From Clostridia bacterium (GTDB taxonomy: Bacteria > Bacillota > Clostridia > DUPQ01): a stretch of 64,000 bases of DNA. Below, piece after piece: positions 1 through 64,000 of this stretch (positions are counted from its first letter, which is position 1; every line of letters begins with the position of its first letter). Where the stretch lies: positions 807 to 64,806 of the forward strand of contig JAUUZV010000001.1 of the NCBI GenBank assembly GCA_030592085.1, in the 5' to 3' direction. A program made the position numbers and the translations under genes. Below the pieces are notes generated by a model. It did no database searches. It was not told where the DNA came from and saw only the letters and a list, made by a program, of their open reading frames with translations.

Positions 1-994
1 AAACACCAGTTGGTACCTCTTTTTCAATTTCATATTCTACTACTACTGTACTATTTCCAACTACCCTCGTATAAGTTCCATGTTTGGTATTAGAATATAT
101 CCCACCAGTAACACTATTAATTAAAAAATGTCTTGCATCAATAACTAAATTTCCATTATAATTATTAGTCATTGTAGCATCAAAATAAACTTTATCACCA
201 AAACCAGCATAAATAACTGGATTAGTATAAGTTGAACCGTTAACATAAGTTATTGGAAATGGAGCATTTAACATAGTAGCCCAACGATTTGTAGTAAATC
301 CTTTTACAGCATCTCCTACAGAATCTTCAATAGATAAACCATCTTCATCAACACATTCTTGTTGAGACCCAGCAGTTCCACACCAACACCCAATTTCGGC
401 AGTATAATCTATTCCTTCAGCAAAAGAAGTATATTCTAATATAAAAGAAGAATCAATATCACCATTGATTATCTCTAAATTATCTAAAACAATTACATCT
501 TGTAAACCCGTATTATCTTCTATATCAATTCTACATCTTCCACCAGAAATTAATTTATCATTTTCATCTTTTACAGTTGCATCTAAAGAAGAAGTTAATC
601 CTAAATATAATCCACTTACTGATACTTCTGAAATAACTAAAGAGCTTGCACTTGCTCCAGTTACATTAGCATTATCAAAACCTTCAAGATTAGAACCAGT
701 TAAAGTTGCATTAATTATACCCGTATAATCACTAGGAATAACATAACTCTCATAAAAATGAACATTAGTGTTTGGTGTTGTTCCAGTATCAGTTTGAACT
801 ACATCTCCAGACGAATTGAGCCAAGTTAAAGTATATGATTTTGCTTTTTCTGTAGCTTCATCACAAACATTATCAGCAGATATTTCTTCTGTTGGTGAAT
901 AATCAAACTTATCAAAAGTAACAACACAAACAGCACTAGTAAAACTACTTACTAATATTAATATTACAATTAAAAATATTTTTTTAATTACCAA
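1..994 (-). CDS. partial secreted protein; its 3' end lies beyond the window start
   Basis: Minus-strand frame is continuous across 1..994 and antisense to track ORF 465..728. Putative TTG start at 992-994 is preceded by GAGGT. The N-terminus (MVIKKIFLIVILILVSSFTSA) looks like a signal peptide and the downstream translation is coherent. Confidence 0.4.
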   Translation of the reverse strand, partial: MVIKKIFLIVILILVSSFTSAVCVVTFDKFDYSPTEEISADNVCDEATEKAKSYTLTWLNSSGDVVQTDTGTTPNTNVHFYESYVIPSDYTGIINATLTGSNLEGFDNANVTGASASSLVISEVSVSGLYLGLTSSLDATVKDENDKLISGGRCRIDIEDNTGLQDVIVLDNLEIINGDIDSSFILEYTSFAEGIDYTAEIGCWCGTAGSQQECVDEDGLSIEDSVGDAVKGFTTNRWATMLNAPFPITYVNGSTYTNPVIYAGFGDKVYFDATMTNNYNGNLVIDARHFLINSVTGGIYSNTKHGTYTRVVGNSTVVVEYEIEKEVPTGV

Positions 995-1494
995 TCTCGA
1001 ACCTCTGGCTCTATTACTCCAAGAAGATAATATAAATATTTACCACAATATAATCCTATAACAGCTTGCCCTTTTTTCATATCACCAGAATATGTTTTAA
1101 TATCAGTTTCACTTAACCGACAAACACCATTATTATGATTATGAATTGTACCTATAACCTTTCGTGTACCAATATATGATGGACATGATACATATCTAGC
1201 ACTAGTAGCATTTGACCGTATAATTTCAGTTTCTTGAAATTCATCTATAATTATACCATCAGCTGTTATAATTCCACCTAAACATACTGGAATTTCAACT
1301 TCAGCAGTAAGATATATAGCATCTAATCCATCTTTAACATTCTTATCCATTATTACTTTACTTTCTGTATAAACATTAGATAAAGTATAAAAATTTGTAG
1401 AGAAAAAATAAATACCTAAAGCTACTGCTAATATTAATAATACAAACATTAATTTCAATCCAAACTTTAGTTCTTTTATTCTACTCATTCCCAT
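988..1494 (-). CDS. JAB/MPN (JAMM) metalloprotease-like protein with N-terminal TM anchor
   Basis: N-terminal hydrophobic helix. An upstream Glu (EVEIP) is followed by HNHNNGVCRLSETD, which fits the JAMM motif E..HxHx7SxxD. Confidence 0.5.
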   Translation of the reverse strand: MGMSRIKELKFGLKLMFVLLILAVALGIYFFSTNFYTLSNVYTESKVIMDKNVKDGLDAIYLTAEVEIPVCLGGIITADGIIIDEFQETEIIRSNATSARYVSCPSYIGTRKVIGTIHNHNNGVCRLSETDIKTYSGDMKKGQAVIGLYCGKYLYYLLGVIEPEVRDW

Positions 1495-1495
1495 T

Positions 1496-1831
1496 TTAAT
1501 TTGTAACCTTCTTTAATATTTTTTTACCACTAACACCTAATATCAATAAAACTATAAGAGCTATCACAATTACAGCTCCGTTTTGTGCGTATGAGTTTGA
1601 AACTCCTAATTTCGCAAGAGTGTCTGATGCTCCTTGATATATTAATCTATAAAACGCCCATGAAATTGTACCTAGCAATACTCCAGATATTGCCCAAAAT
1701 AATGTTGTTTTTCTCCAATCTTTTCCCATTATTATCACCCTAAGTTTATAATTCCAGTTATTCTTAATATCAATATTATAAATGCTAATATTGCAAATAT
1801 TAAGCCACCAACGGCTAACCAGTCTCTCCAT
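1496..1831 (-). CDS. small membrane protein, hypothetical
   Basis: ORF with two predicted TM helices, packed head-to-tail with its neighbours. Confidence 0.35.
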   Translation of the reverse strand: MERLVSRWWLNICNISIYNIDIKNNWNYKLRVIIMGKDWRKTTLFWAISGVLLGTISWAFYRLIYQGASDTLAKLGVSNSYAQNGAVIVIALIVLLILGVSGKKILKKVTN

Positions 1832-1917
1832 TTCATTTTATTCTTCGTATATAACACCATGTTCAACACGACAACTTTCTTCTCTACAAATACAACTTTT
1901 ATCCATTTATATACACC

Positions 1918-2307
1918 TCACAATCCAAATTGTTTTTTTAATATTTTTAATAAACTCACTTCACCTATTAACGAATTAAGTAATGCTACTCCAAGTGATC
2001 CTATCAAAAGCATTTTTCTAAAATCTGTAATATCACCTACTAATAGATCATAAGTTGCAGATACAACCACAAATAAAGCTACTCCTATAACAAGACTTTC
2101 GCTAATTTTATTTCCAATACTAAAAATAAATGTTAAACCTATAAGAATATATGTTATTATCATCTGACCTTGATATGAAAAATTTGTCATCATCGGTAGT
2201 ATTACAGCATTAATAATTAACATTAATAAAGTTATAACAGTTACTATAACTTTACCACCATTTTCAATTGGTAGCCCATCTATAAAAAGTCCGTCTGTTT
2301 TACTCAT
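1918..2307 (-). CDS. multi-TM membrane protein, hypothetical
   Basis: Mostly hydrophobic 129-aa ORF with 3-4 TM segments. Confidence 0.35.
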   Translation of the reverse strand: MSKTDGLFIDGLPIENGGKVIVTVITLLMLIINAVILPMMTNFSYQGQMIITYILIGLTFIFSIGNKISESLVIGVALFVVVSATYDLLVGDITDFRKMLLIGSLGVALLNSLIGEVSLLKILKKQFGL

Positions 2308-2491
2308 TTTTTTTCTCCCTCTTCAGTTTTAAAAAAGCATATAGGATAAATATAAGATGCATTAAATTTAAACCAATCATTCCAATTGCATTTCCATATT
2401 TTTCTGCAACCCAAAAGACAACACCTCCATATCCTAATACTACTATCAATAATATTATAAGTGTAATAAACTCACTATCTTTCATTCCCAT
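2300..2491 (-). CDS. small TM protein, hypothetical
   Basis: 63-aa ORF with one or two TM helices and a basic C-terminus. Confidence 0.3.
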   Translation of the reverse strand: MGMKDSEFITLIILLIVVLGYGGVVFWVAEKYGNAIGMIGLNLMHLIFILYAFLKLKREKKNE

Positions 2492-2675
2492 TTTTTAAAA
2501 ACTTCTCAATATTTTTTCATAATTATTGACTGCTCTATCAAGTTTTCTATGTTTTGTTTCTTCAATTTGTTCGCCATTAGCATTTACTGTAACAATATAT
2601 GTTTTATTATATTGATACATATCTACAACAAGATTTCCAGCATCTCCAATATCACGTTTCAAATGTTTTTTCATT

Positions 2676-3044
2676 TTAATCTACCACAAATAACTCCATA
2701 AATATTACTGCAATTGCTATAAAACTTGCAATAGCTTTAAACGTTGAAAAAATTAACCATGTAACATTAAAAAAACTAATTACTCCTGTTAAAAATACAG
2801 CAAATCCTACAATTAATGTTATTAATTTGGGAATATTTTCATCAAAATTATTATTTGTTAATATTTTTAATGCGCCAGCTTCAAACATTAAACCAAGACC
2901 TAAAATAATAAATATTGTATTACTTACTACTACATCAATATTAACTATATTTAAATTATTTAATCCTGTAGCAAGAAATCCTAAAATACTCACTGCTGAA
3001 AGAAAATAAATAAATTTTGGTTTAGTTTTTATCATTTTAATCAA
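2676..3044 (-). CDS. multi-TM membrane protein, hypothetical
   Basis: 122-aa hydrophobic ORF. Confidence 0.35.
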   Translation of the reverse strand: MIKMIKTKPKFIYFLSAVSILGFLATGLNNLNIVNIDVVVSNTIFIILGLGLMFEAGALKILTNNNFDENIPKLITLIVGFAVFLTGVISFFNVTWLIFSTFKAIASFIAIAVIFMELFVVD

Positions 3045-3203
3045 GTATCTCCGTGAATAATGAAATCATTATCACAAATATTGCAGCACCTGCTGCTTCT
3101 TGTCCTAAATCTCTTGCAACTGTAACCCCACTAGATAATCCCCATAAATATGCAACAAGACTTAGTAAAAGAACAGTTAATGATGCAACAAGTGCTTTTG
3201 GGT

Positions 3204-3491
3204 TCATTTTACAGCAACCTCTGATGTTATACCATTACCACTCAAAAATGATGCAACTCTACCAGCAAGTAATGTTTGTTCATCTTTTGTTGGTGATACA
3301 TATTTTCCTGTTTCTTCATTTAATTCTTTTATTGTAATATTCATCTGATTACCAGATATTTTAGCAACACCAATGAATTTTCCCTTTGTTCTTTTTTTCA
3401 TAGATCCAACAATCATATTTCCCAACTGAGCAAGCTTAGTTGAATCATATGTAACTCCTGGCCTTTTTAGATTTTTTACGACGACTACCAT
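3204..3491 (-). CDS. hypothetical basic protein
   Basis: 95-aa ORF, soluble and Lys-rich. Confidence 0.3.
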   Translation of the reverse strand: MVVVVKNLKRPGVTYDSTKLAQLGNMIVGSMKKRTKGKFIGVAKISGNQMNITIKELNEETGKYVSPTKDEQTLLAGRVASFLSGNGITSEVAVK

Positions 3492-3495
3492 TTTT

Positions 3496-3681
3496 TCACC
3501 TTCTTACTATTATTTCATCAGCAAATACACCAACAATAAAAATTATTAACCCTACACCAAAAAAAGTATATACATTAGCAATTTTTAATTTGGTAATTAA
3601 ATCTAGATACTGATTTATGATTATTACTGTAATACCAATAAAAGCTAATATCTTACCTATATTAACCATAATACACTCCAT
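3496..3681 (-). CDS. small TM protein, hypothetical
   Basis: 61-aa ORF with two TM segments. Confidence 0.3.
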   Translation of the reverse strand: MECIMVNIGKILAFIGITVIIINQYLDLITKLKIANVYTFFGVGLIIFIVGVFADEIIVRR

Positions 3682-4033
3682 AAAAGATTAAAGCTGCGCC
3701 TAATATTAAACCGCAAACCATTATCCAAATTTTGTATTTTTTCCAAAATGCCATTTTTCACCTCAATCTATAAACTAAATACCAAATATAAATTAAAATT
3801 GTCATTAAAAACGCTACAATATAATATATATTAGTAAATAATTGTTGACTTAACTGTATTAAATTATTAAAAATTATTATTGATATAGCTAACACACTTA
3901 TTATAAAAACACTTAATTTTTTAGGTTGCATTATATTATACCAGATCCTTTTAATACTAATAATATAATTACTATAGTACCCACAATTAATACGATTTCA
4001 TCCCAATGTTTTTTAATAAATATCATTTTTACC

Positions 4034-4378
4034 TCAATCAAACATGCCTGGTTTACCATCTTTACCAGGTAAATAAATCAGTATTAACAAAAATACTATC
4101 ACAACACCACCAGTAAGTATTACTCCCCAAAGTGGATTAGCAAATAAATCTTCTATGAATGAAAATCCAAAACTAATTACTAAACCAAAAATAAATATAC
4201 CTGTCATTAGTTTATCAACTATTCCAAAATCAAAAATAGAACCTACTCCACCCTTAAACTTCAAATATGATTTATAAAATATAAAATACACTGCACTAAG
4301 CAACACCATTAATAGACCTACTATTGTATAACTATTTATATTTGGTAATATTATACTCCAAAAACTTGGTAATGTCAT
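4034..4378 (-). CDS. multi-TM membrane protein, hypothetical
   Basis: 114-aa hydrophobic ORF. Confidence 0.35.
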   Translation of the reverse strand: MTLPSFWSIILPNINSYTIVGLLMVLLSAVYFIFYKSYLKFKGGVGSIFDFGIVDKLMTGIFIFGLVISFGFSFIEDLFANPLWGVILTGGVVIVFLLILIYLPGKDGKPGMFD

Positions 4379-4440
4379 TTTTATTTTCGCCTCCGTATCT
4401 TTTATTTGTTATTAATTCTAATTTTTTTAAGCTGTTTTAT

Positions 4441-4596
4441 TTAATCTTCCATATCTTTTCTTCCAATTACATACAAAACTATTAACATTAATCCAACAAC
4501 TAAAGATCCTACCCAAGCACCTGATTGATTTGCCACGACTAAATTTACAACAAACCCAGCAGAAAATACAATATCATATATTATTTTTTTTGTCAT
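4441..4596 (-). CDS. small TM protein, hypothetical (start taken at the internal Met MTKKIIY)
   Basis: Taking the internal Met removes the long overlap with ORF 4593..4787. One TM helix. Confidence 0.25.
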   Translation of the reverse strand: MTKKIIYDIVFSAGFVVNLVVANQSGAWVGSLVVGLMLIVLYVIGRKDMED

Positions 4597-4787
4597 TTTT
4601 TCACCAACCGCACAATCCAATAAAATATTAAAGCAATAGGTAAAACTAAAGTTATAACAAACCAAATCCAATCAGCATCTTTTGCTTGTTGAATTAATGT
4701 TACAACCCAAACCAAAGACAATAATATTCCTACAATAACCATCAATCCTAATGCTTGAAACTGATCCATCATTTTAGAAGCCACCAC
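4593..4787 (-). CDS. small two-TM protein, hypothetical
   Basis: 64-aa ORF with two TM helices. Confidence 0.3.
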   Translation of the reverse strand: MVASKMMDQFQALGLMVIVGILLSLVWVVTLIQQAKDADWIWFVITLVLPIALIFYWIVRLVKK

Positions 4788-5985
4788 TTCCTTGTTTTTT
4801 CTTAATTAGTGTTATCATTAATACAACTATTATTAATAATAATATTCCACCAACTATCCATACTAAAAATGATTCATCATCACTACCAGGTAACCCACCA
4901 CCACCAACAGCTATACACGTTTGTGTTTGTGGATTAAAAAATGGTTTTTCGCTTGGACACGTCTCACCAATTTTAACACAATCATTTGTAAATTCTAATT
5001 TACTAAGTTCTTCATTACAAGACATCTTACAACTTTCAGTTGAATCTTTTTGTATATATGAATCACCTATACCTATAAATTTATCGCAAAATTTACCATC
5101 TGGTGTTGATTGCCATGCTGTACCATCATCATTACACAAAGGAGATGCTGGTGAACAAACAATTGTATTATCTTTTACAAAACTAGAAGGTCTTACATCA
5201 ACATATATTTTATTATCTTCTGTAAATGTTGGATGATAACCTCCAGGACCTTCAACATAAACAGCTTGTCCATCTATATTTACAATCATTCTCGGGCTTT
5301 GAACTAAAGTTTGTCCAATAATTATTGGAATAGTTTGACCAACTCTAATTATATTATTACTAGGTAAATCTTTTACAATTTCAGGAAAAGATCCTTGATA
5401 TTTACTATAAAGACCTACATCACATGTTCCTAATATATCTACCTTTCCAGTTCCAGTAAATTGCCATAATCCATATGGTTGTGAATTTGTATGAATTATT
5501 ATATCTCCTTCATCTAAAAGAAAATTAGCTCCTGTATATTGAACTGTTATAGCGTCTTGATTACTTACTGGAATAATTGGTGTAAATCCTTTTTTACTTA
5601 AAGTACCAGTTATTTGGCATGAAGAAAAACTACATTTTCCATATTTTATTTCCAAACTTGGTTCAAAAAAACCATCATCAATTTGTTCAATTTGAAAATT
5701 ACAACCTAATGGATAATGACCTGCTAAATCCCTACTTCCACAATATATATCCTTTCTAGCACCAAAAGCATCAGCATCTTTATATTTTGACAAATCCCAT
5801 ATATCCATAGTCACTTCTGGTAATTTATCACATATAACTGTGGTATATAATGGAATATAATATTGTCCACTAGCTTGATATATCGAAAACGGCAAACTAC
5901 TTCTATTTGTATATAAAATACCAGCGCCCATTACTAATACAATTACTATTAATGCCACAAATATTTGATTTTTAGATTTCACCAT
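4774..5985 (-). CDS. secreted Cys-rich type-I membrane protein (N-terminal signal, C-terminal TM, tail KKKQGSGGF)
   Basis: Hydrophobic N-terminus, many Cys, and a C-terminal TM helix followed by a basic tail ending in GF. Confidence 0.5.
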   Translation of the reverse strand: MVKSKNQIFVALIVIVLVMGAGILYTNRSSLPFSIYQASGQYYIPLYTTVICDKLPEVTMDIWDLSKYKDADAFGARKDIYCGSRDLAGHYPLGCNFQIEQIDDGFFEPSLEIKYGKCSFSSCQITGTLSKKGFTPIIPVSNQDAITVQYTGANFLLDEGDIIIHTNSQPYGLWQFTGTGKVDILGTCDVGLYSKYQGSFPEIVKDLPSNNIIRVGQTIPIIIGQTLVQSPRMIVNIDGQAVYVEGPGGYHPTFTEDNKIYVDVRPSSFVKDNTIVCSPASPLCNDDGTAWQSTPDGKFCDKFIGIGDSYIQKDSTESCKMSCNEELSKLEFTNDCVKIGETCPSEKPFFNPQTQTCIAVGGGGLPGSDDESFLVWIVGGILLLIIVVLMITLIKKKQGSGGF

Positions 5986-6260
5986 TTTTATTCATCTCCT
6001 AAAAAATTTTGTTTAATTAAATATAATATTAAAGACATAAAATATACCATATTTATAATCAATTCAATACTATCAAACCCTTTTGTTAAGCCATATAAAA
6101 CTAATACTATAGTAGCTACAAAAATTACAGCATTAAGAGACACATCTAACATATCCATTTTATATCACATTTAGTACTTTTAAAATAATTAAAATTATAG
6201 CTATTAAACCTAATATAATAGCTAACCATGAAACACTTTTATTTAATACATTCCCCATTT

Positions 6261-7694
6261 TCAGAACCCCTGTGATTTTGGTTTCAATGTATATATTAAT
6301 AATAAAACTAACAAAGCAACAACAAATACAATTGCTATAATTGATTGTGTTTTATAATCATCCCAAAAATCTTTTATTCCTGATGTTGTAAAAACTTTAT
6401 TTATGCTAAACGCACAATTATTTTCATCATTTAATATTTGATATGTTTTACAGCCATTTATAATACCACCTATAGCATTACTATCATCAGTACAAATCCC
6501 ACCAATACAATACTCACCATCTATTTTACAATCTGTACTTAACGTACAAATATCAACAACACTACTACCACACTCACCGGTTATAAGATTACATTCGCCA
6601 GAACATTTATTGGTAACAGTACATTTAGTTTCGGCACATTCATTAAGTGTACATTTATTTCCATCATCACACTCATCATTATTAGAACATACTATATCAG
6701 TTGCACACTCTAAAGTTGAATCTATTGTAAGACCTTGAGGACATTCATTATCCCAAGGTACACTTTCTACAGAAGTTCCTTCACAATAATAACAAGTAAC
6801 TTTTGTTAATTCAATATCATTATTTATATCACCTTTACAAACACCATCAAAACATATATAGCCAGAACCACAACCTACCTTAGTTGAACTTGGTGTATTA
6901 TCACTACAAATAAATTCTATTATATCTTGACTACCATCACACAAATCAGTTTGTTTTCCATTAGCAATAACATTAGAACCTTCTAAAATTTTCCAAGTAA
7001 CAGTGCCCTTTGTCGTTATAGCATGCCCACCATCAGAATCAGAACATTCATATGTTTTATCAATTGACTCTGGATCTACACAAGCACCATCTTTACAAAT
7101 ACCATCATTAGAACATACTGTAGTAGTTGTTCTTGGAGCATTGTCAGAATCACATGATTGTTCTCTTAAATCTTGATAACCATAACACTCATCTTCATCA
7201 GTTCCTTCACCTAAAATTCCTTGTTTATAAGCTACTACTGACCATTTTACACTTCCTTTTTTATCATACACTATACCACCATCAGAATCAAAACATGAAA
7301 ACTTATGAAGTTTACCATCAACACAATTATAACCAGATAATGATGCTAAAACTGCTTTTACTTCAGTACCATCACAATAATATTCTTTCACTTTAAGATA
7401 ATTATCACACTTGTCTATAAATGTTCCTGTATTAGAAATTACAGTACCTTTTATACCATATGTTTTTCCTTCGTCTGTATCTACACAAGTAGGAGCTGCT
7501 GGTGCTATAGCAAATGATAATCTTGATTCGACTTCAACATCTTCTTCAATAAGTTGTGCTTCAAAAATAGAAGCACTCGTACCATATTTATTATATAGGA
7601 AAATTCCTCCTATAGCAATAAATACTATAATGATAACAATTGGTATTATTTTTTTATTTTTTGACATTTTTAATTCATCCTCCAGTTGGTACAA
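6261..7694 (-). CDS. secreted Cys-rich type-I membrane protein with internal repeats (C.DSDGG...KG.V.W, three copies)
   Basis: Signal-anchor N-terminus. Repeats are CVDTDEGKTYGIKGTV, CFDSDGGIVYDKKGSVKW and CSDSDGGHAITTKGTVTW. C-terminal TM and tail KPKSQGF. Confidence 0.5.
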   Translation of the reverse strand: MYQLEDELKMSKNKKIIPIVIIIVFIAIGGIFLYNKYGTSASIFEAQLIEEDVEVESRLSFAIAPAAPTCVDTDEGKTYGIKGTVISNTGTFIDKCDNYLKVKEYYCDGTEVKAVLASLSGYNCVDGKLHKFSCFDSDGGIVYDKKGSVKWSVVAYKQGILGEGTDEDECYGYQDLREQSCDSDNAPRTTTTVCSNDGICKDGACVDPESIDKTYECSDSDGGHAITTKGTVTWKILEGSNVIANGKQTDLCDGSQDIIEFICSDNTPSSTKVGCGSGYICFDGVCKGDINNDIELTKVTCYYCEGTSVESVPWDNECPQGLTIDSTLECATDIVCSNNDECDDGNKCTLNECAETKCTVTNKCSGECNLITGECGSSVVDICTLSTDCKIDGEYCIGGICTDDSNAIGGIINGCKTYQILNDENNCAFSINKVFTTSGIKDFWDDYKTQSIIAIVFVVALLVLLLIYTLKPKSQGF

Positions 7695-8289
7695 TTATTA
7701 TTTTACTTACATTATCGGTTACAATAGGTACAATATCAGCAGTTGTTTGAATTGCCACAGGTGTTAATACTCCAGCCAAAGCATCCCACCATACACCAAA
7801 ATTCCAAAGCCAATTAACAATTCCCTTAAAAGGAATAATATTTGGCTTATTCATCAATAATCCATAAGAAAATTCAGCAAATGCAAAAATTAATAATATA
7901 ATTCCTATTATCATAAGGTCAGTCGTTGGATCAAGTTGACTTCTACCAGCAAACCAGTTTCCTACTTTATACATTAAAAAACCTACAATTATAAATAATG
8001 CAACATAAATTAAAACTTGTTTAGCTAATGCTGATTTATAATCTGATCTTAAATTTTCAGGTAAAGTATTAATAACTTCTCCACTTTTTAATTGTTCCAT
8101 AGCACTATCAATTTGGCCATCACTATATACAACTTGACCAATTGTAGCATCAACAACTGGTTTCCAATCACCTGTATCTTTCCATACAACAATACCATTT
8201 ATTATACCAGCTATCATTCCTATAATTAACATACTATAAAATATTATAGACATGAATTTCAACATTGATGGTCCGGCTATTATTCCCAT
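7675..8289 (-). CDS. multi-TM membrane protein, hypothetical
   Basis: 204-aa ORF with TM helices at both ends. Confidence 0.35.
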   Translation of the reverse strand: MGIIAGPSMLKFMSIIFYSMLIIGMIAGIINGIVVWKDTGDWKPVVDATIGQVVYSDGQIDSAMEQLKSGEVINTLPENLRSDYKSALAKQVLIYVALFIIVGFLMYKVGNWFAGRSQLDPTTDLMIIGIILLIFAFAEFSYGLLMNKPNIIPFKGIVNWLWNFGVWWDALAGVLTPVAIQTTADIVPIVTDNVSKIIIVPTGG

Positions 8290-8292
8290 TTT

Positions 8293-8523
8293 TTATTCCC
8301 TTATTTTTATTTTTACAGCAATAATCTCGTTAAATCTTTGAACAGGATATTTTCGAAACTCAATTCCACTATCTCTTAATAGTTGAGTTTCTTTATCTAT
8401 TTTTTTAGTATTAGTAATTGGTATAACTTGATAAGTTCTCCAATTAGGATAATTTCTAATTTTTTTAAATTCAGTTTTCATTAATTCTTTCATATCTATA
8501 TTTGTCATTTTTATCTCACACAT
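8293..8523 (-). CDS. hypothetical small protein
   Basis: 76-aa ORF between membrane-protein genes. Confidence 0.3.
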   Translation of the reverse strand: MCEIKMTNIDMKELMKTEFKKIRNYPNWRTYQVIPITNTKKIDKETQLLRDSGIEFRKYPVQRFNEIIAVKIKIRE

Positions 8524-8828
8524 GTTTCATATTTACCAACACAATCTTCAATTGGCCTTATACTAAGTCCACATGTTCCATTATGTGCTGGATTTGTTCG
8601 TATTAATTTTGTACATAAATAAGTTAAACAATTATCATCTTGTATTTCTTCACACATTCCATAAAAACTATCTTTTGGTGCTTCAACATGTTCTGTAAAA
8701 ATTTTAGCATTATTTTGTGTTGGGGTTTCTACTGGAAAAAATATTGATATACTAATGATAATAATGAACATAACAATAACTATAAGTATTACTTTTGTAA
8801 ATATATTTGGTTTTGTATTTTGTGACAT
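8511..8828 (-). CDS. signal-anchored Cys-containing small protein, hypothetical
   Basis: N-terminal TM followed by a Cys-rich ectodomain. Confidence 0.3.
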   Translation of the reverse strand: MSQNTKPNIFTKVILIVIVMFIIIISISIFFPVETPTQNNAKIFTEHVEAPKDSFYGMCEEIQDDNCLTYLCTKLIRTNPAHNGTCGLSIRPIEDCVGKYETCVR

Positions 8829-8846
8829 TTTTTATCTCATAATGTA

Positions 8847-8868
8847 AATTAAAAAATAAAAAAAATTG
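8847..8868 (-). terminator. oligo-T tract (TTTTTTTATTTTTTAATTT on the transcribed strand) just 3' of gene 8875..9936
   Basis: A-run on the plus strand, so a T-run on the minus strand, directly after the stop codon. The same element recurs after three other minus-strand genes. Confidence 0.4.
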
Positions 8869-8874
8869 TTAGAT

Positions 8875-9936
8875 TTAACTAACGGATAATACGAGCCTAG
8901 GTAGGTTTATAGTAGCTACAGCGACTTGCGTTGCTGCATCTGTCCAACATCCAACGTTTATTGTATCCTGTGCTTTTACAGAATTATATCTACCTTCTGC
9001 ACAAAATTCAATAATAGGGTCATCGCTTGGATTTACTCCAGCAGCCGATTCCATATAAAAGTCGACGTAAGATTCTCTATCCCCAATAGTTCCAATGTCA
9101 TAAGCATATTCATATCCTGAATATTTTCTTAAATCATCTGAAGCCATACTGGTTTTAACATCTACTAATTTTTGTCCACCATCTCTTGATACGATTGGTT
9201 CATCATATTCCGACCCATCAGCATCCACAAGCATAAATACCTTTAGACCATCTTCACCAAATTGTTTCTTGGTTTCGTTTGTTTTCATATAGATTCTTGT
9301 ATCTATATATCCATCAGTAGCTAAAGTTAGTGCTGAATTACCTGAAGCATCTGCAACTGTTAAACTAGATCCATTTGCATCTATGTAAGCAGTACTTCCA
9401 CCAATCTCAAAGAAAGTTGATCCACCGGAATACTTATCTTCTACCTTAAATTTAGGTGAGTCAATAGCTTTTCCCATAACATCTATCTTTGCGGTTGCTC
9501 CTACTGCACTAAACTCTACACTTTCAGCACTTGTATATGCGTCTACACTTGTTACTGTAATAACTTTCCAACCTGTACCACAAGTTACATCTGCATTACT
9601 TGAAAAATTTCCATTAGTATGTAATGTTCCTAATGTAGTTCGTCTTTCATTTGCATTTGTTGGTACTGCATATGCTGTTGGGTTTCCATATGTTATTGTT
9701 GACGCAAGTCCTTCTTGATATCGAACAACAATACCTGTTAATTCGCTATCTGGGCAACTTGCAACAACACCGCCAACTTGCGCACCAGGTGTTCCTGGTT
9801 GTGGGGCAGTACTAGCTGGAGCGCAAGCACCTAATATGACTGATAATGCTAAAAGCATACCAATCAACATGTTTCTTTTCTTCATTTTGGTTTCCACCTC
9901 ATTATATTTATCTATTAAACTACTATATGTAGTCAA
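8875..9936 (-). CDS. secreted paralog A with lipoprotein-like signal; abundant-structural-protein candidate
   Basis: An internal start MKKRNMLIGMLLALSVILGAC looks like a signal peptide with a lipobox-like Cys. It is about 65% identical to ORF 10916..12013 over its whole length (shared LVGKAIDSPKFKVEDKYSGGSTFF, QFGEDGLKV.MLVDADGSE.DEPIV.RDGGQKLVDV and VGCWTDAA). Confidence 0.55.
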   Translation of the reverse strand: MTTYSSLIDKYNEVETKMKKRNMLIGMLLALSVILGACAPASTAPQPGTPGAQVGGVVASCPDSELTGIVVRYQEGLASTITYGNPTAYAVPTNANERRTTLGTLHTNGNFSSNADVTCGTGWKVITVTSVDAYTSAESVEFSAVGATAKIDVMGKAIDSPKFKVEDKYSGGSTFFEIGGSTAYIDANGSSLTVADASGNSALTLATDGYIDTRIYMKTNETKKQFGEDGLKVFMLVDADGSEYDEPIVSRDGGQKLVDVKTSMASDDLRKYSGYEYAYDIGTIGDRESYVDFYMESAAGVNPSDDPIIEFCAEGRYNSVKAQDTINVGCWTDAATQVAVATINLPRLVLSVS

Positions 9937-9941
9937 TATCT

Positions 9942-10856
9942 TTACTCAAATGTAACAAAATCTTTAGCCATTAAACGGCCTTCTTTAATTATATCTTTGA
10001 TACTTAATAATCCAAAGATAACAATCATTAGTCCTATCGCGTCTAGTATTACACCTCCTGGAAATGTTGTTAATGCTGCTAAAACTACAGCTCCTCCTAC
10101 GAAGATTGCATTATTAACAGCATGAACTCCAATACTGAAAAGCAATCCTAAATTTCCAAACTTATATATAAAAATATTTAATATAAGTCTAAAAAGAGCA
10201 GCAAAAGCAAAAAGTCCTACGTTCATACTACCGTTATCGTTTAAATATGTATTATTAAATACGTGAAGAATAGCAAATAATACAACACTAAAAATCATAG
10301 ACATTGTAAAATCCCACACCTCATTACCTTTCTCTCCATAATCTAAATGTAAAAGTTTTCGTGTTCCAAGTCCAAGAACTAAACTACCCATTAAAACAAA
10401 ACCAAAACCAAGAACTATTTCTTCTATTACTGCTGCAGATAATACTGTAATAAAAAATACCCAAAAAGGAGATGTGGCAGCACTTAATGCTGAAAAAGTT
10501 TGACTACCTAATCCTACACCAAACTGAGCTAATGGTGCCATCACAAAAGGAGAATAAAAGTTCATACCCGTAAATGTTGAAAAACTAAAAAATATTAATA
10601 ATGAAATCACACCAAGAAACAACGCAAGAAATCCTCGTTCAGTTGTTCTATTAATAGGAATTTCAAACCAAAAATCAAGTTTTGCTAAATATTTAGCAAC
10701 GACGGCAATTAAAATAAAAACTACACCAATAATAAATAGCCATAAATATGCCACACCAGCTTCTAAGCCAAGTCGACTCAGCCAGTATAAACCAAAGAGT
10801 GCGAAAGTAAGAAATGTTGCAATTATTATATTGAATGGAAATTTTGAGTCTGTCAT
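9942..10856 (-). CDS. CPBP/CAAX-family intramembrane metalloprotease-like protein
   Basis: 304 aa with 7-8 TM helices. Motifs EEIVLG (EExxx), FAILH (FxxxH) and HAVNN (HxxxN) are typical of the Abi/CPBP family. Confidence 0.5.
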   Translation of the reverse strand: MTDSKFPFNIIIATFLTFALFGLYWLSRLGLEAGVAYLWLFIIGVVFILIAVVAKYLAKLDFWFEIPINRTTERGFLALFLGVISLLIFFSFSTFTGMNFYSPFVMAPLAQFGVGLGSQTFSALSAATSPFWVFFITVLSAAVIEEIVLGFGFVLMGSLVLGLGTRKLLHLDYGEKGNEVWDFTMSMIFSVVLFAILHVFNNTYLNDNGSMNVGLFAFAALFRLILNIFIYKFGNLGLLFSIGVHAVNNAIFVGGAVVLAALTTFPGGVILDAIGLMIVIFGLLSIKDIIKEGRLMAKDFVTFE

Positions 10857-10880
10857 ATATGATCACCTAAGTTAAGTTGT

Positions 10881-10903
10881 AAAAAATAAAAAAAATAAAA
10901 AAT
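10881..10903 (-). terminator. oligo-T tract 3' of gene 10916..12013
   Basis: AAAAAATAAAAAAAATAAAAAA on the plus strand, so a T-run on the transcribed minus strand with no hairpin. Confidence 0.4.
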
Positions 10904-10915
10904 TTAACATTTCAA

Positions 10916-12013
10916 TTAAGAAATGTCATATTTAAACTTAGGCAAATTAGCAGTTGCTACAGCAGCCTGATTTGCAGCATCTGTCCAACATCCAACCTTA
11001 ACTGTATCTTTTTCTTTTACAGAATTATATTTACCTTCTGCACAAAATTCTACAATTGGGTCAGTTGAAGGATTAACACCAGCAGCTGATTCCATATACA
11101 AATCTATAAAAGATTCTCTGTCACCAATACTACCGATTTCGTAGGCATACTCAAAACCCGAATATTTACGAAGATCATCTGGCATCATGCTTTGCATAAC
11201 ATCTACTAATTTTTGTCCACCATCTCTAGCTACGATTGGTTCATCCCATTCTGAGCCATCTGCATCAACCAACATCCAAACTTTTAAACCATCTTCACCA
11301 AATTGGTTTTTAGTATTGTTTGTTTTAATGTAGATTCGTGAATCTAGATATCCATCGGTACCAATAGTTAATGCAGTAGCACCAGCTTGATCAGCAATTG
11401 TGTCTTGTGTTCCATCAAAAGCTACATATCCTGTACCTGCTGCGGTAGTTCCAGCATTACCTGAATTGTTAAAGAAAGTTGATCCACCAGAATACTTATC
11501 TTCTACCTTAAATTTAGGTGAGTCGATAGCTTTTCCAACTAAATCACGCTTAACAAAAGCGCCACTTGCAACAAAACCTTCAGCTTCTTCAGCACTTGAA
11601 TAAGCATCTTGACTTGTTATAGCAACAGCACGCCATTTTGTACCTGATGTAAGACAAGGTAAATCAACTGCAGCTGAATATGAGCCATCTGTTGCTAGAG
11701 CACCTGAAGTAACTCTTTCCTGTCCTTCACTTTGAGGTATAAAATATACTGTTGGATCTCCGTATGTTATTACAGAAGCAAGACTTTCTTGGTATCTTAC
11801 TTGTCCACTTGTTGTTGAATCATCTGGGCAACTTACAATAGCCCCCACTGACTGAATACCTGTTTCTGTCAAAGCATCTTGCGGTGCAATTGTAGCAGCT
11901 GCAGGTCCAGTTGTTCTAGCGACAAAAACTATACTAGTAACTAAGATTGCAAGAGCAATTAGAACTAATATTGTCATACCGGTAGAAACTCCACCTTTCT
12001 TATTTCCTAACAT
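10916..12013 (-). CDS. secreted paralog B with class-III (type IV pilin-like) signal peptide
   Basis: N-terminus MLGNKKGG/VSTGMTILVLIALAILV resembles an archaeal prepilin/archaellin signal. The protein is homologous to ORF 8875..9936. Confidence 0.55.
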   Translation of the reverse strand: MLGNKKGGVSTGMTILVLIALAILVTSIVFVARTTGPAAATIAPQDALTETGIQSVGAIVSCPDDSTTSGQVRYQESLASVITYGDPTVYFIPQSEGQERVTSGALATDGSYSAAVDLPCLTSGTKWRAVAITSQDAYSSAEEAEGFVASGAFVKRDLVGKAIDSPKFKVEDKYSGGSTFFNNSGNAGTTAAGTGYVAFDGTQDTIADQAGATALTIGTDGYLDSRIYIKTNNTKNQFGEDGLKVWMLVDADGSEWDEPIVARDGGQKLVDVMQSMMPDDLRKYSGFEYAYEIGSIGDRESFIDLYMESAAGVNPSTDPIVEFCAEGKYNSVKEKDTVKVGCWTDAANQAAVATANLPKFKYDIS

Positions 12014-12413
12014 TTTATTTTTTAAAGCAGATTTTTAAGAGACCTTTTTAATATGCATGTCAAAACATAGACGTTATAAAACACTTGTGTTCAACAAACA
12101 TAATCCCCTGATTTCATCTTTAAAATTTATCACTGCTTAACGATATATTTTGTTGACAAAATCAAATATTTACTATTTTTACGATATATCTATATACATT
12201 AGAAATTATATATAACCTTTGGCTCTCCAGAACCATCAGACTCTTAAAGGTTCGTTCATTCCTGGACAATAAAAAACACAGGGGGCTTTATACGTACTTC
12301 CATACTTATAAAAACATATATTTATATATGATGAAGTATTCAGCAAGGTTTTATAAATGATGAAATCTACAGAATACAAATGTTTAAATACTATAAAATA
12401 GTATTTTTGAACT

Positions 12414-12758
12414 ATGAATTATCAAATTTTTATTATTCTAACCATAATCCATATATTATTTATGTTAATAATTTTCACAATAAATCATTTTTTTGATGAT
12501 AATTTAATAATGAAAATATTTGCATATTTTAGTGCTTTTAGTTTAAACATAATAACCTTCTATATTTTTATTTATATCATAAACATAGCACAATCATTAA
12601 TACTACTTAATTATTTCTTAATTACATCCATAATTTTTATAATATATTTTATACTTAATGAAGACTGGCTATTTAGAATTAATAAAATCTTAAATTTGGT
12701 ACTAATGAGTTTATTAGGAATTACTATTTATTTTACTTTTATAATTTTAACATTCTAG
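12414..12758 (+). CDS. very hydrophobic ORF, possibly a membrane protein or an artefact of low complexity
   Basis: 114-aa ORF rich in Ile/Phe, located in the divergent intergenic region. Confidence 0.2.
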   Translation: MNYQIFIILTIIHILFMLIIFTINHFFDDNLIMKIFAYFSAFSLNIITFYIFIYIINIAQSLILLNYFLITSIIFIIYFILNEDWLFRINKILNLVLMSLLGITIYFTFIILTF

Positions 12759-12786
12759 AAATAAAAAAATAAAAAAATAAAAAAAA
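12759..12786 (-). terminator. oligo-T tract 3' of gene 12787..13191
   Basis: ATAAAAAAATAAAAAAATAAAAAAAA on the plus strand, immediately after the minus-strand stop codon. Confidence 0.4.
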
Positions 12787-13191
12787 TTACTTAGTAATTT
12801 TTTCAAGCTTTGCTTTATCTTTGATAATTCTATCTTCAAGTTTTTTCTTAGTTTCAGCATCTTTTACTGCGTTCTGAGCTTTTCGATTCTCATCTTTAGC
12901 TGCTTTTAAAACTTTCTTAGCTTCTACTTCAACAGCTTTAGCGCCCTTTCTCTTATAATATGCTCTAGTTTTTTCAACCTTAATTTTCTTAAAAGCTGCT
13001 AATTCTTTAGTATATGCTTTAACAATCTCTTTTTGTTTAGCATCCCAAATTTTATATGTAGGTAATCTAGTTACAGTACCATCACTTTGAACTGTATATC
13101 TATAACCTTCTTCTACTTCAATTTTTTGATCTGTTTTTTCCGCTGGTATCGGAAATGCTGGTTTTACTGGTTTTTCATTTTCTTCTGCCAT
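12787..13191 (-). CDS. Lys/Glu-rich basic protein, hypothetical (start at the second Met, MAEENEK)
   Basis: A strong SD, AAGGAGGGGAAA, lies 7 nt before the second ATG, and a TATATAAA element sits about 45 nt upstream. An oligo-T terminator follows the gene. Confidence 0.5.
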   Translation of the reverse strand: MAEENEKPVKPAFPIPAEKTDQKIEVEEGYRYTVQSDGTVTRLPTYKIWDAKQKEIVKAYTKELAAFKKIKVEKTRAYYKRKGAKAVEVEAKKVLKAAKDENRKAQNAVKDAETKKKLEDRIIKDKAKLEKITK

Positions 13192-13430
13192 TTTCCCCTC
13201 CTTAAGGTTTTTAATAAATGAAAGTTTTATCATTTATATACTTTTAGATTCTCAAGAGATAATATCATAATATGTAATAGTTTTTTTCATTTATTTATTT
13301 TTTTTTCATTAAAAAATAAATAATTTTGATCTACATTAAAAAAATTATAACTAACTAATATACATATTCAAAAATAACAATATATTTAAATACAAAATTC
13401 TTAAAAAATATATAATCAGGGGATGTATGC

Positions 13431-13691
13431 ATGGAAAATGAAGCAGACATATATAAATATTATATAGGTAAAAGAGTTCGTATAACAAAACAACTGGCTA
13501 ATGGTAAAAATTTTTTCTATAGAGGCTTAGCAACTAAATTAATTAATAATAAATTAATTATTAATGATAAATATGTTGGCCAAATAGTAATAGCTTTTGA
13601 TGAAATTAAATTAATAGAAGTTATGTCACATAAATTAGATGACTTTAAAGATGTTCTGCCAGAAAATACGGACGATAAAAAAAATGAATGA
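13431..13691 (+). CDS. small beta-rich protein, possibly Sm-like or SH3-like
   Basis: 86-aa ORF with the pattern GKRVRI..(n)..G.L..(n)..VGQIVIAFDEIKLIEV. A TATATAAT element lies about 20 nt upstream. Confidence 0.3.
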   Translation: MENEADIYKYYIGKRVRITKQLANGKNFFYRGLATKLINNKLIINDKYVGQIVIAFDEIKLIEVMSHKLDDFKDVLPENTDDKKNE

Positions 13692-16377
13692 AATATTTAA
13701 TGTAAACGATGTCGAAAAAACATTTCAATTAACCAACTATGATGAAATAGAAATACGTGTTATTGAACCTAAAAAAGGTTCAAAAAACATTAAAACATTT
13801 CATACTCACAACAAACAAGATTTTATTAATAAAGCTAAAGAATTCTCAGGACAATCAATAAATCAAATTTATCATAGTGTATTCTTTGGAGTTAACGAAA
13901 GAAAAAAAGGTTGTAGTAAAGAAAAAGATATTTTCAAAGTAAATATTCTTCCTATCGATTTAGATTACAAAAGAGAATCATATACTAGTACTACTGATGA
14001 ACAAGTAAAATATACTATTGAAATAGGTCACAAATTAAGACAGTGGTTTATTGATAATAACTTTGAAGCTCCTTCTATGTCAATGAGTGGAAATGGAGTT
14101 GGATTATACCTAAAAGTACCGGCTATTCCTTTCAAAAACAATGAAGCTATGCTTGATTTTAAAGCTAAGTGGACATTATTTACTAAAAAAATACGAAAAA
14201 TTATAACAAATATGACTGATAAAGTTGAAGTTGATTACATACAAGATCTAAGTAGAATATTTAAAATTGTAGGAACTATGTCTGTAAAAGGAAATAAACA
14301 CAGACTAACAAAATGGATTGAATATAATAATAAAGAAGATGAAAACTTAAAAGAATATATTATGCAAATGGACGCTGAAGAAGAAAAAACCAAACCAATT
14401 GAAGTTAAACCTTTAAGTAAAGATATGTTAAAAAAAATCATTGAAGATGCTAATATTCAAGAATTACTAAATATGAAAGGAGAACAGGGAAAAAGAAGTG
14501 AGTTAGAACAAAAATTATTTAATAAGTTAGTACTAAAAGGAATAACTGATTTTAAACAATTAGACGCTATTATGAGTACTTGTAAGATTGGTAAATGGCA
14601 AGAAGGAACCAAATCTTATAAAGAGCATACATATAAAAATTCTTTAGCGTTTGTTGCTAAACTTAAAAAAAATAAGCCAAAACAAACTGGAAGTTATATC
14701 AGTGTTGAATTAAGCGATAATAGATATTTAATTAATAATAAATCAGGAATTTTTATACAAAAAGAACAGTATGATAAAAATAAAAAAGAACCATTTTATA
14801 CAAAAGAAAGAACAATTCATACTTGGCATATAGAAAAAGTAATTGTTGAACTATCCGCATACATGGATGACTTCTATTTTAAAATATTTGTTACTGATAA
14901 CAAACACAAACGAGAATTAAAAGGAACTATTGATGAAGTAGCTGAACTATTTAAAAAAATTCCTGGTTGTTGTGAATCTAGAAGTGTAAAAGATTGTATG
15001 TCACATCTGGTTAGTTTTTTGCAAACAGAAGAACGAGTAGAAATTGAAAAAAATCCTTTAACAACTGCGTTTGGGTTTGCTTATGATAAAGAAAATAAAA
15101 AAATAATTATAAAAGATGTGCTTCAAAACACTAAAATGGTTGAAGAAGTCACAAAAGAACAACTAAAAAAAGGTTTAGACGCCCTGTTTACTATTATAGA
15201 TAGTTATAATAAATCAGAATCACATAGAAATGAGTTAATAAGAATCATGGCAACTGGTTTGATTTATCCGTTTGGTTATATAAGAAAACAAATGTTACAG
15301 TTAGCTCCATTTGTAATTGTAAATGGACCATCAGGAACTGGAAAGACTTTAAGTGGTGATGTTATTCTTTGTATGTGGGGTTGTTGGGGTAAAAGAGGTT
15401 TTGAACATTCTGGAAGTACTGTTAATGGAGCTTATCAATTAGCAAAAAAATGTAGTGAAAATACAATGTTCTTATTGATAAACGAAGCTGGACAGTTTTT
15501 AGCTAAATTCTCTGAAAATAACGAGATCACAGAATTGTTAAAAAATATGGTTGAATCTCCATTCCCAATACGAGATAAAAAAAGTGGAATGTTTATTTCT
15601 TTTAGGACTCCTTTCTTAACTGCCAACTATCCTTTTAAATTTAGTACTGATGCGTTAAGATTAAAGACTTTAGTGTTCTCTTTTGAGAACGATTTTACAC
15701 ATTCAGGTGATGAAAGAGCAGAAGTAATGCAATTATTAAGTTCATCTGAAAGAGATTTATCTTATATTGGTTCTTGGCTAACAAATAAAGTATCACAACA
15801 TGATAAAAAATATTTTGATATTATTACACAGAAAGATTATGCAAAAGCTTCTATGGATTTACTTAAAGAGTTGCTTGCTGATTCTGGAATGAATCATGAT
15901 TTACCAACACCTCCAGTAGTAGGGTCTTACATAAATAATGAAACTACATCATTTTGGGAAAATATGATTGATTATATGAGAATAGAAATAATAAAAAGAG
16001 CTAAACAAGTTGCAAGTATTGATGAATCAAAAGAAGGATTAAATGTAAGACAGTGTATAGATATAATTATAGATAAAAATAATTTACCTACTTGGTTAAT
16101 AACTATTCACAAAGATGTGGAATTAAAAGTACTTGTACCTGCTGAAATTCAACAATATGTGCAGACATTCTCTAAAGAAACCTTTGAAATGGGAGTTTAT
16201 GAGAAAGAAGTAAAAAATAGAGATGGTTATGATTATGTAAAAAGTAAAAATGTGCGTGTGCACGGTAAATCTACCAAAAAAAGTGGCATGTATGTGTTAA
16301 AGTCAAAATTTGTTGAGTTATTCGAAGAGCGTGCGCACCTTGAAAAACAAAAAACATTGTCTAATTCTGCACCATAA
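13639..16377 (+). CDS. primase-helicase: AEP-type primase domain fused to a D5-like SF3 helicase
   Basis: N-terminal region has ILPIDLDYK (DxD) and MSGNGVGLY (sGxGxH-like), which are AEP primase motifs. C-terminal region has the Walker A VNGPSGTGKT followed by LLINEAG (Walker B). The start may instead be the ATG at 13684 (MNEIFNV). Confidence 0.7.
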   Translation: MTLKMFCQKIRTIKKMNEIFNVNDVEKTFQLTNYDEIEIRVIEPKKGSKNIKTFHTHNKQDFINKAKEFSGQSINQIYHSVFFGVNERKKGCSKEKDIFKVNILPIDLDYKRESYTSTTDEQVKYTIEIGHKLRQWFIDNNFEAPSMSMSGNGVGLYLKVPAIPFKNNEAMLDFKAKWTLFTKKIRKIITNMTDKVEVDYIQDLSRIFKIVGTMSVKGNKHRLTKWIEYNNKEDENLKEYIMQMDAEEEKTKPIEVKPLSKDMLKKIIEDANIQELLNMKGEQGKRSELEQKLFNKLVLKGITDFKQLDAIMSTCKIGKWQEGTKSYKEHTYKNSLAFVAKLKKNKPKQTGSYISVELSDNRYLINNKSGIFIQKEQYDKNKKEPFYTKERTIHTWHIEKVIVELSAYMDDFYFKIFVTDNKHKRELKGTIDEVAELFKKIPGCCESRSVKDCMSHLVSFLQTEERVEIEKNPLTTAFGFAYDKENKKIIIKDVLQNTKMVEEVTKEQLKKGLDALFTIIDSYNKSESHRNELIRIMATGLIYPFGYIRKQMLQLAPFVIVNGPSGTGKTLSGDVILCMWGCWGKRGFEHSGSTVNGAYQLAKKCSENTMFLLINEAGQFLAKFSENNEITELLKNMVESPFPIRDKKSGMFISFRTPFLTANYPFKFSTDALRLKTLVFSFENDFTHSGDERAEVMQLLSSSERDLSYIGSWLTNKVSQHDKKYFDIITQKDYAKASMDLLKELLADSGMNHDLPTPPVVGSYINNETTSFWENMIDYMRIEIIKRAKQVASIDESKEGLNVRQCIDIIIDKNNLPTWLITIHKDVELKVLVPAEIQQYVQTFSKETFEMGVYEKEVKNRDGYDYVKSKNVRVHGKSTKKSGMYVLKSKFVELFEERAHLEKQKTLSNSAP

Positions 16378-16389
16378 AACTCTTTTAGG

Positions 16390-16550
16390 TAAGCACGTTA
16401 CGCCTAATATGCCCGCAAAAAAACCAACGTCCTTATATTATTTTACAAAGTTCTATTTTATCATGGGAGCACCCGGGAGCATCGTAACCATTATGCTCAA
16501 CGGGCTTAACGGGCTTACCCTGCTTACCGCGCTTACTACGCTTACTCCCC
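16390..16550. promoter_or_regulatory. GC-rich island with short direct repeats; candidate replication origin or iteron region
   Basis: GGGAGCA occurs twice, and five tandem 9-bp units ending in GCTTA(C) span 16501..16545. The island sits in AT-rich DNA directly 3' of the primase-helicase gene. Confidence 0.35.
16501..16545. repeat. 5 x 9-bp tandem repeat (acgggctta acgggctta ccctgctta ccgcgctta ctacgctta)
   Basis: Read directly from the sequence. Confidence 0.7.
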
Positions 16551-16727
16551 TTTATATATAAATATTTAATAATAATAATAAATATATATATAAGAACAGT
16601 TTCTTTATGATGTGATTGTTGGAGGAGCAACAAACATATAAATCAACGAATTATTATGGAATAAAGATGTACAAAAAATCATAATTTTTTTGTTAAAAAA
16701 ATAAAACCAAATGGAGGAAATTAAAAA

Positions 16728-17105
16728 ATGAAAAGAGTAGAATTACTAAAGATTGATGTAGATAAGTATGTAAACGATAAAGCCCAGATTGTTTCAGCTG
16801 AGGTAGTTAAGTTGAAATTTGGAACAGTAATAAAAGTTTTAACAAACCCGTTAGAACTTAAAGGAGATGATAAGCTCCCAGAAGGTCGTCATTTGACTGG
16901 AAGTATTTTATTAGGATTGGTAGATTCAGATGAAGGTTTGGCTATTGGAATAGATGGTAAATCTGAAAAATGGTTAATTGCTCATGGAGTAGATGTGACA
17001 AAAGATATTCCAGATGACTTAAAGATTGGAGATCAATGCAAAGCACTTCTTGGAAAAGATGTAGTTGTTCAAAAGAATACTGGCGGTTTCTTAGAAATTG
17101 CTTAA
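16728..17105 (+). CDS. hypothetical acidic protein
   Basis: 125-aa ORF with a strong SD, GGAGGAAATTAAAAA, before the ATG. Confidence 0.45.
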   Translation: MKRVELLKIDVDKYVNDKAQIVSAEVVKLKFGTVIKVLTNPLELKGDDKLPEGRHLTGSILLGLVDSDEGLAIGIDGKSEKWLIAHGVDVTKDIPDDLKIGDQCKALLGKDVVVQKNTGGFLEIA

Positions 17106-17125
17106 TTTTTTTTATTTTTTTTAAA

Positions 17126-17518
17126 ATGCGAAATGATGGTGTTAATTATGAAGAACATATTAACAAGTTTTTTAAAGGAACGAACGTGTCTAATATACAT
17201 AATTACTGTGATATAGAGACTAAAAGTTCGTTATATGAAGTAAAAGGATGTAAAATATACTTAGAAAACAAGACTGGGTCAATGAGTTTAGGAAGATACC
17301 AAATAAATTTTGATAATCACAAACAATTAAAACAAGAAGCTGATAAGTTAAATAAAAAAGCAAAATATGTTTTTTTGTTAAGAATTGACAGACAAAAAAT
17401 ATTTAAAACAATGTCGTGGTTGGTAGTAAATCATATATTATTATTAGAAGGTCGAGAATTTAAAAAAGAAGATAGTGAAACAAAAATGTATAATATAAGA
17501 TTAAGGAGCGTGTGGTAA
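17126..17518 (+). CDS. PD-(D/E)xK nuclease-like protein, possibly an Hjc/RecB-like resolvase
   Basis: YCDIETKSSLYEVKGCK fits a D...E.K nuclease core. The internal Met at 17126 was chosen because the track ORF start at 17036 overlaps the upstream gene. Confidence 0.3.
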   Translation: MRNDGVNYEEHINKFFKGTNVSNIHNYCDIETKSSLYEVKGCKIYLENKTGSMSLGRYQINFDNHKQLKQEADKLNKKAKYVFLLRIDRQKIFKTMSWLVVNHILLLEGREFKKEDSETKMYNIRLRSVW

Positions 17519-17519
17519 A

Positions 17520-17909
17520 ATGTTTAAATTAAAAAAAGAATTTAATATTAGTTGTAGTCATAGACTTTTTGATATGGATGCGTCAGATGAAACAAATAGT
17601 ATAATTTTTGGTAGATGTTGTAAAAATCATGGGCACAATTATAAAATAATTCTTTATCTTAAATCTGACTCATTAAAGCATGGTATGTTATTAAATTTTA
17701 ATGAAATAAAAGACATTTTCAACTTACATATAGATAATGTATATGATCATAAATTTTTGAATGATTGTCCTGGTTTTGAAAACGTTATACCAACTGCAGA
17801 AAATATGTGTAAAGTGTTTTTTAATAAGCTTAAAGTACATTTATCGACTTTATATGCTGTAGAAATATATGAAACAGAAGGTGCTTCTGCTATTTATGAG
17901 GATGATTAA
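17520..17909 (+). CDS. queD: 6-carboxy-5,6,7,8-tetrahydropterin synthase (QueD/PTPS family)
   Basis: CSHRLFDMD, CCKNHGHNYKI (CxxxHGH) and DHKFLND are QueD/PTPS signature motifs. SD AAGGAG upstream. Confidence 0.7.
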   Translation: MFKLKKEFNISCSHRLFDMDASDETNSIIFGRCCKNHGHNYKIILYLKSDSLKHGMLLNFNEIKDIFNLHIDNVYDHKFLNDCPGFENVIPTAENMCKVFFNKLKVHLSTLYAVEIYETEGASAIYEDD

Positions 17910-17910
17910 A

Positions 17911-18495
17911 ATGAAAGTGAATGAAATGTTTGAATCGTTGCAAGGCGAAGGTCGTTTTGTTGGATATCCTGTTATGTTTATTAGAATGTCAGGGTGTAAT
18001 AGGTCTTGCGTCTTTTGCGACACATCTTATCATAACGAAGGAGAAGAACTGTCAGTAGAACAAATGGTTAAAAAGATAGATAAAAGTAATATGAATATTA
18101 TTATTTTTACTGGAGGAGAACCTATGATGCAGTTCGATGATATTATAAAAGTTATTGAACAAACAAAAGATAAACAATATCATATTGAAACTAATGGTGA
18201 TTTATTAGTTCCTGAAAGTTATTTTGATTATGTATGTTTTTCACCTAAAAGTGAAGAAGGTTTAAATAAAGCATTAGGATATCCTGGTATATGTGATATA
18301 AAAGTAGTTACAGATTTAAATTTAAATAAAAATATGTTAGAGTCAGCGACGATGATAATGCCGTTAACAACTATATCAGATATTAAAAATTTAAAAATTA
18401 AACAACAAGTATGGAAGTATTGTGAGAAACATAACAAGCGATATGCACCTAGACTTCATGTGGATGTTTGGGGAATGTCTAAACGAGGAGTTTAA
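17911..18495 (+). CDS. queE: 7-carboxy-7-deazaguanine synthase (QueE, radical SAM)
   Basis: Start is the ATG after GAGGATGA. MFESLQGEGRFVGYPVMFIRMSGCNRSCVFCDT carries the radical-SAM CxxxCxxC cluster motif and a QueE-like N-terminus. Confidence 0.75.
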   Translation: MKVNEMFESLQGEGRFVGYPVMFIRMSGCNRSCVFCDTSYHNEGEELSVEQMVKKIDKSNMNIIIFTGGEPMMQFDDIIKVIEQTKDKQYHIETNGDLLVPESYFDYVCFSPKSEEGLNKALGYPGICDIKVVTDLNLNKNMLESATMIMPLTTISDIKNLKIKQQVWKYCEKHNKRYAPRLHVDVWGMSKRGV

Positions 18496-18885
18496 ATGAG
18501 AGATAATACAGATAATCTAAACAAAATGTATATTAGTTGGGAACAGTTTGGTATTGATATTGATAAATTAGCAAATCTTATTAGTTTAGAAGCTAGAGAG
18601 TTTGATAGCATTTATGGAATACCTCGTAATGGCACTATTATATCTAGTATTCTATCAAAAATGTTAAATTTGAAAATGGTTGATTATCCAGACTCCACTA
18701 GAACTCTTATAGTTGACGATATTTCGGATTCAGGAAAAACCTTAAAGGAATATAAGAACAAATTTAACGGTAATGTGATAGCTTGTATTTTTTATCGACA
18801 AAATACAGAAATAATGCCAGATATAGTTGTATATGATGCACAAAAAGATTGGATTGTATTTCCTTTTGAATTAAATGAAAAATAA
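18496..18885 (+). CDS. xanthine-guanine phosphoribosyltransferase-like type I PRTase
   Basis: TLIVDDISDSGKTL is a PRPP-binding motif. The N-terminal YISWEQF, the central GIPRNGTIISSIL and the C-terminal VVYDAQKDWIVFPF are collinear with E. coli Gpt. Confidence 0.65.
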   Translation: MRDNTDNLNKMYISWEQFGIDIDKLANLISLEAREFDSIYGIPRNGTIISSILSKMLNLKMVDYPDSTRTLIVDDISDSGKTLKEYKNKFNGNVIACIFYRQNTEIMPDIVVYDAQKDWIVFPFELNEK

Positions 18886-18899
18886 TTAATATAATAAAA

Positions 18900-19307
18900 A
18901 TGGCATCTGAAATGATCAATAACGAAGAATTAAACAATATGATACCTAAAGATCGTCACTCTGTTTTTAAAAAATTATCAGCAGAGGAAATAAGAAACTT
19001 ACATCCATCATATGTTAAAGTCATTGAAGAAAGTGGTATTACAGTTGAAGAGTATTTAGAACGAGTAAGAACAAAAAAATATCAAAAAAATAATAATCAA
19101 AAAATGAATGAACAACAAATGAATGATTTGGTAGATAAAGAAGTTGAGAAGGTAAAACAGCGGGATAAAACTGATGTTTTGAATAAGATTAAACACGCAA
19201 AACCACCTAAATCCGGCTCAAGGTTTGAAGATGTGTTAAAAGGTTATGAAGAAAAATATAAATATAAGTACAAGCGATTTGTCAAAGATTACAGGAATTC
19301 ATCTTAG
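18900..19307 (+). CDS. hypothetical Lys/Glu-rich protein
   Basis: 135-aa ORF of charged low complexity. Confidence 0.35.
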   Translation: MASEMINNEELNNMIPKDRHSVFKKLSAEEIRNLHPSYVKVIEESGITVEEYLERVRTKKYQKNNNQKMNEQQMNDLVDKEVEKVKQRDKTDVLNKIKHAKPPKSGSRFEDVLKGYEEKYKYKYKRFVKDYRNSS

Positions 19308-19382
19308 TTATGTTTCACGATTAAAGAAACAAGTTAAGGAATATTTAGAAGATCAAAATAAAAAACATTAAATGAGGTAAAA

Positions 19383-19877
19383 ATGATACAAAATCCAGAA
19401 ATGATTATAGAAAAAGATTTTGTTTCTCCAGTTACAGAGGAACAAATACAAATGAATGGAATTGATTTGAGAGTTGAAAGTGTACAGTCTATTGAAGGTG
19501 TTGTTTCTATATTTAAAGATAGTAAACAGTTGCCAAATTATATAAATATAAAGAGTGAAGTTAATTTAAATAAAGGAAAAATTTGGAAATTAGAACCTGG
19601 TAAAGCTTATCTTTTACAAATAGCAGAAACAATAAAAATACCAGAAGGAATGTGTGCTATGGTTTGGATGCGTTCAACCTTTAATAGAAGTGGAATTCCT
19701 ATCTTTGCCTGTGTTTTTGATTCAGGTTATGAAGGCAAACCAACATTCACAGCATATCCTACAATTCCTTTGTATTTAGAAAAAGGAACAAGGGTGGCTC
19801 AGATAGTTTATTTTAATGCTGATACTGCTAAAATGTATGTTGGTCAGTATCAAGGAGAAGGAATAAAAAAAGAATGA
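19383..19877 (+). CDS. dCTP deaminase/dUTPase-superfamily enzyme
   Basis: NGIDLRV, LEPGKAYLLQ and VFDSGYEGK are the beta-barrel dUTPase/Dcd motifs. SD GAGGT upstream. Confidence 0.6.
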   Translation: MIQNPEMIIEKDFVSPVTEEQIQMNGIDLRVESVQSIEGVVSIFKDSKQLPNYINIKSEVNLNKGKIWKLEPGKAYLLQIAETIKIPEGMCAMVWMRSTFNRSGIPIFACVFDSGYEGKPTFTAYPTIPLYLEKGTRVAQIVYFNADTAKMYVGQYQGEGIKKE

Positions 19878-19892
19878 ATGAGGTAATATAAA

Positions 19893-20123
19893 ATGAAAAA
19901 AATGAATACTTTAAGTAGGGCAACAATTTATGTGCATCGAAATCATGAAATGAGAGAAAAAGGAAGACTCAAATTTTTTAAACATGAAAGAATTAGGATT
20001 GAAATTAAATTAAAAAATAAAGAAAAAGCTGATTTCATTTATGCTGATGAGCTACAGAAATATCTAGCCGAAAATTTTGAATATGGAACAAAGTTAGAAA
20101 AGGAGGAGAAAAAAGATGAATAA
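19893..20123 (+). CDS. hypothetical small basic protein
   Basis: 76-aa ORF with an SD upstream. Confidence 0.3.
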   Translation: MKKMNTLSRATIYVHRNHEMREKGRLKFFKHERIRIEIKLKNKEKADFIYADELQKYLAENFEYGTKLEKEEKKDE

Positions 20124-20946
20124 AGAATTACCAAAATATAGAAATAAAGAAGATACAACAGGTTTAGCAATACAAAAAGTTGGTATACGAGGAGTAAGAG
20201 CACCGTTTACTTTAAAAACAAAAAATGGTGGAGATCAAGAAACTATAGGAACTTGGAGTATATATACAGATTTATCAGCACAATTTAAAGGTGTTAGTAT
20301 GAGTCTTATGGAAAGAATACTACATCAAACTTTACAAAATGAAATAAGTGTTGATATATTAAAAGATATAACAACTCAAATTTATGAAAAGTCTGAACAC
20401 AAATCCAAAGATGTATATGTGAAAGTTAAATTTCCATACTCAATTAAAGTTAAAGCACCAGCATCTGGTTTTGAAGCTGTAAAGGTTTATGATTGTATGT
20501 TGGAAGTTAGAAATATTGATGGAAAGATTAAAAAATATTTAACTGTAAAAGTTCAATATATAGCAACTTGTCCATGTGCGGCTGAATTAGCTGATGAATT
20601 AATGAAGACTGAAAATAAACAAAGTATGGCACATCAACAAAGAGGTTTTGCTGAAATTACTATAGAATTTGGAAATGAAATTGTATGGATAGAAGATGTG
20701 ATTAACATTGCAGAAAATGAATTAAAAGCTACACCATATCCAGTTATTAGAAGGCCAGATGAACAAAATATTTGTTATACAGCACGTCAAAACTGTGCTT
20801 TTGTAGAAGAAGCTGTAAGAAATATTTGTCTTGGTCTTATTAAAGAATCTAGAATTTTAGATTATGTTGTAGTATGTAATCATGAGGAAAGTATTCATTC
20901 TCACTCAGCCGTTGCTGTAATGAATGATGGAAAGGAGTTAAAATGA
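20116..20946 (+). CDS. folE2: GTP cyclohydrolase FolE2/MptA family (GCYH-IB)
   Basis: N-terminal VGIRGVRAPF, GVSMSLMERI (compare GxHMSRF) and the conserved CPC motif (ATCPCAAEL). SD GGAGGAG upstream. Confidence 0.65.
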   Translation: MNKELPKYRNKEDTTGLAIQKVGIRGVRAPFTLKTKNGGDQETIGTWSIYTDLSAQFKGVSMSLMERILHQTLQNEISVDILKDITTQIYEKSEHKSKDVYVKVKFPYSIKVKAPASGFEAVKVYDCMLEVRNIDGKIKKYLTVKVQYIATCPCAAELADELMKTENKQSMAHQQRGFAEITIEFGNEIVWIEDVINIAENELKATPYPVIRRPDEQNICYTARQNCAFVEEAVRNICLGLIKESRILDYVVVCNHEESIHSHSAVAVMNDGKELK

Positions 20947-21293
20947 GCAAAATAACTAAATCAATAATTGTAAAAACAGTTTTTAATGGAGAACATATGT
21001 ATGAAGATGCACCAGAAGAAATTAAATTTCTGAGGGAACTTCACCCGCATATTTTTTTTGTATCGGCAAATATAGAGGTAACTAATAGCACTCGTGAATT
21101 AGAATTTTTCATGGTAAAAAGAGTTATAGACGACTATTGTAAAGAGTTTTTAACAGGTAATAGTGGTCGCTCTTGCGAAACTATGGCAGAATCTATTATT
21201 AATCTTTTACATAAAAAATATGGAAAAAGAAATTGTACTGTAACTGTATACGAAGATAACCAGAATGCTGGGAGGGTAAAATATGAAATTTGA
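20943..21293 (+). CDS. hypothetical protein
   Basis: 116-aa ORF, translationally coupled to its neighbours (ATGA overlap). Confidence 0.35.
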   Translation: MSKITKSIIVKTVFNGEHMYEDAPEEIKFLRELHPHIFFVSANIEVTNSTRELEFFMVKRVIDDYCKEFLTGNSGRSCETMAESIINLLHKKYGKRNCTVTVYEDNQNAGRVKYEI

Positions 21294-21516
21294 AATAACT
21301 TTAGATGTGAAAGATGAAGCTATACAAAAACATTTTAAAGATTTTTGTCAAAGTTTAGCTGATAGATTTGCTGCAGGGGAAAAAGAATACGGTGTAAGTA
21401 GTTACATGGATATGGATTTAGAAGAAGAATTAAAACAGGAATTACTCGATATTCCAAATTATTTGTTGTTAAGGTTTATTCAAATGCAAAAAAGAAAGGA
21501 GGCGGCAAAAAAATGA
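21283..21516 (+). CDS. hypothetical small acidic protein
   Basis: 77-aa ORF with SD GGGAGGG. Confidence 0.3.
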   Translation: MKFEITLDVKDEAIQKHFKDFCQSLADRFAAGEKEYGVSSYMDMDLEEELKQELLDIPNYLLLRFIQMQKRKEAAKK

Positions 21517-22262
21517 AATTAGCTTTTATTAGTACTATAAAGAACCCACAACTAAGTTTAGAAGGAGATTTGTTATTCACTTTAGCACAACATGCTTTTA
21601 AGGTAGATGATTATATTGAATTTTATAAAAAACAAAAAAAATACAAGATTGTTGATTGTGGCGCCGCGGAACATGAAACTGTAAAACCAGAAATATTGTT
21701 AGATGTAGCTCGTGAATTGGATGCTAATGAAATCATTGTTCCAGATAAATTATGTGTTGGTTGGCGCTCAACTTTAATGGCTAAAAATTTTTTTGAAACA
21801 CTTAGTCATGATGAAGCAAAAAAATATACTTTTCAATTAGTTGGTCAAGGAAAAACACCAGAACAATATATGACAAATGTAAATAATGTACTTAATCATG
21901 ATTTATGTCCACCAAATGTTATTTTAGGCATAAGTAAATTTTCTTCAGTTATGTCTTTTGGTAACAGAGTAAGATGTGTAAAACATCTTATTGATAATGG
22001 TATCAAAAATGAAATGCATTTGCTTGGTACTACAGATGATTTAGCTGAGATTGTGAAGTTGAAAGACATTGCTCAAATTAGAAGTAATGATAGTTGTATT
22101 GCTATTTTAGCAGCAACTGAAGGATTAAAATTTACAAAAGATAATTTGTCTACGCTTAAACGTCCTGTAACTACAAATAAATATTTTGATATTCAGATGA
22201 GTGAAGAACAAATATTATTGGCTAAAGAAAATATGAAAGTACTAAAAAATACACAGGCTTAA
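21513..22262 (+). CDS. hypothetical protein at the end of the deazaguanine module; candidate transglycosylase (DpdA/TGT-like?), unproven
   Basis: 249-aa ORF with SD AAGGAGG. Its position after FolE2/QueD/QueE is suggestive, but no diagnostic motif was recognised by eye. Confidence 0.3.
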   Translation: MKLAFISTIKNPQLSLEGDLLFTLAQHAFKVDDYIEFYKKQKKYKIVDCGAAEHETVKPEILLDVARELDANEIIVPDKLCVGWRSTLMAKNFFETLSHDEAKKYTFQLVGQGKTPEQYMTNVNNVLNHDLCPPNVILGISKFSSVMSFGNRVRCVKHLIDNGIKNEMHLLGTTDDLAEIVKLKDIAQIRSNDSCIAILAATEGLKFTKDNLSTLKRPVTTNKYFDIQMSEEQILLAKENMKVLKNTQA

Positions 22263-22508
22263 ATGTGTATTTTATAGGCCAATAGTATTTAAATATTTAC
22301 ATTTTTATATACTATAATAATGTATAAAATACAAATTCTTAATAAATTTACCGGTTGGGATAGTTTTAAACATAAAAAAACTAAAAAAACTCAATATTTT
22401 TTAACTAAATCTAATGCTATGAGAATTATTACTGTTTTTTTAGGAAATATAAAAAATATTAGAATAGTAAATACAGAAGATAAAAAAATTGTTTTCGAGA
22501 GGTGAAAA

Positions 22509-22760
22509 ATGACTAAAACAACATATAATATATATCATGAAAAAGGAAAGGTAGATGAGTTTATAGCTTATTCTTCACAAGATGCTGCATATAAACACGT
22601 TAGAAAAGTAGATGCAAAAATAGGTCATAAATTTATTGTAGGTTCTAATTTAGCACCACCGTTTTTTTCTTATGTAGTAAAAACAGTAGAAGGAAGACGA
22701 AAGGCTGTTAAAGTTGATAAAATTAAGACTGATATTACTCGTGGATTTTTAATGAAGTGA
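22509..22760 (+). CDS. hypothetical small protein
   Basis: 83-aa ORF with SD GAGGTG. Confidence 0.3.
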   Translation: MTKTTYNIYHEKGKVDEFIAYSSQDAAYKHVRKVDAKIGHKFIVGSNLAPPFFSYVVKTVEGRRKAVKVDKIKTDITRGFLMK

Positions 22761-22787
22761 CGATTATTTAAAAAACAATATGAATGA

Positions 22788-23906
22788 ATGACTATGAAAG
22801 CCGTATTATATATGAGATTGTTTGAAGATTCTGGAATAACTAAATTACAAATATTTAAAAATAAAAAAGAACATCTTGTTGAGTTACCATTTAAACCTTA
22901 TTTTTTTGACTCAGCCAAAATAGATGGGTTAGTTGGAGAAGAAGTTATTTTAAAACCAGTTGATACATTACAACCTACTAAACTTTTTAAATATGAAGTT
23001 GATTCTGTAAAAGATATACCTAAATTAAGAACTAAAACGAGTATAGCTGCAGATGTAAATTATTTATTACGATTATGTATAGATCAACCTAGCTTTTTGA
23101 ACCAGTATTTTCAAACAGATGAATTAACATTTTTATATCTTGATATTGAAACTGATAGTATTGGAATTTTCCCTAAGCCTGAATTGAACCCAATTATTAG
23201 TATAGGATATGCTATTAATGATGGTCCAGTAAAAGTAATTAAAATTGATAAATTAGAAGATGGTGATATAAAACTTTTATTAGAGTTTAATGAAGTTATG
23301 GAAAAGTACAATCCTGATGTCATAGTTGGATATAATATTTTAATGTTCGATTTACCATATATTTTGAAAAGAATGAAAAAGAATGGAATAAGTACAGATT
23401 GTTGGACAAGAGGTAAAACATCTGCATTTTTCACAACTAGTTCTGGTAATGAAGTTTATAATATTCAAGGAAGGTTTGTATTTGATGTGATTAAAGAAGT
23501 GTTTCAAGATCAAACAATTCATGGCATTTCGAAAGGATTAAAACCAGTTTCAAAATATTTTAAAGTTGATGAAAAAATAAGACAAATACCAGGATATGAA
23601 GATTATCAAATTATAACTGAAGATGTTCATATCACGAGGCCATTAATCGGAACAGATAAATTGGCAAAATATAATGAGAGTGATGTTCTTATCACACGTG
23701 AATTATGTAAAATGTACATTGCTAATGTGATAGCGTTTGCAGAAATGTTACATGCTCCATTAAATATGATGGCTAAACGAACTACAAGTATGATAGGTTC
23801 TATTTTTTATGCAACCGAACTTAAAAAGAAAGGTATTATTGAATGTACTATGCCTAATTATAAAAGACACCCAGATGTATTTGGAACTTTAAAGGAGGGT
23901 TATTAA
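22788..23906 (+). CDS. polB: family B DNA polymerase, N-terminal half (3'-5' exonuclease domain)
   Basis: Exo I is YLDIETD, Exo II is YNILMFDLPY, Exo III is YNESD. The gene ends in TAA, which overlaps the ATG of the next gene. Confidence 0.75.
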   Translation: MTMKAVLYMRLFEDSGITKLQIFKNKKEHLVELPFKPYFFDSAKIDGLVGEEVILKPVDTLQPTKLFKYEVDSVKDIPKLRTKTSIAADVNYLLRLCIDQPSFLNQYFQTDELTFLYLDIETDSIGIFPKPELNPIISIGYAINDGPVKVIKIDKLEDGDIKLLLEFNEVMEKYNPDVIVGYNILMFDLPYILKRMKKNGISTDCWTRGKTSAFFTTSSGNEVYNIQGRFVFDVIKEVFQDQTIHGISKGLKPVSKYFKVDEKIRQIPGYEDYQIITEDVHITRPLIGTDKLAKYNESDVLITRELCKMYIANVIAFAEMLHAPLNMMAKRTTSMIGSIFYATELKKKGIIECTMPNYKRHPDVFGTLKEGY

Positions 23907-25105
23907 TGCCTTTTTTTAGAGAGTCTCGATTTAATGATGAGAAAGGAATACAAGGAGCTATTGTAGAGATTTATAAAACTGGTTTAATACGAAAAATAAA
24001 AAAGGTTGATTTTTCTGCTTTTTATCCTAGCATTGTTATGAGTTTTAATTTATCACCAGAAACAACAAAGATAAAGGAATATTTACCTTATACTAATAAA
24101 TATGATTTTGATATACAAAAGGATAGAACATTGTTATATATTCCAGATAATAGAATTAATAAAACAGTTGTCATTGAAATAAATAACACTATTCAAGGAT
24201 TTCTTCCAGCAAAACTTATTGAATTTAAAGAAAAAAGAGATAAGATTAAATTAAGATTAAGAGAAAAAAATTTAACACCAGGTGAACAAGTTTATCTTAA
24301 TAGTTTATCATGGACTTATAAAATTTTATCAAATTCTGTTGGTTATGGAATTAATAAAAATGCATGGTTTAAATATGGAGATTTATCAATATCAATAGCA
24401 ATTACTGGATTGGCTAGATATTTTATTCAGTTTGTAATGGACTTAAATCTTGATAAGAATATTGAAGTAGATACTGATGGTATATATGTAGATGGTGATA
24501 TAAATATTGATGATGTTAATTATAAAATAAAGGAACATACATTAGATAAATTTAATATTCCATTTGTTAAAAATTATTTATTTTTAGAGTTAGATGAATA
24601 CGATGCTGGATTTTTTTATAAAACTAAGAATTATCTTTTATTTAATAATGGTAAAGTTATAAAACATGGTGTTACATTTTTATCAAGTAGTAAAACAATA
24701 CTTTTTAAGAAAGCTTTAGATAAAATAGCTGAATATATATTTAATAATAAGTCAGTTATTGAAGCTGTTAATATACTTATAAATGAAGAAAGTACACTTA
24801 AAGATTTTACTATGAAAACTAATATAAATCAACCTATTTCTGAATATAAAAATGATGGATGTTTGCAAAAACAATTAGCTAAACAAGTTAAAGAACATTT
24901 AAAACAAGATTTACAAGTTTCTGATACAATCGATTATATTAAGACCAAAGATGGCTATAAAATATTAACGATAGCAAAGTTACACGAAGTTGATAAAAGA
25001 TATTATTATGATCAATTACAAACGTTAATTAATATTTTTACTGATGAAAAAATTAGTATTGAGAACGGTGGAGCTGTAATACAAAAAAAACTTGAAGGGT
25101 ATTAG
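23906..25105 (+). CDS. polB: family B DNA polymerase, C-terminal half (polymerase domain)
   Basis: Motif A is DFSAFYPSI, motif B is KILSNSVGYG, motif C is VDTDGIYV. It is in a different frame from the upstream half and overlaps it by 1 nt. Confidence 0.75.
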   Translation: MPFFRESRFNDEKGIQGAIVEIYKTGLIRKIKKVDFSAFYPSIVMSFNLSPETTKIKEYLPYTNKYDFDIQKDRTLLYIPDNRINKTVVIEINNTIQGFLPAKLIEFKEKRDKIKLRLREKNLTPGEQVYLNSLSWTYKILSNSVGYGINKNAWFKYGDLSISIAITGLARYFIQFVMDLNLDKNIEVDTDGIYVDGDINIDDVNYKIKEHTLDKFNIPFVKNYLFLELDEYDAGFFYKTKNYLLFNNGKVIKHGVTFLSSSKTILFKKALDKIAEYIFNNKSVIEAVNILINEESTLKDFTMKTNINQPISEYKNDGCLQKQLAKQVKEHLKQDLQVSDTIDYIKTKDGYKILTIAKLHEVDKRYYYDQLQTLINIFTDEKISIENGGAVIQKKLEGY

Positions 25106-25192
25106 TTTTTAATGTACTATTATAGGGGTAAAGCATGGTAGCATTTATATATAAGTACTTATTATTACACCTTATAACAAGTTAAAACGCTT

Positions 25193-25381
25193 GTGGAGGC
25201 AAATAATATGAAAACTAAAATATATAATGTACCAGAACCAACAAGAGTAGAACAAATTGCTTTTATGAAAGCTAATTACCCAAAAGTTGATAACAGTGCT
25301 ATTATAAAACAACTTGGAATAAATAAAAGTTATTTTTACAGACTTGTAGGAAAAGTTACTACCGCTGTTCATGCAGCTTAA
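25193..25381 (+). CDS. small HTH-like protein
   Basis: 62 aa. IIKQLGINKSYFYRLV resembles a helix-turn-helix. Confidence 0.3.
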   Translation: MEANNMKTKIYNVPEPTRVEQIAFMKANYPKVDNSAIIKQLGINKSYFYRLVGKVTTAVHAA

Positions 25382-25401
25382 TTTTATTCAAATGTGATGG
25401 A

Positions 25402-25857
25402 GTGAAAAAAATGACTGAAGAAATTTTAATTTCGGAAGATGGGGAAACTCAAGTACTTTTATCAGATATACATAAATTTACTGTTTTTCACAAAACTTAT
25501 GAGAATGGATTAAAATTAAAAGCATATGTCAATCCTGATTTATGTACTGTTATTGATGATATGGGTGAAGTAATTAAAAAAGGCAAGTATGAACATTTTC
25601 AAGTATATGAACATGATAAATTTTGTGCAGGAAGTAGACCAGGAAGTAGAGAAAGAATATCAAGAGAAATATCAAATGGTTTTATAGTGTTAGGCAAATA
25701 TAATAAGTGTAGAACGAAGCTTATGAATAAAGTTAAAAAAGAAGCAAAAACAAAACAAAATAATAGTGTAGTAATGACAGGAATGAGTAGTGGTTATGCA
25801 GTACATAATAGTTATTTAGAATTAAAAATGAATGGTGATAATGATGTCAAAATATAA
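25402..25857 (+). CDS. hypothetical protein
   Basis: 151-aa ORF. Confidence 0.35.
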   Translation: MKKMTEEILISEDGETQVLLSDIHKFTVFHKTYENGLKLKAYVNPDLCTVIDDMGEVIKKGKYEHFQVYEHDKFCAGSRPGSRERISREISNGFIVLGKYNKCRTKLMNKVKKEAKTKQNNSVVMTGMSSGYAVHNSYLELKMNGDNDVKI

Positions 25858-26095
25858 CACCAATAAAAAATATAGAGAATGTGTAAAAAGATGTGTTAAA
25901 AAATATAGAGCTACTGAGAAAGGTATTATAACAACTCAACGAGCATTAAAAAAATTAAAAGATGTATATCCAGATTACATGAAAGATTATATGAAAAAAC
26001 GAAGATCTGAAGCAAAAATACAAGGTATTTGTTGTAGATGTTTAAAAAGAAAAGCAATTAAAGGCATGGTATTATGTCGAATATGTAGAATATGA
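25832..26095 (+). CDS. basic protein with C-terminal Cys cluster (zinc-binding?)
   Basis: Ends in CCRCLKRKAIKGMVLCRICRI. Confidence 0.3.
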   Translation: MVIMMSKYNTNKKYRECVKRCVKKYRATEKGIITTQRALKKLKDVYPDYMKDYMKKRRSEAKIQGICCRCLKRKAIKGMVLCRICRI

Positions 26096-26391
26096 GGTGT
26101 AATAAAATGAATGAAGAAAATACATTAGGCAAATTCGAATGCGATAAATGTAGTAGTATAACTATTCTTAAAATTGATGATGATATAGGTGGTACTATTG
26201 ATTGTAATAATTGTGGGGAAATGATTGATGTATGTCCTGAATGTAAATCAAAACAGGTTGAAATTGATGATTTTGGTGTTACATTATGTGATATATGTTT
26301 TGAAAAGAATTCAAAAGCAAAAAGTTATGTGCATGAAATGTCAAGACAAGAAGCTTATGATACTGGAAGACCAATGAGTAATAATGATTGA
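26092..26391 (+). CDS. zinc-ribbon protein
   Basis: CDKC..(n)..CNNCG..(n)..CPECK..(n)..CDIC gives four CxxC pairs. Confidence 0.4.
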   Translation: MRCNKMNEENTLGKFECDKCSSITILKIDDDIGGTIDCNNCGEMIDVCPECKSKQVEIDDFGVTLCDICFEKNSKAKSYVHEMSRQEAYDTGRPMSNND

Positions 26392-26495
26392 GATGAATCA
26401 TAAAACATATGGTCTTATTTTTGGTCAAGATGCATTAATAGATTTAATACATTATGAAACTTTAAGTAAAAAAATAAATAACAGAGGAATAAAAA

Positions 26496-26747
26496 ATGGA
26501 AGCAAAAAATGTGTTAGTTGATTACAATGTAGTCAGCGAATTAGCAGGACATCAAGAAAATAAAGGTGTTCAGTTAATAGAAGCAGCTAAAGATATCTTT
26601 AGCAAAGTAAAAGAAAAAGGTATGCAATGTGCAGTGAAAGGAGTTTTTAAAACTTTTAAATCTGTAGATGATTTGATGGATATTTTGATGGACGCTGTTC
26701 ATAATAATTACAGAATATCTGTTTATGATGAGGATTTAGGAGGTTAA
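26496..26747 (+). CDS. hypothetical small protein
   Basis: 83-aa ORF with SD. Confidence 0.3.
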   Translation: MEAKNVLVDYNVVSELAGHQENKGVQLIEAAKDIFSKVKEKGMQCAVKGVFKTFKSVDDLMDILMDAVHNNYRISVYDEDLGG

Positions 26748-26748
26748 A

Positions 26749-27102
26749 ATGGAAAAAAAACATAAACATAAAGGTGTAGATAGGAAACATCTTATTTCAA
26801 GAAAACATAAAAATCCAAAAGTTCAAAAGTTTCATAATGAAGCTTTAAAAAAGGATAAAAAAGATGTTAAAGTTGTTTTACCAACTAAAGTGGTAAATAA
26901 ACCTATTAAAACTGCAAATGTTTCGGTTGATGCTGATGGTTTTATTAGTATTAACGTAGATGCTTTATCATTTAAAGGTGTACGATTAACTTTTACAAGA
27001 CAAGAAGGAAGAACAAAAAAAGAAGTAGCATTACAAATAGATAAAATTCCTTGTAGAAGTGGTGGACATAATCGAAGAAAAGTTAAAGACATAAAAAAAT
27101 AA
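26749..27102 (+). CDS. highly basic His/Lys-rich protein, possibly nucleic-acid binding
   Basis: Begins MEKKHKHKGVDRKHLISRKHKNPK. Confidence 0.35.
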   Translation: MEKKHKHKGVDRKHLISRKHKNPKVQKFHNEALKKDKKDVKVVLPTKVVNKPIKTANVSVDADGFISINVDALSFKGVRLTFTRQEGRTKKEVALQIDKIPCRSGGHNRRKVKDIKK

Positions 27103-27133
27103 TTTTTTTATTTTTTTAAATGGGTGACACAAA

Positions 27134-27763
27134 ATGAATGAAATGGAAACAAAAAAAATAGCAATAGTTGGTGCTGGTGGCATTAATAGTTGGGCTATAA
27201 AATGGTTACATCAGTTAATTGAAGATTTTGATAGAAAATTAATTTATGTAAAGATCTTCGATAATGATGAAGTAGAAGAAAAGAATTTACTACGTAATAA
27301 TCAAAATTTTCAAATAGATGATTTACTATCACAAAAGGCGGAAGTTCTTTCTGAAAGATATAACTTTGATTGTGAAAACATTTTTATTACTGAGGATAAT
27401 ATTCAAAAATTAGCTAGTTTTGATGATATAATTTTAGGAGTAGATAATCATAAAACTAGGAAATTAATTTATGATTTTGCATTAAAGAATAATAAATATG
27501 TTCTTGATATGAGAGCTCAAGGCACTATCATGGGTTTTACAATTATAGATGGTAGTAAAGACATGGATTATTATAATAAAAAAATGTTTAATAATTTAGA
27601 AGTTATGGAAAGAAAAGGTAGTTGTCAGTTAAAGAGTGATGTTGAAAATGATCATATAGAAAATGCTAATCGAGTAATAGCAATGTTAGGTATTTATTCA
27701 GTTTATTTGAAAAGATTAAGAAAAGAAAAAGTATCTACGGACGAATGGAAATTTGTATATTAA
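27134..27763 (+). CDS. ThiF/MoeB/E1-like adenylyltransferase (adenylation domain only)
   Basis: IVGAGGINSW is the Gly-rich loop. FDNDEVEEKNLLRNNQ matches DxDxVExSNLNRQ. LGVDNHKTRKLI matches the DN..R motif. There is no C-terminal CxxC region. Confidence 0.6.
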   Translation: MNEMETKKIAIVGAGGINSWAIKWLHQLIEDFDRKLIYVKIFDNDEVEEKNLLRNNQNFQIDDLLSQKAEVLSERYNFDCENIFITEDNIQKLASFDDIILGVDNHKTRKLIYDFALKNNKYVLDMRAQGTIMGFTIIDGSKDMDYYNKKMFNNLEVMERKGSCQLKSDVENDHIENANRVIAMLGIYSVYLKRLRKEKVSTDEWKFVY

Positions 27764-29861
27764 AATGGTAGACACAATTTTGTTAGATGAGTTTAAATTT
27801 TATAATAAACAGAAGATTGTTATAGATGAAGCTATAATTAATTCATTTGAACAAAAATTGAAGAAAGGAGAAAATAGATTAAGATGGACTAATAATTTAT
27901 TTGCTGATAATAAGATGTCGTTTGAATTTTCAAAAAGTGATGATGAAAATTTTATTGCTATGCATTCTTATTATTTTAAAGTAACTACAAAACAGATAGA
28001 TAATGTAAAAACAATTTGGAATGATTATGTATTTTTTAATTTTAATTTAACAAATAATCAAGAACAAGTTTTAGAAGAAATTGATTATTCATCAGGAGCA
28101 ATACAAGAGGAGTTAATAATAGATGATAAATTAAGTAGAACATTTGATAATTTTGAAGATTTTTTAATATTATTAATTGAAAAAGAAACTTTTTCTTTTG
28201 ATATAACTTTTAATTTTTATGAAGGAGCTGAATATGAAGAGCAAAATAAAAAGGATCAAACAGAAATTTTAGAAAGTTTAAATTTTATTTTGAAAGCAGT
28301 CTTTAATGAAGAACAGATGTTAGAATTGCCTAAGTATACTATTAATTATAAACACATGAGAGATTCATTATATCATATTTTTAAAGTAGTTGAGAAAAGA
28401 TATAATAATAAAAATTATCGTATAGCTTTTATCACACATATTAAAACCAATAGTGATTTTATTTTTAAGGTTAAGGTGTATTCTGAAGATAATGAAGAAT
28501 ATAATTATATTGATGAAAAGGTATTATATGTAAATGATAGTGATAATAATTATTATTTAGATATAAATCTAAATGAATATAATAATATAGGTTCATTACG
28601 AGTAGATATGAATATTTTTAAAATTTTAGCTAAATATATTTCAAAAGTAATTGGTGAAACAGATAGTAGAATAATTACATCTAATATATTTAATTTTTAT
28701 AAATCAAAAGTGAGTTTTTTTAATAATTGGGATGATGAAGATATACAAGATGAAAAAGAATTGAAGATAATTGCTAAATATTTAGATTTGTTAAGAGGAG
28801 GACGAACAATTAAGATAGAACAAGTCAAAATAAATAAAACAAGTATTAGTCTTGATGATGATTCATTTAAAATTGAATTTAAAGAAAGTTTTTTTGATGT
28901 TGCTAGTAATTTTCTTGAATTAAGAAGATTGATATTAAGAAATGATGCTAAATATAATTTTAATCTATTATATGAAAAAATATTATCACTTTCTATGTTA
29001 CAAATTATAGATCGTTCTAATGTGAAAGACGATGATTATAAAGAATTTGAAGAATGTAGTTTTAAAGTTAATGACATGGTTATTAATATTGATAAAGGAG
29101 ATAATGGAAGAATACGTATTAATGATATTTTTTCTAGAATAGATGACGTCGATGATGTTTTGAATAGAGCAATTTGCTATAATAATGTTGATGATTATAA
29201 CCAGTACTTAAAAGATGTTAGTTATATTGGAATTGATTTAAAAAGAATGATCAATAATGGTATTGTGATATGGTTACAAAATCCATTACATAGTTTATTT
29301 CAACTTCATGGCGATACTTCATTAGAAAAAATGCAAGTTAGGTTTAGTTTATTTTGGGATTCAGAAAAAAGATCAAGAATATATTTACATTTAAACAATA
29401 AAAAATATTTAATTAAAAAGAAAGGAAAATTTAAAACTTTTTTTAATAAGCCAGTAGCAACGGTAAAAATTTCACAATTAAATGTATTATTAAAAGAGTG
29501 TTTAGAAGAGTGGAAACCTGGCCAATTATTAGAAGTAGTAGAAAATGCTTTAGAAGAGTTTAAAATTATTAAAGCTAGAGGAGAAAAATTAGTCAAAGAA
29601 ACAATAGAAGAAATTAACGCATTAAAGAATAATATAATAATAAATGGGCGAGAAATTAATGGCTTTTTATTAAGAGGTATATTGACTAATAAAGAATACT
29701 TTATTGAAAATGAAAACTTAGATGTGTATAAAAAAATTGATGGTGTTTGGAATCGAAGATGTGTAGTAAGTGATCCAAACAAATCAAGAATATATGAAGA
29801 CAGATTAGCCAATCGATTGATTAATATTTATAATGAAAATCCTAATATAACAACAATATAA
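27753..29861 (+). CDS. large Asn/Asp-rich hypothetical protein (702 aa)
   Basis: Long ORF overlapping the ThiF-like gene by ATG..TAA. No motif recognised. Confidence 0.45.
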   Translation: MYIKMVDTILLDEFKFYNKQKIVIDEAIINSFEQKLKKGENRLRWTNNLFADNKMSFEFSKSDDENFIAMHSYYFKVTTKQIDNVKTIWNDYVFFNFNLTNNQEQVLEEIDYSSGAIQEELIIDDKLSRTFDNFEDFLILLIEKETFSFDITFNFYEGAEYEEQNKKDQTEILESLNFILKAVFNEEQMLELPKYTINYKHMRDSLYHIFKVVEKRYNNKNYRIAFITHIKTNSDFIFKVKVYSEDNEEYNYIDEKVLYVNDSDNNYYLDINLNEYNNIGSLRVDMNIFKILAKYISKVIGETDSRIITSNIFNFYKSKVSFFNNWDDEDIQDEKELKIIAKYLDLLRGGRTIKIEQVKINKTSISLDDDSFKIEFKESFFDVASNFLELRRLILRNDAKYNFNLLYEKILSLSMLQIIDRSNVKDDDYKEFEECSFKVNDMVINIDKGDNGRIRINDIFSRIDDVDDVLNRAICYNNVDDYNQYLKDVSYIGIDLKRMINNGIVIWLQNPLHSLFQLHGDTSLEKMQVRFSLFWDSEKRSRIYLHLNNKKYLIKKKGKFKTFFNKPVATVKISQLNVLLKECLEEWKPGQLLEVVENALEEFKIIKARGEKLVKETIEEINALKNNIIINGREINGFLLRGILTNKEYFIENENLDVYKKIDGVWNRRCVVSDPNKSRIYEDRLANRLINIYNENPNITTI

Positions 29862-29873
29862 AATAAAGAATGA

Positions 29874-30077
29874 ATGGAGGATATAAAAATGGCAAAAACA
29901 TTAATTGTAGCAAGTAGAGTTAAAGAACTTTGCAAGTACCCAGGTGGTAAAAAAGATTTAAATATGTCATCTGGATTGTCTGGCGCCCTTACTTTAAAGG
30001 TTGAACAGATTATAACAAAAGCTTGTAAAAGAGCTATAGAAAATGGTAGAACTACCGTTATGATAAAAGATATTTAG
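29874..30077 (+). CDS. histone-fold-like small DNA-binding protein (alpha3-truncated?)
   Basis: IVASRVKELCK (alpha1-like), ALTLKVEQIITKACKRAIENGRTTVMIKDI (parallels archaeal HMf IASEAIKLARHAGRKTIKAEDI). SD GGAGGA upstream. Confidence 0.35.
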   Translation: MEDIKMAKTLIVASRVKELCKYPGGKKDLNMSSGLSGALTLKVEQIITKACKRAIENGRTTVMIKDI

Positions 30078-30091
30078 GAGAGTGGATAAAA

Positions 30092-30955
30092 ATGATGAAT
30101 GAAGAAGAACAATATGATGAATTAATAGAACATATCGTAGAGATAGATGATTATATTTCAGTAATAATAAAAATACCAAAACGACTTGACGCATTAAAGA
30201 TGAAAGCTTTAATGATGAAAACTAATAAGTTATTTAACTTATCTGAAGTACCAATACAAGAAGGACCTAGAGGGTCATATAAGAAGAAAATTAGGAAAAA
30301 AACTGATTATACTAAATTTAGTATAGAAGAACTAACAGAAATAGTTAAAAGTTGGATTACTGGTGATCATGATGTAAGAAATGCATTATCATCTAAATTA
30401 GAAATTGATAGAGATACTTTAGCTAAAAAAGTTAGTTATTGGAAACAAAAATTTAATATTGATATTAGTCATCTAACACCAAGTGCAATTAGTTCAGGCA
30501 GACCACCAACAAAAAATAAAACTAAAAAGTCACATAAAGGAGTTGATGGAAGAAATCCAGTATGGTCTGTTGATGAAATAAAAATATTAAAGACTAATTA
30601 CATTACTAAAACAATACAAGAATTAATGGTTTTATTACCAGGTAGATCAAACACTTCTATATATAATAGAGCTAGTCGAGAAGGTGTATCTGATTCGTCA
30701 AAATATACTGGTGTTGGTAGAGGAAGACCATCAGTAAAAAAAGCTAAGATTAGTAAATCATATGTGAATAAACCATTAAGAAAATCAAAAAATAAAGCAA
30801 TTATTTGGACTAAAGAAAAAAATAAAGAGTTTAAGTTGCTTTTTGAAGGTGGTAAAACTCAAGACGAAGTCGCTGAACATTTTAATATGAGTTTAAAGCA
30901 AGTTTGGGATAAAAGATTTAAAATGAAACAAACAGGTGAAATACAAGATGAATAG
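30092..30955 (+). CDS. protein with two Myb/SANT-like HTH repeats
   Basis: WSVDEIKILKTNYITKTIQELMVLLPGRSNTSIYNRAS and WTKEKNKEFKLLFEGGKTQDEVAEHFNMSLKQVWDKRF follow the W..E...L..(n)..GR(S/T)..(n)..R pattern. Confidence 0.35.
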   Translation: MMNEEEQYDELIEHIVEIDDYISVIIKIPKRLDALKMKALMMKTNKLFNLSEVPIQEGPRGSYKKKIRKKTDYTKFSIEELTEIVKSWITGDHDVRNALSSKLEIDRDTLAKKVSYWKQKFNIDISHLTPSAISSGRPPTKNKTKKSHKGVDGRNPVWSVDEIKILKTNYITKTIQELMVLLPGRSNTSIYNRASREGVSDSSKYTGVGRGRPSVKKAKISKSYVNKPLRKSKNKAIIWTKEKNKEFKLLFEGGKTQDEVAEHFNMSLKQVWDKRFKMKQTGEIQDE

Positions 30956-31424
30956 AGAAATTATAACAAAACAACTTACAAAAGAAGATCATTATAAGTT
31001 GAAGAGGTTAACAACATCTAATATAGCTTTTGAAATATTAAAAATTTTTGGTAAGCATATTGGACGTGATAACGAAATTACTAGAGGAAAATTATTTAAA
31101 AGAATTTATGCTAAGACTGAAGAAGCGTCTTTAATTGATGAACTTAGATGGGATTTTATTAAACGAGCAATGCATTTATGTAGACTACGTACAAAGTGTT
31201 TTATAGGTAGTAGATATTATAGAGGTATATGGAGATATTTTGTCGTTGATGACATGGGAGATGCTGAATATTACATCAATAACTTAAAGAAAAGCATTAA
31301 ACGAATGGAATCAATGCAATCAAAATGTGCTGAATCAGTAAGAAAAGGCTGGAGTAAAGTTGATTGGTTTGCAGATGTTAAAGAAAAAAAATCTCTAGGT
31401 TATACAGGTAAAGTAATGGTATAA
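30936..31424 (+). CDS. hypothetical protein
   Basis: 162-aa ORF coupled to the upstream gene. Confidence 0.35.
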   Translation: MKYKMNREIITKQLTKEDHYKLKRLTTSNIAFEILKIFGKHIGRDNEITRGKLFKRIYAKTEEASLIDELRWDFIKRAMHLCRLRTKCFIGSRYYRGIWRYFVVDDMGDAEYYINNLKKSIKRMESMQSKCAESVRKGWSKVDWFADVKEKKSLGYTGKVMV

Positions 31425-31681
31425 TGAATTGGAGGACTAAAATGAAATGTGAAATATGTGAAACTGAAATGGATAATTTACCCACTTCTGACTTGTGTAA
31501 ATGTCCTGCTTGTGGAACATTATCTGTAGAGGAGGATTAGAATGAAAGTTTTTGAAATAACAGAAAATGATGAAACATTAGACGCTTTTACATCGACAGA
31601 AGCTGAAAAAGAATTTACAAAAATTAGATCAAATATGAGGATAGGTACAATTTGTAATTTCAAACTTAAAAGATTAGGTTA

Positions 31682-31903
31682 GTGATAAAAATGGGACAAA
31701 TTAATGTATTACAATTTTTAAAAGATAATAGATCTTGTTGGTTTACTGCTGTAAAAATAGCAAAAGAATTAAATATAGGTAAAAGCACAATATATACAAA
31801 TATGATGAGATTGAAAAAAAGAGATTGTGTTATGATTAGAGATGGTCAATTAGAAGGAAACTCTAATTATAGATCAGTTACTGAGTATAAGTATAAAAGG
31901 TGA
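31682..31903 (+). CDS. winged-helix transcription regulator-like protein
   Basis: VKIAKELNIGKSTIYTNMMRLKKRDCV resembles an HTH with a wing. Confidence 0.35.
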   Translation: MIKMGQINVLQFLKDNRSCWFTAVKIAKELNIGKSTIYTNMMRLKKRDCVMIRDGQLEGNSNYRSVTEYKYKR

Positions 31904-31907
31904 AGAA

Positions 31908-32183
31908 ATGAAAACAATATTACAACAAACTAGAGAAAATATTAGTAAGAAAGTTTTAACTATTGATGTAGATGAACTTATTGAGTATCTTGAAGGCAAT
32001 GTTAACTGGCTTAAATATAATATAAATACTTTAAAGAATGAAGATACACATAATCCAAAAAAAATGAATGAAAAATGTCCTAAATGTGGAAGAAGAACGT
32101 TAAAATTAAGTGATGGAGATCATATAGAAACAATAACTAATTGCCAAAATAAGAATTGTAATTATTATTGTAGTAGTTCATAA
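31908..32183 (+). CDS. zinc-ribbon protein
   Basis: CPKCGRR..(n)..CQNKNCNYYC. Confidence 0.35.
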   Translation: MKTILQQTRENISKKVLTIDVDELIEYLEGNVNWLKYNINTLKNEDTHNPKKMNEKCPKCGRRTLKLSDGDHIETITNCQNKNCNYYCSSS

Positions 32184-32241
32184 AAAGATAATTAATAGAG
32201 GAATAGATAAAATAACTCGATTAGCATAATTGGAGATATAA

Positions 32242-32367
32242 ATGAAAAAGAAACGTAAAATTTTTATAATCTTAAAAGTAATTTTTGTAATAGTATTAAC
32301 ATTAGCAATATTATATAGTATATTTTGTTTGTGGATGTTATATTTAATAATAAGTTTAGGGTGGTAA
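32242..32367 (+). CDS. small 41-aa membrane protein (not in the ORF track)
   Basis: MKKKRKIFIILKVIFVIVLTLAILYSIFCLWMLYLIISLGW. Basic N-terminus followed by two TM helices. Confidence 0.25.
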   Translation: MKKKRKIFIILKVIFVIVLTLAILYSIFCLWMLYLIISLGW

Positions 32368-32750
32368 TATGGCTTTTATATCGATAAATAAAAATGGAAA
32401 GTTTCATTGTTTTTTAGAAGGTGAAGATTTATTTGAAATCAATAAAAAATTGGATGATTATAAGAAGAAATATAAGATTATAAATATGGGTTTATTTGGA
32501 AAAATTATTAAAGAATCTAGATGGAGTATAACTAATAAAATAAAAATATTAAAGGTACAAAATGAAAAATAATATCGTTGATTCAAAAGTGGTAATATTA
32601 CAAGGTACAAAATATAAAGCATATTTAAAAAAAGTAGCGTCTTCTGTCTTGCCTGGAGGCAAACCTAGCAGTTATTGTGTACGACCTTTTATCAAAAAAA
32701 TTAGATCTAAAAATTAATTTATGGACAATAAAGTGTGGCTTAAAGTGTTC

Positions 32751-32860
32751 TAATATAGATATTATATTATAGTATAATACAATTTATATTTTTTAATATA
32801 GATATTATATTATACTATAATACAATTTATATTTTTTAATATAGATGATACTATATACAA
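32751..32860. repeat. about 2.5 copies of a 43-44 bp tandem direct repeat (taatatagatattatattata[gc]tataatacaatttatatttttt)
   Basis: Read directly from the sequence. It lies in a 570-bp region with no long ORF. Confidence 0.7.
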
Positions 32861-32884
32861 AAGTATAAAAAGGTGTAACATATA

Positions 32885-32946
32885 AAAATAATAATAATAA
32901 TTATTATAATTATTTTAATTATTTTAATTATTATTATTATTATTTT
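32885..32946. repeat. ATT/ATA-rich microsatellite-like low-complexity tract
   Basis: aataataataattattataattattttaattattttaattattattattattatttttt. Confidence 0.6.
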
Positions 32947-33144
32947 TTGAGGGGTGAGTTACTATCGTTAAGAAAAATTATAAAACTAATTACACTATTC
33001 CTTTTGAGTTTCATGAGTATATTTTAAATTATAAAAAACAACGTTCTATTACTATGGAAGAAGCTTTAATTTTAATTGTTTCTGAACATAAAAAAAATAA
33101 AGAAAAACAGGACGCAACTAAAAAAGAACTAAAAGCGTAATAAG

Positions 33145-33465
33145 ATGAATGAAAGAAGAATAGTATTTAATAAAGCTTACTGGGTATTTATTTATTTAGT
33201 TATTACTGATGAAAGATATTTAAACGTTGAAGGTAAGCTTTTAGCTAATATAGTTACTAAAAAAGGTTACTGTGAAAGCATAACTAAAGCAGCAAAAAAT
33301 ATGGGTATAGATATATCTAGGATTTGGAAAATTTGCCACGAAATCGAAAATAGAGGCCATGTACAAATGCAAAAAGATGGTAATAAGTTAAGAATTTTTT
33401 TTGATGAAAAGATTCAAAAAGAATCAACAAAAATGTTGAGGTTAGTATTAGAAGATGAATTTTAA
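33145..33465 (+). CDS. HTH-like regulator, hypothetical
   Basis: GYCESITKAAKNMGIDISRIWKICHEIENRG resembles a helix-turn-helix. Confidence 0.3.
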   Translation: MNERRIVFNKAYWVFIYLVITDERYLNVEGKLLANIVTKKGYCESITKAAKNMGIDISRIWKICHEIENRGHVQMQKDGNKLRIFFDEKIQKESTKMLRLVLEDEF

Positions 33466-34342
33466 AAAAGTTTTTATAACTACATCTTTAATAATATTAT
33501 TTTTATTTATAATAATTATTATTTTATTACTTATTAATTCATCTACTGCTAAATGTTTACAAGGTCATCAATTTAATGATAATACTAGTGTTTGTACTTA
33601 TATAGCTAATAATTGTTTGGTAGATGAATATGTTATAGAAATAAAAGGACAAAGATCGTGTTCTTATTCACCAAAAGGTTTTATGGATAATGGTATATTT
33701 ACTTTTTTAATTATATTATTGATATTTGTATGGGTTATATTACTTATTGTTTATTTATTTTCAACTAGTAAAAAAGATAAACCAATTGATATATCAACAT
33801 TTAAAAAAGAAGATTATGTATTTCCAGATTTAGCAATGTCTACATGGGCTCTTAAAATAGCTAGAGATACTAATATACCAATTATTGATAATAAATATGA
33901 TTTATCATGTTTTGATTTTTTTGTTGGTAAAGGCCAAAGAAATGTTTTTCAAAAAGGAAAAGAATGGTTTTTAAAATTTTCTTGTAGTGTTACAGATGGT
34001 ACGAATCCTGGAGTTTATACTGTAATATTAAGTTTGAGTAGAAGTGTTAATTGGATAAAAAATGGTAATTTTAATATGGAACAAGTTAATTTTGATGATT
34101 ATAAAATTTCAAGAAATATGCCTATTCACACTTCAGAAGATCCTAGAGAAAGATTATTAGAACAGTTATGGGAAAGAGAACCAGAAAAAGCTATGGATAT
34201 GCAACAACAATTAATTGAAAAAGCTATATCATCTCCGAGTATATTACAAAATCAACAAGCCCCAGAAGGGCAACCAGCTCAAATAATAAAACAGCCAGTA
34301 AGAAGATCTTGGTATAAAGGGAGAGGATATCGTGAACGTTGA
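33455..34342 (+). CDS. membrane protein (N-terminal and central TM), hypothetical
   Basis: 295 aa with two hydrophobic helices and a Cys-containing ectodomain. Confidence 0.4.
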   Translation: MNFKKVFITTSLIILFLFIIIIILLLINSSTAKCLQGHQFNDNTSVCTYIANNCLVDEYVIEIKGQRSCSYSPKGFMDNGIFTFLIILLIFVWVILLIVYLFSTSKKDKPIDISTFKKEDYVFPDLAMSTWALKIARDTNIPIIDNKYDLSCFDFFVGKGQRNVFQKGKEWFLKFSCSVTDGTNPGVYTVILSLSRSVNWIKNGNFNMEQVNFDDYKISRNMPIHTSEDPRERLLEQLWEREPEKAMDMQQQLIEKAISSPSILQNQQAPEGQPAQIIKQPVRRSWYKGRGYRER

Positions 34343-34620
34343 GTATTTTGATATTACTAAAGATTTTTGGATTGCTCGTTGGTTAAAAAAACCACGAACA
34401 AAAGAAATTTTAAAAAGCAAAAAGATTATAGTAAGTAAAGGATATATAATTAAAATAGGAATAAGTGTAAAAGTTGTAAATAAAGTTATGACAATATATA
34501 AAAACATTGAAAAATATAATAGAATTGAAAATGAAAATGATTTATCTGTTATTGCTTTAAATATGGAATTACCTTTACCGGTTGTACTTCTTATTTTAAA
34601 AAATAAAAGTCTAATAAAAA

Positions 34621-35829
34621 ATGAATAAAATTATATTAATAATGATGTCGATAATAATGATTGGAACAGTTTATGCTTCAGATTATATTTATAATTTGGA
34701 TTATACAGATTTACCTTTTAATGATACATTAGATATTATTGTTAATGGTGTTAATAATTTAACATTATATATTGATTATAGTAATTTTACATATGGACAT
34801 GATACTTTAAATTTTACCTCTAGTTCAATTATTTTAAGTGTGAATGTACATATTCCAAAAAATACTGAACCTATTAATTATACTGAAAGTGTTATACTTT
34901 ATAATAATGATATTAATTTTACACATAATCTTACATTTGAATATAATATTTATAATGATACACCATCACCAACTGTTGATTATATTCAATTAGATTTTAA
35001 TGAATATAAATATTCTATTTGTAGTTATAGTTTACCTTGGAATAATACAAAAAAGATTACAATTAGTGGTGTTTTTGGTCAAGAAATTTATACATTATTT
35101 AATGAAGATTTTATAGATGTTGTTGATAAATTTATTATAGGAACAAGTAATTTTTCTATTATTGATGTGAATATGCATTTAAATGAAAATGTAACTGAAG
35201 GAGTTCATACAAGAGTAATTCAGTTTAGTGTTGTGGATGGTTCTAGTAATATTACAATTCATTTTGATGTTCAAAATTGTATTAGACCACCACCAGAATA
35301 TAATGCAATGATAGAAGCATGTGCAATAGTTAATAAGACACCTCAAGAAGCCTTATATTGCCAACAATTACAAACTGAATATAATTTAGCATTATATCAA
35401 GCAATGTTAGAAGCACAAGAAGTTCGTATAGAACAAAATACAACTATTAAATATGTTAATAATACTGTAAGAATTCCAGTTTTAGATTTAAATGATCAGT
35501 CTATAATTACTGCATTAAAAGAAATTCCTAGAACATGGAATCAAATGATTAGTGAACAACGAGAAAAAGATAAACTAATAACAACTAAGAATGATGAGAT
35601 TAAAGCATTAATTACTGATAAAGAAACTCTTCAGAGAAATATACGAGAGGAAGTTGGAAAAGCTGTAAATTCAATGACTGAAGAAAGTAAATTAAAACAA
35701 AATACTATTGATATGTATGAAGATAAATATATGAAGAAAGCCACTTTAGGTTGGCTTATATTTTGGGTTATATTTATAGGTGGTGGATTTTATTTATATA
35801 CTATATATCAAGATAATAATATGTGGTGA
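34621..35829 (+). CDS. secreted sequon-rich type-I membrane protein with C-terminal coiled coil and TM anchor
   Basis: Signal peptide MNKIILIMMSIIMIGTVYAS, more than 15 N-x-S/T sequons, and a C-terminal heptad-like region followed by a TM helix. Confidence 0.45.
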   Translation: MNKIILIMMSIIMIGTVYASDYIYNLDYTDLPFNDTLDIIVNGVNNLTLYIDYSNFTYGHDTLNFTSSSIILSVNVHIPKNTEPINYTESVILYNNDINFTHNLTFEYNIYNDTPSPTVDYIQLDFNEYKYSICSYSLPWNNTKKITISGVFGQEIYTLFNEDFIDVVDKFIIGTSNFSIIDVNMHLNENVTEGVHTRVIQFSVVDGSSNITIHFDVQNCIRPPPEYNAMIEACAIVNKTPQEALYCQQLQTEYNLALYQAMLEAQEVRIEQNTTIKYVNNTVRIPVLDLNDQSIITALKEIPRTWNQMISEQREKDKLITTKNDEIKALITDKETLQRNIREEVGKAVNSMTEESKLKQNTIDMYEDKYMKKATLGWLIFWVIFIGGGFYLYTIYQDNNMW

Positions 35830-36191
35830 AAATGGGAAATAAAATAAATAGTGAAGATGCAATGGATTTTTTAATGACTTATGGATGGGCAATTTTAGTA
35901 GTTATAATAGCACTTGGAGCCTTGTTTTATTTTAATATATTATCATTAAATCCTGATGATTATATAGGGCTTAATAAAACAGAGATTGAAGAAGTCAATT
36001 GCACAACATATAAGAGAATAATTCCACTTGCTTCTAATTGTAGAGAAGTTAATAAATTATTATTAGAAGGAAAAGATTATATATTTGATGTAGAACATAC
36101 AGTATTATGTACTAATGAAGATCATAACCATCAATGGATTATTAAAGCTGGAAGTACGATAGATGCATATATAATGAGGTGTATTAATTAA
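35823..36191 (+). CDS. small protein with N-terminal TM, hypothetical
   Basis: 122 aa. MGNKINSEDAMDFLMTYGWAILVVIIALGALFY. Confidence 0.35.
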   Translation: MVKMGNKINSEDAMDFLMTYGWAILVVIIALGALFYFNILSLNPDDYIGLNKTEIEEVNCTTYKRIIPLASNCREVNKLLLEGKDYIFDVEHTVLCTNEDHNHQWIIKAGSTIDAYIMRCIN

Positions 36192-36192
36192 A

Positions 36193-36753
36193 ATGGAAGA
36201 TGAAAAAGAAAAGAAAATAATTGAAGAAGTTAAATTAGAAGAATATAAAGAAGAAGATAATAAAGAAGAAGATAATAAAGAAGAAGATAATAAAGAAGAA
36301 TTAAAATCTGAATTTGATGAAAAAAAAGTTGATATTAAAGAAGAAGAAACAATTAAGTTTGTTGAGTCAGAAGATCCAGAAAGAAATACTACACCGTCTG
36401 AGTTTAAAGAATTTCCAGAAGAGCCAGAAAAGAAGAAGGTTGATTCTAAAACAATTATTATTGGACTGTTAATTCTTGAATTAATATTATCTATTTATAC
36501 TAGTGGTTTTGGTTTAATGGGTAATGAAACAGTAGAAACAAATTTAGGATTACCAATGGATGAAGTTGAACAAATAGCTTTAGGTTATATTAGAACATCT
36601 ATGGTTGCACCAAATGTAACAATAATAGTTGATAGTATTGTAAAAGATGATAATTTGTATAAGTTAACATTAATCATAAGTAATCAAACATTTGTATCTT
36701 ATATTAATAAAGATGCAACTATGATTTTCCCTAATGGATTATCTATTGAATAA
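36193..36753 (+). CDS. acidic repeat-containing membrane protein
   Basis: (EEDNK)x3 is encoded by a 15-bp tandem repeat, and there is a central TM helix. Confidence 0.4.
   Translation: MEDEKEKKIIEEVKLEEYKEEDNKEEDNKEEDNKEELKSEFDEKKVDIKEEETIKFVESEDPERNTTPSEFKEFPEEPEKKKVDSKTIIIGLLILELILSIYTSGFGLMGNETVETNLGLPMDEVEQIALGYIRTSMVAPNVTIIVDSIVKDDNLYKLTLIISNQTFVSYINKDATMIFPNGLSIE
36247..36300 (+). repeat. 15-bp in-frame tandem repeat aaagaagaagataat, about 3.6 copies
   Basis: Read directly from the sequence. Confidence 0.7.
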
Positions 36754-36894
36754 TGGAACGTGGTAATTTTAAGCGTCAACAAAAACATAAGAATTTATTT
36801 TGTATTAAATGTGATATACCAATGATAAAACGAGGAAAGATTAAAGAGGGTGAACCTCGATATAAGTGTAAAAAATGTGGTGAGATGAGATAAA

Positions 36895-37509
36895 ATGCCT
36901 GATGAAGAAGAAGTGTTAATGTCAACGGAAGAAGCGTCAATGATACCAACTATGGGTCTTGATATTATCGTATTGGATGAACTAAAGGAAGGAATGATTA
37001 TTACATCACTAGCTGGGCTTAATGATGAATTAGTTGAAACTGCACATTATGAAATAAAAGGGATGCGTGATTGTATGAAAGATATATATCAAGCATATTC
37101 AACTAAAGCTAGTAAGAAAGAGATGTGTAATATATTAGAAAAACATAAGAAGCGAATTGATGATAATATACATGATTTTTTTGGTAAGATTGAAAATTTA
37201 AATAAGAATGAAAAGATGTTTAAGGTTGCTAAAAAAAAGATAAAAAACGGAGAAGTAATAATAAAATTTACTCCTATAAATATAGAAGAAAAACAAAAGT
37301 ATGTAAAGTCAATTGTTAAGAAGTTAGTTAATAAAGTTTCAAAGGAACAATTAGTTCAGATGTTTGAACAAGCAGTAGTTAAATTGAATGATATAGGTCA
37401 ATTGAAAAAGGCTGATAAAGCATTAGATAAAAAGAATCCTAAAGTGGAAGGTAAGAGAGGATGTTATAAACTCATCATTGATGATGTGGATTTGATGATG
37501 ATAGGATGA
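36895..37509 (+). CDS. hypothetical protein
   Basis: 204-aa ORF. Confidence 0.35.
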   Translation: MPDEEEVLMSTEEASMIPTMGLDIIVLDELKEGMIITSLAGLNDELVETAHYEIKGMRDCMKDIYQAYSTKASKKEMCNILEKHKKRIDDNIHDFFGKIENLNKNEKMFKVAKKKIKNGEVIIKFTPINIEEKQKYVKSIVKKLVNKVSKEQLVQMFEQAVVKLNDIGQLKKADKALDKKNPKVEGKRGCYKLIIDDVDLMMIG

Positions 37510-37658
37510 GATACAAAATAGTAGTTACTTGTCCAGAAAAAAAGACAGCAGAAAAGGTTTATGATTTGCTTAAAAAATCAAAGGTATATAATAGTCAAGA
37601 GATTATGTCAATAAATTCAATAAAAGAAGTATGTGATGAATGTTCGAGGAAGTTGTAA

Positions 37659-38009
37659 ATGGTAAAACAAAGATTAATGTTAAAAGAAAAAGACGCTTAT
37701 GCTGCAGGAATGTTAGAATGTAAGGGAGGTTTTTATCTTCATAAAGGCAATAATCGTATTAAAAAATATATAGGCTTTAAGATAGTATCAAAAGAAAATA
37801 AAAAATCAATATCAAAATTATTAATATGTTTGAAAGAAAGAAAAATAATATTTAAACAATATACTAATTCATTAGACACAACTACTATATATTATATTAA
37901 TGAAGATAAGATGGTTAGAAAATTAATTAAATTTATATCACGATATTGTTATAGAGATGATTATAAAAAATATAAATATGATTGGAAATTGGGGTGGTTT
38001 AAATCGTAA
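37659..38009 (+). CDS. hypothetical protein; weak LAGLIDADG-like resemblance
   Basis: YAAGMLECKGGFYL only loosely recalls LAGLIDADGSF and the acidic residues are not conserved. Confidence 0.2.
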   Translation: MVKQRLMLKEKDAYAAGMLECKGGFYLHKGNNRIKKYIGFKIVSKENKKSISKLLICLKERKIIFKQYTNSLDTTTIYYINEDKMVRKLIKFISRYCYRDDYKKYKYDWKLGWFKS

Positions 38010-38026
38010 GAGTTAAGGCGAAAACG

Positions 38027-38557
38027 TTGTACATATGGGAAGGTCCAGATGATTTTTGTATTATGAGAGGATACCAACCAGTAGCTAATCCTAGGAATAC
38101 TACTGGCATGAATATACGTATTAAGCATAAAGGAGCAATGTCAAAATTTATGTTAGCAGAAAATATTGATTTAATGTTTCTAAGTGAACCAAAAAAATTA
38201 AGAGTGGGTAGTGGTTTTCTTGATGGATGGCAAGTTTATCGTGTTAAAAGAAGTTTTGGAAGTGGTGAGCCTTATATTCCTGATGTGCCTCCTGTAGTAG
38301 CTACTATGATTGATAGTTTGAGAAATCAATTAGCTATTATGACACGAAAGTATCACGAAGCTAGAAAACTTAATTATGATAGAGAACAAAGAGATTTATT
38401 TAGAGCTAAAGTTAAAGATGACTTTAAATTTATAGGAGACGCTAAAAATAAATTATTTACTCAAAATGATTATGGTGGTGGCGGAGCGTGGTCGAGCCCA
38501 TTTACTAGTAGATGGAACTCTAATTTAGGTTCTGGTGGAGGAGACCAAAGTGAATAA
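38027..38557 (+). CDS. hypothetical protein with Gly-rich C-terminus
   Basis: 176-aa ORF. Confidence 0.35.
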   Translation: MYIWEGPDDFCIMRGYQPVANPRNTTGMNIRIKHKGAMSKFMLAENIDLMFLSEPKKLRVGSGFLDGWQVYRVKRSFGSGEPYIPDVPPVVATMIDSLRNQLAIMTRKYHEARKLNYDREQRDLFRAKVKDDFKFIGDAKNKLFTQNDYGGGGAWSSPFTSRWNSNLGSGGGDQSE

Positions 38558-38559
38558 AA

Positions 38560-39063
38560 ATGAATAATTCAAGCATAGAAGAATATGATATTACACAAGC
38601 ACAGAAGTTGTTATCTAATATTAGATTCATTAGCGATTTAAGAAAATTTAAAGTCTCTAAGCCTTTTACTTTAATGGATGAAATAACTATGCAAGAATGG
38701 GTAAAAATATATGTAGAGAATATAGAGTGGAATGGTAGTATAGGAATAGAAAAAGAAGTGTTGCATATGATTCACAAACTAGATAGTCAAATGCAAATTT
38801 TATCTAGTAGAGCTGAAGAAGGTTATCGTAAATTGTTAATGGTCTTAGAGAGAAGAGCATCTATTATCAAATTATTAAATGATAAAATCTTTGAGTTAGA
38901 AAAAGAAAAAATATCTAATATACAGCCAGCTGTAATGGTTCCACCTATAAATACAGAGGCTAAAGATGAAGATAGTAATAAAGAAGAAGATAAAGAAGAA
39001 GAAAAAAAGACGAAGACTAAAACAGCACCTAGATGGATGAATAAAAAACCTTCACCCACCTAA
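38560..39063 (+). CDS. hypothetical protein with acidic C-terminal tail
   Basis: 167-aa ORF. Confidence 0.35.
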   Translation: MNNSSIEEYDITQAQKLLSNIRFISDLRKFKVSKPFTLMDEITMQEWVKIYVENIEWNGSIGIEKEVLHMIHKLDSQMQILSSRAEEGYRKLLMVLERRASIIKLLNDKIFELEKEKISNIQPAVMVPPINTEAKDEDSNKEEDKEEEKKTKTKTAPRWMNKKPSPT

Positions 39064-39122
39064 TATTAAAGAGTAGAAAGACAAGATAAAAAGTAAAGAA
39101 ATGATTAATTCCCGTCAAAATT

Positions 39123-39512
39123 TTGTGCGGTATGCTAAATATGGAAACAGTCAAAATTGAAATAGATATGGTACAGTTTATACGAAAGTTGACACAAAAA
39201 AATTATATATCACTTTATATTAATAAGGGTTGTAATATGATATTAACACCACCAGAACTTAGATCTATGTATAATCTATTAAACTTATTAGAATTTCATG
39301 AAATACATAATGAAATAAAAATTAGTGATTTATTAGCACAATCAGGTTTAGGTAGAGTATCATTTACTAGTAATATTTGGAAATTGATGCCTTATTGTAT
39401 AAATGTGAAAGGTTTAGCCAGTCTCGTTCCTGGCAGAAGTGGAGCTAGATTTATATCAATAAATCAAAATGGGCTAGAAGTTTTAAAAAGATGGAGAGAT
39501 CAAAATGTATGA
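39123..39512 (+). CDS. hypothetical protein
   Basis: 129-aa ORF. Confidence 0.3.
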   Translation: MCGMLNMETVKIEIDMVQFIRKLTQKNYISLYINKGCNMILTPPELRSMYNLLNLLEFHEIHNEIKISDLLAQSGLGRVSFTSNIWKLMPYCINVKGLASLVPGRSGARFISINQNGLEVLKRWRDQNV

Positions 39513-40758
39513 AAATGTAATAAATGACATTCTGCAATTAGAAGCTCAAAAACCAGATGATTATTGGAGAGAGAAAGCCGAAGCCCCCTTATTTACTAAA
39601 AAACCTTTTTATGAATATCAAGGAGAAATACCAGAAGAAGATATAATCACGATGAGTGTAGATACTAGAGATGCACAAAGTAGAACACCTTTAAATGCGT
39701 TAGTATGTGCATCTACGGGAGTGGGTAAAGGACGTCTAATAAAAAATATAGTAAAAGCTTATCATAAACAAGGATATAAAATTTTATATTTTGAACCTAA
39801 AAGCATTGAGATGATGAATGCACGAAAAATGGGTAAAGGTAATAAAGTTCATCCATTAGATAAAAATGAAAAACTGCCAGTCGTAAGTTATGTTCCTAAT
39901 TATATTAAAAGTTATTTAGATCTAAATTATCCTGAGATGAGTAGAAAAGTAACTTTTTATTCTCCAGAACTTAGTAAGTTAAATTATCGAGAAATTTGGC
40001 AAAGTTTTGGAGTTCCTGATAAAGCTGCAGATTTAATTGTTGAAATGGTTCAAAAAGGAACAACTAATATAGACGCTTTTATAGCTAAAATAGCTAGAAC
40101 AAGTTTACATTCAATGACTAAACAAGCAGCTTTAGCATCATTAAATAATTTAAAAGGAACGGGATTATTTTCAGCAAAGAGAAAACTTGATTTAGAAGTT
40201 GAATGGGAAAAAAGTAATATTGTAGTTATTAATTATTTTAGTCGAGATGGAGCTTTTATGAATACAGAAATTGGGCTTGTGTTAGATTTAATCAGAGATA
40301 TTGGTATTATGGAAAGTAAAAAAGGATTAAAAAATATTACAAAAAAATTAATAATTTTTGATGATGCTTTTTATTATGCAGGTTTAAGTGCAACATTAGC
40401 CACTAGATCTTCTGGAGGTATTAATTTAGCAATTCGAAATATTTCAAACTGTCAAAATAATTTTAGAACGTGGGGTATTGATACAATGTTTGTTGTTCAA
40501 TCACCAGATACTAATGCTATTTTTCCTGCATTAATAGATGGATGTACTACAAAATTTATAAGTTATGTAGAAAATCCTAGTTCTTTGCAAGGAAAAGTAC
40601 CTTATGCTGCTTATTCGTTAGTTTCAAATGTTAATCCGGCTAAAGGTCCTGTTTTACATGTGAATGAACAAAATTATTTATTTCAATGGATATATGTTCA
40701 AGGTAAGACAAGATGGAAAACTGGTTTTCCATTTGATTGTACTGTTGGACACTCATAA
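39505..40758 (+). CDS. possible degenerate P-loop NTPase (packaging/translocation ATPase candidate)
   Basis: ASTGVGKGRLI is Walker A-like but GKG is non-canonical. KKLIIFDDAFYYAG is Walker B-like. Confidence 0.35.
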   Translation: MYENVINDILQLEAQKPDDYWREKAEAPLFTKKPFYEYQGEIPEEDIITMSVDTRDAQSRTPLNALVCASTGVGKGRLIKNIVKAYHKQGYKILYFEPKSIEMMNARKMGKGNKVHPLDKNEKLPVVSYVPNYIKSYLDLNYPEMSRKVTFYSPELSKLNYREIWQSFGVPDKAADLIVEMVQKGTTNIDAFIAKIARTSLHSMTKQAALASLNNLKGTGLFSAKRKLDLEVEWEKSNIVVINYFSRDGAFMNTEIGLVLDLIRDIGIMESKKGLKNITKKLIIFDDAFYYAGLSATLATRSSGGINLAIRNISNCQNNFRTWGIDTMFVVQSPDTNAIFPALIDGCTTKFISYVENPSSLQGKVPYAAYSLVSNVNPAKGPVLHVNEQNYLFQWIYVQGKTRWKTGFPFDCTVGHS

Positions 40759-40762
40759 TAAA

Positions 40763-40960
40763 ATGGAAAAAAACAAATTAATAATAATATATGAAAAGCA
40801 TCATTCACAAGGCACGATGGAAAATTATAAACCTTTTAGTACTTCATGGAAAAAGGTAGCATCTTTTAGTTGTTTAACTAAAGCAAAAACATTTATTATA
40901 AAAATGAATAAGAAAAGAAATTCAAATTATTGGACTTATAAAATGGAAGAAAAGGAGTGA
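40763..40960 (+). CDS. hypothetical small protein (internal start chosen to avoid overlap)
   Basis: ATG lies immediately after the upstream stop. Confidence 0.25.
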   Translation: MEKNKLIIIYEKHHSQGTMENYKPFSTSWKKVASFSCLTKAKTFIIKMNKKRNSNYWTYKMEEKE

Positions 40961-41484
40961 TTATAATGGGGATGAAAAATATGTCATATGATAAACATGT
41001 TAAAGATATAAAGTCGTTAGATGTAATATTAATAACAATTATTTCATTAGTTATATTATTAGGAATATTTGCTATTATGGTTTCAAAAACAAAAAATGAA
41101 GTTACATATCAAGAAGAAGTGTGTAATAATTTAGAAAAAGAAGTTAATGGAGAAATTGAAATATTTCCAGAGATTCAAATTACAATGCAACAAATAGCAA
41201 AAATATATGCATTTACTGTAGTAGTTGAGGGTAGATCATCTACACCTTGGAAATGGGACGAAGATGGTGTTATGTGTAGTATGGATATTCAATTATGTGA
41301 AATAAGTAATTTGTTTTGTATGAATGCTACGATGCAAGTGCCTGTTGAATATAATGAATGGGAATTTTTTCAAATGAAAAAGCCACCTGCAGAATCACAA
41401 TATGTACCTATAGATCAATTAAAAACTAATAATACTATATGTGAGGAATCAAACGAAACTATTTGTAATCTTGATTTAAAATGA
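40957..41484 (+). CDS. single-pass membrane protein with Cys-rich ectodomain
   Basis: 175 aa with a TM near the N-terminus. Confidence 0.35.
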   Translation: MIIMGMKNMSYDKHVKDIKSLDVILITIISLVILLGIFAIMVSKTKNEVTYQEEVCNNLEKEVNGEIEIFPEIQITMQQIAKIYAFTVVVEGRSSTPWKWDEDGVMCSMDIQLCEISNLFCMNATMQVPVEYNEWEFFQMKKPPAESQYVPIDQLKTNNTICEESNETICNLDLK

Positions 41485-42384
41485 TAGCAATAAAATGTAA
41501 TTGGTGTGGACAAGATAATGAAATACTATTAATAGAATGTAAATATTGTGGAAATGATTTAATTAGTAATATACGATATGTATCTAAAGAAAAACAATAT
41601 TATTATAAGAGGGGAAAAAATGGTATTTAATTTATATTGGAGAGGTCATGCAACTGAAAAATTAACTAAACTTAAAAATGCTTCAAAGGAAGATTTATTA
41701 GAAGCAATTTCATTAGCAATTGATGATAGTAAAGAAGTACTTAGAGTTAAGATTGAGAGGTGTGAAAATGGTAAAAAAGAAACAAACGAAAGTGCAAAAA
41801 TTAAAGAGTAGTTTGGTTGATATAAAAGATCGGTTGGTTAAAATGAATATTAAGTCTAATGAATATATAAATAGTCACCCGATATCAATGAGAACAGTAA
41901 GTCATCTTGGAGCTGCAATGGTAGGTGGTATTATTGGTTTTTTAATAGGCAAAAGAAAATGACTGAAAGATTTAATAGTAAATTGGTTTGTTGCTTATGT
42001 AGAAAACATCGACGATTATATACTATCGGAAAACATGGTAATCAATCAGATTTATGTCTTAAATGTTTGACTAATTTGTCTAATTATAAATATAAAAAAC
42101 TTATAAAATGAATAATAAAAAAAAGAGGTCATTGGGTGGATTTATCGCTGAGATAGGTATATTTGACAGTTTCATAGATGCAATAACAAGTTTTGCAAAT
42201 TTTGGAATAGATGATGAATATAAGAAAGCAAGAAGTAAAGAATTATCAATATTAGGTAAGAAAGAACCAAATATTGTTGATCAATTACCTATATTTTATC
42301 ATAAAAAATCAAAAGTTATAAATACTTATAGGAAAGAACCTAAGATGGGAGAACAAAGATATTATAATAAGAATGTGAAGGATA

Positions 42385-42567
42385 ATGAGAATGTTTGAAC
42401 ATTTTTTAGGAAAACAAGTAAAATGTCCATATATTGATGGTAAACAATATAGAATTGCTAGAGGTAAATTATCTGAAATAAATAAAGAGTTTGTCAAAAT
42501 AGAAGGCAAGATTGGAGTAATTATAATAAATAAAAGTAGTATTCAAAGAATGAGTTTATTGAAATAA
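42385..42567 (+). CDS. Sm-like/Hfq-like small beta-barrel protein candidate
   Basis: FLGKQVKCPYIDGKQYRIARGKLSEINKEFVKIEGKIGVIIINKSSIQRMSLL follows the Sm1/Sm2 pattern (GK.V...G....G.L..(n)..V.I). Confidence 0.3.
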   Translation: MRMFEHFLGKQVKCPYIDGKQYRIARGKLSEINKEFVKIEGKIGVIIINKSSIQRMSLLK

Positions 42568-42600
42568 TAGTCCTATATTATAGGAAGGAGGAAATCGAAA

Positions 42601-42972
42601 ATGGTATTTGGAAAGAAAAAGGAAGATAAAGACAATGATATAGAAGTAGAATTGCCGCCACCACCGCCACCGCCAGAAGATTTAAGTATAGTAATTACTG
42701 ATGATTTGGTTAAGACTGGTGAGATTGATATAGGTGATGATGAATATAATACAATATTAACACGACTTAGTGAAAGAAATCAAGAAGATCAAGGTGATAC
42801 TGTACCTGTAGATATTCTTGGAGAGAAAGGATTAATGTATAATTTAATTGATAAAGTATTTAAATTAAGAAACGCTTTAGAAGATAATATAAATGATGAA
42901 GAAGTTTTAGATATATGGATAGAAATAGCTGACAAATCTATTTTAGGAATAATTCAAAACGAGAAGAGGTAA
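42601..42972 (+). CDS. acidic protein, tandem paralog 1 (N-terminus MVFGKKKEDKD, poly-Pro)
   Basis: Shares its N-terminus with the next gene. SD GGAGGA upstream. Confidence 0.4.
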   Translation: MVFGKKKEDKDNDIEVELPPPPPPPEDLSIVITDDLVKTGEIDIGDDEYNTILTRLSERNQEDQGDTVPVDILGEKGLMYNLIDKVFKLRNALEDNINDEEVLDIWIEIADKSILGIIQNEKR

Positions 42973-42980
42973 AAAATAAA

Positions 42981-43337
42981 ATGGTTTTTGGAAAGAAGAA
43001 AAAAGATGAACAAAAAATTGATTTTAGTGATCCAAATATAGCTGTACAAGTTCCAGCTCCAGTTATAACATATCCAGAGGGTGTTGATGAAAATGGTGAA
43101 CCAATTAATGTATCAGGTCAAATTGATGAATCTCCAAGAGTATTTAATTCACCTTTTGGTGGTACTACAAAAACTGAACCAGAAGAAATTCAATTAATAA
43201 TGCGTATGGAATTACGTCTTCAGGATAAACATATGATGCAAGAAATGCTTGATGGACTACATTCTATAATTAAGGATTATGGAAAGGAGGTTATTATAAA
43301 TTTTAGTATTGAACCTGAAAAAGCAAAAAATGCCTAG
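42981..43337 (+). CDS. acidic protein, tandem paralog 2 (N-terminus MVFGKKKKDEQ)
   Basis: Shares its N-terminus with the previous gene. Confidence 0.4.
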   Translation: MVFGKKKKDEQKIDFSDPNIAVQVPAPVITYPEGVDENGEPINVSGQIDESPRVFNSPFGGTTKTEPEEIQLIMRMELRLQDKHMMQEMLDGLHSIIKDYGKEVIINFSIEPEKAKNA

Positions 43338-43770
43338 TTATAAGGTACATGCTGTATTTGGTTTTTTGTTTGTGGTAGTTATTATTTTTTTATTATATTT
43401 TTATGATTTAATAAACCTTAATGCAAAAATACTATTTTATATACCTGCAATATTAGTCTTTGCTTTACTTCCAGATTTAGATAGTGGATCAAGTATTATT
43501 AGACGATCTATACTTACATTATTAATTTTAATATTTATAGGATCTTCTATAATGTTTTTTATGACACATGATATAATGTATATTGCACCAATAACTATAA
43601 TTATAATATTGAATATAATTATAAAGTTATCAAAGCATAGAGGTTTAATGCATAATATAATAACAGGAATTATATTAGCATCACCATTATTAGTTATTGA
43701 TTGGGGAGTTGCATTAGCAGCTTTTTTTGCTTATTTTTCTCATTTATTATTAGACGGAAAGTTAATTTAG
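43309..43770 (+). CDS. membrane-bound metal-dependent hydrolase-like protein (YdjM/DUF457-like?)
   Basis: Polytopic. LLPDLDSGSSIIRRS resembles the LPDIDHP..(n)..G motif of that family. Confidence 0.3.
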   Translation: MNLKKQKMPSYKVHAVFGFLFVVVIIFLLYFYDLINLNAKILFYIPAILVFALLPDLDSGSSIIRRSILTLLILIFIGSSIMFFMTHDIMYIAPITIIIILNIIIKLSKHRGLMHNIITGIILASPLLVIDWGVALAAFFAYFSHLLLDGKLI

Positions 43771-43777
43771 AAAATTT

Positions 43778-44287
43778 CTATTTGTATAATATCCCTACAA
43801 CAATACCATGTATTTGACATCGTTTTATTATATCTCTATTATGACTATTATCTCCTTTAGTATATATAATATCACCTGGATAAATCGCTTCTATTCTATG
43901 AATAATTGAAACATTAATATCAATATTTGTATCAAAATATATTGTATTAACTTCACAATCAGTTTTATTTTTTAAAGTGTAATATACTAATTCTCCACTT
44001 TTAAGTTTATAATTATTATTTATATATTTTACGATTGCGTAATTGTCTTCATAGAATATAGGTTGCATAGAATTACCATATAATCTTATTAAGTCATAAC
44101 CATTAATATTAAAATCATCAATATTGAATTTAGAATGTGAAGGTAATAATATTTCATCTTGTCTACAGTAACAATCACAAGTTATATTTTGTTTATATTT
44201 AAAAACGGTATCACTATTCTCTTTACTAATAAGATAACCAGTAAATAATGATGCTATAATCATAATAATAATTATAAAATTTTTCAT
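43778..44287 (-). CDS. secreted Cys-containing protein, hypothetical
   Basis: Signal-like N-terminus MKNFIIIIMIIASLFTG. Confidence 0.35.
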   Translation of the reverse strand: MKNFIIIIMIIASLFTGYLISKENSDTVFKYKQNITCDCYCRQDEILLPSHSKFNIDDFNINGYDLIRLYGNSMQPIFYEDNYAIVKYINNNYKLKSGELVYYTLKNKTDCEVNTIYFDTNIDINVSIIHRIEAIYPGDIIYTKGDNSHNRDIIKRCQIHGIVVGILYK

Positions 44288-44853
44288 TTTATTATCACCG
44301 TTTTAGTTAATATAACATCATCACTACAATCCTTGTAATCAATTTTTAGATTATTTTTTCCTTTTGTTAGATTATAATAATCTATATTTACAGTAATATA
44401 ATTCCAAACAGTTTCATTACTGCACTGATATGTGAAATTATTTAGCGTTAATATATTACCATTGATATAAACTTCAAATAATCTAAATGGATCTAAACAA
44501 GCATCATAAAATTTATCGTAGTCACAATCATATGTTTTACAACAACCAATTCCATTTTTCACTTCCCAAGAAAAGTTTATAAATTTATCATCTTGTATGG
44601 CTTTAAATTTTATAATTTCTTTATTGTTAACATATATACTATTGCTATTTCCACCTCCACTACGTTTTTCGAGTGTAATAATAGTATTATCATCAATTAT
44701 TGTTAATGGTTGTGATTTATCACCAGAAAGTATTTTCTTAAAAAAACCTTTAGCAGCATCAACATAATTATTTATATCAATTGAATTTGCTAATACTACA
44801 GATATTAGAATAAGAATTGCGATTATTAAAATTAATGTTTCACTTATTTCCAA
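44284..44853 (-). CDS. signal-anchored Cys-containing protein, hypothetical
   Basis: N-terminal TM. CC and CDYD motifs. Confidence 0.35.
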   Translation of the reverse strand: MEISETLILIIAILILISVVLANSIDINNYVDAAKGFFKKILSGDKSQPLTIIDDNTIITLEKRSGGGNSNSIYVNNKEIIKFKAIQDDKFINFSWEVKNGIGCCKTYDCDYDKFYDACLDPFRLFEVYINGNILTLNNFTYQCSNETVWNYITVNIDYYNLTKGKNNLKIDYKDCSDDVILTKTVIIK

Positions 44854-45151
44854 TTTTATTTACACCATATCCAAATAAAAATACACCTAGCATTGATAAC
44901 ATAAACCCAGATTTAATTTGATTTCCACCAATTATCATTAAGGTTATAAAGTCTGTTTTTTCAAATGTATTAGTTATTTCTGTAAATTTTACATCATAAT
45001 ATGATTCAACTCTTAGCATATTTTGAGATAAATCTACATTATGAAAACCATTATAGAATATATTACTTCCAGTCATAAATATGATCATACCAATAATAAT
45101 GAATAACGCAGTTTTTGATAGTTTTTCAGTTTTATTAGTCGAATTCTTCAT
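44840..45151 (-). CDS. membrane protein, hypothetical
   Basis: 103 aa with two TM helices. Confidence 0.3.
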   Translation of the reverse strand: MKNSTNKTEKLSKTALFIIIGMIIFMTGSNIFYNGFHNVDLSQNMLRVESYYDVKFTEITNTFEKTDFITLMIIGGNQIKSGFMLSMLGVFLFGYGVNKIGNK

Positions 45152-45297
45152 CTATCATTACCTTCAAATCTTCTTTTGCATATCCTAATTTATGTGGAGC
45201 ATTATAATCAGTCATTTTATCTTTCCAATTAAAATACCATCTACCAATGATATCTGCTATTTTTATTTTATCTTTTGTGTTCATTTATATTCCTTAA

Positions 45298-45855
45298 TTA
45301 TTGAAATTTAAGTTGATGACCTAATTCAAATATCTTATCAACTATTTGTTCTCTTTTTGATTTTCTTAATTCATATATTTTATGTGCTAATGCAAATGCT
45401 ATACTTGATAATATTATTGGTAATAACATAAATAATCCTACAAGCCAAAAATAACTTTGCATTTTATCATCTGTTGTTAATTGTTTCATTGATTCTACAT
45501 ATTCTTCTGGCGCTTCATAATAGTTTTGGGTAGCTCTTATATTAGTAGTAGCACCTAAAATATGACCAGCACATAAATAAATTGTAAACATAAATACAAT
45601 AAATAACTTAGTTAATGATATTGATTTAAATAAAGTTCTTATTAAAAATACAGTAATCAAAGTGGTTAGTATTAATAATGTAACGATACCACCTTCTAAT
45701 AAGAATAATGGGTTAGATTCAGATATTTTAAATACTGGTGAACCAAATGCTGTCCATAGATCAGCTATTGTAGTTACAAATAATAATACTATTAAAGTCC
45801 ATAATATTTTTTTTTCTGTTATTTTGAATTTGTTTTTTACAGTTGTGATATTCAT
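45298..45855 (-). CDS. multi-TM membrane protein, hypothetical
   Basis: 185 aa with 4-5 TM helices. Confidence 0.35.
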   Translation of the reverse strand: MNITTVKNKFKITEKKILWTLIVLLFVTTIADLWTAFGSPVFKISESNPLFLLEGGIVTLLILTTLITVFLIRTLFKSISLTKLFIVFMFTIYLCAGHILGATTNIRATQNYYEAPEEYVESMKQLTTDDKMQSYFWLVGLFMLLPIILSSIAFALAHKIYELRKSKREQIVDKIFELGHQLKFQ

Positions 45856-45956
45856 TTATGCCTCCAATTATGCACAAGCAGAGATAATAGGTTCAAGTAC
45901 ATATTTTTGTGTGTAGTTATCCATTGTCTTTCATCTCTTGTGTCAATTATGATAGT

Positions 45957-46172
45957 TCAAATTCTCTCCATATTTATATCAATATCCTTTATATGGATTA
46001 GAAGATATTTTAAAGTAAAAGCCATTTTACACATAATCTCGACTTTCCTTACTGTATCGGATTTGATTATAAAATCCCCCGTCTTTTTATCTACATATTT
46101 CTCTAATTCTTGAATAATCTTTCTAGTTTCTGCCAGTTCTTTTGAACTTAATGTTACATATTTCCTTTCCAT
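45957..46172 (-). CDS. hypothetical small protein
   Basis: 71 aa, preceded by a conserved upstream motif. Confidence 0.3.
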   Translation of the reverse strand: MERKYVTLSSKELAETRKIIQELEKYVDKKTGDFIIKSDTVRKVEIMCKMAFTLKYLLIHIKDIDINMERI

Positions 46173-46182
46173 TTATATCATT

Positions 46183-46202
46183 CCTTTGTATTCCTTATCT
46201 TA
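46183..46202 (-). promoter_or_regulatory. conserved upstream motif (copy 1), reads TAAGATAAGGAATACAAAGG on the minus strand and includes an RBS
   Basis: A near-identical 20-mer occurs again at 46498..46517. Both copies sit 11 nt upstream of a minus-strand start codon. Confidence 0.35.
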
Positions 46203-46209
46203 TGTCATT

Positions 46210-46323
46210 TCAGCAACATTGGCAAGAATCTGGAAAGTAATCTCCACAATGGTTACATTTCCAACCATAAGGGAAACATTGATATTCTATATCCTTGCTA
46301 TTGCATTTCTTACATTTCTTCAT
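46210..46323 (-). CDS. 37-aa zinc-ribbon miniprotein (not in the track)
   Basis: MKKCKKCNSKDIEYQCFPYGWKCNHCGDYFPDSCQCC. Confidence 0.25.
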   Translation of the reverse strand: MKKCKKCNSKDIEYQCFPYGWKCNHCGDYFPDSCQCC

Positions 46324-46328
46324 TGTGT

Positions 46329-46487
46329 TTAAGCCGTAGGCTCTTTAATCTGAGTATAAGACCATTCTATTAATTCCATTATTGTAGTCTTGTTTGGAAA
46401 TTTTGTAGTATGTTTAATAAAATCTGCTACTAATTCATCCAATGCTTTATGTAATCTTATATGTGTCTTTTGATGTTCTTTATCCAT
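46329..46487 (-). CDS. 52-aa hypothetical small protein (not in the track)
   Basis: MDKEHQKTHIRLHKALDEL.. Preceded by copy 2 of the conserved upstream motif. Confidence 0.25.
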   Translation of the reverse strand: MDKEHQKTHIRLHKALDELVADFIKHTTKFPNKTTIMELIEWSYTQIKEPTA

Positions 46488-46497
46488 TATTATCACA

Positions 46498-46517
46498 CCT
46501 TTGCATTCCTTATCTTA
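46498..46517 (-). promoter_or_regulatory. conserved upstream motif (copy 2)
   Basis: cctttgcattccttatctta compared with cctttgtattccttatctta at 46183. Confidence 0.35.
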
Positions 46518-46657
46518 GTTGTATTAATATACCTCATCACTAGTAAGCCGTATAATTGATCTAGTGTCTTTATCATTTAACTTTTCATCTTTATTCTCTA
46601 ACTTACTCAATCTCATTTCTAATTCCGTTATTTTTTCTTCTATTATCATTTTATAAT

Positions 46658-47368
46658 TTACCTCAGTTTTCTAAATTTGTTTTTAATAATAAACCCAATC
46701 ATTACAAGGCCTAATAAAAACGCCTTTATTTTGCTACCTGTTACAGAAGATTTACCAACTCTTTTCTTATAATTTAATGGGATCTCCATAAAATTAATAT
46801 TTTTTTTAATAATTAATAACATCATTTCCACTCCAAAATGAGAACCTCCTATTGTGAAATAAGGTTCAATTTTTTGTAATACTGATCTTTTTATTAAACG
46901 CATAGTACATCCAACGTCTGTTAAAATTGAAGTATTGTAAAGCAATTCCATTAGTTTTGCAATAAATACATTTCCCCATTTGATAAAGAAGCCTATATTT
47001 GCTCCTTCCCAAATAAGATTTCTGCTAGTCCTAGAACCGAAAACCACATCAAAGTCATCCGAATAGGCTAATAATTTAATTATATCTCTGCCTAAAAAAG
47101 TTCCATCTGGTTCTGCTAAGATTATATAATCACCACTTGCAAATTTTAATCCTTTTCTAATTGCATGACCATAACCTTGTTTATGTTCATATACTTCTTT
47201 TGCTTTAGTTTTTGATACTTCTTTAGATGTACCATAAGCAGCATTATTATTTACAACAATTATTTCATCAATATATCCAGAACTAAAGAAATCATTAATT
47301 GAAGTCTTTATAGATTTCTTCTCATTGTAAGTTGGAAAAATTACAGATATTTTTTTATTTTTCCACAT
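46658..47368 (-). CDS. family-2 glycosyltransferase (dolichyl-phosphate sugar synthase-like)
   Basis: N-terminal ISVIFPTYNEKKSI, DGTF and YIILAEPDG are GT2/DPM1-like motifs. Amphipathic C-terminus. Confidence 0.6.
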   Translation of the reverse strand: MWKNKKISVIFPTYNEKKSIKTSINDFFSSGYIDEIIVVNNNAAYGTSKEVSKTKAKEVYEHKQGYGHAIRKGLKFASGDYIILAEPDGTFLGRDIIKLLAYSDDFDVVFGSRTSRNLIWEGANIGFFIKWGNVFIAKLMELLYNTSILTDVGCTMRLIKRSVLQKIEPYFTIGGSHFGVEMMLLIIKKNINFMEIPLNYKKRVGKSSVTGSKIKAFLLGLVMIGFIIKNKFRKLR

Positions 47369-47617
47369 CCTTTTGTACCTTCATTTTATTTCTCCTAAGT
47401 AAATTATTGAGGTCCATCTCTTGATTCCCAAGAGTTATTAAGTCCGTTGAGTTGGGTTTGGCATACGAAATAAAATGTTGCAACATCTTCAATCGTAAAG
47501 TCTGTATTACAGATTACAAGTCTGATACATTTTATATTGACATCAACTGTTCAGCACTGTTTCCAGTGGCTAGTTTCTGATACTCATTGGGTTGTATTCA
47601 AGTGGACCACAATAAAA

Positions 47618-47827
47618 TTATCCTTTGATTCTTTTATCCATTAGATAAGCTAGTGTTCCAGCTTTTTCAAGTTTTGATAGTTCAACTCCAGCAATAACTT
47701 CGTTTAAAACTACCATAACAACATCTGCTTTATCTTTTTTTGAATCAAGATTGTTTATGTTACCAACAACCTTTTTTGTTTGTTCTGTTATTTCTTCAAT
47801 TATTTTTTGTACTGTTTTTTCACTCAT
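47618..47827 (-). CDS. hypothetical small protein
   Basis: 69-aa ORF. Confidence 0.3.
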   Translation of the reverse strand: MSEKTVQKIIEEITEQTKKVVGNINNLDSKKDKADVVMVVLNEVIAGVELSKLEKAGTLAYLMDKRIKG

Positions 47828-47995
47828 TTTAATTCCTCCTTACCCAAACAATGCATGCAAGGGATGTTTTTATCATATTCTACATATTCTTCTGATTCTG
47901 TTACTTTTATTGAACAGCTTCTTAGTTTAGATTTTTTATGAATCCAACCAATAGGGGTTTCAATTATTTCCCAACCACAATGTCTACATAACATT

Positions 47996-48298
47996 TTACA
48001 TTAATTTAGGTGTATCAGGCATATCTCCACCAACTGGTTTTTTTACTTCTATATTATTTGGTGCAATTCCTTGACCTATTACTATTAATTGTTGACAATC
48101 AAATAATTCAGCAGTTACAATTTTCTTATCTTTATCTAATCTAGGTTTTAATTGATATTGAATACATCCGTTATAAAATAATATTTTAGATATTGCAATA
48201 CCTTCAAAACCTGAGATTCTATCTTTAACTAGATGACCTAATGGTATATTCATTAAATCAATGTGTTCAAAGCTTTCTTTTTCTAGTGTTTTTGCCAT
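47996..48298 (-). CDS. hypothetical protein
   Basis: 100-aa ORF. Confidence 0.3.
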   Translation of the reverse strand: MAKTLEKESFEHIDLMNIPLGHLVKDRISGFEGIAISKILFYNGCIQYQLKPRLDKDKKIVTAELFDCQQLIVIGQGIAPNNIEVKKPVGGDMPDTPKLM

Positions 48299-48310
48299 TT
48301 TTGCCTCGTA

Positions 48311-48532
48311 TTATTTTTTTATAATTTTTCTTATTCTTTTATTAATCCATTGATTACAACATAGACATTTTTTACCTTCTTGTATCATTTTAAATTTTTC
48401 AATAATCTTTAAACCAGCTTTATTTCTATCATATCTAACATTAGATAATTCAACAATATCTCCAGTTTTATAATCTCTTCTTATCCAAGGACTATAACAT
48501 TTATCAATATTAATTATTTTTACTTTATACAT
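48311..48532 (-). CDS. small basic Cys-containing protein
   Basis: 73 aa with CLCCNQW. Confidence 0.3.
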   Translation of the reverse strand: MYKVKIINIDKCYSPWIRRDYKTGDIVELSNVRYDRNKAGLKIIEKFKMIQEGKKCLCCNQWINKRIRKIIKK

Positions 48533-48533
48533 T

Positions 48534-48974
48534 TTATTTCTTTTTTATAAACATTATACAACCAACACTACCAATAAGTGCAATCATAGTTGTTATTGGA
48601 TTAAATTCTGGAATTTCTTGAGATGTTGGAGGTGAATATTGAGTTGATCTTGACACAGATCCTCTACCATTTTCAAATTTTCTATAAATAAAATTTGTAA
48701 ACGTATCGGTTTCTTCTGTCTCCCATAATGTTGTTATAAAACTACCTGATTGTGACGTTTTAATATATCCTACTAATTTTGTTTGTAATATATCATTCTT
48801 TTCAGCAGTAACAAACCAATTAAACTCACATTCTGGTTCAAACCCCCAACCATAAAAATATACGATAGTATCTGTTATTAAAGAGTTAGTTTCTCCAACA
48901 CCACAAAGCTCATCTGAACCAAAAACTATTGTTGCCATAAATAATACACCCAAAATTAATATTAATTTTTTCAT
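48534..48974 (-). CDS. secreted protein with C-terminal TM anchor
   Basis: Signal MKKLILILGVLFMATIVFGS and a C-terminal hydrophobic segment ending KKK. Confidence 0.4.
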   Translation of the reverse strand: MKKLILILGVLFMATIVFGSDELCGVGETNSLITDTIVYFYGWGFEPECEFNWFVTAEKNDILQTKLVGYIKTSQSGSFITTLWETEETDTFTNFIYRKFENGRGSVSRSTQYSPPTSQEIPEFNPITTMIALIGSVGCIMFIKKK

Positions 48975-49348
48975 TTTTTCACCTTTATTGATAATAGCTG
49001 TGATCGTATTTTTTTTTCAGCAAAACTTTCAAAGTTATTAGTAGCTCGCCATATAATATGCCATTTATTTTGATACCATATTCTAGCTTCTAAAGTAGTA
49101 TTCCAACCACCAAATAATGCTAAATATAATAGTTTTTGGTTTAAAAGTATTTTATACCAACATTTATCACCACGATATAAATCTTTTACTTTCATACCTA
49201 TCCAATGCCAACCTTCCATTCCATCATTCATATCTCGTATACAAGTAATTTCTATCCTACCATCTTCATATTTATCATCTTTAATTAATAGTGCAGTGGC
49301 TTCAATTATTGTATAATCCATTGGATTAGGTTCTTTTATTTGAATCAT
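48971..49348 (-). CDS. hypothetical Trp-rich protein
   Basis: 125-aa ORF. Confidence 0.35.
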   Translation of the reverse strand: MIQIKEPNPMDYTIIEATALLIKDDKYEDGRIEITCIRDMNDGMEGWHWIGMKVKDLYRGDKCWYKILLNQKLLYLALFGGWNTTLEARIWYQNKWHIIWRATNNFESFAEKKIRSQLLSIKVKK

Positions 49349-49483
49349 TTTTTATATCCAATAATTAATAAAACTATAGCAATTAAAAAACATAAATAAA
49401 TCAACCATCTAGGCATGGGAAACACTGCTTCTTTATTAACATATTTTAGATATTTTATTAGTTTTTTATATTTTTTCATTTTT

Positions 49484-50137
49484 TCATATTCTTCTTGCTG
49501 CTATTTTTCCTTTTTCTTTTCTATATCTTCTTAATAAAGTTGAGGTAGTAACACCAATTGTTTTAGCTATTTCAGACCACGAATATACAAATTTACCTGT
49601 GTCTTTATCTGTTACAGCTAAAAAATTTTCGACTTGTTTCCAATTAATTTTTGCTTTTGGTCTTCCAAACTTTTCAGGATTGTTCTTATATGCGATATCT
49701 CTACCAATTCTAGTATTATCTATTATAGTTTCTCTTTGCCATTCAGCAACACTAGCCATAATACCCATAACCATTCTTCCAAATGTGTTTGCAGTATCTA
49801 AACTTTGTTCTACAAATTTAAGATGTATATTTATTTTTTGTAATTCTTTTTGAGTATTAATCATTTGTTGTAAATTTCTACCGAATCTATCAACTCTTAG
49901 ACAATATATTTTATCAAATTTTTTTTCTTTAGCATCTATAATCATTTTTAAAAAATCTTTCATATATTCTTGTGACTTACCACTAATATATTGATCTACA
50001 TAACTTTTATAGAATTCATTATCATCAACACTAATCTGCTTATTACATTTATCTAATTGGTTTTGAATACTTTTTGCGATGTATTCACCTTGTTCCTTTC
50101 TAGTTGGACTAACTCGTGCGTATATTGCCGCTTTCAT
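49484..50137 (-). CDS. small serine recombinase (resolvase/invertase family)
   Basis: N-terminal AAIYARVSPTRKEQ contains the catalytic Ser context, plus SIQNQ. C-terminal HTH is IAKTIGVTTSTLLRRYR. Confidence 0.7.
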   Translation of the reverse strand: MKAAIYARVSPTRKEQGEYIAKSIQNQLDKCNKQISVDDNEFYKSYVDQYISGKSQEYMKDFLKMIIDAKEKKFDKIYCLRVDRFGRNLQQMINTQKELQKINIHLKFVEQSLDTANTFGRMVMGIMASVAEWQRETIIDNTRIGRDIAYKNNPEKFGRPKAKINWKQVENFLAVTDKDTGKFVYSWSEIAKTIGVTTSTLLRRYRKEKGKIAARRI

Positions 50138-50467
50138 TTTTACCCGTTATTTTTATTTTAAATTAAATATACATTTTATAATATGTATTATTAATACACT
50201 ATTTTGTTTATAACACCTAATTATCTATACTTAGTTTTAAATAATAAAGACATTTAAATACTTTTACCAATTTGAATTAGTATAATCAAGTATATAATCA
50301 ACCAGAATTCACAAATAACTATTAAAACATGGTAAATCAACGTAATATTTATTAGATATTGCCGCTGTTTTAAGTGAAAAAAACGGTTTATCGAGCGATT
50401 TTGCCCCTATGAAACTTTAGAAAAAGCAATAATTATATTAAATTCATAGTGAAAATAAAGATGTCAA

Positions 50468-50800
50468 TTATCTATATATGTGAATAACACCTATACCTTG
50501 ACATTCCATATTCCAACCATGTTTAGTTAACATTTCAGTAAACTTTTTACGGTATCTGTATTGATCTACAGGTTCATATTCAAAGCCAAATTCTTCTGAA
50601 GCCTCTTTCATTAAGTAAGGTTCTTCGTTTAAAGACGGATCATATATTAATGTTAAAAGTGTTCCATCAGTACGTAAATGTATTGAATTATTATTTGTTT
50701 TTTTAAGAACATATAACATTTGTTCTTGATATTTCCTTTCTAATTTACCAATAAAAGATTTAATTTTAACTAATATTTCGCTTGGTACTGTTTGTTTCAT
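50468..50800 (-). CDS. hypothetical protein
   Basis: 110-aa ORF. Confidence 0.3.
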   Translation of the reverse strand: MKQTVPSEILVKIKSFIGKLERKYQEQMLYVLKKTNNNSIHLRTDGTLLTLIYDPSLNEEPYLMKEASEEFGFEYEPVDQYRYRKKFTEMLTKHGWNMECQGIGVIHIYR

Positions 50801-50811
50801 TTTTTACCTCA

Positions 50812-51168
50812 TTAAACTATTGGTCTTCCATCATCATAGTATGATATCAAATCATCATCACTATGTTCTTCTTTATCACTAGCAATTTTTGGTTTTTCAT
50901 AATCTTTTAATCCATTTGTTAATTTTTTTACATCTCTTATATATGCATAATACCCATATCCACCTTGTGAGAAAGGATTTCTCGCTGAATCAACTTTTAA
51001 TAGCAAACCTAATTTTTTATCTTCTATTATCATAGTTTCTCCTTCTCCATAATAAGGAGCAGGTCTACCTTCTTTGATAATAAATCTTCTACCTACTTTA
51101 GTACCTCGTTTAAAAAAAGCAGCTAAACTAGTTTCAAGTTTTTGTTGTATTTGATAATCTAGTTCCAT
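50812..51168 (-). CDS. hypothetical protein
   Basis: 118-aa ORF. Confidence 0.3.
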   Translation of the reverse strand: MELDYQIQQKLETSLAAFFKRGTKVGRRFIIKEGRPAPYYGEGETMIIEDKKLGLLLKVDSARNPFSQGGYGYYAYIRDVKKLTNGLKDYEKPKIASDKEEHSDDDLISYYDDGRPIV

Positions 51169-51346
51169 TTCTTTTCACCTTTTTAATATTTATTTATTGT
51201 TTAACATTACCAGTTAAATTTAATTTTCTGAAAACGTTAGATATTTCATCTACTAATATATTCTGTAGCATTTGTGTATCTGCATTTTTAAATTTAGAGT
51301 TATGCATAGCTTTTACATTTGTTATTTTTATTACCATTTTTTCACC

Positions 51347-51802
51347 TCATATTAATTTTAACCATATAATTTTCATTTTTAATTTAAGTGGAACAGATGC
51401 TTTACCTTTAACATCATCATACCAAAGATCACCTTTTTCTTTATAAATTTCAAATAATTCTGATACAATTTTCTCTTTCACATACACATTATAACATCCT
51501 GTAGGCCTATTAATTTTAACTATCTTAGCATCTTGTATTGAAATATATATATTTCTTTCATCAGTATTAATGCAAAAATTTTCACCCTCAAAATATTTTA
51601 GATTAATTTTTTTCTCAACAATTGGAATAATATCATCCACATTAATTCGTTCAAATTTCTCATTTGTTTTTATTATTGATGTGACTGTAGTTGTAGGCTC
51701 AAATATAACAACTTCTCGACCAAAAAAATTAAATCTAAATGCAGATACATTTATACTTAATATTACGAGTAATAACATTAATATTATTAATTTCTTTTTC
51801 AT
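51347..51802 (-). CDS. secreted protein, hypothetical
   Basis: Signal MKKKLIILMLLLVILSINVSA. Confidence 0.4.
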   Translation of the reverse strand: MKKKLIILMLLLVILSINVSAFRFNFFGREVVIFEPTTTVTSIIKTNEKFERINVDDIIPIVEKKINLKYFEGENFCINTDERNIYISIQDAKIVKINRPTGCYNVYVKEKIVSELFEIYKEKGDLWYDDVKGKASVPLKLKMKIIWLKLI

Positions 51803-52230
51803 TTATTTGCCTCATACATCTCAACTAAATAGTCGCCACAATTCTTCGTTAGAGTCGTTGTATCAAAATTACAAAGTTTTTCATCAGTCATTTTTTATCA
51901 CCTAAATGAAATCCATATTTTCTACCTGATAATGTTTCTTCTCCATAATCTATTGCTGAAACGTAATTATATTTTTTCTTATAATTATTAATTATTTTAT
52001 TAATATTTCTTAGTTTTATATATCTTATTATTATTTTGTCAGTCATTTTTATCACATACGCCAGCATTAGTTAATATAAACCTTAAATAATGAACACAAT
52101 ATTTGTTTGCATCATGATAACATAATTTTCTTGATTGCTCTCTTAATTGCTCTGTTGTTGCAACTAACGCTTCGCTCGAAGTTGCTTGGTAATCCTTACA
52201 TAAGTTATCAATGCTCATTAGTATATAAAT

Positions 52231-55200
52231 CTAACTATTTTTAGGTAGTCTAGATATAACGACAGCAACCAGTATTATTAAAAAACTTGATAATATAATT
52301 AATACTGATGGTTGACTGAAAAAATCACCTGGATTTTCTCTTATTAAATCTAATTGTGCTTTGCCTTTATCTAATATATCTTTTATTGTTACATCAATTA
52401 TTGGAATATCAATAATACTAAGTGGTATTACATTATTCTTACTTACAACTTCATATTCAACTAATAAAGATTCATTTCTATAATTAAATGATGTCTTATA
52501 TAAATATATTTCAATTACTTCTTCATAATTGCCTATTACAGACTCATCAATTAAAAATTCTACTTTTTTCGTGTCTTGTGGTAATATAACAAATCTTTTA
52601 GAGTCATGATTTAATTTAGTTACCATTTCAATTGTTAATGGTATACTAATCTCTTTATTTATTATATCAAATGTAGCATAAGCAGTATCACCCTCTTTAT
52701 ATTTAATATCTAACTTACCAGGAGTAATTTCATAATAAATTTCTTGTCCTGTTCCACCTGATCCACTTCCACCACTTCCACTACCAGTATCTAAACTAGT
52801 TGTATCAATAATAAATGCTTCTGTTGATGAAGTCCCAACATTATTCAAAGTATCATTACAAACAACATACCAAGTATGAATTCCAGAAGCTATTGTATCC
52901 TTACTAAATGAATGATCAATACTTTGATTAACGTTTATTTCTGTATTTATTAATGTGCTATCCATATACAATAAACAATCCGTAACATTCAAATCATCAC
53001 TTACATTATATGTGAATGATGTTGCATGGCTAGGAATTAATAATGAATTAATAGGTGAAATCATTGTTATTAATGGTGTAGAAGTATCTATATAAATTGT
53101 TATAATATCACTAGAACAAAGAGGTACTGTTGTACTATCTTCACAGCTTTCAATTATAACATCATATGATCCATCTAAATACACTGATGTATTTATTTGA
53201 TATGATGTTGTGGTTGAATTTATTGTAGACGAAACAACACTACCATTTATAGTAACATTTGTTATATATGCATCTTGATTAGCTGCACTATTATTCCAAG
53301 TTACATTAAAATCTCCACCATGATTACTATCATTATCAGGTGTTAATATTAAAACAGTTGGTGGAAAATTTACTTCATATGTTGATGAACTACATTCAGT
53401 ATTTAATCCTCCTGTTATTGGGTCAATAATAAAAGTTGAAGACAAACCATCATAAAAAATTGCGTTGGGGGCAACTATATCAACGATGGCAACATCTTCA
53501 ACTTCACTATATTCAACATTCCAGCCTGATAAAATAGCATCATCAAATTGATAAACTATATTTCTATTATTATCAATTATTCTATCTCTATTTCTATCAT
53601 CAAGATATTCCATATATTCACAATTATCAACACATTCGTAAGTTAATCTCAACTTATATAAATTTTGATTTACATCAACTTTATTAATTGTGAAATCTGT
53701 TTTAATATGTCTACCATTATCCACCCATTCATCAGTAACAACAATACCATAATTTGAAATTACTAATGGTGTATTTGACTCATCAAGATATTCTAAAGTT
53801 CTCTTAATTACTACTCCAGACATATTATAAGTTGTTTCATGAGTAATTTCATTACTAACATAAGTAATTGTTGGATCTATAAATACAGGATACACTGTTG
53901 AAACATCAGTTAAAAAACTATATGACGTTTCAATCACAATAAATAAACTAGCACCTGTTTTCTTAAATAAATAATTTAATTCCACAGAATTACCAGCACT
54001 ATCATATGCCATTGGTTTAGCTAAAACATAAAGAACATTTCCACTATCATCTTTAATTGATGCACTATTACTAGTACGTAATTCACTAGATTTATCCCAA
54101 TCTTCACCATCAATAACAACATGATTTGAGTCTGTTTCAATAAGGAAATCTAAATCTAAATGAACATTTCCACCTGCTAAAATATATGATGCTGGAACTA
54201 ATAAATCATTAAAATCTCCAATAATTAATCTTTCTTTAACAGAAGCTCCTGAAGATTCATATGTCAAGTTAAAACCAACTCCATAAGCATTAGGATAAAT
54301 AAAAGTTACTCCGTCAGCATCAGGAATTCCAGTTACAGATTGTATCATACTAACTTGTTCAATTTGTGATAAATCATTACGATAATTCAGGGCCATAGGT
54401 TGAAAAGTTGTTTCAAACCCACCCTTATTTGATGAAATCACTTGGCCAAATGTTGGATTATCCTTAAAATATGTGATATAATCTGATCCATTTATCATAT
54501 AATTATAGTCAATATAAACTACAGGTTCCAAAAGCGATGTTAAAGCTCCTGGTGTTGTATAAGCAAAGTTCAAAAGCCCTTGAATTATCGGTGAATCAGT
54601 CAATGAATCTCTTGCACACACTTCAATTGTATTTATTTGCTCACCACAACTAGTTGTGTCAATATTATCAGTTATATTAATAAATGTTCCAGCCGTCCAA
54701 GTGGTTGTATTTGTATATACATAAGTTCCTGATTCACACATTAAAGATACGTTTGTTACATCAACATATGGATCTTCAATTGTGGCATTCAAAATTAAAT
54801 TATAATATTGTGTAATTGTATTATTTGATGTTGATGGATAATATATATTAATAAATGGAGGTTCTGTATCAAATACATAACTTCTAGTTGACGAAAGAGT
54901 TATATCTTCACTATCTGTACAATTAATATACCAAGAATATGTTCCATCTATTTCTAATGTGCCATATAAAACTGTTGTAATGCTAGAATCTACTGATGAG
55001 TTTGTAGAATTTATTATACTATCTACATATAAACTACAACTTACAGTATCTGCATCATTTTCAAGAACAGAAAATGTTGCAGATATATTAACTTTATCAT
55101 GCTTTCCATCTACTGGAGATATTAATGTAATACTAGGCTCAGTATTTTGAACTGTAAAACTTTCTCCTTCAAATACAGACGAGTTAAATGTTGTTGTTGT

Positions 55201-56175
55201 GGCTTTTGCATAACAAGTTATTGTATCACTTTTATCGCAACCTGAAATTGTACAATCAATTGTATCATTATCAGACCAATCTTGTAAAGTTCCAGCTGAC
55301 TCATTCCATTTATAATGATATGTTATAGACTCACTATCAGTTGAACCAGACGCATTACAAGTTATTATATCATTAGTTTTTGGAGTTGAATTACTTACCG
55401 TTGCTGATGTTGGTATTGTTGGTGGGGTATCACTAGTAAATGGATAAAAACCATCACTTGTATTACTCGCTAAAATCGTTATCATTTCTTGAGTTATATC
55501 GTCAGTTACCCATATATAACATTCGTCTAAATTACCTGTCCATCCTCCACCTATATCGTTAGCATAACCATTAAAAAAAGTCAATTCATCTGTAGATGAA
55601 CCTGCCCATGAAGTAACACTATTACTATTTACTAAAACACCATCTTCATAAGCATATGTTCCTGTACTATTAACTTTCATTAATATATGATACCAAAACC
55701 CTGTAATTATAGAGTTTCCTGCTAAATGTGCACCATTATAATAAGAAATACAATCTAAACCTCCACAATGTCCTGCATTATTTGTTAACCAATGTAAACC
55801 ACTGCTAGTTGTTGCTGGTGCGGAATTAAAATCAAAAAGTCTTCCTGAAGTAGTACCAGATTGTTGATTAAACCAACACGAAACAGTACCAGTTTTCCCA
55901 GCTAAAATATGACTATTCGTACTCATACAATATCTATTATCTGATGCGTCAGGATTTCTTAATGCAGTATCTGCTATACCCTCAACACCAGAAGTATTAC
56001 TTAATCCTGCAGTATCAAAAGTAGAAACATTTCCAATTAAATCTGTACAATCATAACTCATATTTATAACTGCAGCAGGTACAGGTATTACTAAAGCACT
56101 AACTATTAAACTTGATATTAAAAACAAAGCAAAACATAATAGTATTATTATAATTTTTCTTATTTTATTTTTCAT
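52231..56175 (-). CDS. giant secreted type-I membrane protein (about 1314 aa) with a LamG/concanavalin-like domain candidate and C-terminal TM
   Basis: Start taken at MKNKIRKIIIILLCF (signal). GTVSCWFNQQSG..(n)..GFWYHILMKVNSTGTYAYEDGVL is LamG-like. A GSGSGGSGSGG linker precedes the C-terminal TM ...ISRLPKNS. The start overlaps the upstream stop in TAATG. Confidence 0.5.
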   Translation of the reverse strand: MKNKIRKIIIILLCFALFLISSLIVSALVIPVPAAVINMSYDCTDLIGNVSTFDTAGLSNTSGVEGIADTALRNPDASDNRYCMSTNSHILAGKTGTVSCWFNQQSGTTSGRLFDFNSAPATTSSGLHWLTNNAGHCGGLDCISYYNGAHLAGNSIITGFWYHILMKVNSTGTYAYEDGVLVNSNSVTSWAGSSTDELTFFNGYANDIGGGWTGNLDECYIWVTDDITQEMITILASNTSDGFYPFTSDTPPTIPTSATVSNSTPKTNDIITCNASGSTDSESITYHYKWNESAGTLQDWSDNDTIDCTISGCDKSDTITCYAKATTTTFNSSVFEGESFTVQNTEPSITLISPVDGKHDKVNISATFSVLENDADTVSCSLYVDSIINSTNSSVDSSITTVLYGTLEIDGTYSWYINCTDSEDITLSSTRSYVFDTEPPFINIYYPSTSNNTITQYYNLILNATIEDPYVDVTNVSLMCESGTYVYTNTTTWTAGTFINITDNIDTTSCGEQINTIEVCARDSLTDSPIIQGLLNFAYTTPGALTSLLEPVVYIDYNYMINGSDYITYFKDNPTFGQVISSNKGGFETTFQPMALNYRNDLSQIEQVSMIQSVTGIPDADGVTFIYPNAYGVGFNLTYESSGASVKERLIIGDFNDLLVPASYILAGGNVHLDLDFLIETDSNHVVIDGEDWDKSSELRTSNSASIKDDSGNVLYVLAKPMAYDSAGNSVELNYLFKKTGASLFIVIETSYSFLTDVSTVYPVFIDPTITYVSNEITHETTYNMSGVVIKRTLEYLDESNTPLVISNYGIVVTDEWVDNGRHIKTDFTINKVDVNQNLYKLRLTYECVDNCEYMEYLDDRNRDRIIDNNRNIVYQFDDAILSGWNVEYSEVEDVAIVDIVAPNAIFYDGLSSTFIIDPITGGLNTECSSSTYEVNFPPTVLILTPDNDSNHGGDFNVTWNNSAANQDAYITNVTINGSVVSSTINSTTTSYQINTSVYLDGSYDVIIESCEDSTTVPLCSSDIITIYIDTSTPLITMISPINSLLIPSHATSFTYNVSDDLNVTDCLLYMDSTLINTEINVNQSIDHSFSKDTIASGIHTWYVVCNDTLNNVGTSSTEAFIIDTTSLDTGSGSGGSGSGGTGQEIYYEITPGKLDIKYKEGDTAYATFDIINKEISIPLTIEMVTKLNHDSKRFVILPQDTKKVEFLIDESVIGNYEEVIEIYLYKTSFNYRNESLLVEYEVVSKNNVIPLSIIDIPIIDVTIKDILDKGKAQLDLIRENPGDFFSQPSVLIILSSFLIILVAVVISRLPKNS

Positions 56176-57077
56176 TAGTAAATCACCTTCATTATATAGT
56201 AAAGCATTATGCTTAATATTATTGTAATAAAAAAAGTTATTAATAAATTCATCCACCAATTAACCCTTTTAGATAATATTAATAACGAAAATGTAAATAT
56301 AAAAATTAATATAGATATAACATATAATCTTAAATTTATATTATATCCTTGAATAACCGTTTGTACTATTTTATAATTAAAAGCATCGTTTAAAAAACTA
56401 TTGCTTTCATCAAATTTTTCTGCTGGTCCATCAATAAAATACTCACCAGACTCTGCAACTGAAACTGTTTGTGGTACTATCATAAAACTTAATAAAATAT
56501 TAGCTAATAATATTATAAAAATACTAATTATAATTTTAATACCAATATCCATATCTACATACTTTATCAATAAAATAGTTCCAAAAATAATAATTATTGT
56601 AAATACATAAAATGAAATATCAAAAAAAAATATTTTTACTTTTGAAGTTAATGTTTTAACAATACTTAAAAACATATTTTTAGTAACACTAGATTGTTTT
56701 AATGCGTAAGTATAACTAATTGGTATTACAATATTAAAGCATGTATCAGAAATAATTATTAATTCTTCTTCAATATTATCAGTTCCATCATATAATCTTA
56801 CTATACTTAATTCTTGTTCTGAATTACTAACTATAGAACTTTTTTCACCTTTAATCTCAAATAAATCATTATTTACTATATATTTAGGTATAATAGTAAT
56901 GTTTTCATTATTTTTAACATTAAGTCTTAATACCAAATTATCTTGATAAAAATCAAGTTTTTCTGGATTAATTTTAAAGTCACAATCTTTTTTTGTAGAT
57001 GATACTGTATAATTTACAGCACTAACAGTAATCATTAGACTTAATAATATAAAAATCCATAATAATTGTTTCTTCAT
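56175..57077 (-). CDS. secreted protein consisting only of the conserved C-terminal anchoring module (beta domain plus polytopic membrane region)
   Basis: Signal MKKQLLWIFILLSLMITVSA. Homologous to the last ~300 aa of ORF 57074..59584 (KKDC.F...P..L.F.Q..LVL...KN.E...IP.Y..(n)..LLSF.IVPQ). Confidence 0.5.
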   Translation of the reverse strand: MKKQLLWIFILLSLMITVSAVNYTVSSTKKDCDFKINPEKLDFYQDNLVLRLNVKNNENITIIPKYIVNNDLFEIKGEKSSIVSNSEQELSIVRLYDGTDNIEEELIIISDTCFNIVIPISYTYALKQSSVTKNMFLSIVKTLTSKVKIFFFDISFYVFTIIIIFGTILLIKYVDMDIGIKIIISIFIILLANILLSFMIVPQTVSVAESGEYFIDGPAEKFDESNSFLNDAFNYKIVQTVIQGYNINLRLYVISILIFIFTFSLLILSKRVNWWMNLLITFFITIILSIMLYYIMKVIY

Positions 57078-59584
57078 CGTTTCCTCATTATAACAACAAA
57101 AACTGTAAAAAGTATCACAATAAATGCTATTATTAATCCTACTAAAAACGTATTATCTGTAAGTATGTTTTCTTGATTAACAACAGGCTCACTAACCGTA
57201 CTATTTATATCCGTAATTGCAAATGCTGATTGTGGAACTATTACAAAACTTAATAAAACGTTAACAAATAAAATAATAAAAATACCACTTATTACTTTAA
57301 CCATGATAGATGCATTAGCAAATCTCAATAATAATACAGCACCACCAATAATTAAAATTGTAAAAATATAAAATGGAATATTCAATGATAATATAGGTAT
57401 TTTAGCTGTCAAAGCTTTAATAGTATTACTACCAAAATTACCCATTATTTCTAAAAAATTAAACTGTTTTACTACTGGATTATAAGTTATTGGAATTGTT
57501 ATACTTTGACAAACATCAAAGGTTATTATTAATTGGCTTTCAATACTTTCAAGCCCTCTATAATTTCTAAGAACGCTTATTTCTTGCTCTGAATTGCCAG
57601 CAATAATAGCAGTTGCTCCGCGCACTTCAAAATTATCATTGCTTATTGTGTAAGATGGTATTACTGAAGTATCTTCACCATTTTTAAGATCAACTTTTAA
57701 TACTAATGTATTCTGAAAAAATTCTAATTCTTTAGGTTTAACTTCAAAATTACAATCTTTTTTTTGTACTGTTGGTGTGCCACTACCACCACTACTAGGA
57801 GCTGATGGTGTTGGATCTGCTGAAATTATAATATTTATATCAACTGCTGATGTGTTTGTATTACCTGAATCATCTGAACAATAAGCATACTCCCAAACTA
57901 AAACCCCTGTACCATAACTACTCATAGATAATGTTCTACTAACAGTATCATTTACTTTTGTGTCTGTGTTAGTAACATTAAATCGTGGAATACCTAAATC
58001 AGATTTATAAAATTGAAATATACAAGCATTTGCTGACACTGTTGATATTGAATCTATAACCGTTGCATAAAATGTAATAGTATCACTTATATAAACGCTA
58101 GTTGATGATGTAGTAAAATTAGTAGCGTTTGGTGGTGTAACATCTCCAATAGTAACCGTATCATTTACCCAATCACTCCAATTAAAACCATCAAATACTC
58201 TTGCTGAAGCTATCCAAATCTCATTAGCTGTTGTATTTCCAAAACCAATTGTTGTAAGATTTTCATAATCAATAGTAATATTATCATCTATATACCATAT
58301 TATTTGACTTTCTTGCCAAGTGTCATCATCTGCATCAAAAAAAGTAAGTGAAACATTCAAATCTTCATTTTCATTTAATGGTTTACCAATAATATCTATT
58401 TTTACTATAGGTATAGTCTTAGTAATTATTATAATTATTTCATCTGTCTGATTATTATTATTATAACTATCATTAGCAAAAATTTGATAAGCACACTCTG
58501 TAATATCAGAAGTATTTATTAAATCTTTTGTAATATTCATGCTATAAAATATACCAGAAACATCTATAGATGTATTTATCCAAACACCACCAGTACAATT
58601 CCAAGAAAATATTATATTAGATAAATCAGTATTTTCTGTAACATTTATTTGATATAAAATTGTATCATTTATTTTAGGAACTGTATTATTTATTGATATA
58701 GAAAATGTTGGAAATTGTTGCAAATTATATTCAATATAAACACTATCAATATCAATATCACCAACCTCTCCAGTAATATTTATTTCATATGAACAATTAT
58801 CAGTAGGACAGACATCATAAAAATTTATTAATCTAGTTGTTAAATTTATAGTATTTGTAGTATACCAATTTGAAGTATTTGAATAAAGTATTTCATCGTC
58901 TCCAACAATTACAACATTATCTGGAAGCCAATCATCCCTATAAGTTTTAAATTGATTAAAATAATCAATATATATGCCACGATTAGATTCTGGAAAAGTA
59001 AAATCAACTTGACTCATAGTAAAAGTCGAAGATGTTTTTATATTATTCCAATTTGAATTAAAACTAGCTTCTGTATATTCTGTATTTGATGTCATGCTTT
59101 CCATTGTTATTAGTGAAGTACTTCTTATAGAACCAGCAGCAGACCCATCACCAGTTATAACTTTTAATATAACATCAGAATCTGTCGCATTAAAACATCT
59201 ATCAGCAGAACATCCATATACACAATCTGCCATGGTTATTGTTACAGTATTGCCACCATTCCAAGAATCATCCTCGTCATATACATAATTGTTATCATCT
59301 GCTGTTGTAGATGCACAATTACCACTATCACCAGTAACAGATGCACAACTTTTTGTACACCCAGTCCTACCAGATACATTATTATAATAGTCACCACCTA
59401 CAACTATATTAGCTGTAATTATTTCAACATTTGCTGGAAGATTTATCCATGTATAATTATATACACCAACTCCAGTATATCTATAATTTTTAGAACTTGA
59501 ACTATCATTAAATGTTGTTAATGTTAGCGCTGTCACCTGTGAACATATAAAAATTAATAATATAAATAATACTAATTTATTCAT
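57074..59584 (-). CDS. large secreted surface protein (836 aa) ending in the conserved anchoring module
   Basis: Signal MNKLVLFILLIFICSQVTA, a Cys-rich sequon-rich ectodomain, and a C-terminal domain plus TM region homologous to ORF 56175..57077. Confidence 0.55.
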   Translation of the reverse strand: MNKLVLFILLIFICSQVTALTLTTFNDSSSSKNYRYTGVGVYNYTWINLPANVEIITANIVVGGDYYNNVSGRTGCTKSCASVTGDSGNCASTTADDNNYVYDEDDSWNGGNTVTITMADCVYGCSADRCFNATDSDVILKVITGDGSAAGSIRSTSLITMESMTSNTEYTEASFNSNWNNIKTSSTFTMSQVDFTFPESNRGIYIDYFNQFKTYRDDWLPDNVVIVGDDEILYSNTSNWYTTNTINLTTRLINFYDVCPTDNCSYEINITGEVGDIDIDSVYIEYNLQQFPTFSISINNTVPKINDTILYQINVTENTDLSNIIFSWNCTGGVWINTSIDVSGIFYSMNITKDLINTSDITECAYQIFANDSYNNNNQTDEIIIIITKTIPIVKIDIIGKPLNENEDLNVSLTFFDADDDTWQESQIIWYIDDNITIDYENLTTIGFGNTTANEIWIASARVFDGFNWSDWVNDTVTIGDVTPPNATNFTTSSTSVYISDTITFYATVIDSISTVSANACIFQFYKSDLGIPRFNVTNTDTKVNDTVSRTLSMSSYGTGVLVWEYAYCSDDSGNTNTSAVDINIIISADPTPSAPSSGGSGTPTVQKKDCNFEVKPKELEFFQNTLVLKVDLKNGEDTSVIPSYTISNDNFEVRGATAIIAGNSEQEISVLRNYRGLESIESQLIITFDVCQSITIPITYNPVVKQFNFLEIMGNFGSNTIKALTAKIPILSLNIPFYIFTILIIGGAVLLLRFANASIMVKVISGIFIILFVNVLLSFVIVPQSAFAITDINSTVSEPVVNQENILTDNTFLVGLIIAFIVILFTVFVVIMRKR

Positions 59585-60063
59585 TTATAATCACCATAAT
59601 AACTATAAACGTCTACCAATATCTCATCCAGTACTTTATAAAAACTTTCTTCATGATTATAAGACTCAATATAACTATAACCTTGAACTTCTTGTTGATA
59701 ATGTGTCACTTCATGTACCAATGTATTAAAACCACATCCATTTTCTGAAACAAGTATTTTTGATCCCCACATATAATAACCAACCCTATTATCACCAGAC
59801 CATGAAACTGAACAATCTTTACAATTAAGCCATTGAACAGAATCTAAAATATTTTTCTCTTCCATTATTTTTATAGTATTTAGCCCTTTTAAATATTTAA
59901 AAGGAATATCATATATATTACCTAGACAATCAGCTTTATCTATTTTATCACTATAAAATTTTATTTTTATTCCATTATAATCTATTGGTTTTATCCAAGC
60001 TGATACAGTTGTCACTAATAATAATATTATAATACATACACTCCATAATTTATTCATTTTCAT
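59581..60063 (-). CDS. secreted HExxH zinc-metalloprotease-like protein
   Basis: Signal MKMNKLWSVCIIILLLVTTVSA. NTLVHEVTHYQQE contains HExxH. Confidence 0.45.
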   Translation of the reverse strand: MKMNKLWSVCIIILLLVTTVSAWIKPIDYNGIKIKFYSDKIDKADCLGNIYDIPFKYLKGLNTIKIMEEKNILDSVQWLNCKDCSVSWSGDNRVGYYMWGSKILVSENGCGFNTLVHEVTHYQQEVQGYSYIESYNHEESFYKVLDEILVDVYSYYGDYK

Positions 60064-62583
60064 TTATTTTTTCTTTAATTTTATTATCAATGTTACTACT
60101 CCTATTAAAAGAAATCCCCCAACAATTAACCAAACCCACCAATAATTACCAGGACTACTAAATACCGGATCACAATTACGAGTTCCTCCATATTCTATAC
60201 AAATATCTACACAATCAAAATCACAACTTCCACCACAATCTCTGCCATCTTCGTCACCATCTACAATGTGATTATAACAATGATCTGGAGCTCGTTGTTT
60301 ACTACAATCTTTATCTTTTCCATAAGTCTCTAAACAAATTCCACCACAATCAATACCATCTTCATCTTGATTTTGTCTACCATCAAAACAACTAACACAA
60401 TCTTCTTTAACATCAACTAATTCTGAAACTGGTGGTCTATTCCTAAAGTCATAAATTTGAGCTATGTCAATTGGTTTACACCCAGGCCCCGAACTTCCAA
60501 ACTTACAAACATAATTACATACAGGTACATCAAGCCACACCATATTATTAATTTGTGCTGGTAAAATTAAATTTGGAAGATTTTTATAATCACATAAATA
60601 ATCATTTAAACTTACCATCTTCTTAAAATCAACACAAATTGGTTTTATATTTCCCATTTCAAGACATGATAGTGCACAATCTTTATTTCCGTCACATTGT
60701 CTAACACAGTCTTCATGTGCAATCATATCTAAAAACGCAATTCTTTTATCTTCAGTATTTATTAAATCATAATCAACACATTCTTGAAGATTTGTCAACC
60801 AAAACTCATCACTTTCACATGGCACTAATGGATATGATGTTGTGGCATAACATCCATATTCTGTAAATATCATTCTATCTTCTGGAATTCCATATTGATC
60901 ACACATTGGATTTATAACAACTCTAAATGTTTTACTATCAATGTTTTTTGGGTGTGATACAGACTTTACTGAAGCTATACAAGTTTGAATAATCCCTTCA
61001 CCACTAATTACTAACTCAGCTACACTTTTACTATCTGCTGCTATTGTTAATCTTTTACTTTGTTGTGATATTGCAAATGGACATTCTAAATTTACGTCAA
61101 AACTATCGTCTTCAGTTCCAGCATTTTTAACACCAATAAATATTTTACTAAGCATATTTGAATCAATACTAATATCAGTTGTTATACCATCAATAGCTAA
61201 ATTTTTATCATCTGAAATTCCTAAAATTTCTGGTTTTCCTTCTGGTATAAAAATTCCAACTTTACTTGCTCTAATAGTCAATTTCAATAATGGATAAACA
61301 ATACTTGTTTCTGTATCACATTCATATACATTTTTATCTTCATTAAAGAAACAGTCTCCTGTCTTAATTTCAGAATCTAAACTATGATACAAAGATTTTA
61401 AAGTGGTATATTTTGTAAATGTAGAATCTGCTCCAATTGCTGGATCGATAGCTGTTACTGTAGTTGGTGTAACAAGAGTATATGTATAATAATTATTATC
61501 TATTCTTGATAATTCATTTAAATTATCTAAATAGCTTTGAAAATTACTTCCTGCTCCATTATCTACCGTCTTAATTTCTTGTGTGTCTATATTTTTAATA
61601 AGAGCGTTATATATTGCAGGCTGAGGACAAAATTGTGTTCCTACTAAATTCCCTGCCCATTGAATCTTTCCTAATTCTCCTAATTCAACAACCATATCAT
61701 TCTCAGTAATTACTCCTTCAAAAATTTCTCCACTTTCTAGTGTTATTTTTACTCTTGCTTTATAACTTACTAAAGGTGTAGTAGAAATATCATAAACACC
61801 ATATTGTGGAAGTAAACTTATATGTTGAACTCTCCAGTCACCATTATCTACTGCAACACCCGTTGTAGCTATACTTTCAAAACAACAAAGACCAGGTTTT
61901 TCTTCCCATCCAGGTGGTAATTTTGATTGTACTATAGTATTACAATCACTACCACTACATACTCCACAGCCTTCATGATATGGAGGATGAGATCTACATA
62001 ATATTTGTTTTGAATTAGTTGAAAGTAATTGACATTCACCAGGAAGAACTGTATTACTTTCTTCTGGAAACCAACCACACCATTCACTATGAGTTCCTTG
62101 TGTAACCTGATCTAAATCAACCATCCGTTCGCAATTTTCTATTCCATCTTCTTGACAAGCATAAATTACATCATCTAAATCAACAGCTTGAAATGGACAT
62201 GGAAATCCTAAACATTGTTCTTGAATCCAATAATCATATAATTGGCCTATAACTTCATCACTTTTTTCAATATTATAATTACATGAAACATCATCCAAAT
62301 TAAATTCAATTTTAAATTTAGATGCAGGCACATTCTTTAAATTATATCTAACAATATCCTCAGCACTTATCTCACCTACAACACTTTCTGCACCCTGATT
62401 CATTGATAATGCAATCACCCATTCAGTACTTTCAGATGCCCCATAAGTTTCTACTGAATCAATAGAAAATATTGTAGCACCACCTTGAATAGTATCTATT
62501 GAAAATGGTTTAAATACTACTAAACCTAATAAAGCAACTAATAAAAGTACTATAAATATATTTCTGATTGCGTGTTTTGCCAT
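60064..62583 (-). CDS. very Cys-rich secreted type-I membrane protein (839 aa) with Asp-rich Ca-binding-like repeats
   Basis: Signal-anchor N-terminus. Dozens of Cys residues. Repeats include QDEDGIDCGGIC and GDEDGRDCGGSC. C-terminal TM followed by KLKKK. Confidence 0.5.
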   Translation of the reverse strand: MAKHAIRNIFIVLLLVALLGLVVFKPFSIDTIQGGATIFSIDSVETYGASESTEWVIALSMNQGAESVVGEISAEDIVRYNLKNVPASKFKIEFNLDDVSCNYNIEKSDEVIGQLYDYWIQEQCLGFPCPFQAVDLDDVIYACQEDGIENCERMVDLDQVTQGTHSEWCGWFPEESNTVLPGECQLLSTNSKQILCRSHPPYHEGCGVCSGSDCNTIVQSKLPPGWEEKPGLCCFESIATTGVAVDNGDWRVQHISLLPQYGVYDISTTPLVSYKARVKITLESGEIFEGVITENDMVVELGELGKIQWAGNLVGTQFCPQPAIYNALIKNIDTQEIKTVDNGAGSNFQSYLDNLNELSRIDNNYYTYTLVTPTTVTAIDPAIGADSTFTKYTTLKSLYHSLDSEIKTGDCFFNEDKNVYECDTETSIVYPLLKLTIRASKVGIFIPEGKPEILGISDDKNLAIDGITTDISIDSNMLSKIFIGVKNAGTEDDSFDVNLECPFAISQQSKRLTIAADSKSVAELVISGEGIIQTCIASVKSVSHPKNIDSKTFRVVINPMCDQYGIPEDRMIFTEYGCYATTSYPLVPCESDEFWLTNLQECVDYDLINTEDKRIAFLDMIAHEDCVRQCDGNKDCALSCLEMGNIKPICVDFKKMVSLNDYLCDYKNLPNLILPAQINNMVWLDVPVCNYVCKFGSSGPGCKPIDIAQIYDFRNRPPVSELVDVKEDCVSCFDGRQNQDEDGIDCGGICLETYGKDKDCSKQRAPDHCYNHIVDGDEDGRDCGGSCDFDCVDICIEYGGTRNCDPVFSSPGNYWWVWLIVGGFLLIGVVTLIIKLKKK

Positions 62584-62637
62584 TTTTAATCATCTCCATA
62601 ATTTTGTTTGAATACTTATGATTGTGAATTTATTAAT

Positions 62638-62666
62638 TTAAAAAATAAAAAAAATAATTAAAATAA
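62638..62666 (-). terminator. oligo-T tract 3' of gene 62669..63007
   Basis: ttaaaaaataaaaaaaataattaaaataaa on the plus strand. Same element type as at 8847, 10881 and 12759. Confidence 0.4.
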
Positions 62667-62668
62667 AT

Positions 62669-63007
62669 TTATTCTAATTTTGCTGCTAAAGTTGTTACTG
62701 CAACAGGTATTGCTACAGGTACGCTTAAAAATGCAATTCTAGATAGAACAGCTTCTAAAACAATACCAATACCAGGTAGAATTGATAATATTCCACCACC
62801 AATTCCAAGCACAAGTGCTGAAACCATAACTGCAGTCACTTCTCCTTTTGCGATATTTAGCAGACCAATTAATAGACCAGCTACAACTAACACAATAGGA
62901 ACCCACATTATTTCAGGCATAACATTAAGACCCTCAAGCAATCCAACTATAATCGCACCGATAAAGCCTACAATGTATAATATACCACTTAATCCAAGTT
63001 TATTCAT
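62669..63007 (-). CDS. small polytopic membrane protein (Gly/Ala/Leu-rich, 3 TM)
   Basis: 112-aa hydrophobic ORF followed by an oligo-T element. Confidence 0.4.
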   Translation of the reverse strand: MNKLGLSGILYIVGFIGAIIVGLLEGLNVMPEIMWVPIVLVVAGLLIGLLNIAKGEVTAVMVSALVLGIGGGILSILPGIGIVLEAVLSRIAFLSVPVAIPVAVTTLAAKLE

Positions 63008-63327
63008 TTTATTTTTCGCCTCCTTTAGTTTTTATGTTTTTTCATTAGTATTGCTGCTATTATAACTAATATCATTGCAACAACACTTAGCAAGAAAAAA
63101 ATAACTTCCTTACTTAATGTAATATCTAAATTCATTTTATTTTAGTTCACCTCACTGAAGCTTAATAAGATGTTTTAAAATATCTACTACTGATATTATC
63201 AATAACAATAATATATACAATACAAAATCTGGTAATCCATAAACATTTTGTAAAAATATAACTACCGCAGCTGTTGATAAAATCCAACCAAGCCAATGTT
63301 TCCAATCAAATATTAATTCTTTTATGT

Positions 63328-64000
63328 TCATTTTATTACTCCTGTAAAATCCAAGATTATTTTTTGGTCTTGTGTATATTCATATCCATATCTATCTTTT
63401 AATAATGATTGAAAGAATGTTTTCCAATGATTTCTGTTAGCATTAGTCTTTGAATGACAACTATTACATAAAGTAACAAGATTTTGTGGAAAACTATTTT
63501 TTTTATCATAATCCACATGATGTATATGTATTTTCCTATTCAATAATATTAAATCATCAAATGAAATATTACACACCAAACATATCATATCTCGTTCTTT
63601 TATTTTTCGCTTGATTTTTTTATTAAAATCTAATGTATATGGTTCATATGATTTACCACCCTGCCAATTACCAGGCAAAAAACCATTTTTCAATCTATGA
63701 TTTTGACTCATTAATTGTCTAATTTTATCTGAATGATTTTTATTTTTCATACCATAATTATCGATTTTTTTATGACACTCAATTATAGACTTACTTAATT
63801 GTTTTAACCTATCGTCAACTTCTTTATTTAACCCTTTACTCCAAGGTATAATATTTCCACTAGCATATTTTTCTTTTTGTTTAACACTAAATGCTTCTCG
63901 TTTTTCCTTACTCCATTTATTGCCAAAATTTGGATTATTCTCGCCTAATTGTGTAATTTTAGCATATTCATGATAACATTTTTGATTACAATAATTATCT
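63328..64000 (-). CDS. HNH homing endonuclease with NUMOD3-like N-terminal repeat; its 5' end lies beyond the window
   Basis: The HNH core is CLVCN..(n)..HIHHVDYDKKNSFPQNLVTLCNSCHSKTN. The frame stays open upstream of the annotated Met to the window edge and encodes GENNPNFGNKWSKEKREAFS, a NUMOD3-like segment. Confidence 0.55.
   Translation of the reverse strand, partial: DNYCNQKCYHEYAKITQLGENNPNFGNKWSKEKREAFSVKQKEKYASGNIIPWSKGLNKEVDDRLKQLSKSIIECHKKIDNYGMKNKNHSDKIRQLMSQNHRLKNGFLPGNWQGGKSYEPYTLDFNKKIKRKIKERDMICLVCNISFDDLILLNRKIHIHHVDYDKKNSFPQNLVTLCNSCHSKTNANRNHWKTFFQSLLKDRYGYEYTQDQKIILDFTGVIK

What the first reader, a model, noticed from the sequence alone, without database searches (positions are those of the whole stretch)
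8875..12013. Two about 65%-identical secreted paralogs with different N-terminal targeting signals flanking a CPBP/CAAX intramembrane protease
ORF A (lipoprotein-like signal, ILGAC) and ORF B (class-III prepilin-like signal, KKGG|VSTGMTILVLIALAILV) share long identical blocks. Each has its own oligo-T terminator, which suggests high independent expression. Between them lies a polytopic protein with the EExxx, FxxxH and HxxxN motifs of CPBP proteases. That family is known for maturation of membrane-anchored proteins and for bacteriocin immunity. The trio looks like a dedicated surface or virion-protein maturation cassette. The paralogs could be the major structural (capsid or envelope) proteins of the element.
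Basis: partly seen in the sequence, partly recalled or inferred. Interest (0 to 1): 0.65.

Follow-up and report, generated by a model that had tools for sequence, protein, structure and literature searches.

The report
Membrane-anchored viral coat paralogs plus protease
Two copies of an uncharacterised membrane-anchored surface protein and a neighbouring membrane protease form a conserved gene module in an unrecognised group of probably archaeal viruses; they are most likely the virus's outer-coat protein and its processing enzyme, but this is untested.

Summary
ORF B (10916-12013, minus strand) and ORF A (true start 9885) are paralogs: BLASTP E 2e-141, 59% identity overall, 66% in the mature part. 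They flank a polytopic protein with invariant EE, FxxxH and HxxxN motifs. That protein has no Pfam hit itself, but a 42%-identical homolog passes Pfam's Rce1-like/CPBP threshold. ORF A has a lipobox (LGAC). ORF B has an archaellin-like 'KKG + hydrophobic helix' N-terminus.

New findings:
- The paralog-then-CPBP gene order is kept in all 9 related metagenomic loci long enough to show it, down to 30% identity.
- The second copy is optional. In all 4 two-copy loci it is the lipobox form.
- The paralog family has at least 245 clusters, with no Pfam, PHROG, phage-collection, IMG/VR or GTDB match.
- Its only PDB sequence matches are weak ones to archaeal type IV pilins.
- The AlphaFold model is an N-terminal helix plus beta-sandwich domains, not a known capsid fold.
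- A hairpin-less compound oligo-T tract follows the first copy in 14 of 16 loci.

Best reading: the major envelope-anchored glycoprotein of a new, probably archaeal, virus lineage, with a dedicated CPBP processing protease. Virion location and processing are inferred, not shown.

The parts
12014..12413 (-). 400-bp AT-rich intergenic region upstream of ORF B, shared with the divergent + strand gene at 12414. Presumed promoter region of the module.
   Evidence: Gene map and sequence. No promoter was demonstrated. Sigma-70-like matches are at chance level.
10916..12013 (-). ORF B, 365 aa. The primary copy of the family. It has a short basic leader (MLGNKKG), a hydrophobic helix (residues ~11-34), a Thr/Ala/Pro linker, and then ~300 aa of beta-sandwich ectodomain with 4 conserved Cys and conserved N-x-S/T sequons.
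10881..10902 (-). Compound oligo-T tract (T6-A-T8-A-T6) 13 nt after the ORF B stop codon, with no hairpin. Terminator or attenuator candidate.
   Evidence: An equivalent tract follows the first paralog in 13 of 15 related loci.
9942..10856 (-). 304-aa polytopic membrane protein, a divergent CPBP/Rce1-like glutamic intramembrane protease. E145-E146, F194xxxH198, H245xxxN249 and R166 are invariant. An AGGTGA Shine-Dalgarno sequence lies at 10868-10863.
   Evidence: JGI names six homologs 'membrane protease YdiL (CAAX protease family)'.
8875..9885 (-). ORF A, 336 aa from the ATG at 9885 (the mechanical ORF runs to 9936). The secondary copy, with a lipoprotein signal MKKRNMLIGMLLALSVILGA|C. It is 66% identical to ORF B in the mature region. 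A GAGGTGG Shine-Dalgarno sequence lies at 9900-9894.
   Evidence: (P0006).
8851..8865 (-). Oligo-T tract (T8-A-T6) 9 nt after the ORF A stop codon.
6261..8828 (-). Downstream co-oriented membrane-protein genes that travel with the module in related loci. They are a 105-aa N-terminal-TM protein (8511-8828), a 76-aa protein (8293-8523), a 204-aa multi-TM protein (7675-8289), and a 477-aa Cys-rich repeat protein with TM segments at both ends (6261-7694).
   Evidence: tblastn synteny in L001, L002, L003, L005, L007, L008 and L013. No Pfam or PHROG assignment.

Best explanation
The region is the head of the virion or surface module of an uncultivated, low-GC, most likely archaeal virus.

ORF B is the hallmark protein of a large unannotated family. 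It is made as a membrane protein with an archaeal type IV pilin/archaellin-like N-terminus: a short basic leader ending in Gly, then a ~24-residue hydrophobic helix. This anchors a disulfide-bonded, probably N-glycosylated beta-sandwich ectodomain on the outer face of a membrane. I read it as the major envelope-anchored coat glycoprotein. It appears to be expressed at high level from its own unit, which ends at a leaky oligo-T terminator.

Read-through would give lower amounts of the next two products. The first is a divergent but catalytically intact CPBP (Rce1-like) glutamic intramembrane protease. I infer that it processes the membrane-proximal anchor or linker of the coat protein. The second, in this lineage, is a second copy (ORF A) whose anchor has been changed to a lipoprotein signal, giving a lipid-anchored isoform.

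What is shown:
- The paralogy.
- The signal types.
- CPBP superfamily homology with intact catalytic residues.
- Conserved gene order.
- The conserved T-tract.

What is inferred:
- Virion location.
- Cleavage by the CPBP protein.
- Cleavage of the leader by a host prepilin peptidase.
- Glycosylation and lipidation.
- An archaeal host.
For: - Paralogy: E 2e-141.
- Family size and novelty: 245 clusters at E <= 1e-3, all ~350-400 aa with full-length matches. None of 129 members hits Pfam or PHROGs.
- Synteny: paralog followed by CPBP in L001, L002, L003, L005, L007, L008, L010, L013 and L015, down to 30% identity.
- Two-copy loci: always one [KR]G-TM copy plus one lipobox copy, namely LGAC, LTGC, LCGC and LVSC.
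- CPBP: invariant EE, FxxxH and HxxxN. P0049 is 42% identical to the window protein (E 1e-19; found at E 7e-20) and hits PF02517 at 29.3 bits, above the 22.4 cutoff, over profile positions 3-92 of 93.
- CPBP model: a confident polytopic AlphaFold model (pLDDT 88.6).
- Ectodomain: helix 11-34 followed by an all-beta structure. Foldseek finds tandem beta-sandwich surface proteins (BcpA, SpaD, RrgB, SlaB).
- Pilin-like N-terminus: 60 of 148 family members have [KR]G directly before the helix, many starting 'MNKKG'. The best PDB sequence matches of the family profile are archaeal type IV pilins 8FK7, 8TIB and 8Q30 (E 0.0018-0.049).
- Expression architecture: an oligo-T tract follows the first copy in 14 of 16 loci, including loci of 41-51% GC. 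It follows none of the 10 CPBP genes.
- Archaeal hints:
  - Hairpin-less T-tract terminators.
  - An AglJ-like dolichyl-phosphate glycosyltransferase in the window (E 3e-22).
  - Three conserved N-x-S/T sequons.
  - The primase-like ORF's only matches in the phage collection are Methanobacteriales viruses.
  - A Pfam AF_0843 family gene in the distant locus L019.
- No known capsid, portal, terminase or packaging ATPase gene was found in the window by Pfam or PHROGs, so no other capsid-protein candidate was identified.
Against: - There is no proteomic or expression data.
- The ORF B model is only moderate (pLDDT 71.6), and its global TM-scores to PDB hits are low (0.2-0.3).
- The window CPBP protein itself gets no Pfam hit even at E <= 10, no NCBIfam hit at E <= 1, and no PDB sequence hit to Rce1.
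- Foldseek of its good model against the PDB finds nothing significant, not even MmRce1.
- Motif 1 lacks the canonical Arg.
- N-terminal anchors in the wider family are interchangeable (plain TM, two-TM), so class III processing cannot be obligatory.
- The distant loci L018 and L019 show no recognisable CPBP neighbour. The L016 neighbour is CPBP-like by motifs only (hhalign probability 0.5%).
- The pilin matches are weak and partly driven by the hydrophobic helix.
- The host domain is not established. Shine-Dalgarno sequences and lipoboxes are also compatible with bacteria.
Confidence: 0.4

Rival explanations
1. The paralogs are not virion components. They are virus- or plasmid-encoded pilin-like or adhesin-like proteins displayed on the infected cell. 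They could be assembled or processed by the host type IV pilus machinery. Possible roles are superinfection exclusion, receptor masking or cell-cell attachment. In this reading the CPBP protein acts as an accessory or immunity-type membrane protein.
For: - Class III-like N-termini and weak profile matches to archaeal type IV pilins.
- Foldseek hits are cellular pilins and S-layer proteins.
- CPBP (Abi) proteins are classically immunity proteins (established knowledge of PF02517).
- Nothing in the window proves that the element makes particles.
Against: - The family is the most conserved large gene at the head of a co-oriented membrane-protein module in every related contig, including loci from contigs of 13-17 kb (L016, L019).
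- No PilB/PilC-type assembly genes or prepilin peptidase were found in the window.
- No relatives were found in 185,579 representative genomes, which is unusual for a host-surface accessory gene.
- The proteins are two to three times longer than the solved archaeal pilins they weakly match (141-144 aa).
Confidence: 0.2
2. The paralogs are structural, but the CPBP neighbour does not process them. It could be a structural virion or assembly-site membrane protein. It could be a superinfection-immunity or abortive-infection-type protein. It could also act on host substrates. The conserved adjacency would then reflect only co-expression of membrane proteins.
For: - No cleavage motif shared by the TM-type and lipobox-type copies could be identified.
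- The family has no C-terminal Cys-containing sorting signal of the kind cut by known prokaryotic CPBP sorting proteases.
- Some CPBP proteins work without proteolysis or in other roles. An example is LnsB in lipoprotein N-acylation (PMC7387801, listed).
- The distant family members in L018 and L019 lack a recognisable CPBP neighbour.
Against: - The catalytic Glu, His, His and Asn are invariant in all 33 homologs, which argues for enzymatic activity.
- Adjacency is kept across different arrangements: B-CPBP-A in the window and L008, and B-A-(other genes)-CPBP in L003 and L013. It persists down to 30% identity.
Confidence: 0.25
3. The element is a phage of ultra-small bacteria (CPR/Patescibacteria or similar). 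ORF A would be an ordinary bacterial lipoprotein. ORF B would be an ordinary signal-anchored protein. The 'class III' resemblance would be incidental.
For: - A canonical lipobox and Shine-Dalgarno sequences are present.
- The primase homolog in L001 has a DnaG-type zinc ribbon.
- The DNA polymerase resembles T4-like phage polymerases at 25-29% identity.
- The samples are 0.1-micron groundwater and marine fractions, where CPR bacteria abound.
Against: - There is no Glu at +5 or G|F(T/S)L motif as in bacterial pilins. The matching solved pilins are archaeal.
- The terminators are hairpin-less oligo-T tracts, conserved even in loci of 41-51% GC.
- The window encodes an AglJ-like glycosyltransferase and a DCD/DUT-family dUTPase (NCBIfam PRK02253), which from my own knowledge is typical of archaea.
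- The primase-like ORF matches only Methanobacteriales viruses in the phage collection.
Confidence: 0.15

Closest known systems
CPBP / Rce1-like glutamic intramembrane proteases (Pfam PF02517). This includes the prokaryotic sorting proteases of the myxosortase group (MrtX, MrtJ, MrtS and the archaeal MrtA).
   Same: It is a polytopic membrane protein with invariant Glu-Glu, FxxxH and HxxxN motifs. It is encoded next to a surface protein that is its presumed substrate, as in the JDVT-CTERM/MrtJ pairs.
   Different: - The window protein does not reach the Pfam profile itself.
- Motif 1 lacks the Arg.
- The neighbouring proteins have no C-terminal Cys-TM-Arg sorting signal.
- Their only membrane anchor is N-terminal, so any cleavage would be of an N-terminal anchor, which is not a described CPBP sorting role.
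- The gene is carried by a virus-like element.
Archaeal type IV pilins and archaellins (class III signal peptide proteins cut by PibD, FlaK or EppA).
   Same: The leader is short and basic and ends in [KR]-G. It is followed directly by a ~20-25-residue hydrophobic helix and then a beta-sandwich domain. The family profile's best PDB sequence hits are the P. calidifontis and S. islandicus type IV pilins.
   Different: - The proteins are two to three times longer than the matched pilins.
- The strict FlaFind-type pattern is met by only 13 of 148 family members and not by ORF B.
- The anchor is replaceable by a lipobox, a plain TM or two TMs.
- No peptidase, ATPase or platform genes are present in the element.
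Prokaryotic lipoproteins (lipobox [LVI][ASTVI][GAS]C).
   Same: ORF A and the second copies in L003, L008 and L013 have a basic n-region, a 12-20-residue h-region, a lipobox Cys and a Pro/Ala/Thr-rich linker.
   Different: Position -2 in ORF A is Gly, which fits only the relaxed pattern. The host's lipoprotein machinery is unknown. The lipoprotein here is an isoform of a TM-anchored viral protein.
Tandem beta-sandwich surface-filament and S-layer proteins: Gram-positive major pilins BcpA, SpaD and RrgB, and Sulfolobus SlaB.
   Same: These are the best Foldseek matches of the ORF B model (E 8e-6 to 4e-4). The general architecture of stacked beta-sandwich domains on a membrane anchor is shared.
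   Different: TM-scores are only 0.2-0.3 and sequence identity 7-12%. There is no sortase motif and no isopeptide signature was tested. This is a fold-class resemblance only.
Unnamed viral protein A0A5Q2WAX2 in BFVD (309 aa).
   Same: It is the only convincing structural match: Foldseek E 6.6e-9, probability 1.00, TM 0.50/0.58.
   Different: Identity is 12%. Its name, virus and function were not available to me, so it gives no functional information.

Membership tests
CPBP / Rce1-like (PF02517) | Motif 1 Glu-Glu (catalytic Glu) | tested here: met
   E145-E146 are invariant in 33 homologs.
CPBP / Rce1-like (PF02517) | Motif 1 Arg (EExxxR) | tested here: not met
   The motif is EEIVLG in the window and EE[IL][IV]LG throughout A2. 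An invariant Arg lies 20 residues downstream (R166).
CPBP / Rce1-like (PF02517) | Motif 2 FxxxH and motif 3 HxxxN | tested here: met
   F194, H198, H245 and N249 are invariant.
CPBP / Rce1-like (PF02517) | Significant match to the family profile | tested here: inconclusive
   The window protein has no hit at E <= 10. 4 of 33 homologs hit at E <= 10. P0049 (42% identical, E 1e-19 to the window protein) scores 29.3 bits against a cutoff of 22.4 over the whole profile. Membership is therefore transitive.
CPBP / Rce1-like (PF02517) | Fold like MmRce1 | tested here: inconclusive
CPBP / Rce1-like (PF02517) | Proteolytic activity on a neighbouring substrate | not testable with these tools
   Only conserved adjacency is available.
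Archaeal class III signal peptide / type IV pilin-like proteins | Short basic leader with Gly/Ala at -1 and Lys/Arg at -2 | tested here: met
   ORF B fits if cut as MLGNKKG|GVST. 60 of 148 family members have [KR]G directly before the hydrophobic stretch.
Archaeal class III signal peptide / type IV pilin-like proteins | Hydrophobic alpha-helix of ~20 residues directly after the cut site | tested here: met
   Helix 11-34 in the model, plus sequence.
Archaeal class III signal peptide / type IV pilin-like proteins | FlaFind-type pattern [KRDE][GA][ALIFQMVED][ILMVTAS]x3 | tested here: not met
   ORF B has Gly at +1. Only 13 of 148 members match the pattern (the pattern was recalled from memory).
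Archaeal class III signal peptide / type IV pilin-like proteins | Sequence similarity to solved archaeal pilins | tested here: inconclusive
   The family profile hits 8FK7 (E 0.0018), 8TIB (0.03) and 8Q30 (0.049) over profile positions 6-128. The score is partly due to the hydrophobic helix.
Archaeal class III signal peptide / type IV pilin-like proteins | Cognate prepilin peptidase and assembly ATPase/platform genes | tested here: not met
   None are among the Pfam, PHROG or NCBIfam families found in 89 window ORFs. They could be supplied by the host.
Lipoproteins | Basic n-region, h-region, lipobox with invariant Cys | tested here: met
   ORF A reads MKKRN-MLIGMLLALSVI-LGAC. The second copies in related loci have LTGC, LCGC and LVSC. 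The pattern is relaxed at position -2 in ORF A.
Lipoproteins | Lipid modification of the Cys | not testable with these tools
   No data are available.
Known viral major capsid protein folds (double or single jelly-roll, HK97) | Structural or profile match to a capsid protein | tested here: not met
   There are no capsid proteins among the top 50 Foldseek hits in either the PDB or BFVD. There are no Pfam or PHROG hits in 129 family members. The model is only moderate in quality.

The most novel reading that the evidence does not exclude
A globally distributed, so far unrecognised lineage of archaeal viruses has a hallmark virion protein that descends from, or converged on, type IV pilins. The lineage is absent from IMG/VR, the GenBank phage collection and GTDB representative genomes. 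The protein is matured by a virus-encoded CPBP intramembrane protease acting on an N-terminal membrane anchor, which would be a new substrate class for this protease family. The lineage repeatedly evolves a pair of isoforms, one TM-anchored and one lipid-anchored.
Probability: 0.2. Interest if true: 0.8.

Novelty: new variant of a known kind. Interest (0 to 1): 0.6.

Why it matters
If the reading is right, this family of at least 245 clusters is the marker gene for a virus group that current virus-detection pipelines miss. No relative was found in IMG/VR or in the GenBank phage collection.

It would also add a new kind of archaeal virion protein: pilin-like, N-terminally anchored and glycosylated.

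It would give the CPBP protease family a virus-encoded member with a candidate natural substrate next door. That is rare for this family, whose substrates are mostly unknown.

The recurrent TM/lipobox isoform pair is a neat natural experiment in how membrane anchoring is swapped.

Tried and rejected
- Known capsid folds. Foldseek of the ORF B model against the PDB and BFVD gave no jelly-roll or HK97 hits. This reading is rejected as unsupported.
- Direct annotation. Pfam and PHROGs found nothing for the three ORFs or for 129 family members. NCBIfam found nothing for the CPBP family.
- PDB sequence searches of single proteins gave nothing useful.
- Canonical CPBP relatives. Querying with P0049 returned only 5 proteins.
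- Extending the CPBP adjacency to distant family members. The HMM found none in L016-L019. hhalign of the L016 neighbour was not significant.
- Source and host.
  - No tRNA or Rfam features.
  - No accession for the NCBI contig.
  - No match in the phage collection by DNA or protein.
  - None in IMG/VR.
  - None in GTDB representative genomes.
- Literature searches did not find this family or the BFVD hit.
- Promoters. No conserved archaeal TATA position could be seen upstream of the first paralog across loci, and sigma-70-like matches are at chance level.
- Terminal repeats were absent in the related contigs.
- CAAX-type C-terminal processing is rejected. The C-terminus is not hydrophobic, and the last conserved Cys lies 24 residues from the end, inside the folded domain.


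Full report
**The element**

The window has 27% GC, no tRNA genes and no Rfam matches. Its genes lie in long co-oriented blocks. Recognisable genes are:
- a family B DNA polymerase split into two adjacent ORFs (22788-25105)
- a 912-aa primase-like protein
- FolE2, QueD and QueE (7-deazaguanine synthesis)
- dCTP deaminase/dUTPase
- a serine recombinase
- HNH nucleases
- a TrmB-type regulator
- an AglJ-like glycosyltransferase
- a 1342-aa protein with a Laminin_G_3 domain

No terminase, portal, HK97 or jelly-roll capsid protein, or packaging ATPase was detected. It looks like a virus of an unknown kind. The proteins are on record from one NCBI contig of 67,018 bp without names.

**The observation**

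All three ORFs lie on the minus strand.

ORF B (10916-12013, 365 aa) and ORF A are clear paralogs. BLASTP gives E 2e-141 and 59% identity. From the conserved SCPD motif onward they are 66% identical, with blocks of up to 22 identical residues. The first ~60 columns hardly align. That 22-residue block is 97% identical in DNA and contains a 35-nt exact match, against 68% overall. This suggests patches of gene conversion.

ORF A most likely starts at the ATG at 9885, behind a GAGGTGG Shine-Dalgarno sequence, giving MKKRNMLIGMLLALSVILGA|C.

ORF B starts MLGNKKGGVSTGMTILVLIALAILV.

The middle ORF (9942-10856, 304 aa) carries EEIVL, FAILH and HAVNN.

Compound oligo-T tracts follow both paralogs. The T6-A-T6 pattern occurs 9 times in the window against 0.41 expected, and 8 of these sit directly after stop codons. 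Hairpin terminators are not enriched.

**The middle protein**

It has no Pfam, PHROG, NCBIfam or PDB sequence match of its own. It has 33 homologs in metagenomes, six of them named 'membrane protease YdiL (CAAX protease family)' by JGI.

In their alignment E145, E146, R166, F194, H198, N201, H245 and N249 are invariant. Four of the 33 hit Pfam PF02517 at E <= 10. The clearest is P0049, which is 42% identical to the window protein (E 1e-19). It scores 29.3 bits against a gathering threshold of 22.4, over the whole profile.

I therefore accept homology to the CPBP/Rce1-like superfamily with the catalytic residues intact. Three caveats apply:
- The motif 1 Arg is replaced by Gly.
- A confident AlphaFold model (pLDDT 88.6) found no significant Foldseek match in the PDB. 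I regard that as uninformative for an all-helical membrane protein.

**The paralog family**

A word-indexed search found only 15 close relatives, all unnamed. A profile search of 1.84 billion representatives found 245 clusters at E <= 1e-3, 171 of them at E <= 1e-10. Nearly all are 350-400 aa and match over the full length.

None of 129 members hits Pfam or PHROGs at a meaningful level. No relative was found in the GenBank phage collection, in IMG/VR or in GTDB representative genomes.

Conserved features are four Cys residues and three N-x-S/T sequon positions.

The AlphaFold model of ORF B (pLDDT 71.6, with the C-terminal domain at 85-93) is an N-terminal helix (residues 11-34), a low-confidence linker, and about 20 beta strands. 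Foldseek against the PDB finds tandem beta-sandwich surface proteins (BcpA, SpaD, RrgB, mu2-adaptin, SlaB) at TM 0.2-0.3, and no capsid proteins. In BFVD one unnamed 309-aa viral protein matches well (E 6.6e-9, TM 0.50/0.58). I could not identify it.

**N-terminal anchors**

Among 148 full-length members:

| N-terminal type | Members |
|---|---|
| [KR]G directly before the hydrophobic helix (many begin MNKKG) | 60 |
| Plain TM helix | 59 |
| Two TM helices | 20 |
| Lipobox | 7 |
| No hydrophobic stretch found | 2 |

Examples such as KKG|AMGIGAVILIV and RG|AGSGMGILVLL closely resemble archaellin and pilin class III signals. That comparison is from my own knowledge of Methanococcus FlaB2.

The family profile's only PDB sequence matches are three proteins. 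Two were identified as archaeal type IV pilins: 8FK7 from Pyrobaculum calidifontis (E 0.0018) and 8TIB from Saccharolobus islandicus (E 0.03). The third, 8Q30 (E 0.049), I take to be an archaeal pilin but did not check. These scores are weak and partly reflect the hydrophobic helix.

ORF B fails a strict FlaFind-type pattern. So the class III reading is plausible but unproven. The variety of anchors says the common requirement is N-terminal membrane anchoring of an extracytoplasmic domain.

**Synteny**

Nineteen related loci were fetched from metagenomes. In all nine loci of the closer subfamily that extend far enough, the paralog is followed by the CPBP gene. These are L001, L002, L003, L005, L007, L008, L010, L013 and L015, the last at only 30% identity. 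The same downstream membrane-protein genes often follow as well.

Copy number is one or two. The arrangement varies: B-CPBP-A in the window and L008, and B-A-...-CPBP in L003 and L013. In every two-copy locus the first copy has the [KR]G-TM type of N-terminus and the second a lipobox: LGAC, LTGC, LCGC or LVSC.

In a simple neighbour-joining tree the window's A and B are sisters, while the other lipobox copies branch deeply. Either the lipid-anchored isoform arose more than once, or A and B were homogenised by gene conversion. The DNA-identical tract favours some conversion.

More distant family members (L016-L019) have no statistically recognisable CPBP neighbour.

**Expression signals**

A compound oligo-T tract lies 10-35 nt after the stop codon of the first paralog in 14 of 16 loci. 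These include loci of 41-51% GC, where such runs are not expected by composition. No such tract follows any of the 10 CPBP genes or the second copies in other loci.

No hairpin precedes the tracts. From established knowledge, hairpin-less oligo-T tracts are the intrinsic termination signal of archaeal RNA polymerase.

The layout suggests a highly expressed first gene, with read-through supplying smaller amounts of the protease and the second copy.

**Host**

The host is not established. Points favouring archaea:
- the terminator type
- the archaeal-type pilin-like leaders, which lack the bacterial G|FTLxE motif
- an AglJ-like dolichyl-phosphate glycosyltransferase at 46658-47368, together with conserved sequons
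- a DCD/DUT-family dUTPase (NCBIfam PRK02253), typical of archaea by my own knowledge
- the primase-like ORF matching only Methanobacteriales viruses in the phage collection
- a Pfam AF_0843 family gene in L019

Points compatible with bacteria:
- Shine-Dalgarno sequences
- lipoboxes
- a DnaG-type zinc ribbon in the L001 primase

Identifiable sample names point to 0.1-micron groundwater and marine mesopelagic fractions. That fits ultra-small hosts such as DPANN archaea, but this is a guess.

**Mechanism**

I propose that ORF B is the major envelope-anchored coat glycoprotein. The CPBP protein would be its dedicated processing enzyme, and ORF A a lipid-anchored isoform.

A rough positive-inside reading of the CPBP helices is my own inference and the sequence. 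It places H198 and N249 near the outer leaflet. That would put any cut on the outer side of the anchor, in the linker that carries a conserved ALTETG motif in close relatives, rather than at the cytoplasmic KKG site. The KKG site would be left to a host prepilin peptidase. This step is speculative.

Known prokaryotic CPBP sorting proteases (myxosortases MrtX, MrtJ, MrtS, MrtA) cut C-terminal Cys-containing signals. These proteins have no such signal, so an N-terminal substrate would be new for the family.

**Verdict**

The virion role and the processing are inferred, and a classical capsid fold is not supported.

The module combines a known protease family with an unannotated hallmark protein family of an unrecognised virus lineage. 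I rate it a new variant of a known kind, of moderate to high interest.

Noticed in passing
window 8851-8863, 10881-10902, 12764-12784, 17108-17120, 27104-27116, 62640-62652: A recurring T6-8-A-T6-8 motif sits directly after the stop codons of a small subset of genes. There are 9 matches against 0.41 expected. It looks like this element's terminator signal and marks the probably highly expressed units.
   Followed up: partly
window 22788-23906 and 23906-25105 (+): The family B DNA polymerase is encoded as two adjacent ORFs, an exonuclease part and a polymerase part, that overlap by one base. The homolog in L001 is a single 596-aa protein. This is either a true split or a frameshift.
   Followed up: no
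window 17869-18495 (QueE-like radical SAM), 20116-20946 (probable FolE2) and neighbours: Genes for 7-deazaguanine synthesis (FolE2, QueD, QueE) are present, which suggests modified DNA bases. Only the QueE coordinates were checked by motif. The others are assigned by length.
   Followed up: partly
window 46658-47368 (-): A GT2 glycosyltransferase (MWKNKKISVIFPTYNE...) is present. Its best NCBIfam matches are the archaeal N-glycosylation enzyme AglJ (E 3e-22) and a dolichyl-phosphate hexose transferase. The coordinates were assigned from the sequence motif. It could glycosylate the paralogs, which carry three conserved N-x-S/T sequons.
   Followed up: partly
window 6261-7694 (-): A 477-aa protein has TM segments at both ends and repeated Cys-rich 'C.DSDGG...' units. 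It is conserved downstream of the module in related loci. It has the look of a type I envelope spike or fusion protein.
   Followed up: no
window 52231-56259 (-); L016 11835-14879: Giant proteins with a Laminin_G_3 (concanavalin-like) domain occur both in the window (1342 aa) and in the distantly related locus L016, from a 16.5-kb contig (1014 aa). They may be the receptor-binding proteins of the lineage.
   Followed up: no
window 9391-9462 (ORF A) and 11463-11525 (ORF B), coordinates approximate: A ~66-nt tract encoding GKAIDSPKFKVEDKYSGGSTFF is 97% identical between the paralogs, against 68% overall. This suggests local gene conversion.
   Followed up: partly
window 49484-50137 (-); L016 4066-4731: A serine recombinase (resolvase/invertase type) is present in the window and in the distant relative L016. 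It could serve for integration or for DNA inversion.
   Followed up: no
window 39505-40758 (+): A 417-aa protein has a Walker A-like motif (STGVGKGRL) but no Pfam, PHROG or PDB sequence match. It is a candidate for an unrecognised packaging or replication ATPase.
   Followed up: partly
family members P0065, P0067, P0075, P0081, P0085, P0090 and others (not in the window): About 14% of the paralog family (20 of 148) carries two N-terminal TM helices in place of the single [KR]G-TM anchor. This is a third anchor type on the same ectodomain.
   Followed up: no

Follow-up and report, generated by a model that had tools for sequence, protein, structure and literature searches.

The 64,000-nucleotide stretch of DNA analyzed here (the window) has an overall GC content of 27.4% and probably represents a virus with an archaeal host. 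Comparison of 20 of its proteins with PHROGs yielded no match to a family of known function. The plus strand encodes a primase-helicase at positions 13684 to 16377, corresponding to 897 aa. An alternative ATG at 13639 does give the 912-aa protein that had been proposed in a reading of the sequence alone (the sequence-only reading), but the public record of the protein, P0001, starts at 13684, where the N-termini of homologs align as well, and thus the protein most likely has 897 rather than 912 residues. The ATG at 13684 overlaps the stop codon of an upstream ORF, in ATGAATGA. This small plus-strand ORF (86 aa by translation; 13431 to 13691 in the ORF list) overlaps the start of the primase-helicase gene by 8 nt and had no match in Pfam and PHROG searches. 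In relatives, its position is occupied by AbrB-like or RHH genes, and pRN1 carries orf56 in the corresponding upstream position (PMC4234260). By analogy, the 86-aa product may be a candidate regulator of the replication operon.

The N-terminal half of the primase-helicase has, as modeled, the fold of the archaeo-eukaryotic primases (AEP; Prim-Pol-like), and it is a predicted primase. The catalytic domain, delineated by motifs, an AlphaFold model, and Foldseek, is encoded at 13684 to 14388 (plus strand). The AlphaFold model of the N-terminal 339 aa has a pLDDT of 90.7, and its top PDB fold matches in Foldseek are all AEP-superfamily primases: RepB' (3h20, the best, with E = 1e-6), the CAPP Prim-Pol 7p9j, the LigD polymerase domain, PriS, and NrS-1, with TM values of 0.3-0.5. 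The motif P-I-D92-L-D94 is found at 13951-13965 (the DxD codons, D92 and D94, at 13957-13965), S135-G-N-G at 14086-14097, and D184 at 14233-14235. In alignment A3, comprising 28 family sequences, the columns of D92, D94, D184, and SGNG are invariant or nearly so. Of the primase motifs claimed earlier, the DxD thus stands together with a third aspartate and SGNG, but the histidine of sGxGxH is absent (SGNGVGLY in the window, SGNGYQLW in the family consensus). LigD_Prim-Pol is matched by only one of the 28 primase-family members. The AEP core is followed by a helical domain (14416 to 14673, plus strand; helices 246-330 of the model), in which the family consensus has a conserved SRSEAE...KIGKW motif, and some members of the primase family match the Pfam NrS1-1_pol-like HBD model.

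The C-terminal half is, by the fold of its model, an SF3 helicase of the SaPI-Rep/Cch/D5 type. Its ATPase core (15325 to 15627, plus strand) contains Walker A (15325-15348), Walker B with E601 (15484-15486), and motif C T-A-N (15619-15627), in this order. The extended Walker A V-N-G-P-S-G-T-G-K-T, recognized already in the sequence-only reading, is at 15319-15348, GPSGTGKT being residues 548-555; in 13 homologs, G548, T552, K554, E601, T646, and N648 are invariant or nearly so. The model of the C-terminal 575 aa has a pLDDT of 86.4. Its best fold matches are SCCmec Cch (5dgk, E = 5e-12) and SaPIbov1 Rep (8tch, 9e-10), with further matches to MPXV E5, vaccinia D5, PriRep1, NrS-1, E1, and LTag. 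Since Cch and SaPIbov1 Rep are self-loading initiator helicases, these matches count in favor of an origin nearby. The fusion of an AEP primase to a D5-like helicase, as initially described, is therefore recovered in both modeled folds and their conserved motifs. At the sequence level, a profile of the helicase half produced only P-loop-level matches in the PDB, and none of D5_N, Pox_D5, and DUF5906 is matched by the window protein in Pfam; these domains occur in other proteins, which share the N-terminal domain only. Downstream of the core, residues ~788-872 (16045 to 16299, plus strand) show in the model the order helix, beta-hairpin, two helices, beta-hairpin. Given this topology, we regard the C-terminal domain as a candidate winged helix that would read the repeats described below, by analogy with the C-terminal winged helices that bind the origin in SaPI Reps (PMC9371898) and in pRN1 ORF904 (PMC4234260).

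An HMMER search against 1.84 billion representatives yielded 523 homologs of the primase-helicase at E<=1e-3, in which the primase and helicase halves match separately, in different partner proteins. No Pfam or PHROG model detects the protein, with primase families checked at E<=0.01, and a PDB search by sequence gave nothing usable. The primase-helicase belongs to an undescribed protein family, built on an already known design.

The first repeat unit begins 11 bp past the helicase stop codon and opens a compact array of elements. The short arm (16388 to 16415, minus strand; inverted repeat I1) consists of three inverted 9-bp units, GTAAGC-ACG, TTACGC-CTA, and ATATGC-CCG, whose degeneracy grows towards the center, so that only one core, GTAAGC at 16389, is perfect and two are degenerate. 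It is followed by an AT-rich spacer (16416 to 16464, 22% GC) with an A7 run, and by a GC-rich center (16465 to 16498, plus strand) containing GGGAGCA twice, CCCGGG, and a small hairpin, GAGCAT-N10-ATGCTC (16477-16482 and 16493-16498); no counterpart of this center was recognized in related loci. The long arm (16495 to 16548, plus strand) comprises six tandem 9-bp units with cores GCTCAA, GCTTAA, and four times GCTTAC, the outermost copies being the best. Five units ending in GCTTA(C) had been reported previously, and five cores are indeed located at 16504, 16513, 16522, 16531, and 16540, with a degenerate sixth at 16495. Beyond the long arm is a (TA)n/(TAA)n flank (16550 to 16600, 8% GC), a candidate DNA-unwinding element that includes a TATA-like sequence ahead of the next gene. 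The inverted short arm, the spacer, and the outer flank were absent from the sequence-only reading.

The GC-rich patch itself is real: in 60-nt windows, 16453-16560 is the sole non-coding stretch of the 64 kb that reaches at least 50% GC, with a maximum of 58%. Its earlier length estimate of about 160 bp describes the whole repeat structure, and only about 85-100 bp are truly GC-rich. The two GGGAGCA copies are present as claimed, at 16465 and 16475 and nowhere else in the 64 kb, but this count is not beyond chance (the shuffle mean is 1.43), and only their 10-bp spacing is distinctive. The long-arm array, on the other hand, is far beyond chance. The pattern GCTTACNNNGCTTAC with at most one mismatch has four matches against 0.04 expected, a number reached in none of 100 shuffles, and at least four identical 6-mers spaced by 8-12 bp were seen in 2 of 200 shuffled windows. 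It is also the only array in the 64 kb with an inverted copy nearby. In SaPIs, the origin is immediately downstream of rep and has 6-12 iterons, at least two of them on each side of an AT-rich region and in opposite directions; the C-terminal winged helix reads these iterons, whose sequence is specific to each initiator (PMC9371898). The window has the same type of layout, with three inverted and six direct units around the 22% GC spacer.

Database searches with the island DNA itself found little. An exact 19-mer of the array had one chance match, inside a GC-rich phage gene. A degenerate array, GCTTAM-N3 repeated four times, produced 68 matches in IMG/VR, which we rejected as homologs, as all of them are perfect microsatellites or collagen-like coding repeats in unrelated contigs. 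Comparison of positions 13000-18000 with 50,697 phage records gave no match.

As nine base pairs equal three codons, the period could reflect a small protein-coding gene, and two candidate ORFs do exist, one on the plus strand (16310-16561, ending ...LNGLNGLTLLTALTTLTPLYI) and one on the minus strand (16433-16633, containing ...SKRSKRGKQGKPVKPV...). Their codon-usage scores, however, are -0.60 and -0.31 bits per codon; 22 real genes score between +0.22 and +0.57. The repeats use CTT, AAG, ACC, and GGG, whereas the genome prefers TTA, AAA, ACA/ACT, and GGA/GGT. Each ORF starts at TTG and lacks a GGAGG site, two stops close the helicase frame, and the reverse-complement symmetry of the arms would be meaningless at the protein level. 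Although equivalent repeats are translated within the helicase protein in three relatives, we rejected this explanation on codon usage and consider it extremely improbable.

The twelve other loci in the comparison set, each encoding a relative of the helicase half, all have tandem 8-11-bp units with inverted copies near the helicase gene. In eight of them we observe the full layout of a short arm, a spacer, a long arm of about five to seven units, and an AT-rich flank. Three of these have the arrays after the stop codon (L075 at +4 bp, L076 at +24, and L078 at +12). In two others (L077 and L081) the arrays are upstream of an AbrB-like gene and the helicase gene. In the remaining three (L082, L083, and L084) they are in frame inside the helicase gene, 360-435 bp ahead of the stop, where their translation forms an interdomain linker. 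In Methanobacterium virus Drs3 (L090, +4) and Methanobacteriales virus vir080 (L091, +15), direct units occur right after the stop, with 3+3 inverted units beyond; arrays immediately 3' of the helicase gene are thus shared by the window, L075, L076, L078, Drs3, and vir080. The two most distant loci, on a Methanothermobacter plasmid (L092) and pTI1 (L093), fit less cleanly, having inverted arrays only, 94-430 bp from the gene. Spacers with A- or T-runs equivalent to that of the window are found in L075, L078, L082, L083, and L084. Flanks of 8-21% GC abut the long arm in L075, L077, L081, L082, and L083, and in L076 it is abutted by the AT-rich repeat TAATAAATAA.

The repeat core differs in every locus (GCTTAC, ATACATAG, GGTAGGTAC, TGTAATA, ACTACC, ATGTCTCA, TTTACTAC, TCATCAACC, GTTACT, and others), and the downstream genes, compared for the window, L075, L076, L077, and L078, are non-homologous. 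Thus, the element stays with the helicase gene as both move and diverge, which is the behavior of cognate initiator-origin pairs. The alignment of the protein P0021 with the window protein extends to residue 871 of the 897 of the latter, and the arrays of P0021 begin a few codons later, at the same place as in the window. Weaker 9-bp triplets were seen 300-580 bp downstream in L001 and L003, which share the primase half only; they are not counted as support. The search for further related loci with the helicase alignment yielded none in IMG/VR, none in genomes, and two in metagenomes, and the contigs of FolE2 relatives (60% identity) end before any primase gene.

These comparisons bear on whether the island could be a structured non-coding RNA whose two arms form a long-range helix. 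The short arm (28 nt) is 75% complementary to 16501-16528, the predicted fold pairs these two segments and closes the local hairpin, and a GC-rich patch in a 27% GC genome would be natural for such an RNA. This alternative was already raised in the sequence-only reading, and neither Rfam nor folding energy lends it support. There is no match in Rfam 15 at the gathering score and none close to that score even in a permissive scan, ARAGORN detects no tRNA or tmRNA, and the folding energy barely beats that of shuffled sequences (z of -1.64 and -1.15 as RNA, -1.86 as DNA). The relatives keep the layout, not the sequence, and in three of them the region is translated. Moreover, the best-conserved units of the long arm are its outer two to three, for which the short arm offers nothing to pair with; this points to protein sites rather than a hairpin. 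A structured RNA is therefore very unlikely.

Another explanation of the GC-rich patch is a recombination site, either an attachment site that derives from a tRNA or other gene of the host or the site of a serine recombinase. In AT-rich viruses, a GC-rich island is often an attachment core of host origin, and a serine recombinase is encoded in the window at 49484-50137. That gene is, however, 33 kb away from the patch. No tRNA-like sequence was found, exact searches of 185,579 species genomes and of IMG/VR did not recover the 20-mer GGGAGCACCCGGGAGCATCG of the GC-rich center, and the same layout, with unrelated sequences, is found beside the helicase gene in other elements. We give this explanation hardly any credence.

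Less remote, although still unlikely, is the possibility that the repeats are operators at which a small regulator, either of the AbrB or RHH type or the 86-aa ORF product, controls the genes past 16.6 kb or the replication operon, with no role in initiation. The genes on either side of the island have the same orientation, and downstream of it come AT-rich, TATA-like sequence and the GGAGG ribosome-binding site of ORF 16728. The upstream arrays of L077 and L081, next to an AbrB-like gene, would suit operators, and the related plasmids encode RHH and AbrB proteins. However, the arrays of L082, L083, and L084 are situated inside coding sequence, and array position tracks the 3' end of the helicase gene irrespective of the identity of the following gene. 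At least nine units in two opposed arms with AT-rich DNA are the layout of a SaPI origin. A regulatory role could coexist with origin function; in its promoter-like position before the next gene, the two roles of the island are inseparable by position.

Based on these sequence comparisons, the segment 16388-16600 is likely to be a replication origin on which the primase-helicase of the gene immediately upstream acts. An initiator gene followed by its origin, as proposed in the sequence-only reading, draws its support from comparison, with arrays in all twelve relatives and the SaPI-like layout. The GC-skew inflection near 16.4 kb envisaged in that reading is absent. Cumulative G-C reaches its minimum at 13417 and its maximum at 43770; as gene orientation switches at both points, skew is uninformative about the origin. 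Another intergenic region, at 32.70-32.95 kb, is also AT-rich and full of repeats, and it could be an origin just as well.

Initiation at the proposed origin may proceed in five steps, if SaPI Rep, P4 alpha, and pRN1 ORF904 are taken as models. The C-terminal winged-helix-like domain of each subunit would bind one unit. The six long-arm units would nucleate one hexamer, and the opposing short arm would help to place a second, oppositely oriented one. Their assembly would melt the adjoining AT-rich DNA (16416-16464 and/or 16550-16600) with no separate loader. The helicase rings would then travel outward, and the tethered AEP domain would lay the first primers for the family-B polymerase of the virus (22788-25105).

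More tentatively, and with slightly less than even confidence, we suggest that these loci exemplify an undescribed conserved origin design of Pfam-invisible SF3 initiator helicases in archaeal viruses and plasmids, including the cultured Drs3. Such an origin would combine a long arm of about six units, one per hexamer subunit, with an opposed arm of half that size and an adjoining near-pure AT stretch. It would be anchored tightly to the 3' end of the helicase gene, and in some lineages the element would be translated as an in-frame Ser/Thr/Gly linker before an extra C-terminal domain. To our knowledge, replication origins of archaeal viruses are almost entirely unmapped. Here, a concrete candidate origin of 200 bp and its candidate initiator are available in a virus of about 27% GC. 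Looking around the 3' end of the helicase gene for opposed 8-11-bp arrays succeeded in all related loci that we examined, a cultured methanogen virus and archaeal plasmids among them, and this rule would help in origin annotation, construction of methanogen shuttle vectors, and the study of co-divergence of initiator and origin specificities. If the conserved design is true, sequence alone could suffice to identify the origins and initiator specificities of many uncultured archaeal viruses.

Known systems share different parts of this arrangement. The iterons of the lambda origin are embedded in the lambda O coding sequence, and the in-frame arrays of L082, L083, and L084 within the initiator gene resemble them. 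Lambda O, however, is neither a helicase nor a primase, and the window arrays are outside the ORF. In phage P4, ori and crr are separate sites that are not known to be at the 3' end of the gene, and the primase is of the bacterial Toprim type, whereas that of the window is an AEP. Nevertheless, P4 alpha is likewise a single protein with a primase, an SF3 helicase, and, at the C-terminus, a winged helix that binds octamers repeated at the origin (as summarized in PMC4234260).

The Sulfolobus plasmid pRN1 is an archaeal mobile element whose ORF904 unites an AEP prim-pol, an SF3 helicase, and, at the C-terminus, a DNA-binding domain, and a related Sulfolobus plasmid protein has a weak tblastn match to the window protein. 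pRN1 needs the sequence just 3' of orf904, an essential cis element directly downstream, as in the window, and has a small repressor gene upstream (PMC4234260). Its origin is described as a 100-nt stem-loop with no iteron structure, whereas the window has iteron arrays and weak hairpin potential: tested as a pRN1-type stem-loop, the arms can pair (28 nt, 75%), with an energy marginally better than that of shuffled sequences (z of -1.64 as RNA and -1.86 as DNA).

The other counterpart is the SaPI module of Staphylococcus aureus, that is, Pri-Rep or the fused PriRep5 with its ori. Both systems have an SF3-type helicase, self-loading in SaPIs and predicted to be so in the window, which in SaPI5 is fused to the primase; an ori, in the window a proposed one, immediately 3' of the gene; opposed short iterons flanking AT-rich DNA; and initiator-specific iterons. 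The window protein differs in having no detectable sequence similarity to the SaPI proteins (no PDB sequence match and no Pfam match). SaPI iterons are penta- or hexanucleotides, whereas the window units have a 9-bp period; the window arms are unequal (three and six units), with a second near-pure AT stretch outside the long arm; and the hosts appear to be archaeal. The primase of the window is of the AEP type. SaPIs, P4, and pRN1 already exhibit the general design, a principle that the finding extends rather than overturns.

The repeat structure at 16388-16600 begins 11 bp 3' of the stop codon of the primase-helicase gene and consists of five parts. These are a short arm of three inverted units, GTAAGC-ACG, TTACGC-CTA, and ATATGC-CCG (16388-16415); an AT-rich spacer of 22% GC with an A7 run (16416-16464); a centre (16465-16498), in which two copies of GGGAGCA are spaced 10 bp around CCCGGG, together with the 6-bp hairpin GAGCAT-N10-ATGCTC; a long arm of six 9-bp units with the cores GCTCAA, GCTTAA, and GCTTAC, the latter repeated four times (16495-16548); and an outer (TA)n/(TAA)n flank of 8% GC (16550-16600). 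Repeat quality falls toward the centre in both arms. The outer two to three units of the long arm are the best copies, yet they lack a partner in the short arm. The array far exceeds chance: a pattern search with the long arm yielded four matches against 0.04 expected, and of 200 shuffled windows 2 contained arrays of at least four units. No other array in the 64 kb has an inverted copy close by, and no other non-coding stretch of the window attains 50% GC. The basic observation of the sequence-only reading, a primase-helicase gene with an adjacent GC-rich repeat island, is confirmed.

Several other roles can be considered for such an island. A structured RNA finds no support: the island has no Rfam or tRNA match, and its folding z-scores are just -1.2 to -1.9. 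Nor is there support for the repeats being part of a small ORF, as scores are -0.60 and -0.31 bits per codon for the two ORFs that cross it, compared to +0.22 to +0.57 for real genes; these ORFs use rare codons and have neither an ATG start nor a ribosome-binding site. The window does encode a serine recombinase (49484-50137, minus strand; Resolvase N-terminal domain, E 9e-27), which hints at integration or inversion. The island as an attachment site is unsupported, since the recombinase gene is 33 kb distant and neither 185,579 genomes nor IMG/VR contain an exact match to the GC-rich centre.

The gene preceding the island was initially read as encoding 912 aa. An ORF of that length does start at 13639, but the public record of the protein (P0001) and the N-termini of homologs agree with the start at 13684, giving 897 aa; the stop codon of the upstream ORF overlaps this start, in ATGAATGA. 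The protein has no sequence-level membership in curated families, and searches with it alone in Pfam, PHROGs, and PDB sequences returned zero matches. HMMER, run in full over 1.84 billion representatives, recovered 523 relatives. Different sets of proteins match the N-terminal third (1-330) and the C-terminal two-thirds (approximately 330-890), and thus the two halves are shuffled modules. Residues D92, D94, G136, N137, D184, R191, and G197 of the N-terminal half are invariant in an alignment of 28 sequences, and the top of the PDB fold search with its AlphaFold model (pLDDT 90.7) contains AEP primases only, namely RepB', CAPP Prim-Pol, the LigD polymerase domain, and PriS. The C-terminal half has the Walker A motif GPSGTGKT, Walker B E601, and motif C T-A-N; its model (pLDDT 86.4) matches the folds of SCCmec Cch (5e-12), SaPIbov1 Rep (9e-10), MPXV E5, vaccinia D5, and PriRep1. 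The proposed fusion of an AEP primase and a D5-like helicase is therefore right at the fold level. In the model, the final approximately 85 ordered residues follow the order helix, hairpin, helix-helix, hairpin, which is compatible with a winged helix.

The decisive part of the evidence is the comparison of all retrievable loci in which the helicase half has a relative, at 22-38% identity. In every locus compared, inverted arrays of tandem 8-11-bp units adjoin the helicase-half gene, and eight loci have the complete set of a short arm, a spacer, a long arm, and an AT-rich flank. In L075, the arrays start 4 bp 3' of the stop codon, with three copies of ATACATAG in the short arm and two inverted copies in the long arm, followed by (TAA/TAG)n. 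In L076, they start 24 bp 3' of the stop codon, two copies of GTATATAGTG being followed by the inverted long arm of five ACTACTATAT units and then by TAATAAATAA. In L078, the distance is 12 bp, the short arm has three copies of GGTAGGTAC, and the inverted long arm has seven 10-bp units. In L077 and L081, the arrays are upstream, with three inverted copies in the short arm, five GTAATA units in the long arm, and a flank of 8-12% GC. A small AbrB/SpoVT-like ORF (RVTIPKKIAAAAGYKMGD / RITIPKQLLAFVGWKAGD) is located between the arrays and the helicase gene in these two loci (L077, 5758-6000; L081, 1769-1954); its signature was assigned by eye, and it is likely a copy-number or transcription regulator.

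Two published archaeal viruses provide further examples, with direct units right 3' of the stop codon and inverted units farther on. In Methanobacterium virus Drs3 (4282-4515 of the locus, 7719-7952 of the record), four copies of TCATCAACC start 4 bp 3' of the stop codon and are followed by 3+3 inverted AGGGTTGA; the units fill the 258-bp gap 3' of ORF11. The fetched annotation of this stretch holds CDS features only, ORF11 being a hypothetical protein. Drs3 is a cultured virus, and its array is an experimentally tractable candidate origin. In Methanobacteriales virus vir080, three GTTACT units start 15 bp 3' of the stop codon, and 3+3 inverted copies lie beyond them. The fit is less clean in two more distant elements, the Methanothermobacter plasmid and Thermococcus pTI1, in which 94-430 bp separate the arrays from the gene. 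No counterpart of the GGGAGCA-containing centre was recognised in the related loci. On the contig L003, of the Ace-Lake type, which shares the primase half only, runs of a 9-bp unit (ATTCCTGTA) extend across called ORFs and short gaps (15260-15450); in the near-identical L005 the preceding ORF (14651-14980) has a Pentapeptide Pfam match, and the runs in L003 may be repeats of coding sequence instead of iterons.

The repeat core differs in every lineage, and the downstream genes of the window, L075, L076, L077, and L078 are mutually non-homologous. Thus, the element travels and diverges together with the helicase gene. Judged from these loci, the arrays behave as a cognate initiator-origin pair would, and unlike a conserved RNA or a regulatory site of a particular neighbour gene.

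In three relatives, in-frame arrays are located within the called helicase ORF (L082, 5647-5770; L083, 1789-1980; L084, 1613-1742), so that the initiator gene appears to contain its own origin-like element. The arrays are translated as a low-complexity Ser/Thr/Gly-rich linker, e.g., TTQTTSTTS...SGSSGSLSSLGSSGS, followed by an extra C-terminal domain of approximately 70 aa. Because the arms are reverse complements, they encode different peptides (ACTACC is Thr-Thr, GGTAGT is Gly-Ser), and hence the symmetry is at the DNA level, not the protein level. Protein P0021 aligns to the window protein through residue 871 of 897, and its arrays start a few codons past this point, which matches the placement of the arrays in the window. 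A 9-bp period preserves the reading frame, which may, speculatively, explain why it is common in the family. The repeats may also be operator or promoter sites, perhaps alongside an origin function, but this would leave unexplained both the arrays within coding sequence and the constant tie to the helicase gene.

An inflection of GC skew near 16.4 kb, proposed as a check of the origin, was not found: cumulative G-C skew has its minimum at 13417, 3 kb away, and its maximum at 43770. Genes are oriented leftward to approximately 13.2 kb, rightward at 13.4-43.3 kb, and leftward again beyond, and both extremes coincide exactly with the switches that bound this 30-kb block. Since skew here follows the coding strand, it is uninformative rather than contrary. 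Another candidate cis element, which could be an alternative or second origin, a packaging site, or a strong promoter, is the AT-rich intergenic region 32700-32950, with a perfect 43-bp tandem repeat (32751-32846; 2.2 copies, 98% matches) and then (ATAATTATT)n (32888-32943). GCTTAC and its complement occur at 33175 and 33233, 58 bp apart.

The window (27.4% GC) is probably from an archaeal tailed virus, judging by its closest relatives. The tblastn matches of the helicase half are archaeal elements only: Methanobacterium virus Drs3, a Methanobacteriales virus, and plasmids of Methanothermobacter, Thermococcus, and Sulfolobus. The family-B DNA polymerase, which is divided between two abutting ORFs (22788-25105; exonuclease part 22788-23906, polymerase part 23906-25105), is nearest to those of haloarchaeal tailed viruses, at approximately 23% identity. 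None of the 20 window proteins searched matches a PHROGs family of known function, and a comparison with 50,697 phage records revealed no similarity at the DNA level. Genes for 7-deazaguanine precursors are clustered at 17520-20946, comprising QueD (17520-17909), radical-SAM QueE (17869-18495), a phosphoribosyltransferase-like ORF (18496-18885), and FolE2 (20116-20946); a gene for a dCTP-deaminase-like protein is located at 19383-19877. These genes suggest modification of virus DNA bases. Other products are a ThiF-family protein (27134-27763, plus strand), a family-2 glycosyltransferase (46658-47368, minus strand), and a Laminin_G_3 protein of 1342 aa.

Taken with the related loci, the island is supported as a candidate iteron origin adjoining its initiator helicase-primase, as the sequence-only reading had proposed. 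A hexamer would assemble from subunits bound to the six long-arm units, the short arm would help to place a second, opposed hexamer, the AT-rich DNA adjoining the arms would melt, and the AEP domain would prime for the viral polymerase. The design itself is known, but apparently has not been described before in such a protein family and host range. Notable by-products are the conserved 3+6 layout and the in-frame translation of arrays in some relatives. In plasmid pRN1, a required sequence directly adjoins the 3' end of the prim-pol/SF3 gene (PMC4234260). The SaPI origin is located immediately 3' of rep and has 6-12 iterons, which flank an AT-rich region in opposite orientations with no fewer than two per side; a self-loading helicase, which in SaPI5 is a helicase-primase fusion, reads them through its C-terminal winged helix (PMC9371898). 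The island agrees with this definition of the SaPI origin on every feature that can be tested in sequence.

Follow-up and report, generated by a model that had tools for sequence, protein, structure and literature searches.

The DNA analyzed here (the window, 64 kb in length) belongs to a very AT-rich mobile element (73% A+T) and carries, between positions 17520 and 22262, a compact group of genes for the synthesis of a 7-deazaguanine. The question raised by this locus is which base is produced and where it is used. A 7-deazaguanine DNA-modification module ending in 7-carboxy-7-deazaguanine (CDG) had been proposed. The core of this reading is supported and is strengthened by the recognition of two further genes, of the DpdL and DpdA3 types, and the proposed end product is revised. 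We consider it likely that the segment forms a self-contained module, which produces 7-deazaguanine (DG) and installs it in the DNA of the element in replacement of guanine. All the genes of the window described below are encoded on the forward strand.

The three pathway enzymes initially recognized, QueD, QueE and a GTP cyclohydrolase, were each assigned to the expected family by profile searches, with Pfam, NCBIfam and PHROG scores far beyond chance. QueD (6-carboxytetrahydropterin synthase, 17520-17909) matches Pfam PTPS (E 1e-30) and the QueD-like PHROG (E 8.9e-16), displays the CxxxHGH motif as CCKNHGH (17616-17636) and aligns to TIGR03367 with an E-value of 5.5e-21 and 74.8 bits, under the cut-off of 89.25. 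The ORF of the radical-SAM CDG synthase QueE extends from 17869 to 18495, the true start being likely the ATG at 17911, which is preceded by a GAGG Shine-Dalgarno sequence. Its best five NCBIfam matches, with E-values from 4e-23 to 2e-15, are QueE models without exception, each under its trusted cut-off and confined to the N-terminal half. The QueE-like PHROG (E 1.5e-31), the top PDB sequence matches (QueE entries 6nhl, 4njg and 5tgs), the CxxxCxxC motif CNRSCVFC (17995-18018) and a QGEG motif (17941-17952) complete the assignment. The cyclohydrolase (20116-20946; Pfam GCHY-1, E 1.3e-66; CPC at 20569-20577) is a FolE2 (GTP cyclohydrolase IB), and the distance from the start of QueD to its end is 3.4 kb (17520-20946). 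The original prediction had considered it to be of the MptA-like archaeal type. It reaches 229.4 bits against the FolE2 model NF010200, over the curated equivalog cut-off of 215, and only 118.2 bits against the MptA model, for which 220 are needed; an MptA-like enzyme is therefore ruled out in favor of the bacterial-type FolE2. In related metagenomic contigs, the same slot is occupied by FolE2 (L003, L016 and L022) or by the classical FolE (L009 and L018). Since both are interchangeable in one slot, GTP cyclohydrolase I chemistry is fixed for that step.

The reported lack of QueC was borne out by all the approaches used. The SGGxDS motif is absent from the six frames of the 64 kb window, and the other 83 ORFs, when screened against Pfam, disclosed no QueC, QueF or TGT. 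With the E. coli QueC query, the best tblastn E-value obtained in the window is only 6.6; as a positive control, Gat-QueC from phage PaMx25 was retrieved at 2e-9 by the same query. In the absence of QueC the pathway stops short of preQ0, and CDG had been expected as the product on these grounds. However, a QueD paralog of the DpdL type, a proposed CDG decarboxylase, is encoded at 20943-21293. This ORF aligns over its full length with DpdL of the Cellulophaga phage phiST (CGPG_00067; BLASTP, 25% identity, E 2e-10), matches phrog_17812 (5.8e-11) and yields an AF2 model (pLDDT 82) with a T-fold, whose top 26 Foldseek matches are QueD/PTPS. The motif LRELHPHIF (21030-21056) has a leucine where QueD has the catalytic cysteine, and the segment containing the QueD DH dyad is missing. 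DpdL relatives share the pattern LxxxH[R/P/D/M]HxF, the middle residue being proline here and not arginine as in phiST. In all the related loci lacking QueC, DpdL adjoins DpdA3, an arrangement that is strictly kept.

DpdA3 itself, a DNA-guanine transglycosylase family with the TGT fold, is represented by the ORF at 21513-22262. It aligns over its full length with phiST CGPG_00065 (DpdA3; tblastn and BLASTP, 24% identity, E 2e-13), and its AF2 model (pLDDT 97.4) retrieves only TGT structures among the top 50 PDB matches of Foldseek. The best PDB sequence for the family profile is the bacterial DpdA 7ui4. Profile comparison with hhalign places the ORF with the Flavobacterium phage DpdA3 (probability 99.9, E 2e-31), as opposed to a probability of only 22 for DpdA1. 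The family-invariant D48 (21654-21656) and D78 (21744-21746) are present, together with the motifs HLLG (22017-22028) and RSNDS (22080-22094). The DpdL-type and DpdA3-type genes had both been overlooked although they lie within the segment initially delimited, whose last position, 22262, is the end of the DpdA3-type ORF.

Four further genes separate QueE from FolE2, and one separates DpdL from DpdA3. A small Gpt-type 6-oxopurine phosphoribosyltransferase (PRT) is encoded at 18496-18885 (Pfam Pribosyltran, 1.6e-9; NF006613 xanthine PRT, 4.2e-15; phrog_8995, 1.4e-18), with the PRPP motif VDDISDSGKT at 18712-18741 and the purine PRT 1vdm and E. coli XGPRT as nearest PDB entries. An acidic residue is kept at the position of the HGPRT DDxxD aspartate, which we take to be catalytic and to contact N7. 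Homologs occupy an equivalent position in L003, L009, L016 and Flavobacterium phage immuto_2-6A, and direct reading of the ORFs revealed a PRT-FolE fusion in PaMx25 and L018. A PRT homolog was found in 55 phage records, and in 26 of these it lies within a gene annotated as GTP cyclohydrolase; the others originate from Flavobacterium, Campylobacter and Cellulophaga phages, from two Brevundimonas phages in which the PRT adjoins FolE, and from four unannotated records. Complete 7-deazaguanine replacement has been reported for representatives of those Flavobacterium, Campylobacter and Cellulophaga phages (PMC10516641). As judged by these comparisons of sequence and position, the PRT belongs to the module as a conserved accessory. 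It is followed by a Lys-rich hypothetical protein (18900-19307) with no significant family match, of which a similar small ORF of L003 (5363-5692, identified by eye only) is a possible counterpart. The next gene (19383-19877; Pfam DCD, 1.2e-22) encodes a dUTPase-like enzyme of the dCTP-deaminase fold, an accessory of nucleotide metabolism. It matches the dUTPase model NF002598 at 3e-30, with 104.9 bits for a cut-off of 130, and its best PDB matches are the DCD-type dUTPases 9w59 and 2yzj; the gene is present in the cluster of L003, L009 and L022 and missing from L016. It most likely keeps the dNTP pool clean in general or supplies dTTP to a genome with 73% A+T. Neither the PRT nor the dUTPase-like gene appeared in the original prediction. 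Of the two small conserved ORFs, that of 76 aa (19893-20123) has no family match and a similar sequence at 5130-5366 of L003. That of 77 aa, between DpdL and DpdA3 (21283-21516), is 60% identical to L009 5886-6107 and has no Pfam match; a Pfam DUF1599 protein occupies its slot in L003 and L022.

The module was found again in several low-GC metagenomic contigs. The order QueD-QueE-PRT-(dUTPase)-FolE/FolE2-DpdL-small ORF-DpdA3-PolB also occurs in the independent contigs L003, L009 and L016, and the partial contig L022 (4.5 kb) displays QueD, dUTPase, FolE2, DpdL, DUF1599, DpdA3 and QueE in a rearranged order. Regarding the replication genes announced as neighbors, the DNA polymerase is confirmed: a family-B enzyme is encoded directly 3' of the module by two ORFs (22788-25105), one for the exonuclease (22788-23906; Pfam DNA_pol_B_exo1, 2.6e-19) and one for the polymerase (23906-25105; Pfam DNA_pol_B, 3.7e-16). 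PolB likewise follows the module in L003, where it is also split, and in L016, where it is an unsplit protein of 810 aa. The announced primase-helicase can only be described as a putative large replication protein (13639-16377). It contains a Walker A motif and, within residues 415-682, a region 25-29% identical to helicase-like proteins of Methanobacteriales viruses (tblastn, 18-29% of the protein covered); it has no Pfam or PHROG match at E <= 0.001 and no detectable homology to the primase-helicase of L003. No capsid or terminase was recognized in the element, the remainder of which is almost wholly unrecognizable. Its genes possess strong Shine-Dalgarno sites, and weak hints point to an archaeal affinity.

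The phage phiST encodes FolE, QueD, QueE, DpdL and DpdA3 without QueC (Cui, Hutinet et al., NAR 2023, PMC10516641), and LC-MS of its DNA revealed 302,000 dDG per 10^6 nt with no dG and no dCDG (PMC10516641). Replacement was complete in all three DpdA3 phage groups tested (PMC10516641). The gene set of the window being that of phiST, dDG, and not CDG, is the expected product by analogy. The proposed pathway can be summarized as follows. FolE2 would convert GTP to dihydroneopterin triphosphate, QueD would convert the latter to 6-carboxytetrahydropterin, and ring contraction by QueE would yield CDG, the identities of these three genes being established above. DpdL would then remove the carboxyl group of CDG to give DG, and DpdA3 would exchange guanine for DG in duplex DNA after replication, releasing free guanine; for these two proteins the fold and the subfamily are established. 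Finally, the Gpt-like PRT may recycle the guanine expelled from DNA by combining it with PRPP to form GMP, which host kinases would bring back to GTP, closing the loop. The chemistry of the decarboxylation, exchange and recycling steps, as well as the replacement of probably all or most G positions, is extrapolated from the homologous and experimentally analyzed phiST. DNA modified in this way would resist restriction enzymes and other nucleases that read G, and substitution by 7-deazaguanine is an established means of evading restriction among viruses.

It is unlikely that the DNA is modified with a base other than DG, DpdL being no decarboxylase and the base being CDG, another CDG derivative or a preQ0-type base made through host QueC. 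The function of DpdL is a prediction only (PMC10516641), its motif departs from that of phiST by one residue with low overall identity, dCDG is known in the DNA of one archaeal virus (PMC10516641), and the host may supply QueC or preQ0. Against these points, phiST is the only analyzed genome with this gene set and its dDG replacement is complete with dCDG undetected, and DpdL is strictly kept beside DpdA3 wherever related loci lack QueC. Quite improbable, in our opinion, is a service to the host as auxiliary metabolic genes, either for queuosine or archaeosine tRNA precursors or for pterin and folate synthesis by FolE2 and PTPS. FolE2 and PTPS-family enzymes do serve folate and biopterin pathways, and metagenome surveys report QueDE genes as viral auxiliary metabolic genes. 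QueE nevertheless commits the pathway to 7-deazaguanine, and since QueC and QueF are both lacking in the window, no preQ0 or preQ1 usable for tRNA would be made. The TGT-fold protein moreover falls in the DNA-associated DpdA3 subfamily, and the block sits among replication genes and is kept together with PolB.

A pre-replicative route is a doubtful alternative as well: the PRT would convert CDG or DG and PRPP to 7-deaza-GMP, a step preceded or followed by decarboxylation through DpdL, the kinases and ribonucleotide reductase of the host would provide 7-deaza-dGTP for incorporation by PolB, and DpdA3 would mop up residual G or play another role. CDG-forming enzymes, a PRT and a decarboxylase without QueC reproduce the logic of tubercidin biosynthesis, where the PRT is able to act on CDG itself (bioRxiv 10.64898/2026.04.15.718813). 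Heterologous tests of DpdL and DpdA3 by the phiST authors failed, leaving the biochemical activity of either undemonstrated (PMC10516641). All the phage groups in which replacement reaches 100% keep the PRT, complete replacement is simpler to envisage at the dNTP level, and the clusters retain an NTP hydrolase of the dUTPase or MazG type. Conversely, the PRT is fused to the enzyme that consumes GTP at the start of the pathway, FolE, and not to the last one that forms the base, and the other 83 ORFs yielded no GMP kinase, no ribonucleotide reductase and no dGTP-specific hydrolase. The acidic residue kept at the presumed N7-contacting position would serve no purpose with a C7 substrate. The PRT also occurs in DpdA1-type Queuovirinae-like phages, a group in which base exchange reportedly modifies the DNA only in part (PMC10516641). 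Exchange by DpdA3 after replication is retained as the preferred route.

Among known systems, phiST is the closest in content, with an equivalent enzyme set likewise devoid of QueC, an identical local order (QueD-QueE-GTP cyclohydrolase-NTP hydrolase-DpdL-small ORF-DpdA3 followed by polymerase) and full-length homologs of DpdL and DpdA3; its PRT homolog is located elsewhere in the genome, and inside the cluster here. The differences reside in a protein identity of only ~25%, FolE in phiST instead of FolE2, a MazG-like protein instead of the DCD-fold dUTPase, and the DpdL motif (HRH instead of HPH). The element and phiST have nothing detectable in common outside the module, and strong Shine-Dalgarno use, as seen here, would not be expected in Bacteroidota hosts. 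The Flavobacterium phage shares the DpdA3 subfamily and provides the best PRT homolog (36.8% identity), similarly located between QueE and FolE, but possesses QueC, QueF and the formyltransferase DpdN, lacks DpdL and makes a preQ1 derivative. The Campylobacter Firehammervirus phages (CP220, CP21) combine DpdA3 with complete dADG replacement and a PRT homolog adjoining the radical-SAM QueE gene, but they are T4-like myoviruses that use a QueC-like amidating enzyme to form ADG, and PRT identity is only 22-24%. Systems of the Queuovirinae type (9g, CAjan, PaMx25) share the upstream FolE, QueD and QueE and a PRT domain, FolE-fused in their case, and differ by DpdA1, by QueC or Gat-QueC and by a partial modification (~25-30%) with dPreQ0 or dG+. 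The bacterial Dpd system (DpdA/DpdB/DpdC) also employs a TGT-fold DNA-guanine transglycosylase, with which the HLLG and S-x-DS motifs align; that system is part of a defense island and not of a virus, and its larger DpdA (436 aa) depends on DpdB and replaces <0.1% of G by preQ0. The tubercidin cluster of Streptomyces unites CDG-forming genes without QueC, a PF00156 phosphoribosyltransferase and a decarboxylase, the latter being of the UbiD family and not a T-fold protein; the cluster, which lacks a TGT-fold enzyme and is not associated with a polymerase, makes an antibiotic in the form of a free nucleoside. The module of the window is a distant new example of the system described in 2023, and not a new kind of system.

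The gene block at 17520-22262 is a DNA modification system of the type carried by Cellulophaga phage phiST, which encodes FolE, QueD, QueE, DpdL (CGPG_00067) and DpdA3 (CGPG_00065) without QueC (PMC10516641). It is a distant member of that type in which FolE has been swapped for FolE2. The block comprises FolE2, QueD and QueE, two proteins with the folds and subfamily affinities of DpdL and DpdA3, and no QueC, and its synteny extends to the adjacent PolB genes. The original prediction of a DNA hypermodification module is upheld.

The window is very A+T-rich, with a G+C content of 22-35% in 2-kb bins, and a single block of plus strand genes extends from about 13.6 to 43.8 kb. Coding strand and GC skew flip sign together at about 13300 and about 43800, the skew ranging from -0.1 to -0.36 outside these two points and from +0.2 to +0.42 inside, so that G is in strong excess on the sense strand throughout. 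Ten tightly packed or overlapping ORFs, all on the plus strand, occupy 17520-22262, and most of them have a ribosome-binding site of the GGAGG or GAGG type upstream. QueD (17520-17909), QueE (17869/17911-18495) and a small purine phosphoribosyltransferase (PRT, 18496-18885) are followed by a Lys-rich ORF (18900-19307) and by a dUTPase-like protein of the dCTP-deaminase fold (19383-19877; Pfam DCD 1.2e-22, dUTPase model 3e-30), which among solved structures is closest in sequence to DCD-type dUTPases. A 76-aa ORF (19893-20123) precedes FolE2 (20116-20946), a 116-aa protein displaying only a faint PTPS match in profile searches (20943-21293), a 77-aa ORF (21283-21516) and a 249-aa protein matching nothing in Pfam or NCBIfam (21513-22262). 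The last and the third last of these ORFs are the DpdA3 and DpdL discussed below. No tRNA genes were found in the window, its proteins are singletons, and a blastn search of 17000-23000 against 50,697 phage records returned no match.

The motifs on which the original prediction relied are real, and the identities of QueD, QueE and the cyclohydrolase were upheld by profile searches with Pfam, NCBIfam and PHROG. QueD matches Pfam PTPS across residues 4-127 (E 1e-30) and displays the zinc/catalytic CxxxHGH motif as CCKNHGH (17616-17636). It falls below the curated equivalog cut-off of TIGR03367 (74.8 bits against 89.25, though with an E-value of 5.5e-21); this QueD is a divergent viral sequence and its family assignment therefore rests on motif, Pfam and context. 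In QueE, the radical-SAM CxxxCxxC motif reads CNRSCVFC (17995-18018), the five best NCBIfam models and the three best PDB sequences are all QueE, and the PHROG QueE-like family is matched at 1.5e-31. The protein is likewise below the curated cut-offs (best 82 bits against 260), the alignment being confined to the N-terminal 100-120 residues; its C-terminal half is divergent, yet conserved in L003, a metagenomic relative. The cyclohydrolase matches Pfam PF02649 (GCHY-1) over residues 9-267 (E 1.3e-66) and carries its CPC motif at 20569-20577. It had been described as the MptA-like archaeal type. This part of the prediction was abandoned, since the protein passes the curated FolE2 cut-off (NF010200, 229.4 bits against 215) and fails that of MptA (TIGR00294, 118.2 bits against 220).

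The reported lack of QueC was confirmed within the 64-kb window, which covers all but about 3 kb of the source contig of 67 kb. The SGGxDS PP-loop motif does not occur in any of the six frames, a tblastn search with Escherichia coli QueC gave a best E-value of 6.6, and PF06508 was not detected among the ORFs. As a positive control, the same query recovered the Gat-QueC of Pseudomonas phage PaMx25 at 2e-9. QueC was not found either in the metagenomic relatives L003, L009, L016 and L018. A ThiF/E1-family adenylyltransferase-like protein is encoded at 27134-27763 (Pfam ThiF 4.8e-12), directly upstream of a 702-aa ORF without matches; it was considered as a substitute for QueC and set aside for want of evidence.

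DpdL was described in phiST as a paralog of QueD in which the CxxxHGH motif is changed to LxxxHRHxF, and was proposed to decarboxylate 7-carboxy-7-deazaguanine (CDG) to 7-deazaguanine (DG), an activity so far shown for no member of the family (PMC10516641). The 116-aa protein at 20943-21293 aligns with CGPG_00067 over its full length (25% identity, BLASTP E 2e-10). Its motif, LRELHPHIF (21030-21056), retains the pair of His residues and has Pro where the phiST-type motif has Arg. Upon alignment with QueD proteins, a Leu is found at the position of the catalytic Cys and the segment bearing the Asp-His dyad of QueD is missing. The AF2 model (pLDDT 82) has the T-fold and is most similar to QueD/PTPS structures in Foldseek, including E. 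coli QueD 4ntk (E 2e-4, TM 0.61-0.68). A purpose-built HMM links the protein to phiST, to Chryseobacterium phage MA9V-3 and to five metagenomic relatives, where the motif reads LKDVHRHNF (L003), FLRKMHPHTF (L009), FLKEYHDHIF (L016), FLREWHRHIF (L018) and FLRYPHMHKF (L022). Since R, P, D or M stands between the two His residues, this position is free to vary. DpdL co-occurs with a GTP cyclohydrolase, QueD, QueE and DpdA, and without QueC, in the window and likewise in L003, L009 and L016. By its sequence and its modeled fold, the product of 20943-21293 is thus assigned to DpdL, the predicted CDG decarboxylase, which the original prediction had left unrecognized.

The 249-aa protein at 21513-22262 was compared to phage genomes using tblastn and matched six records only, over its full length and with 24-26% identity: five members of the phiST group of Cellulophaga phages, and MA9V-3. 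The phiST match (BLASTP E 2e-13 over the whole length) is CGPG_00065, the founding member of DpdA3, a subfamily of DNA transglycosylases tied to complete guanine replacement (PMC10516641). A profile built from three sequences retrieved 2,519 cluster representatives at E <= 1e-3 among 1.8 billion proteins, the DpdA3-like family thus being large in metagenomes. Residues D48, D78, H169, L171, G172, D193 and N240 are invariant across the 77-79 aligned members. Among PDB sequences, the family profile scores best against 7ui4, the DNA-guanine transglycosylase DpdA of bacteria (E 3.6e-4), with which the HLLG and S-x-DS motifs align. The AF2 model (pLDDT 97.4, pTM 0.93) adopts the TIM-barrel fold of tRNA-guanine transglycosylases (TGT), and the top 50 Foldseek matches in the PDB are all enzymes of this kind (E about 5e-7, TMq 0.53-0.67). 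Comparison with hhalign relates the family to the annotated DpdA3 of Flavobacterium phage immuto_2-6A (probability 99.9%, E 2e-31); the probability obtained with the DpdA1 of PaMx25 is 22%. DUF6610, the DpdA4 model, is also touched by 4 of 79 members, which makes DpdA3 and DpdA4 neighboring subfamilies. The homology to CGPG_00065, the profile match to 7ui4, the TGT fold and the alignment with immuto_2-6A together establish 21513-22262 as a DpdA3-family protein. The gene set ending at 22262 had been put forward as a DNA modification module with its inserting enzyme unrecognized; the gene set stands, and the predicted inserting enzyme is present as DpdA3. Homologs were not found among PLSDB plasmids, in a scan of GTDB genomes with the protein, or in a scan of IMG/VR with the three-member alignment.

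The recently published genome of MA9V-3 (L001, PV245944.1) contains two unannotated genes beside queE and folE: a DpdL-like sequence at 7647-8528 (HMM E 2e-20), inside a longer ORF of 293 aa, and a DpdA3 at 9001-9795 (HMM E 1e-85). MA9V-3 is probably another genome containing 7-deaza-dG (dDG). The ORF adjoining its DpdA3 was considered as DpdL and rejected for lack of similarity, the DpdL of this phage being the preceding, longer ORF.

The module recurs in related metagenomic contigs, most of which have about 28% G+C. The 59.9-kb contig L003 displays the succession QueD, LAGLIDADG, QueE, PRT, dUTPase, FolE2, a DpdL-LAGLIDADG fusion, DUF1599, DpdA3 and a split PolB, and its DpdA3 is 55% identical to that of the window. 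L009 encodes QueD, QueE, PRT, dUTPase, a classical FolE, DpdL, a 73-aa ORF (60% identical to the 77-aa ORF of the window), DpdA3 and a helicase; L016 encodes QueD, QueE, PRT, FolE2, DpdL, an 80-aa ORF, DpdA3 and an unsplit PolB. The order is QueD, dUTPase, FolE2, DpdL, DUF1599, DpdA3 and QueE in L022, and QueD, QueE, a PRT-FolE fusion and DpdL in L018. As FolE and FolE2 share one slot in different members, the step is fixed as GTP cyclohydrolase I chemistry.

PolB is split in the window into an exonuclease ORF (22788-23906) and a polymerase ORF (23906-25105) overlapping at an ATGA junction; it is also split in L003, where a 47-aa ORF separates the two parts, and forms one 810-aa gene in L016. 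L003 additionally carries a free-standing LAGLIDADG homing-endonuclease sequence between QueD and QueE (3363-4001) and a second one fused to the C-terminus of DpdL (8777-9742), this DpdL being also N-terminally extended to give 321 aa in all. In the comparison locus L021, a LAGLIDADG gene lies immediately upstream of DpdA3.

The PRT at 18496-18885, a gene of the module that the original prediction did not include, displays a PRPP-binding loop (an acidic pair followed by D-[ST]-G-x-T) as VDDISDSGKT (18712-18741) and matches Pfam Pribosyltran at 1.6e-9. The xanthine PRT model NF006613 is matched at 4.2e-15 with 55.7 bits, below its cut-off of 138, and, among solved structures, the sequence is closest to the purine PRT 1vdm (2.3e-9) and E. 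coli XGPRT. From these similarities, the protein is classified as a type I 6-oxopurine phosphoribosyltransferase of the Gpt/XGPRT kind, with guanine or 7-deazaguanine as the predicted substrate. Homologs were detected in 55 phage records (tblastn, E <= 0.01). In 26 of these, belonging to Pseudomonas, Xanthomonas, Vibrio and Stenotrophomonas phages, the site of the match is annotated as GTP cyclohydrolase and the PRT is taken to be fused to FolE; the others comprise four Flavobacterium immuto phages, where it stands between QueE and FolE, 14 Campylobacter phages (beside a radical-SAM gene in CP21), five Cellulophaga phages of the phiST group, two Brevundimonas phages (next to FolE) and four unannotated records. 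Where it is not fused, the PRT thus neighbors QueE or FolE, or stands at another site in the genomes of fully modified phages. Besides the window, PRT or PRT-FolE loci are located at 11983-12378 in L004, 8001-8414 in L005, 6899-7792 in L007 (PaMx25) and 3364-4272 in L018. Read directly from the DNA, the PaMx25 locus is a 297-aa ORF with an N-terminal PRT and a C-terminal FolE, and L018 encodes a 302-aa equivalent. In the PaMx25 record (NC_041953.1), gp38 is annotated as a 'hypothetical protein' (6862-7236) in a frame that differs from that of the PRT-like tblastn match; given the fused ORF, gp38 and the start of folE look mis-annotated. A phosphoribosyltransferase is mentioned in neither of the two key papers, PMC10516641 among them, and our literature search found no paper tying such an enzyme to viral 7-deazaguanine or DpdA systems. 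Viral 7-deazaguanine clusters thus share, as a recurrent and conserved component, a small Gpt-like PRT that has apparently gone unremarked.

In phiST, which has the same gene set, dG is fully replaced by dDG and dCDG is absent; all DpdA3 phages tested were fully modified, and these phage DNAs resist cutting at restriction sites containing G (PMC10516641). The present element would accordingly be expected to make dDG, by a replacement that may be post-replicative and near-complete. CDG had been originally predicted as the product; with DpdL present and phiST DNA devoid of dCDG, 7-deaza-dG is now predicted instead. The base exchange by DpdA3 with complete G replacement is known by correlation only, in phiST, CP220 and immuto_2-6A (PMC10516641); as no DpdL or DpdA3 has been reconstituted yet, the chemistry rests on correlation.

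The PRT bears on how the replacement is achieved. Each base exchange would release one guanine and each new 7-deazaguanine would cost one GTP. The PRT is fused to the GTP-consuming first enzyme of the pathway and is present in both DpdA1 and DpdA3 systems, which makes guanine salvage the most economical reading: the PRT may recycle the expelled guanine to GTP and thereby close the loop. The same enzyme could alternatively convert CDG or DG to 7-deaza-GMP, the split PolB polymerizing 7-deaza-dGTP and DpdA3 serving for clean-up or repair only, in which case the complete guanine replacement in DpdA3-type viruses, this element included, would come about through modified nucleotides rather than by exchange of bases after replication. 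Ribosylation of CDG or DG by a PRT has a parallel in tubercidin biosynthesis (bioRxiv 10.64898/2026.04.15.718813), and such a route would overturn the published view that viral DNA always receives its 7-deazaguanine modifications after replication. We nevertheless consider it improbable and favor the salvage of expelled guanine.

The element itself may be a tailed phage, another virus or a plasmid. Terminase, portal and capsid genes were not detectable in the window, and the term 'virus' is accordingly inferred from PolB, the modification module and the large tail-fiber-like proteins. The ten largest ORFs have no PHROG match at 1e-3 (noise only at E <= 1) and almost no Pfam match, and tblastn searches with a 477-aa ORF and with six concatenated large ORFs returned no phage match. 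When the 83 ORFs outside the modification and PolB block were compared with Pfam at 1e-4, the only families detected were Resolvase, GT2, ThiF, Laminin_G_3, YdjM, TrmB, HTH_11 and HNH. The minus-strand regions (1-13300 and 43800-64000) include very large ORFs, one of which has the Laminin_G_3 domain. A polytopic membrane protein (9942-10856) is bracketed by two secreted or anchored paralogs (8875-9936 and 10916-12013, both minus strand; 59% identical, E 2e-141), each with a hydrophobic anchor or a signal peptide at its N-terminus. The paralogs, encoded where the G+C content of the window is locally highest (32-35%), are possible major components of the structure or envelope. Two further minus-strand proteins of about 840 aa each (60064-62583 and 57074-59584) have signal peptides, C-terminal transmembrane anchors and many N-x-S/T sequons, the former also displaying repeats rich in Cys (D-x-DG-x-DCGG-x-C type); on visual inspection, both proteins look closer to surface or envelope glycoproteins than to typical tail proteins. 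A family-2 glycosyltransferase (46658-47368, 1.4e-17) and a serine resolvase/invertase (49484-50137, 9.2e-27) are also encoded on the minus strand, and the latter could mediate integration or inversion. A Walker-A protein is encoded at 39505-40758.

A few weak hints, drawn from sequence comparison, may suggest an archaeal link. The 912-aa Walker-A replication protein at 13639-16377, which belongs to no Pfam or PHROG family, is related, within the phage database, only to hypothetical proteins encoded by the Methanobacteriales viruses vir080 and Drs3. It is not homologous to the primase-helicase found at the same position in L003 and is thus not part of the conserved module. Virus vir080 was considered as a close relative and rejected, only the helicase segment being common to both. 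A scan of GTDB genomes with the PolB alignment gave one match only, a PolB of 24% identity on a contig, free of 7-deazaguanine genes, from an Aenigmatarchaeota MAG. A TrmB-type HTH is present, and the dUTPase-like protein, which scores best with the DCD-fold family model NF002598, has among its matched solved structures 2yzj, which we take to be archaeal. None of these hints is strong, and FolE2 is of the bacterial type. The strong Shine-Dalgarno usage argues against a Bacteroidota host, the host type of the closest characterized systems. Should the archaeal hints hold, a DpdA3 system would be present in an archaeal virus, DpdA4 being the subfamily specific to archaeal viruses (PMC10516641).

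Viral DNA in which 7-deazaguanine replaces guanine withstands many restriction enzymes, and the replacement also has consequences for sequencing, cloning and the design of phage therapy. The compact and divergent DpdL and DpdA3 sequences are candidates for the kind of E. coli experiments in which the enzymes of phiST and ACP17 did not work, and the conserved PRT, often fused to FolE, provides a testable idea on how the pathway is fed through recycling of expelled guanine. The phiST-type dDG set, with DpdL and DpdA3 and without QueC, extends beyond Bacteroidota phages and recurs in a clade of otherwise unrecognizable elements of about 28% G+C that use Shine-Dalgarno sequences and carry FolE2 in place of FolE. 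The DpdL/DpdA3 system itself was already described in 2023, and the main value added here lies in the clade of low G+C content in which it recurs and in the PRT conserved alongside it.
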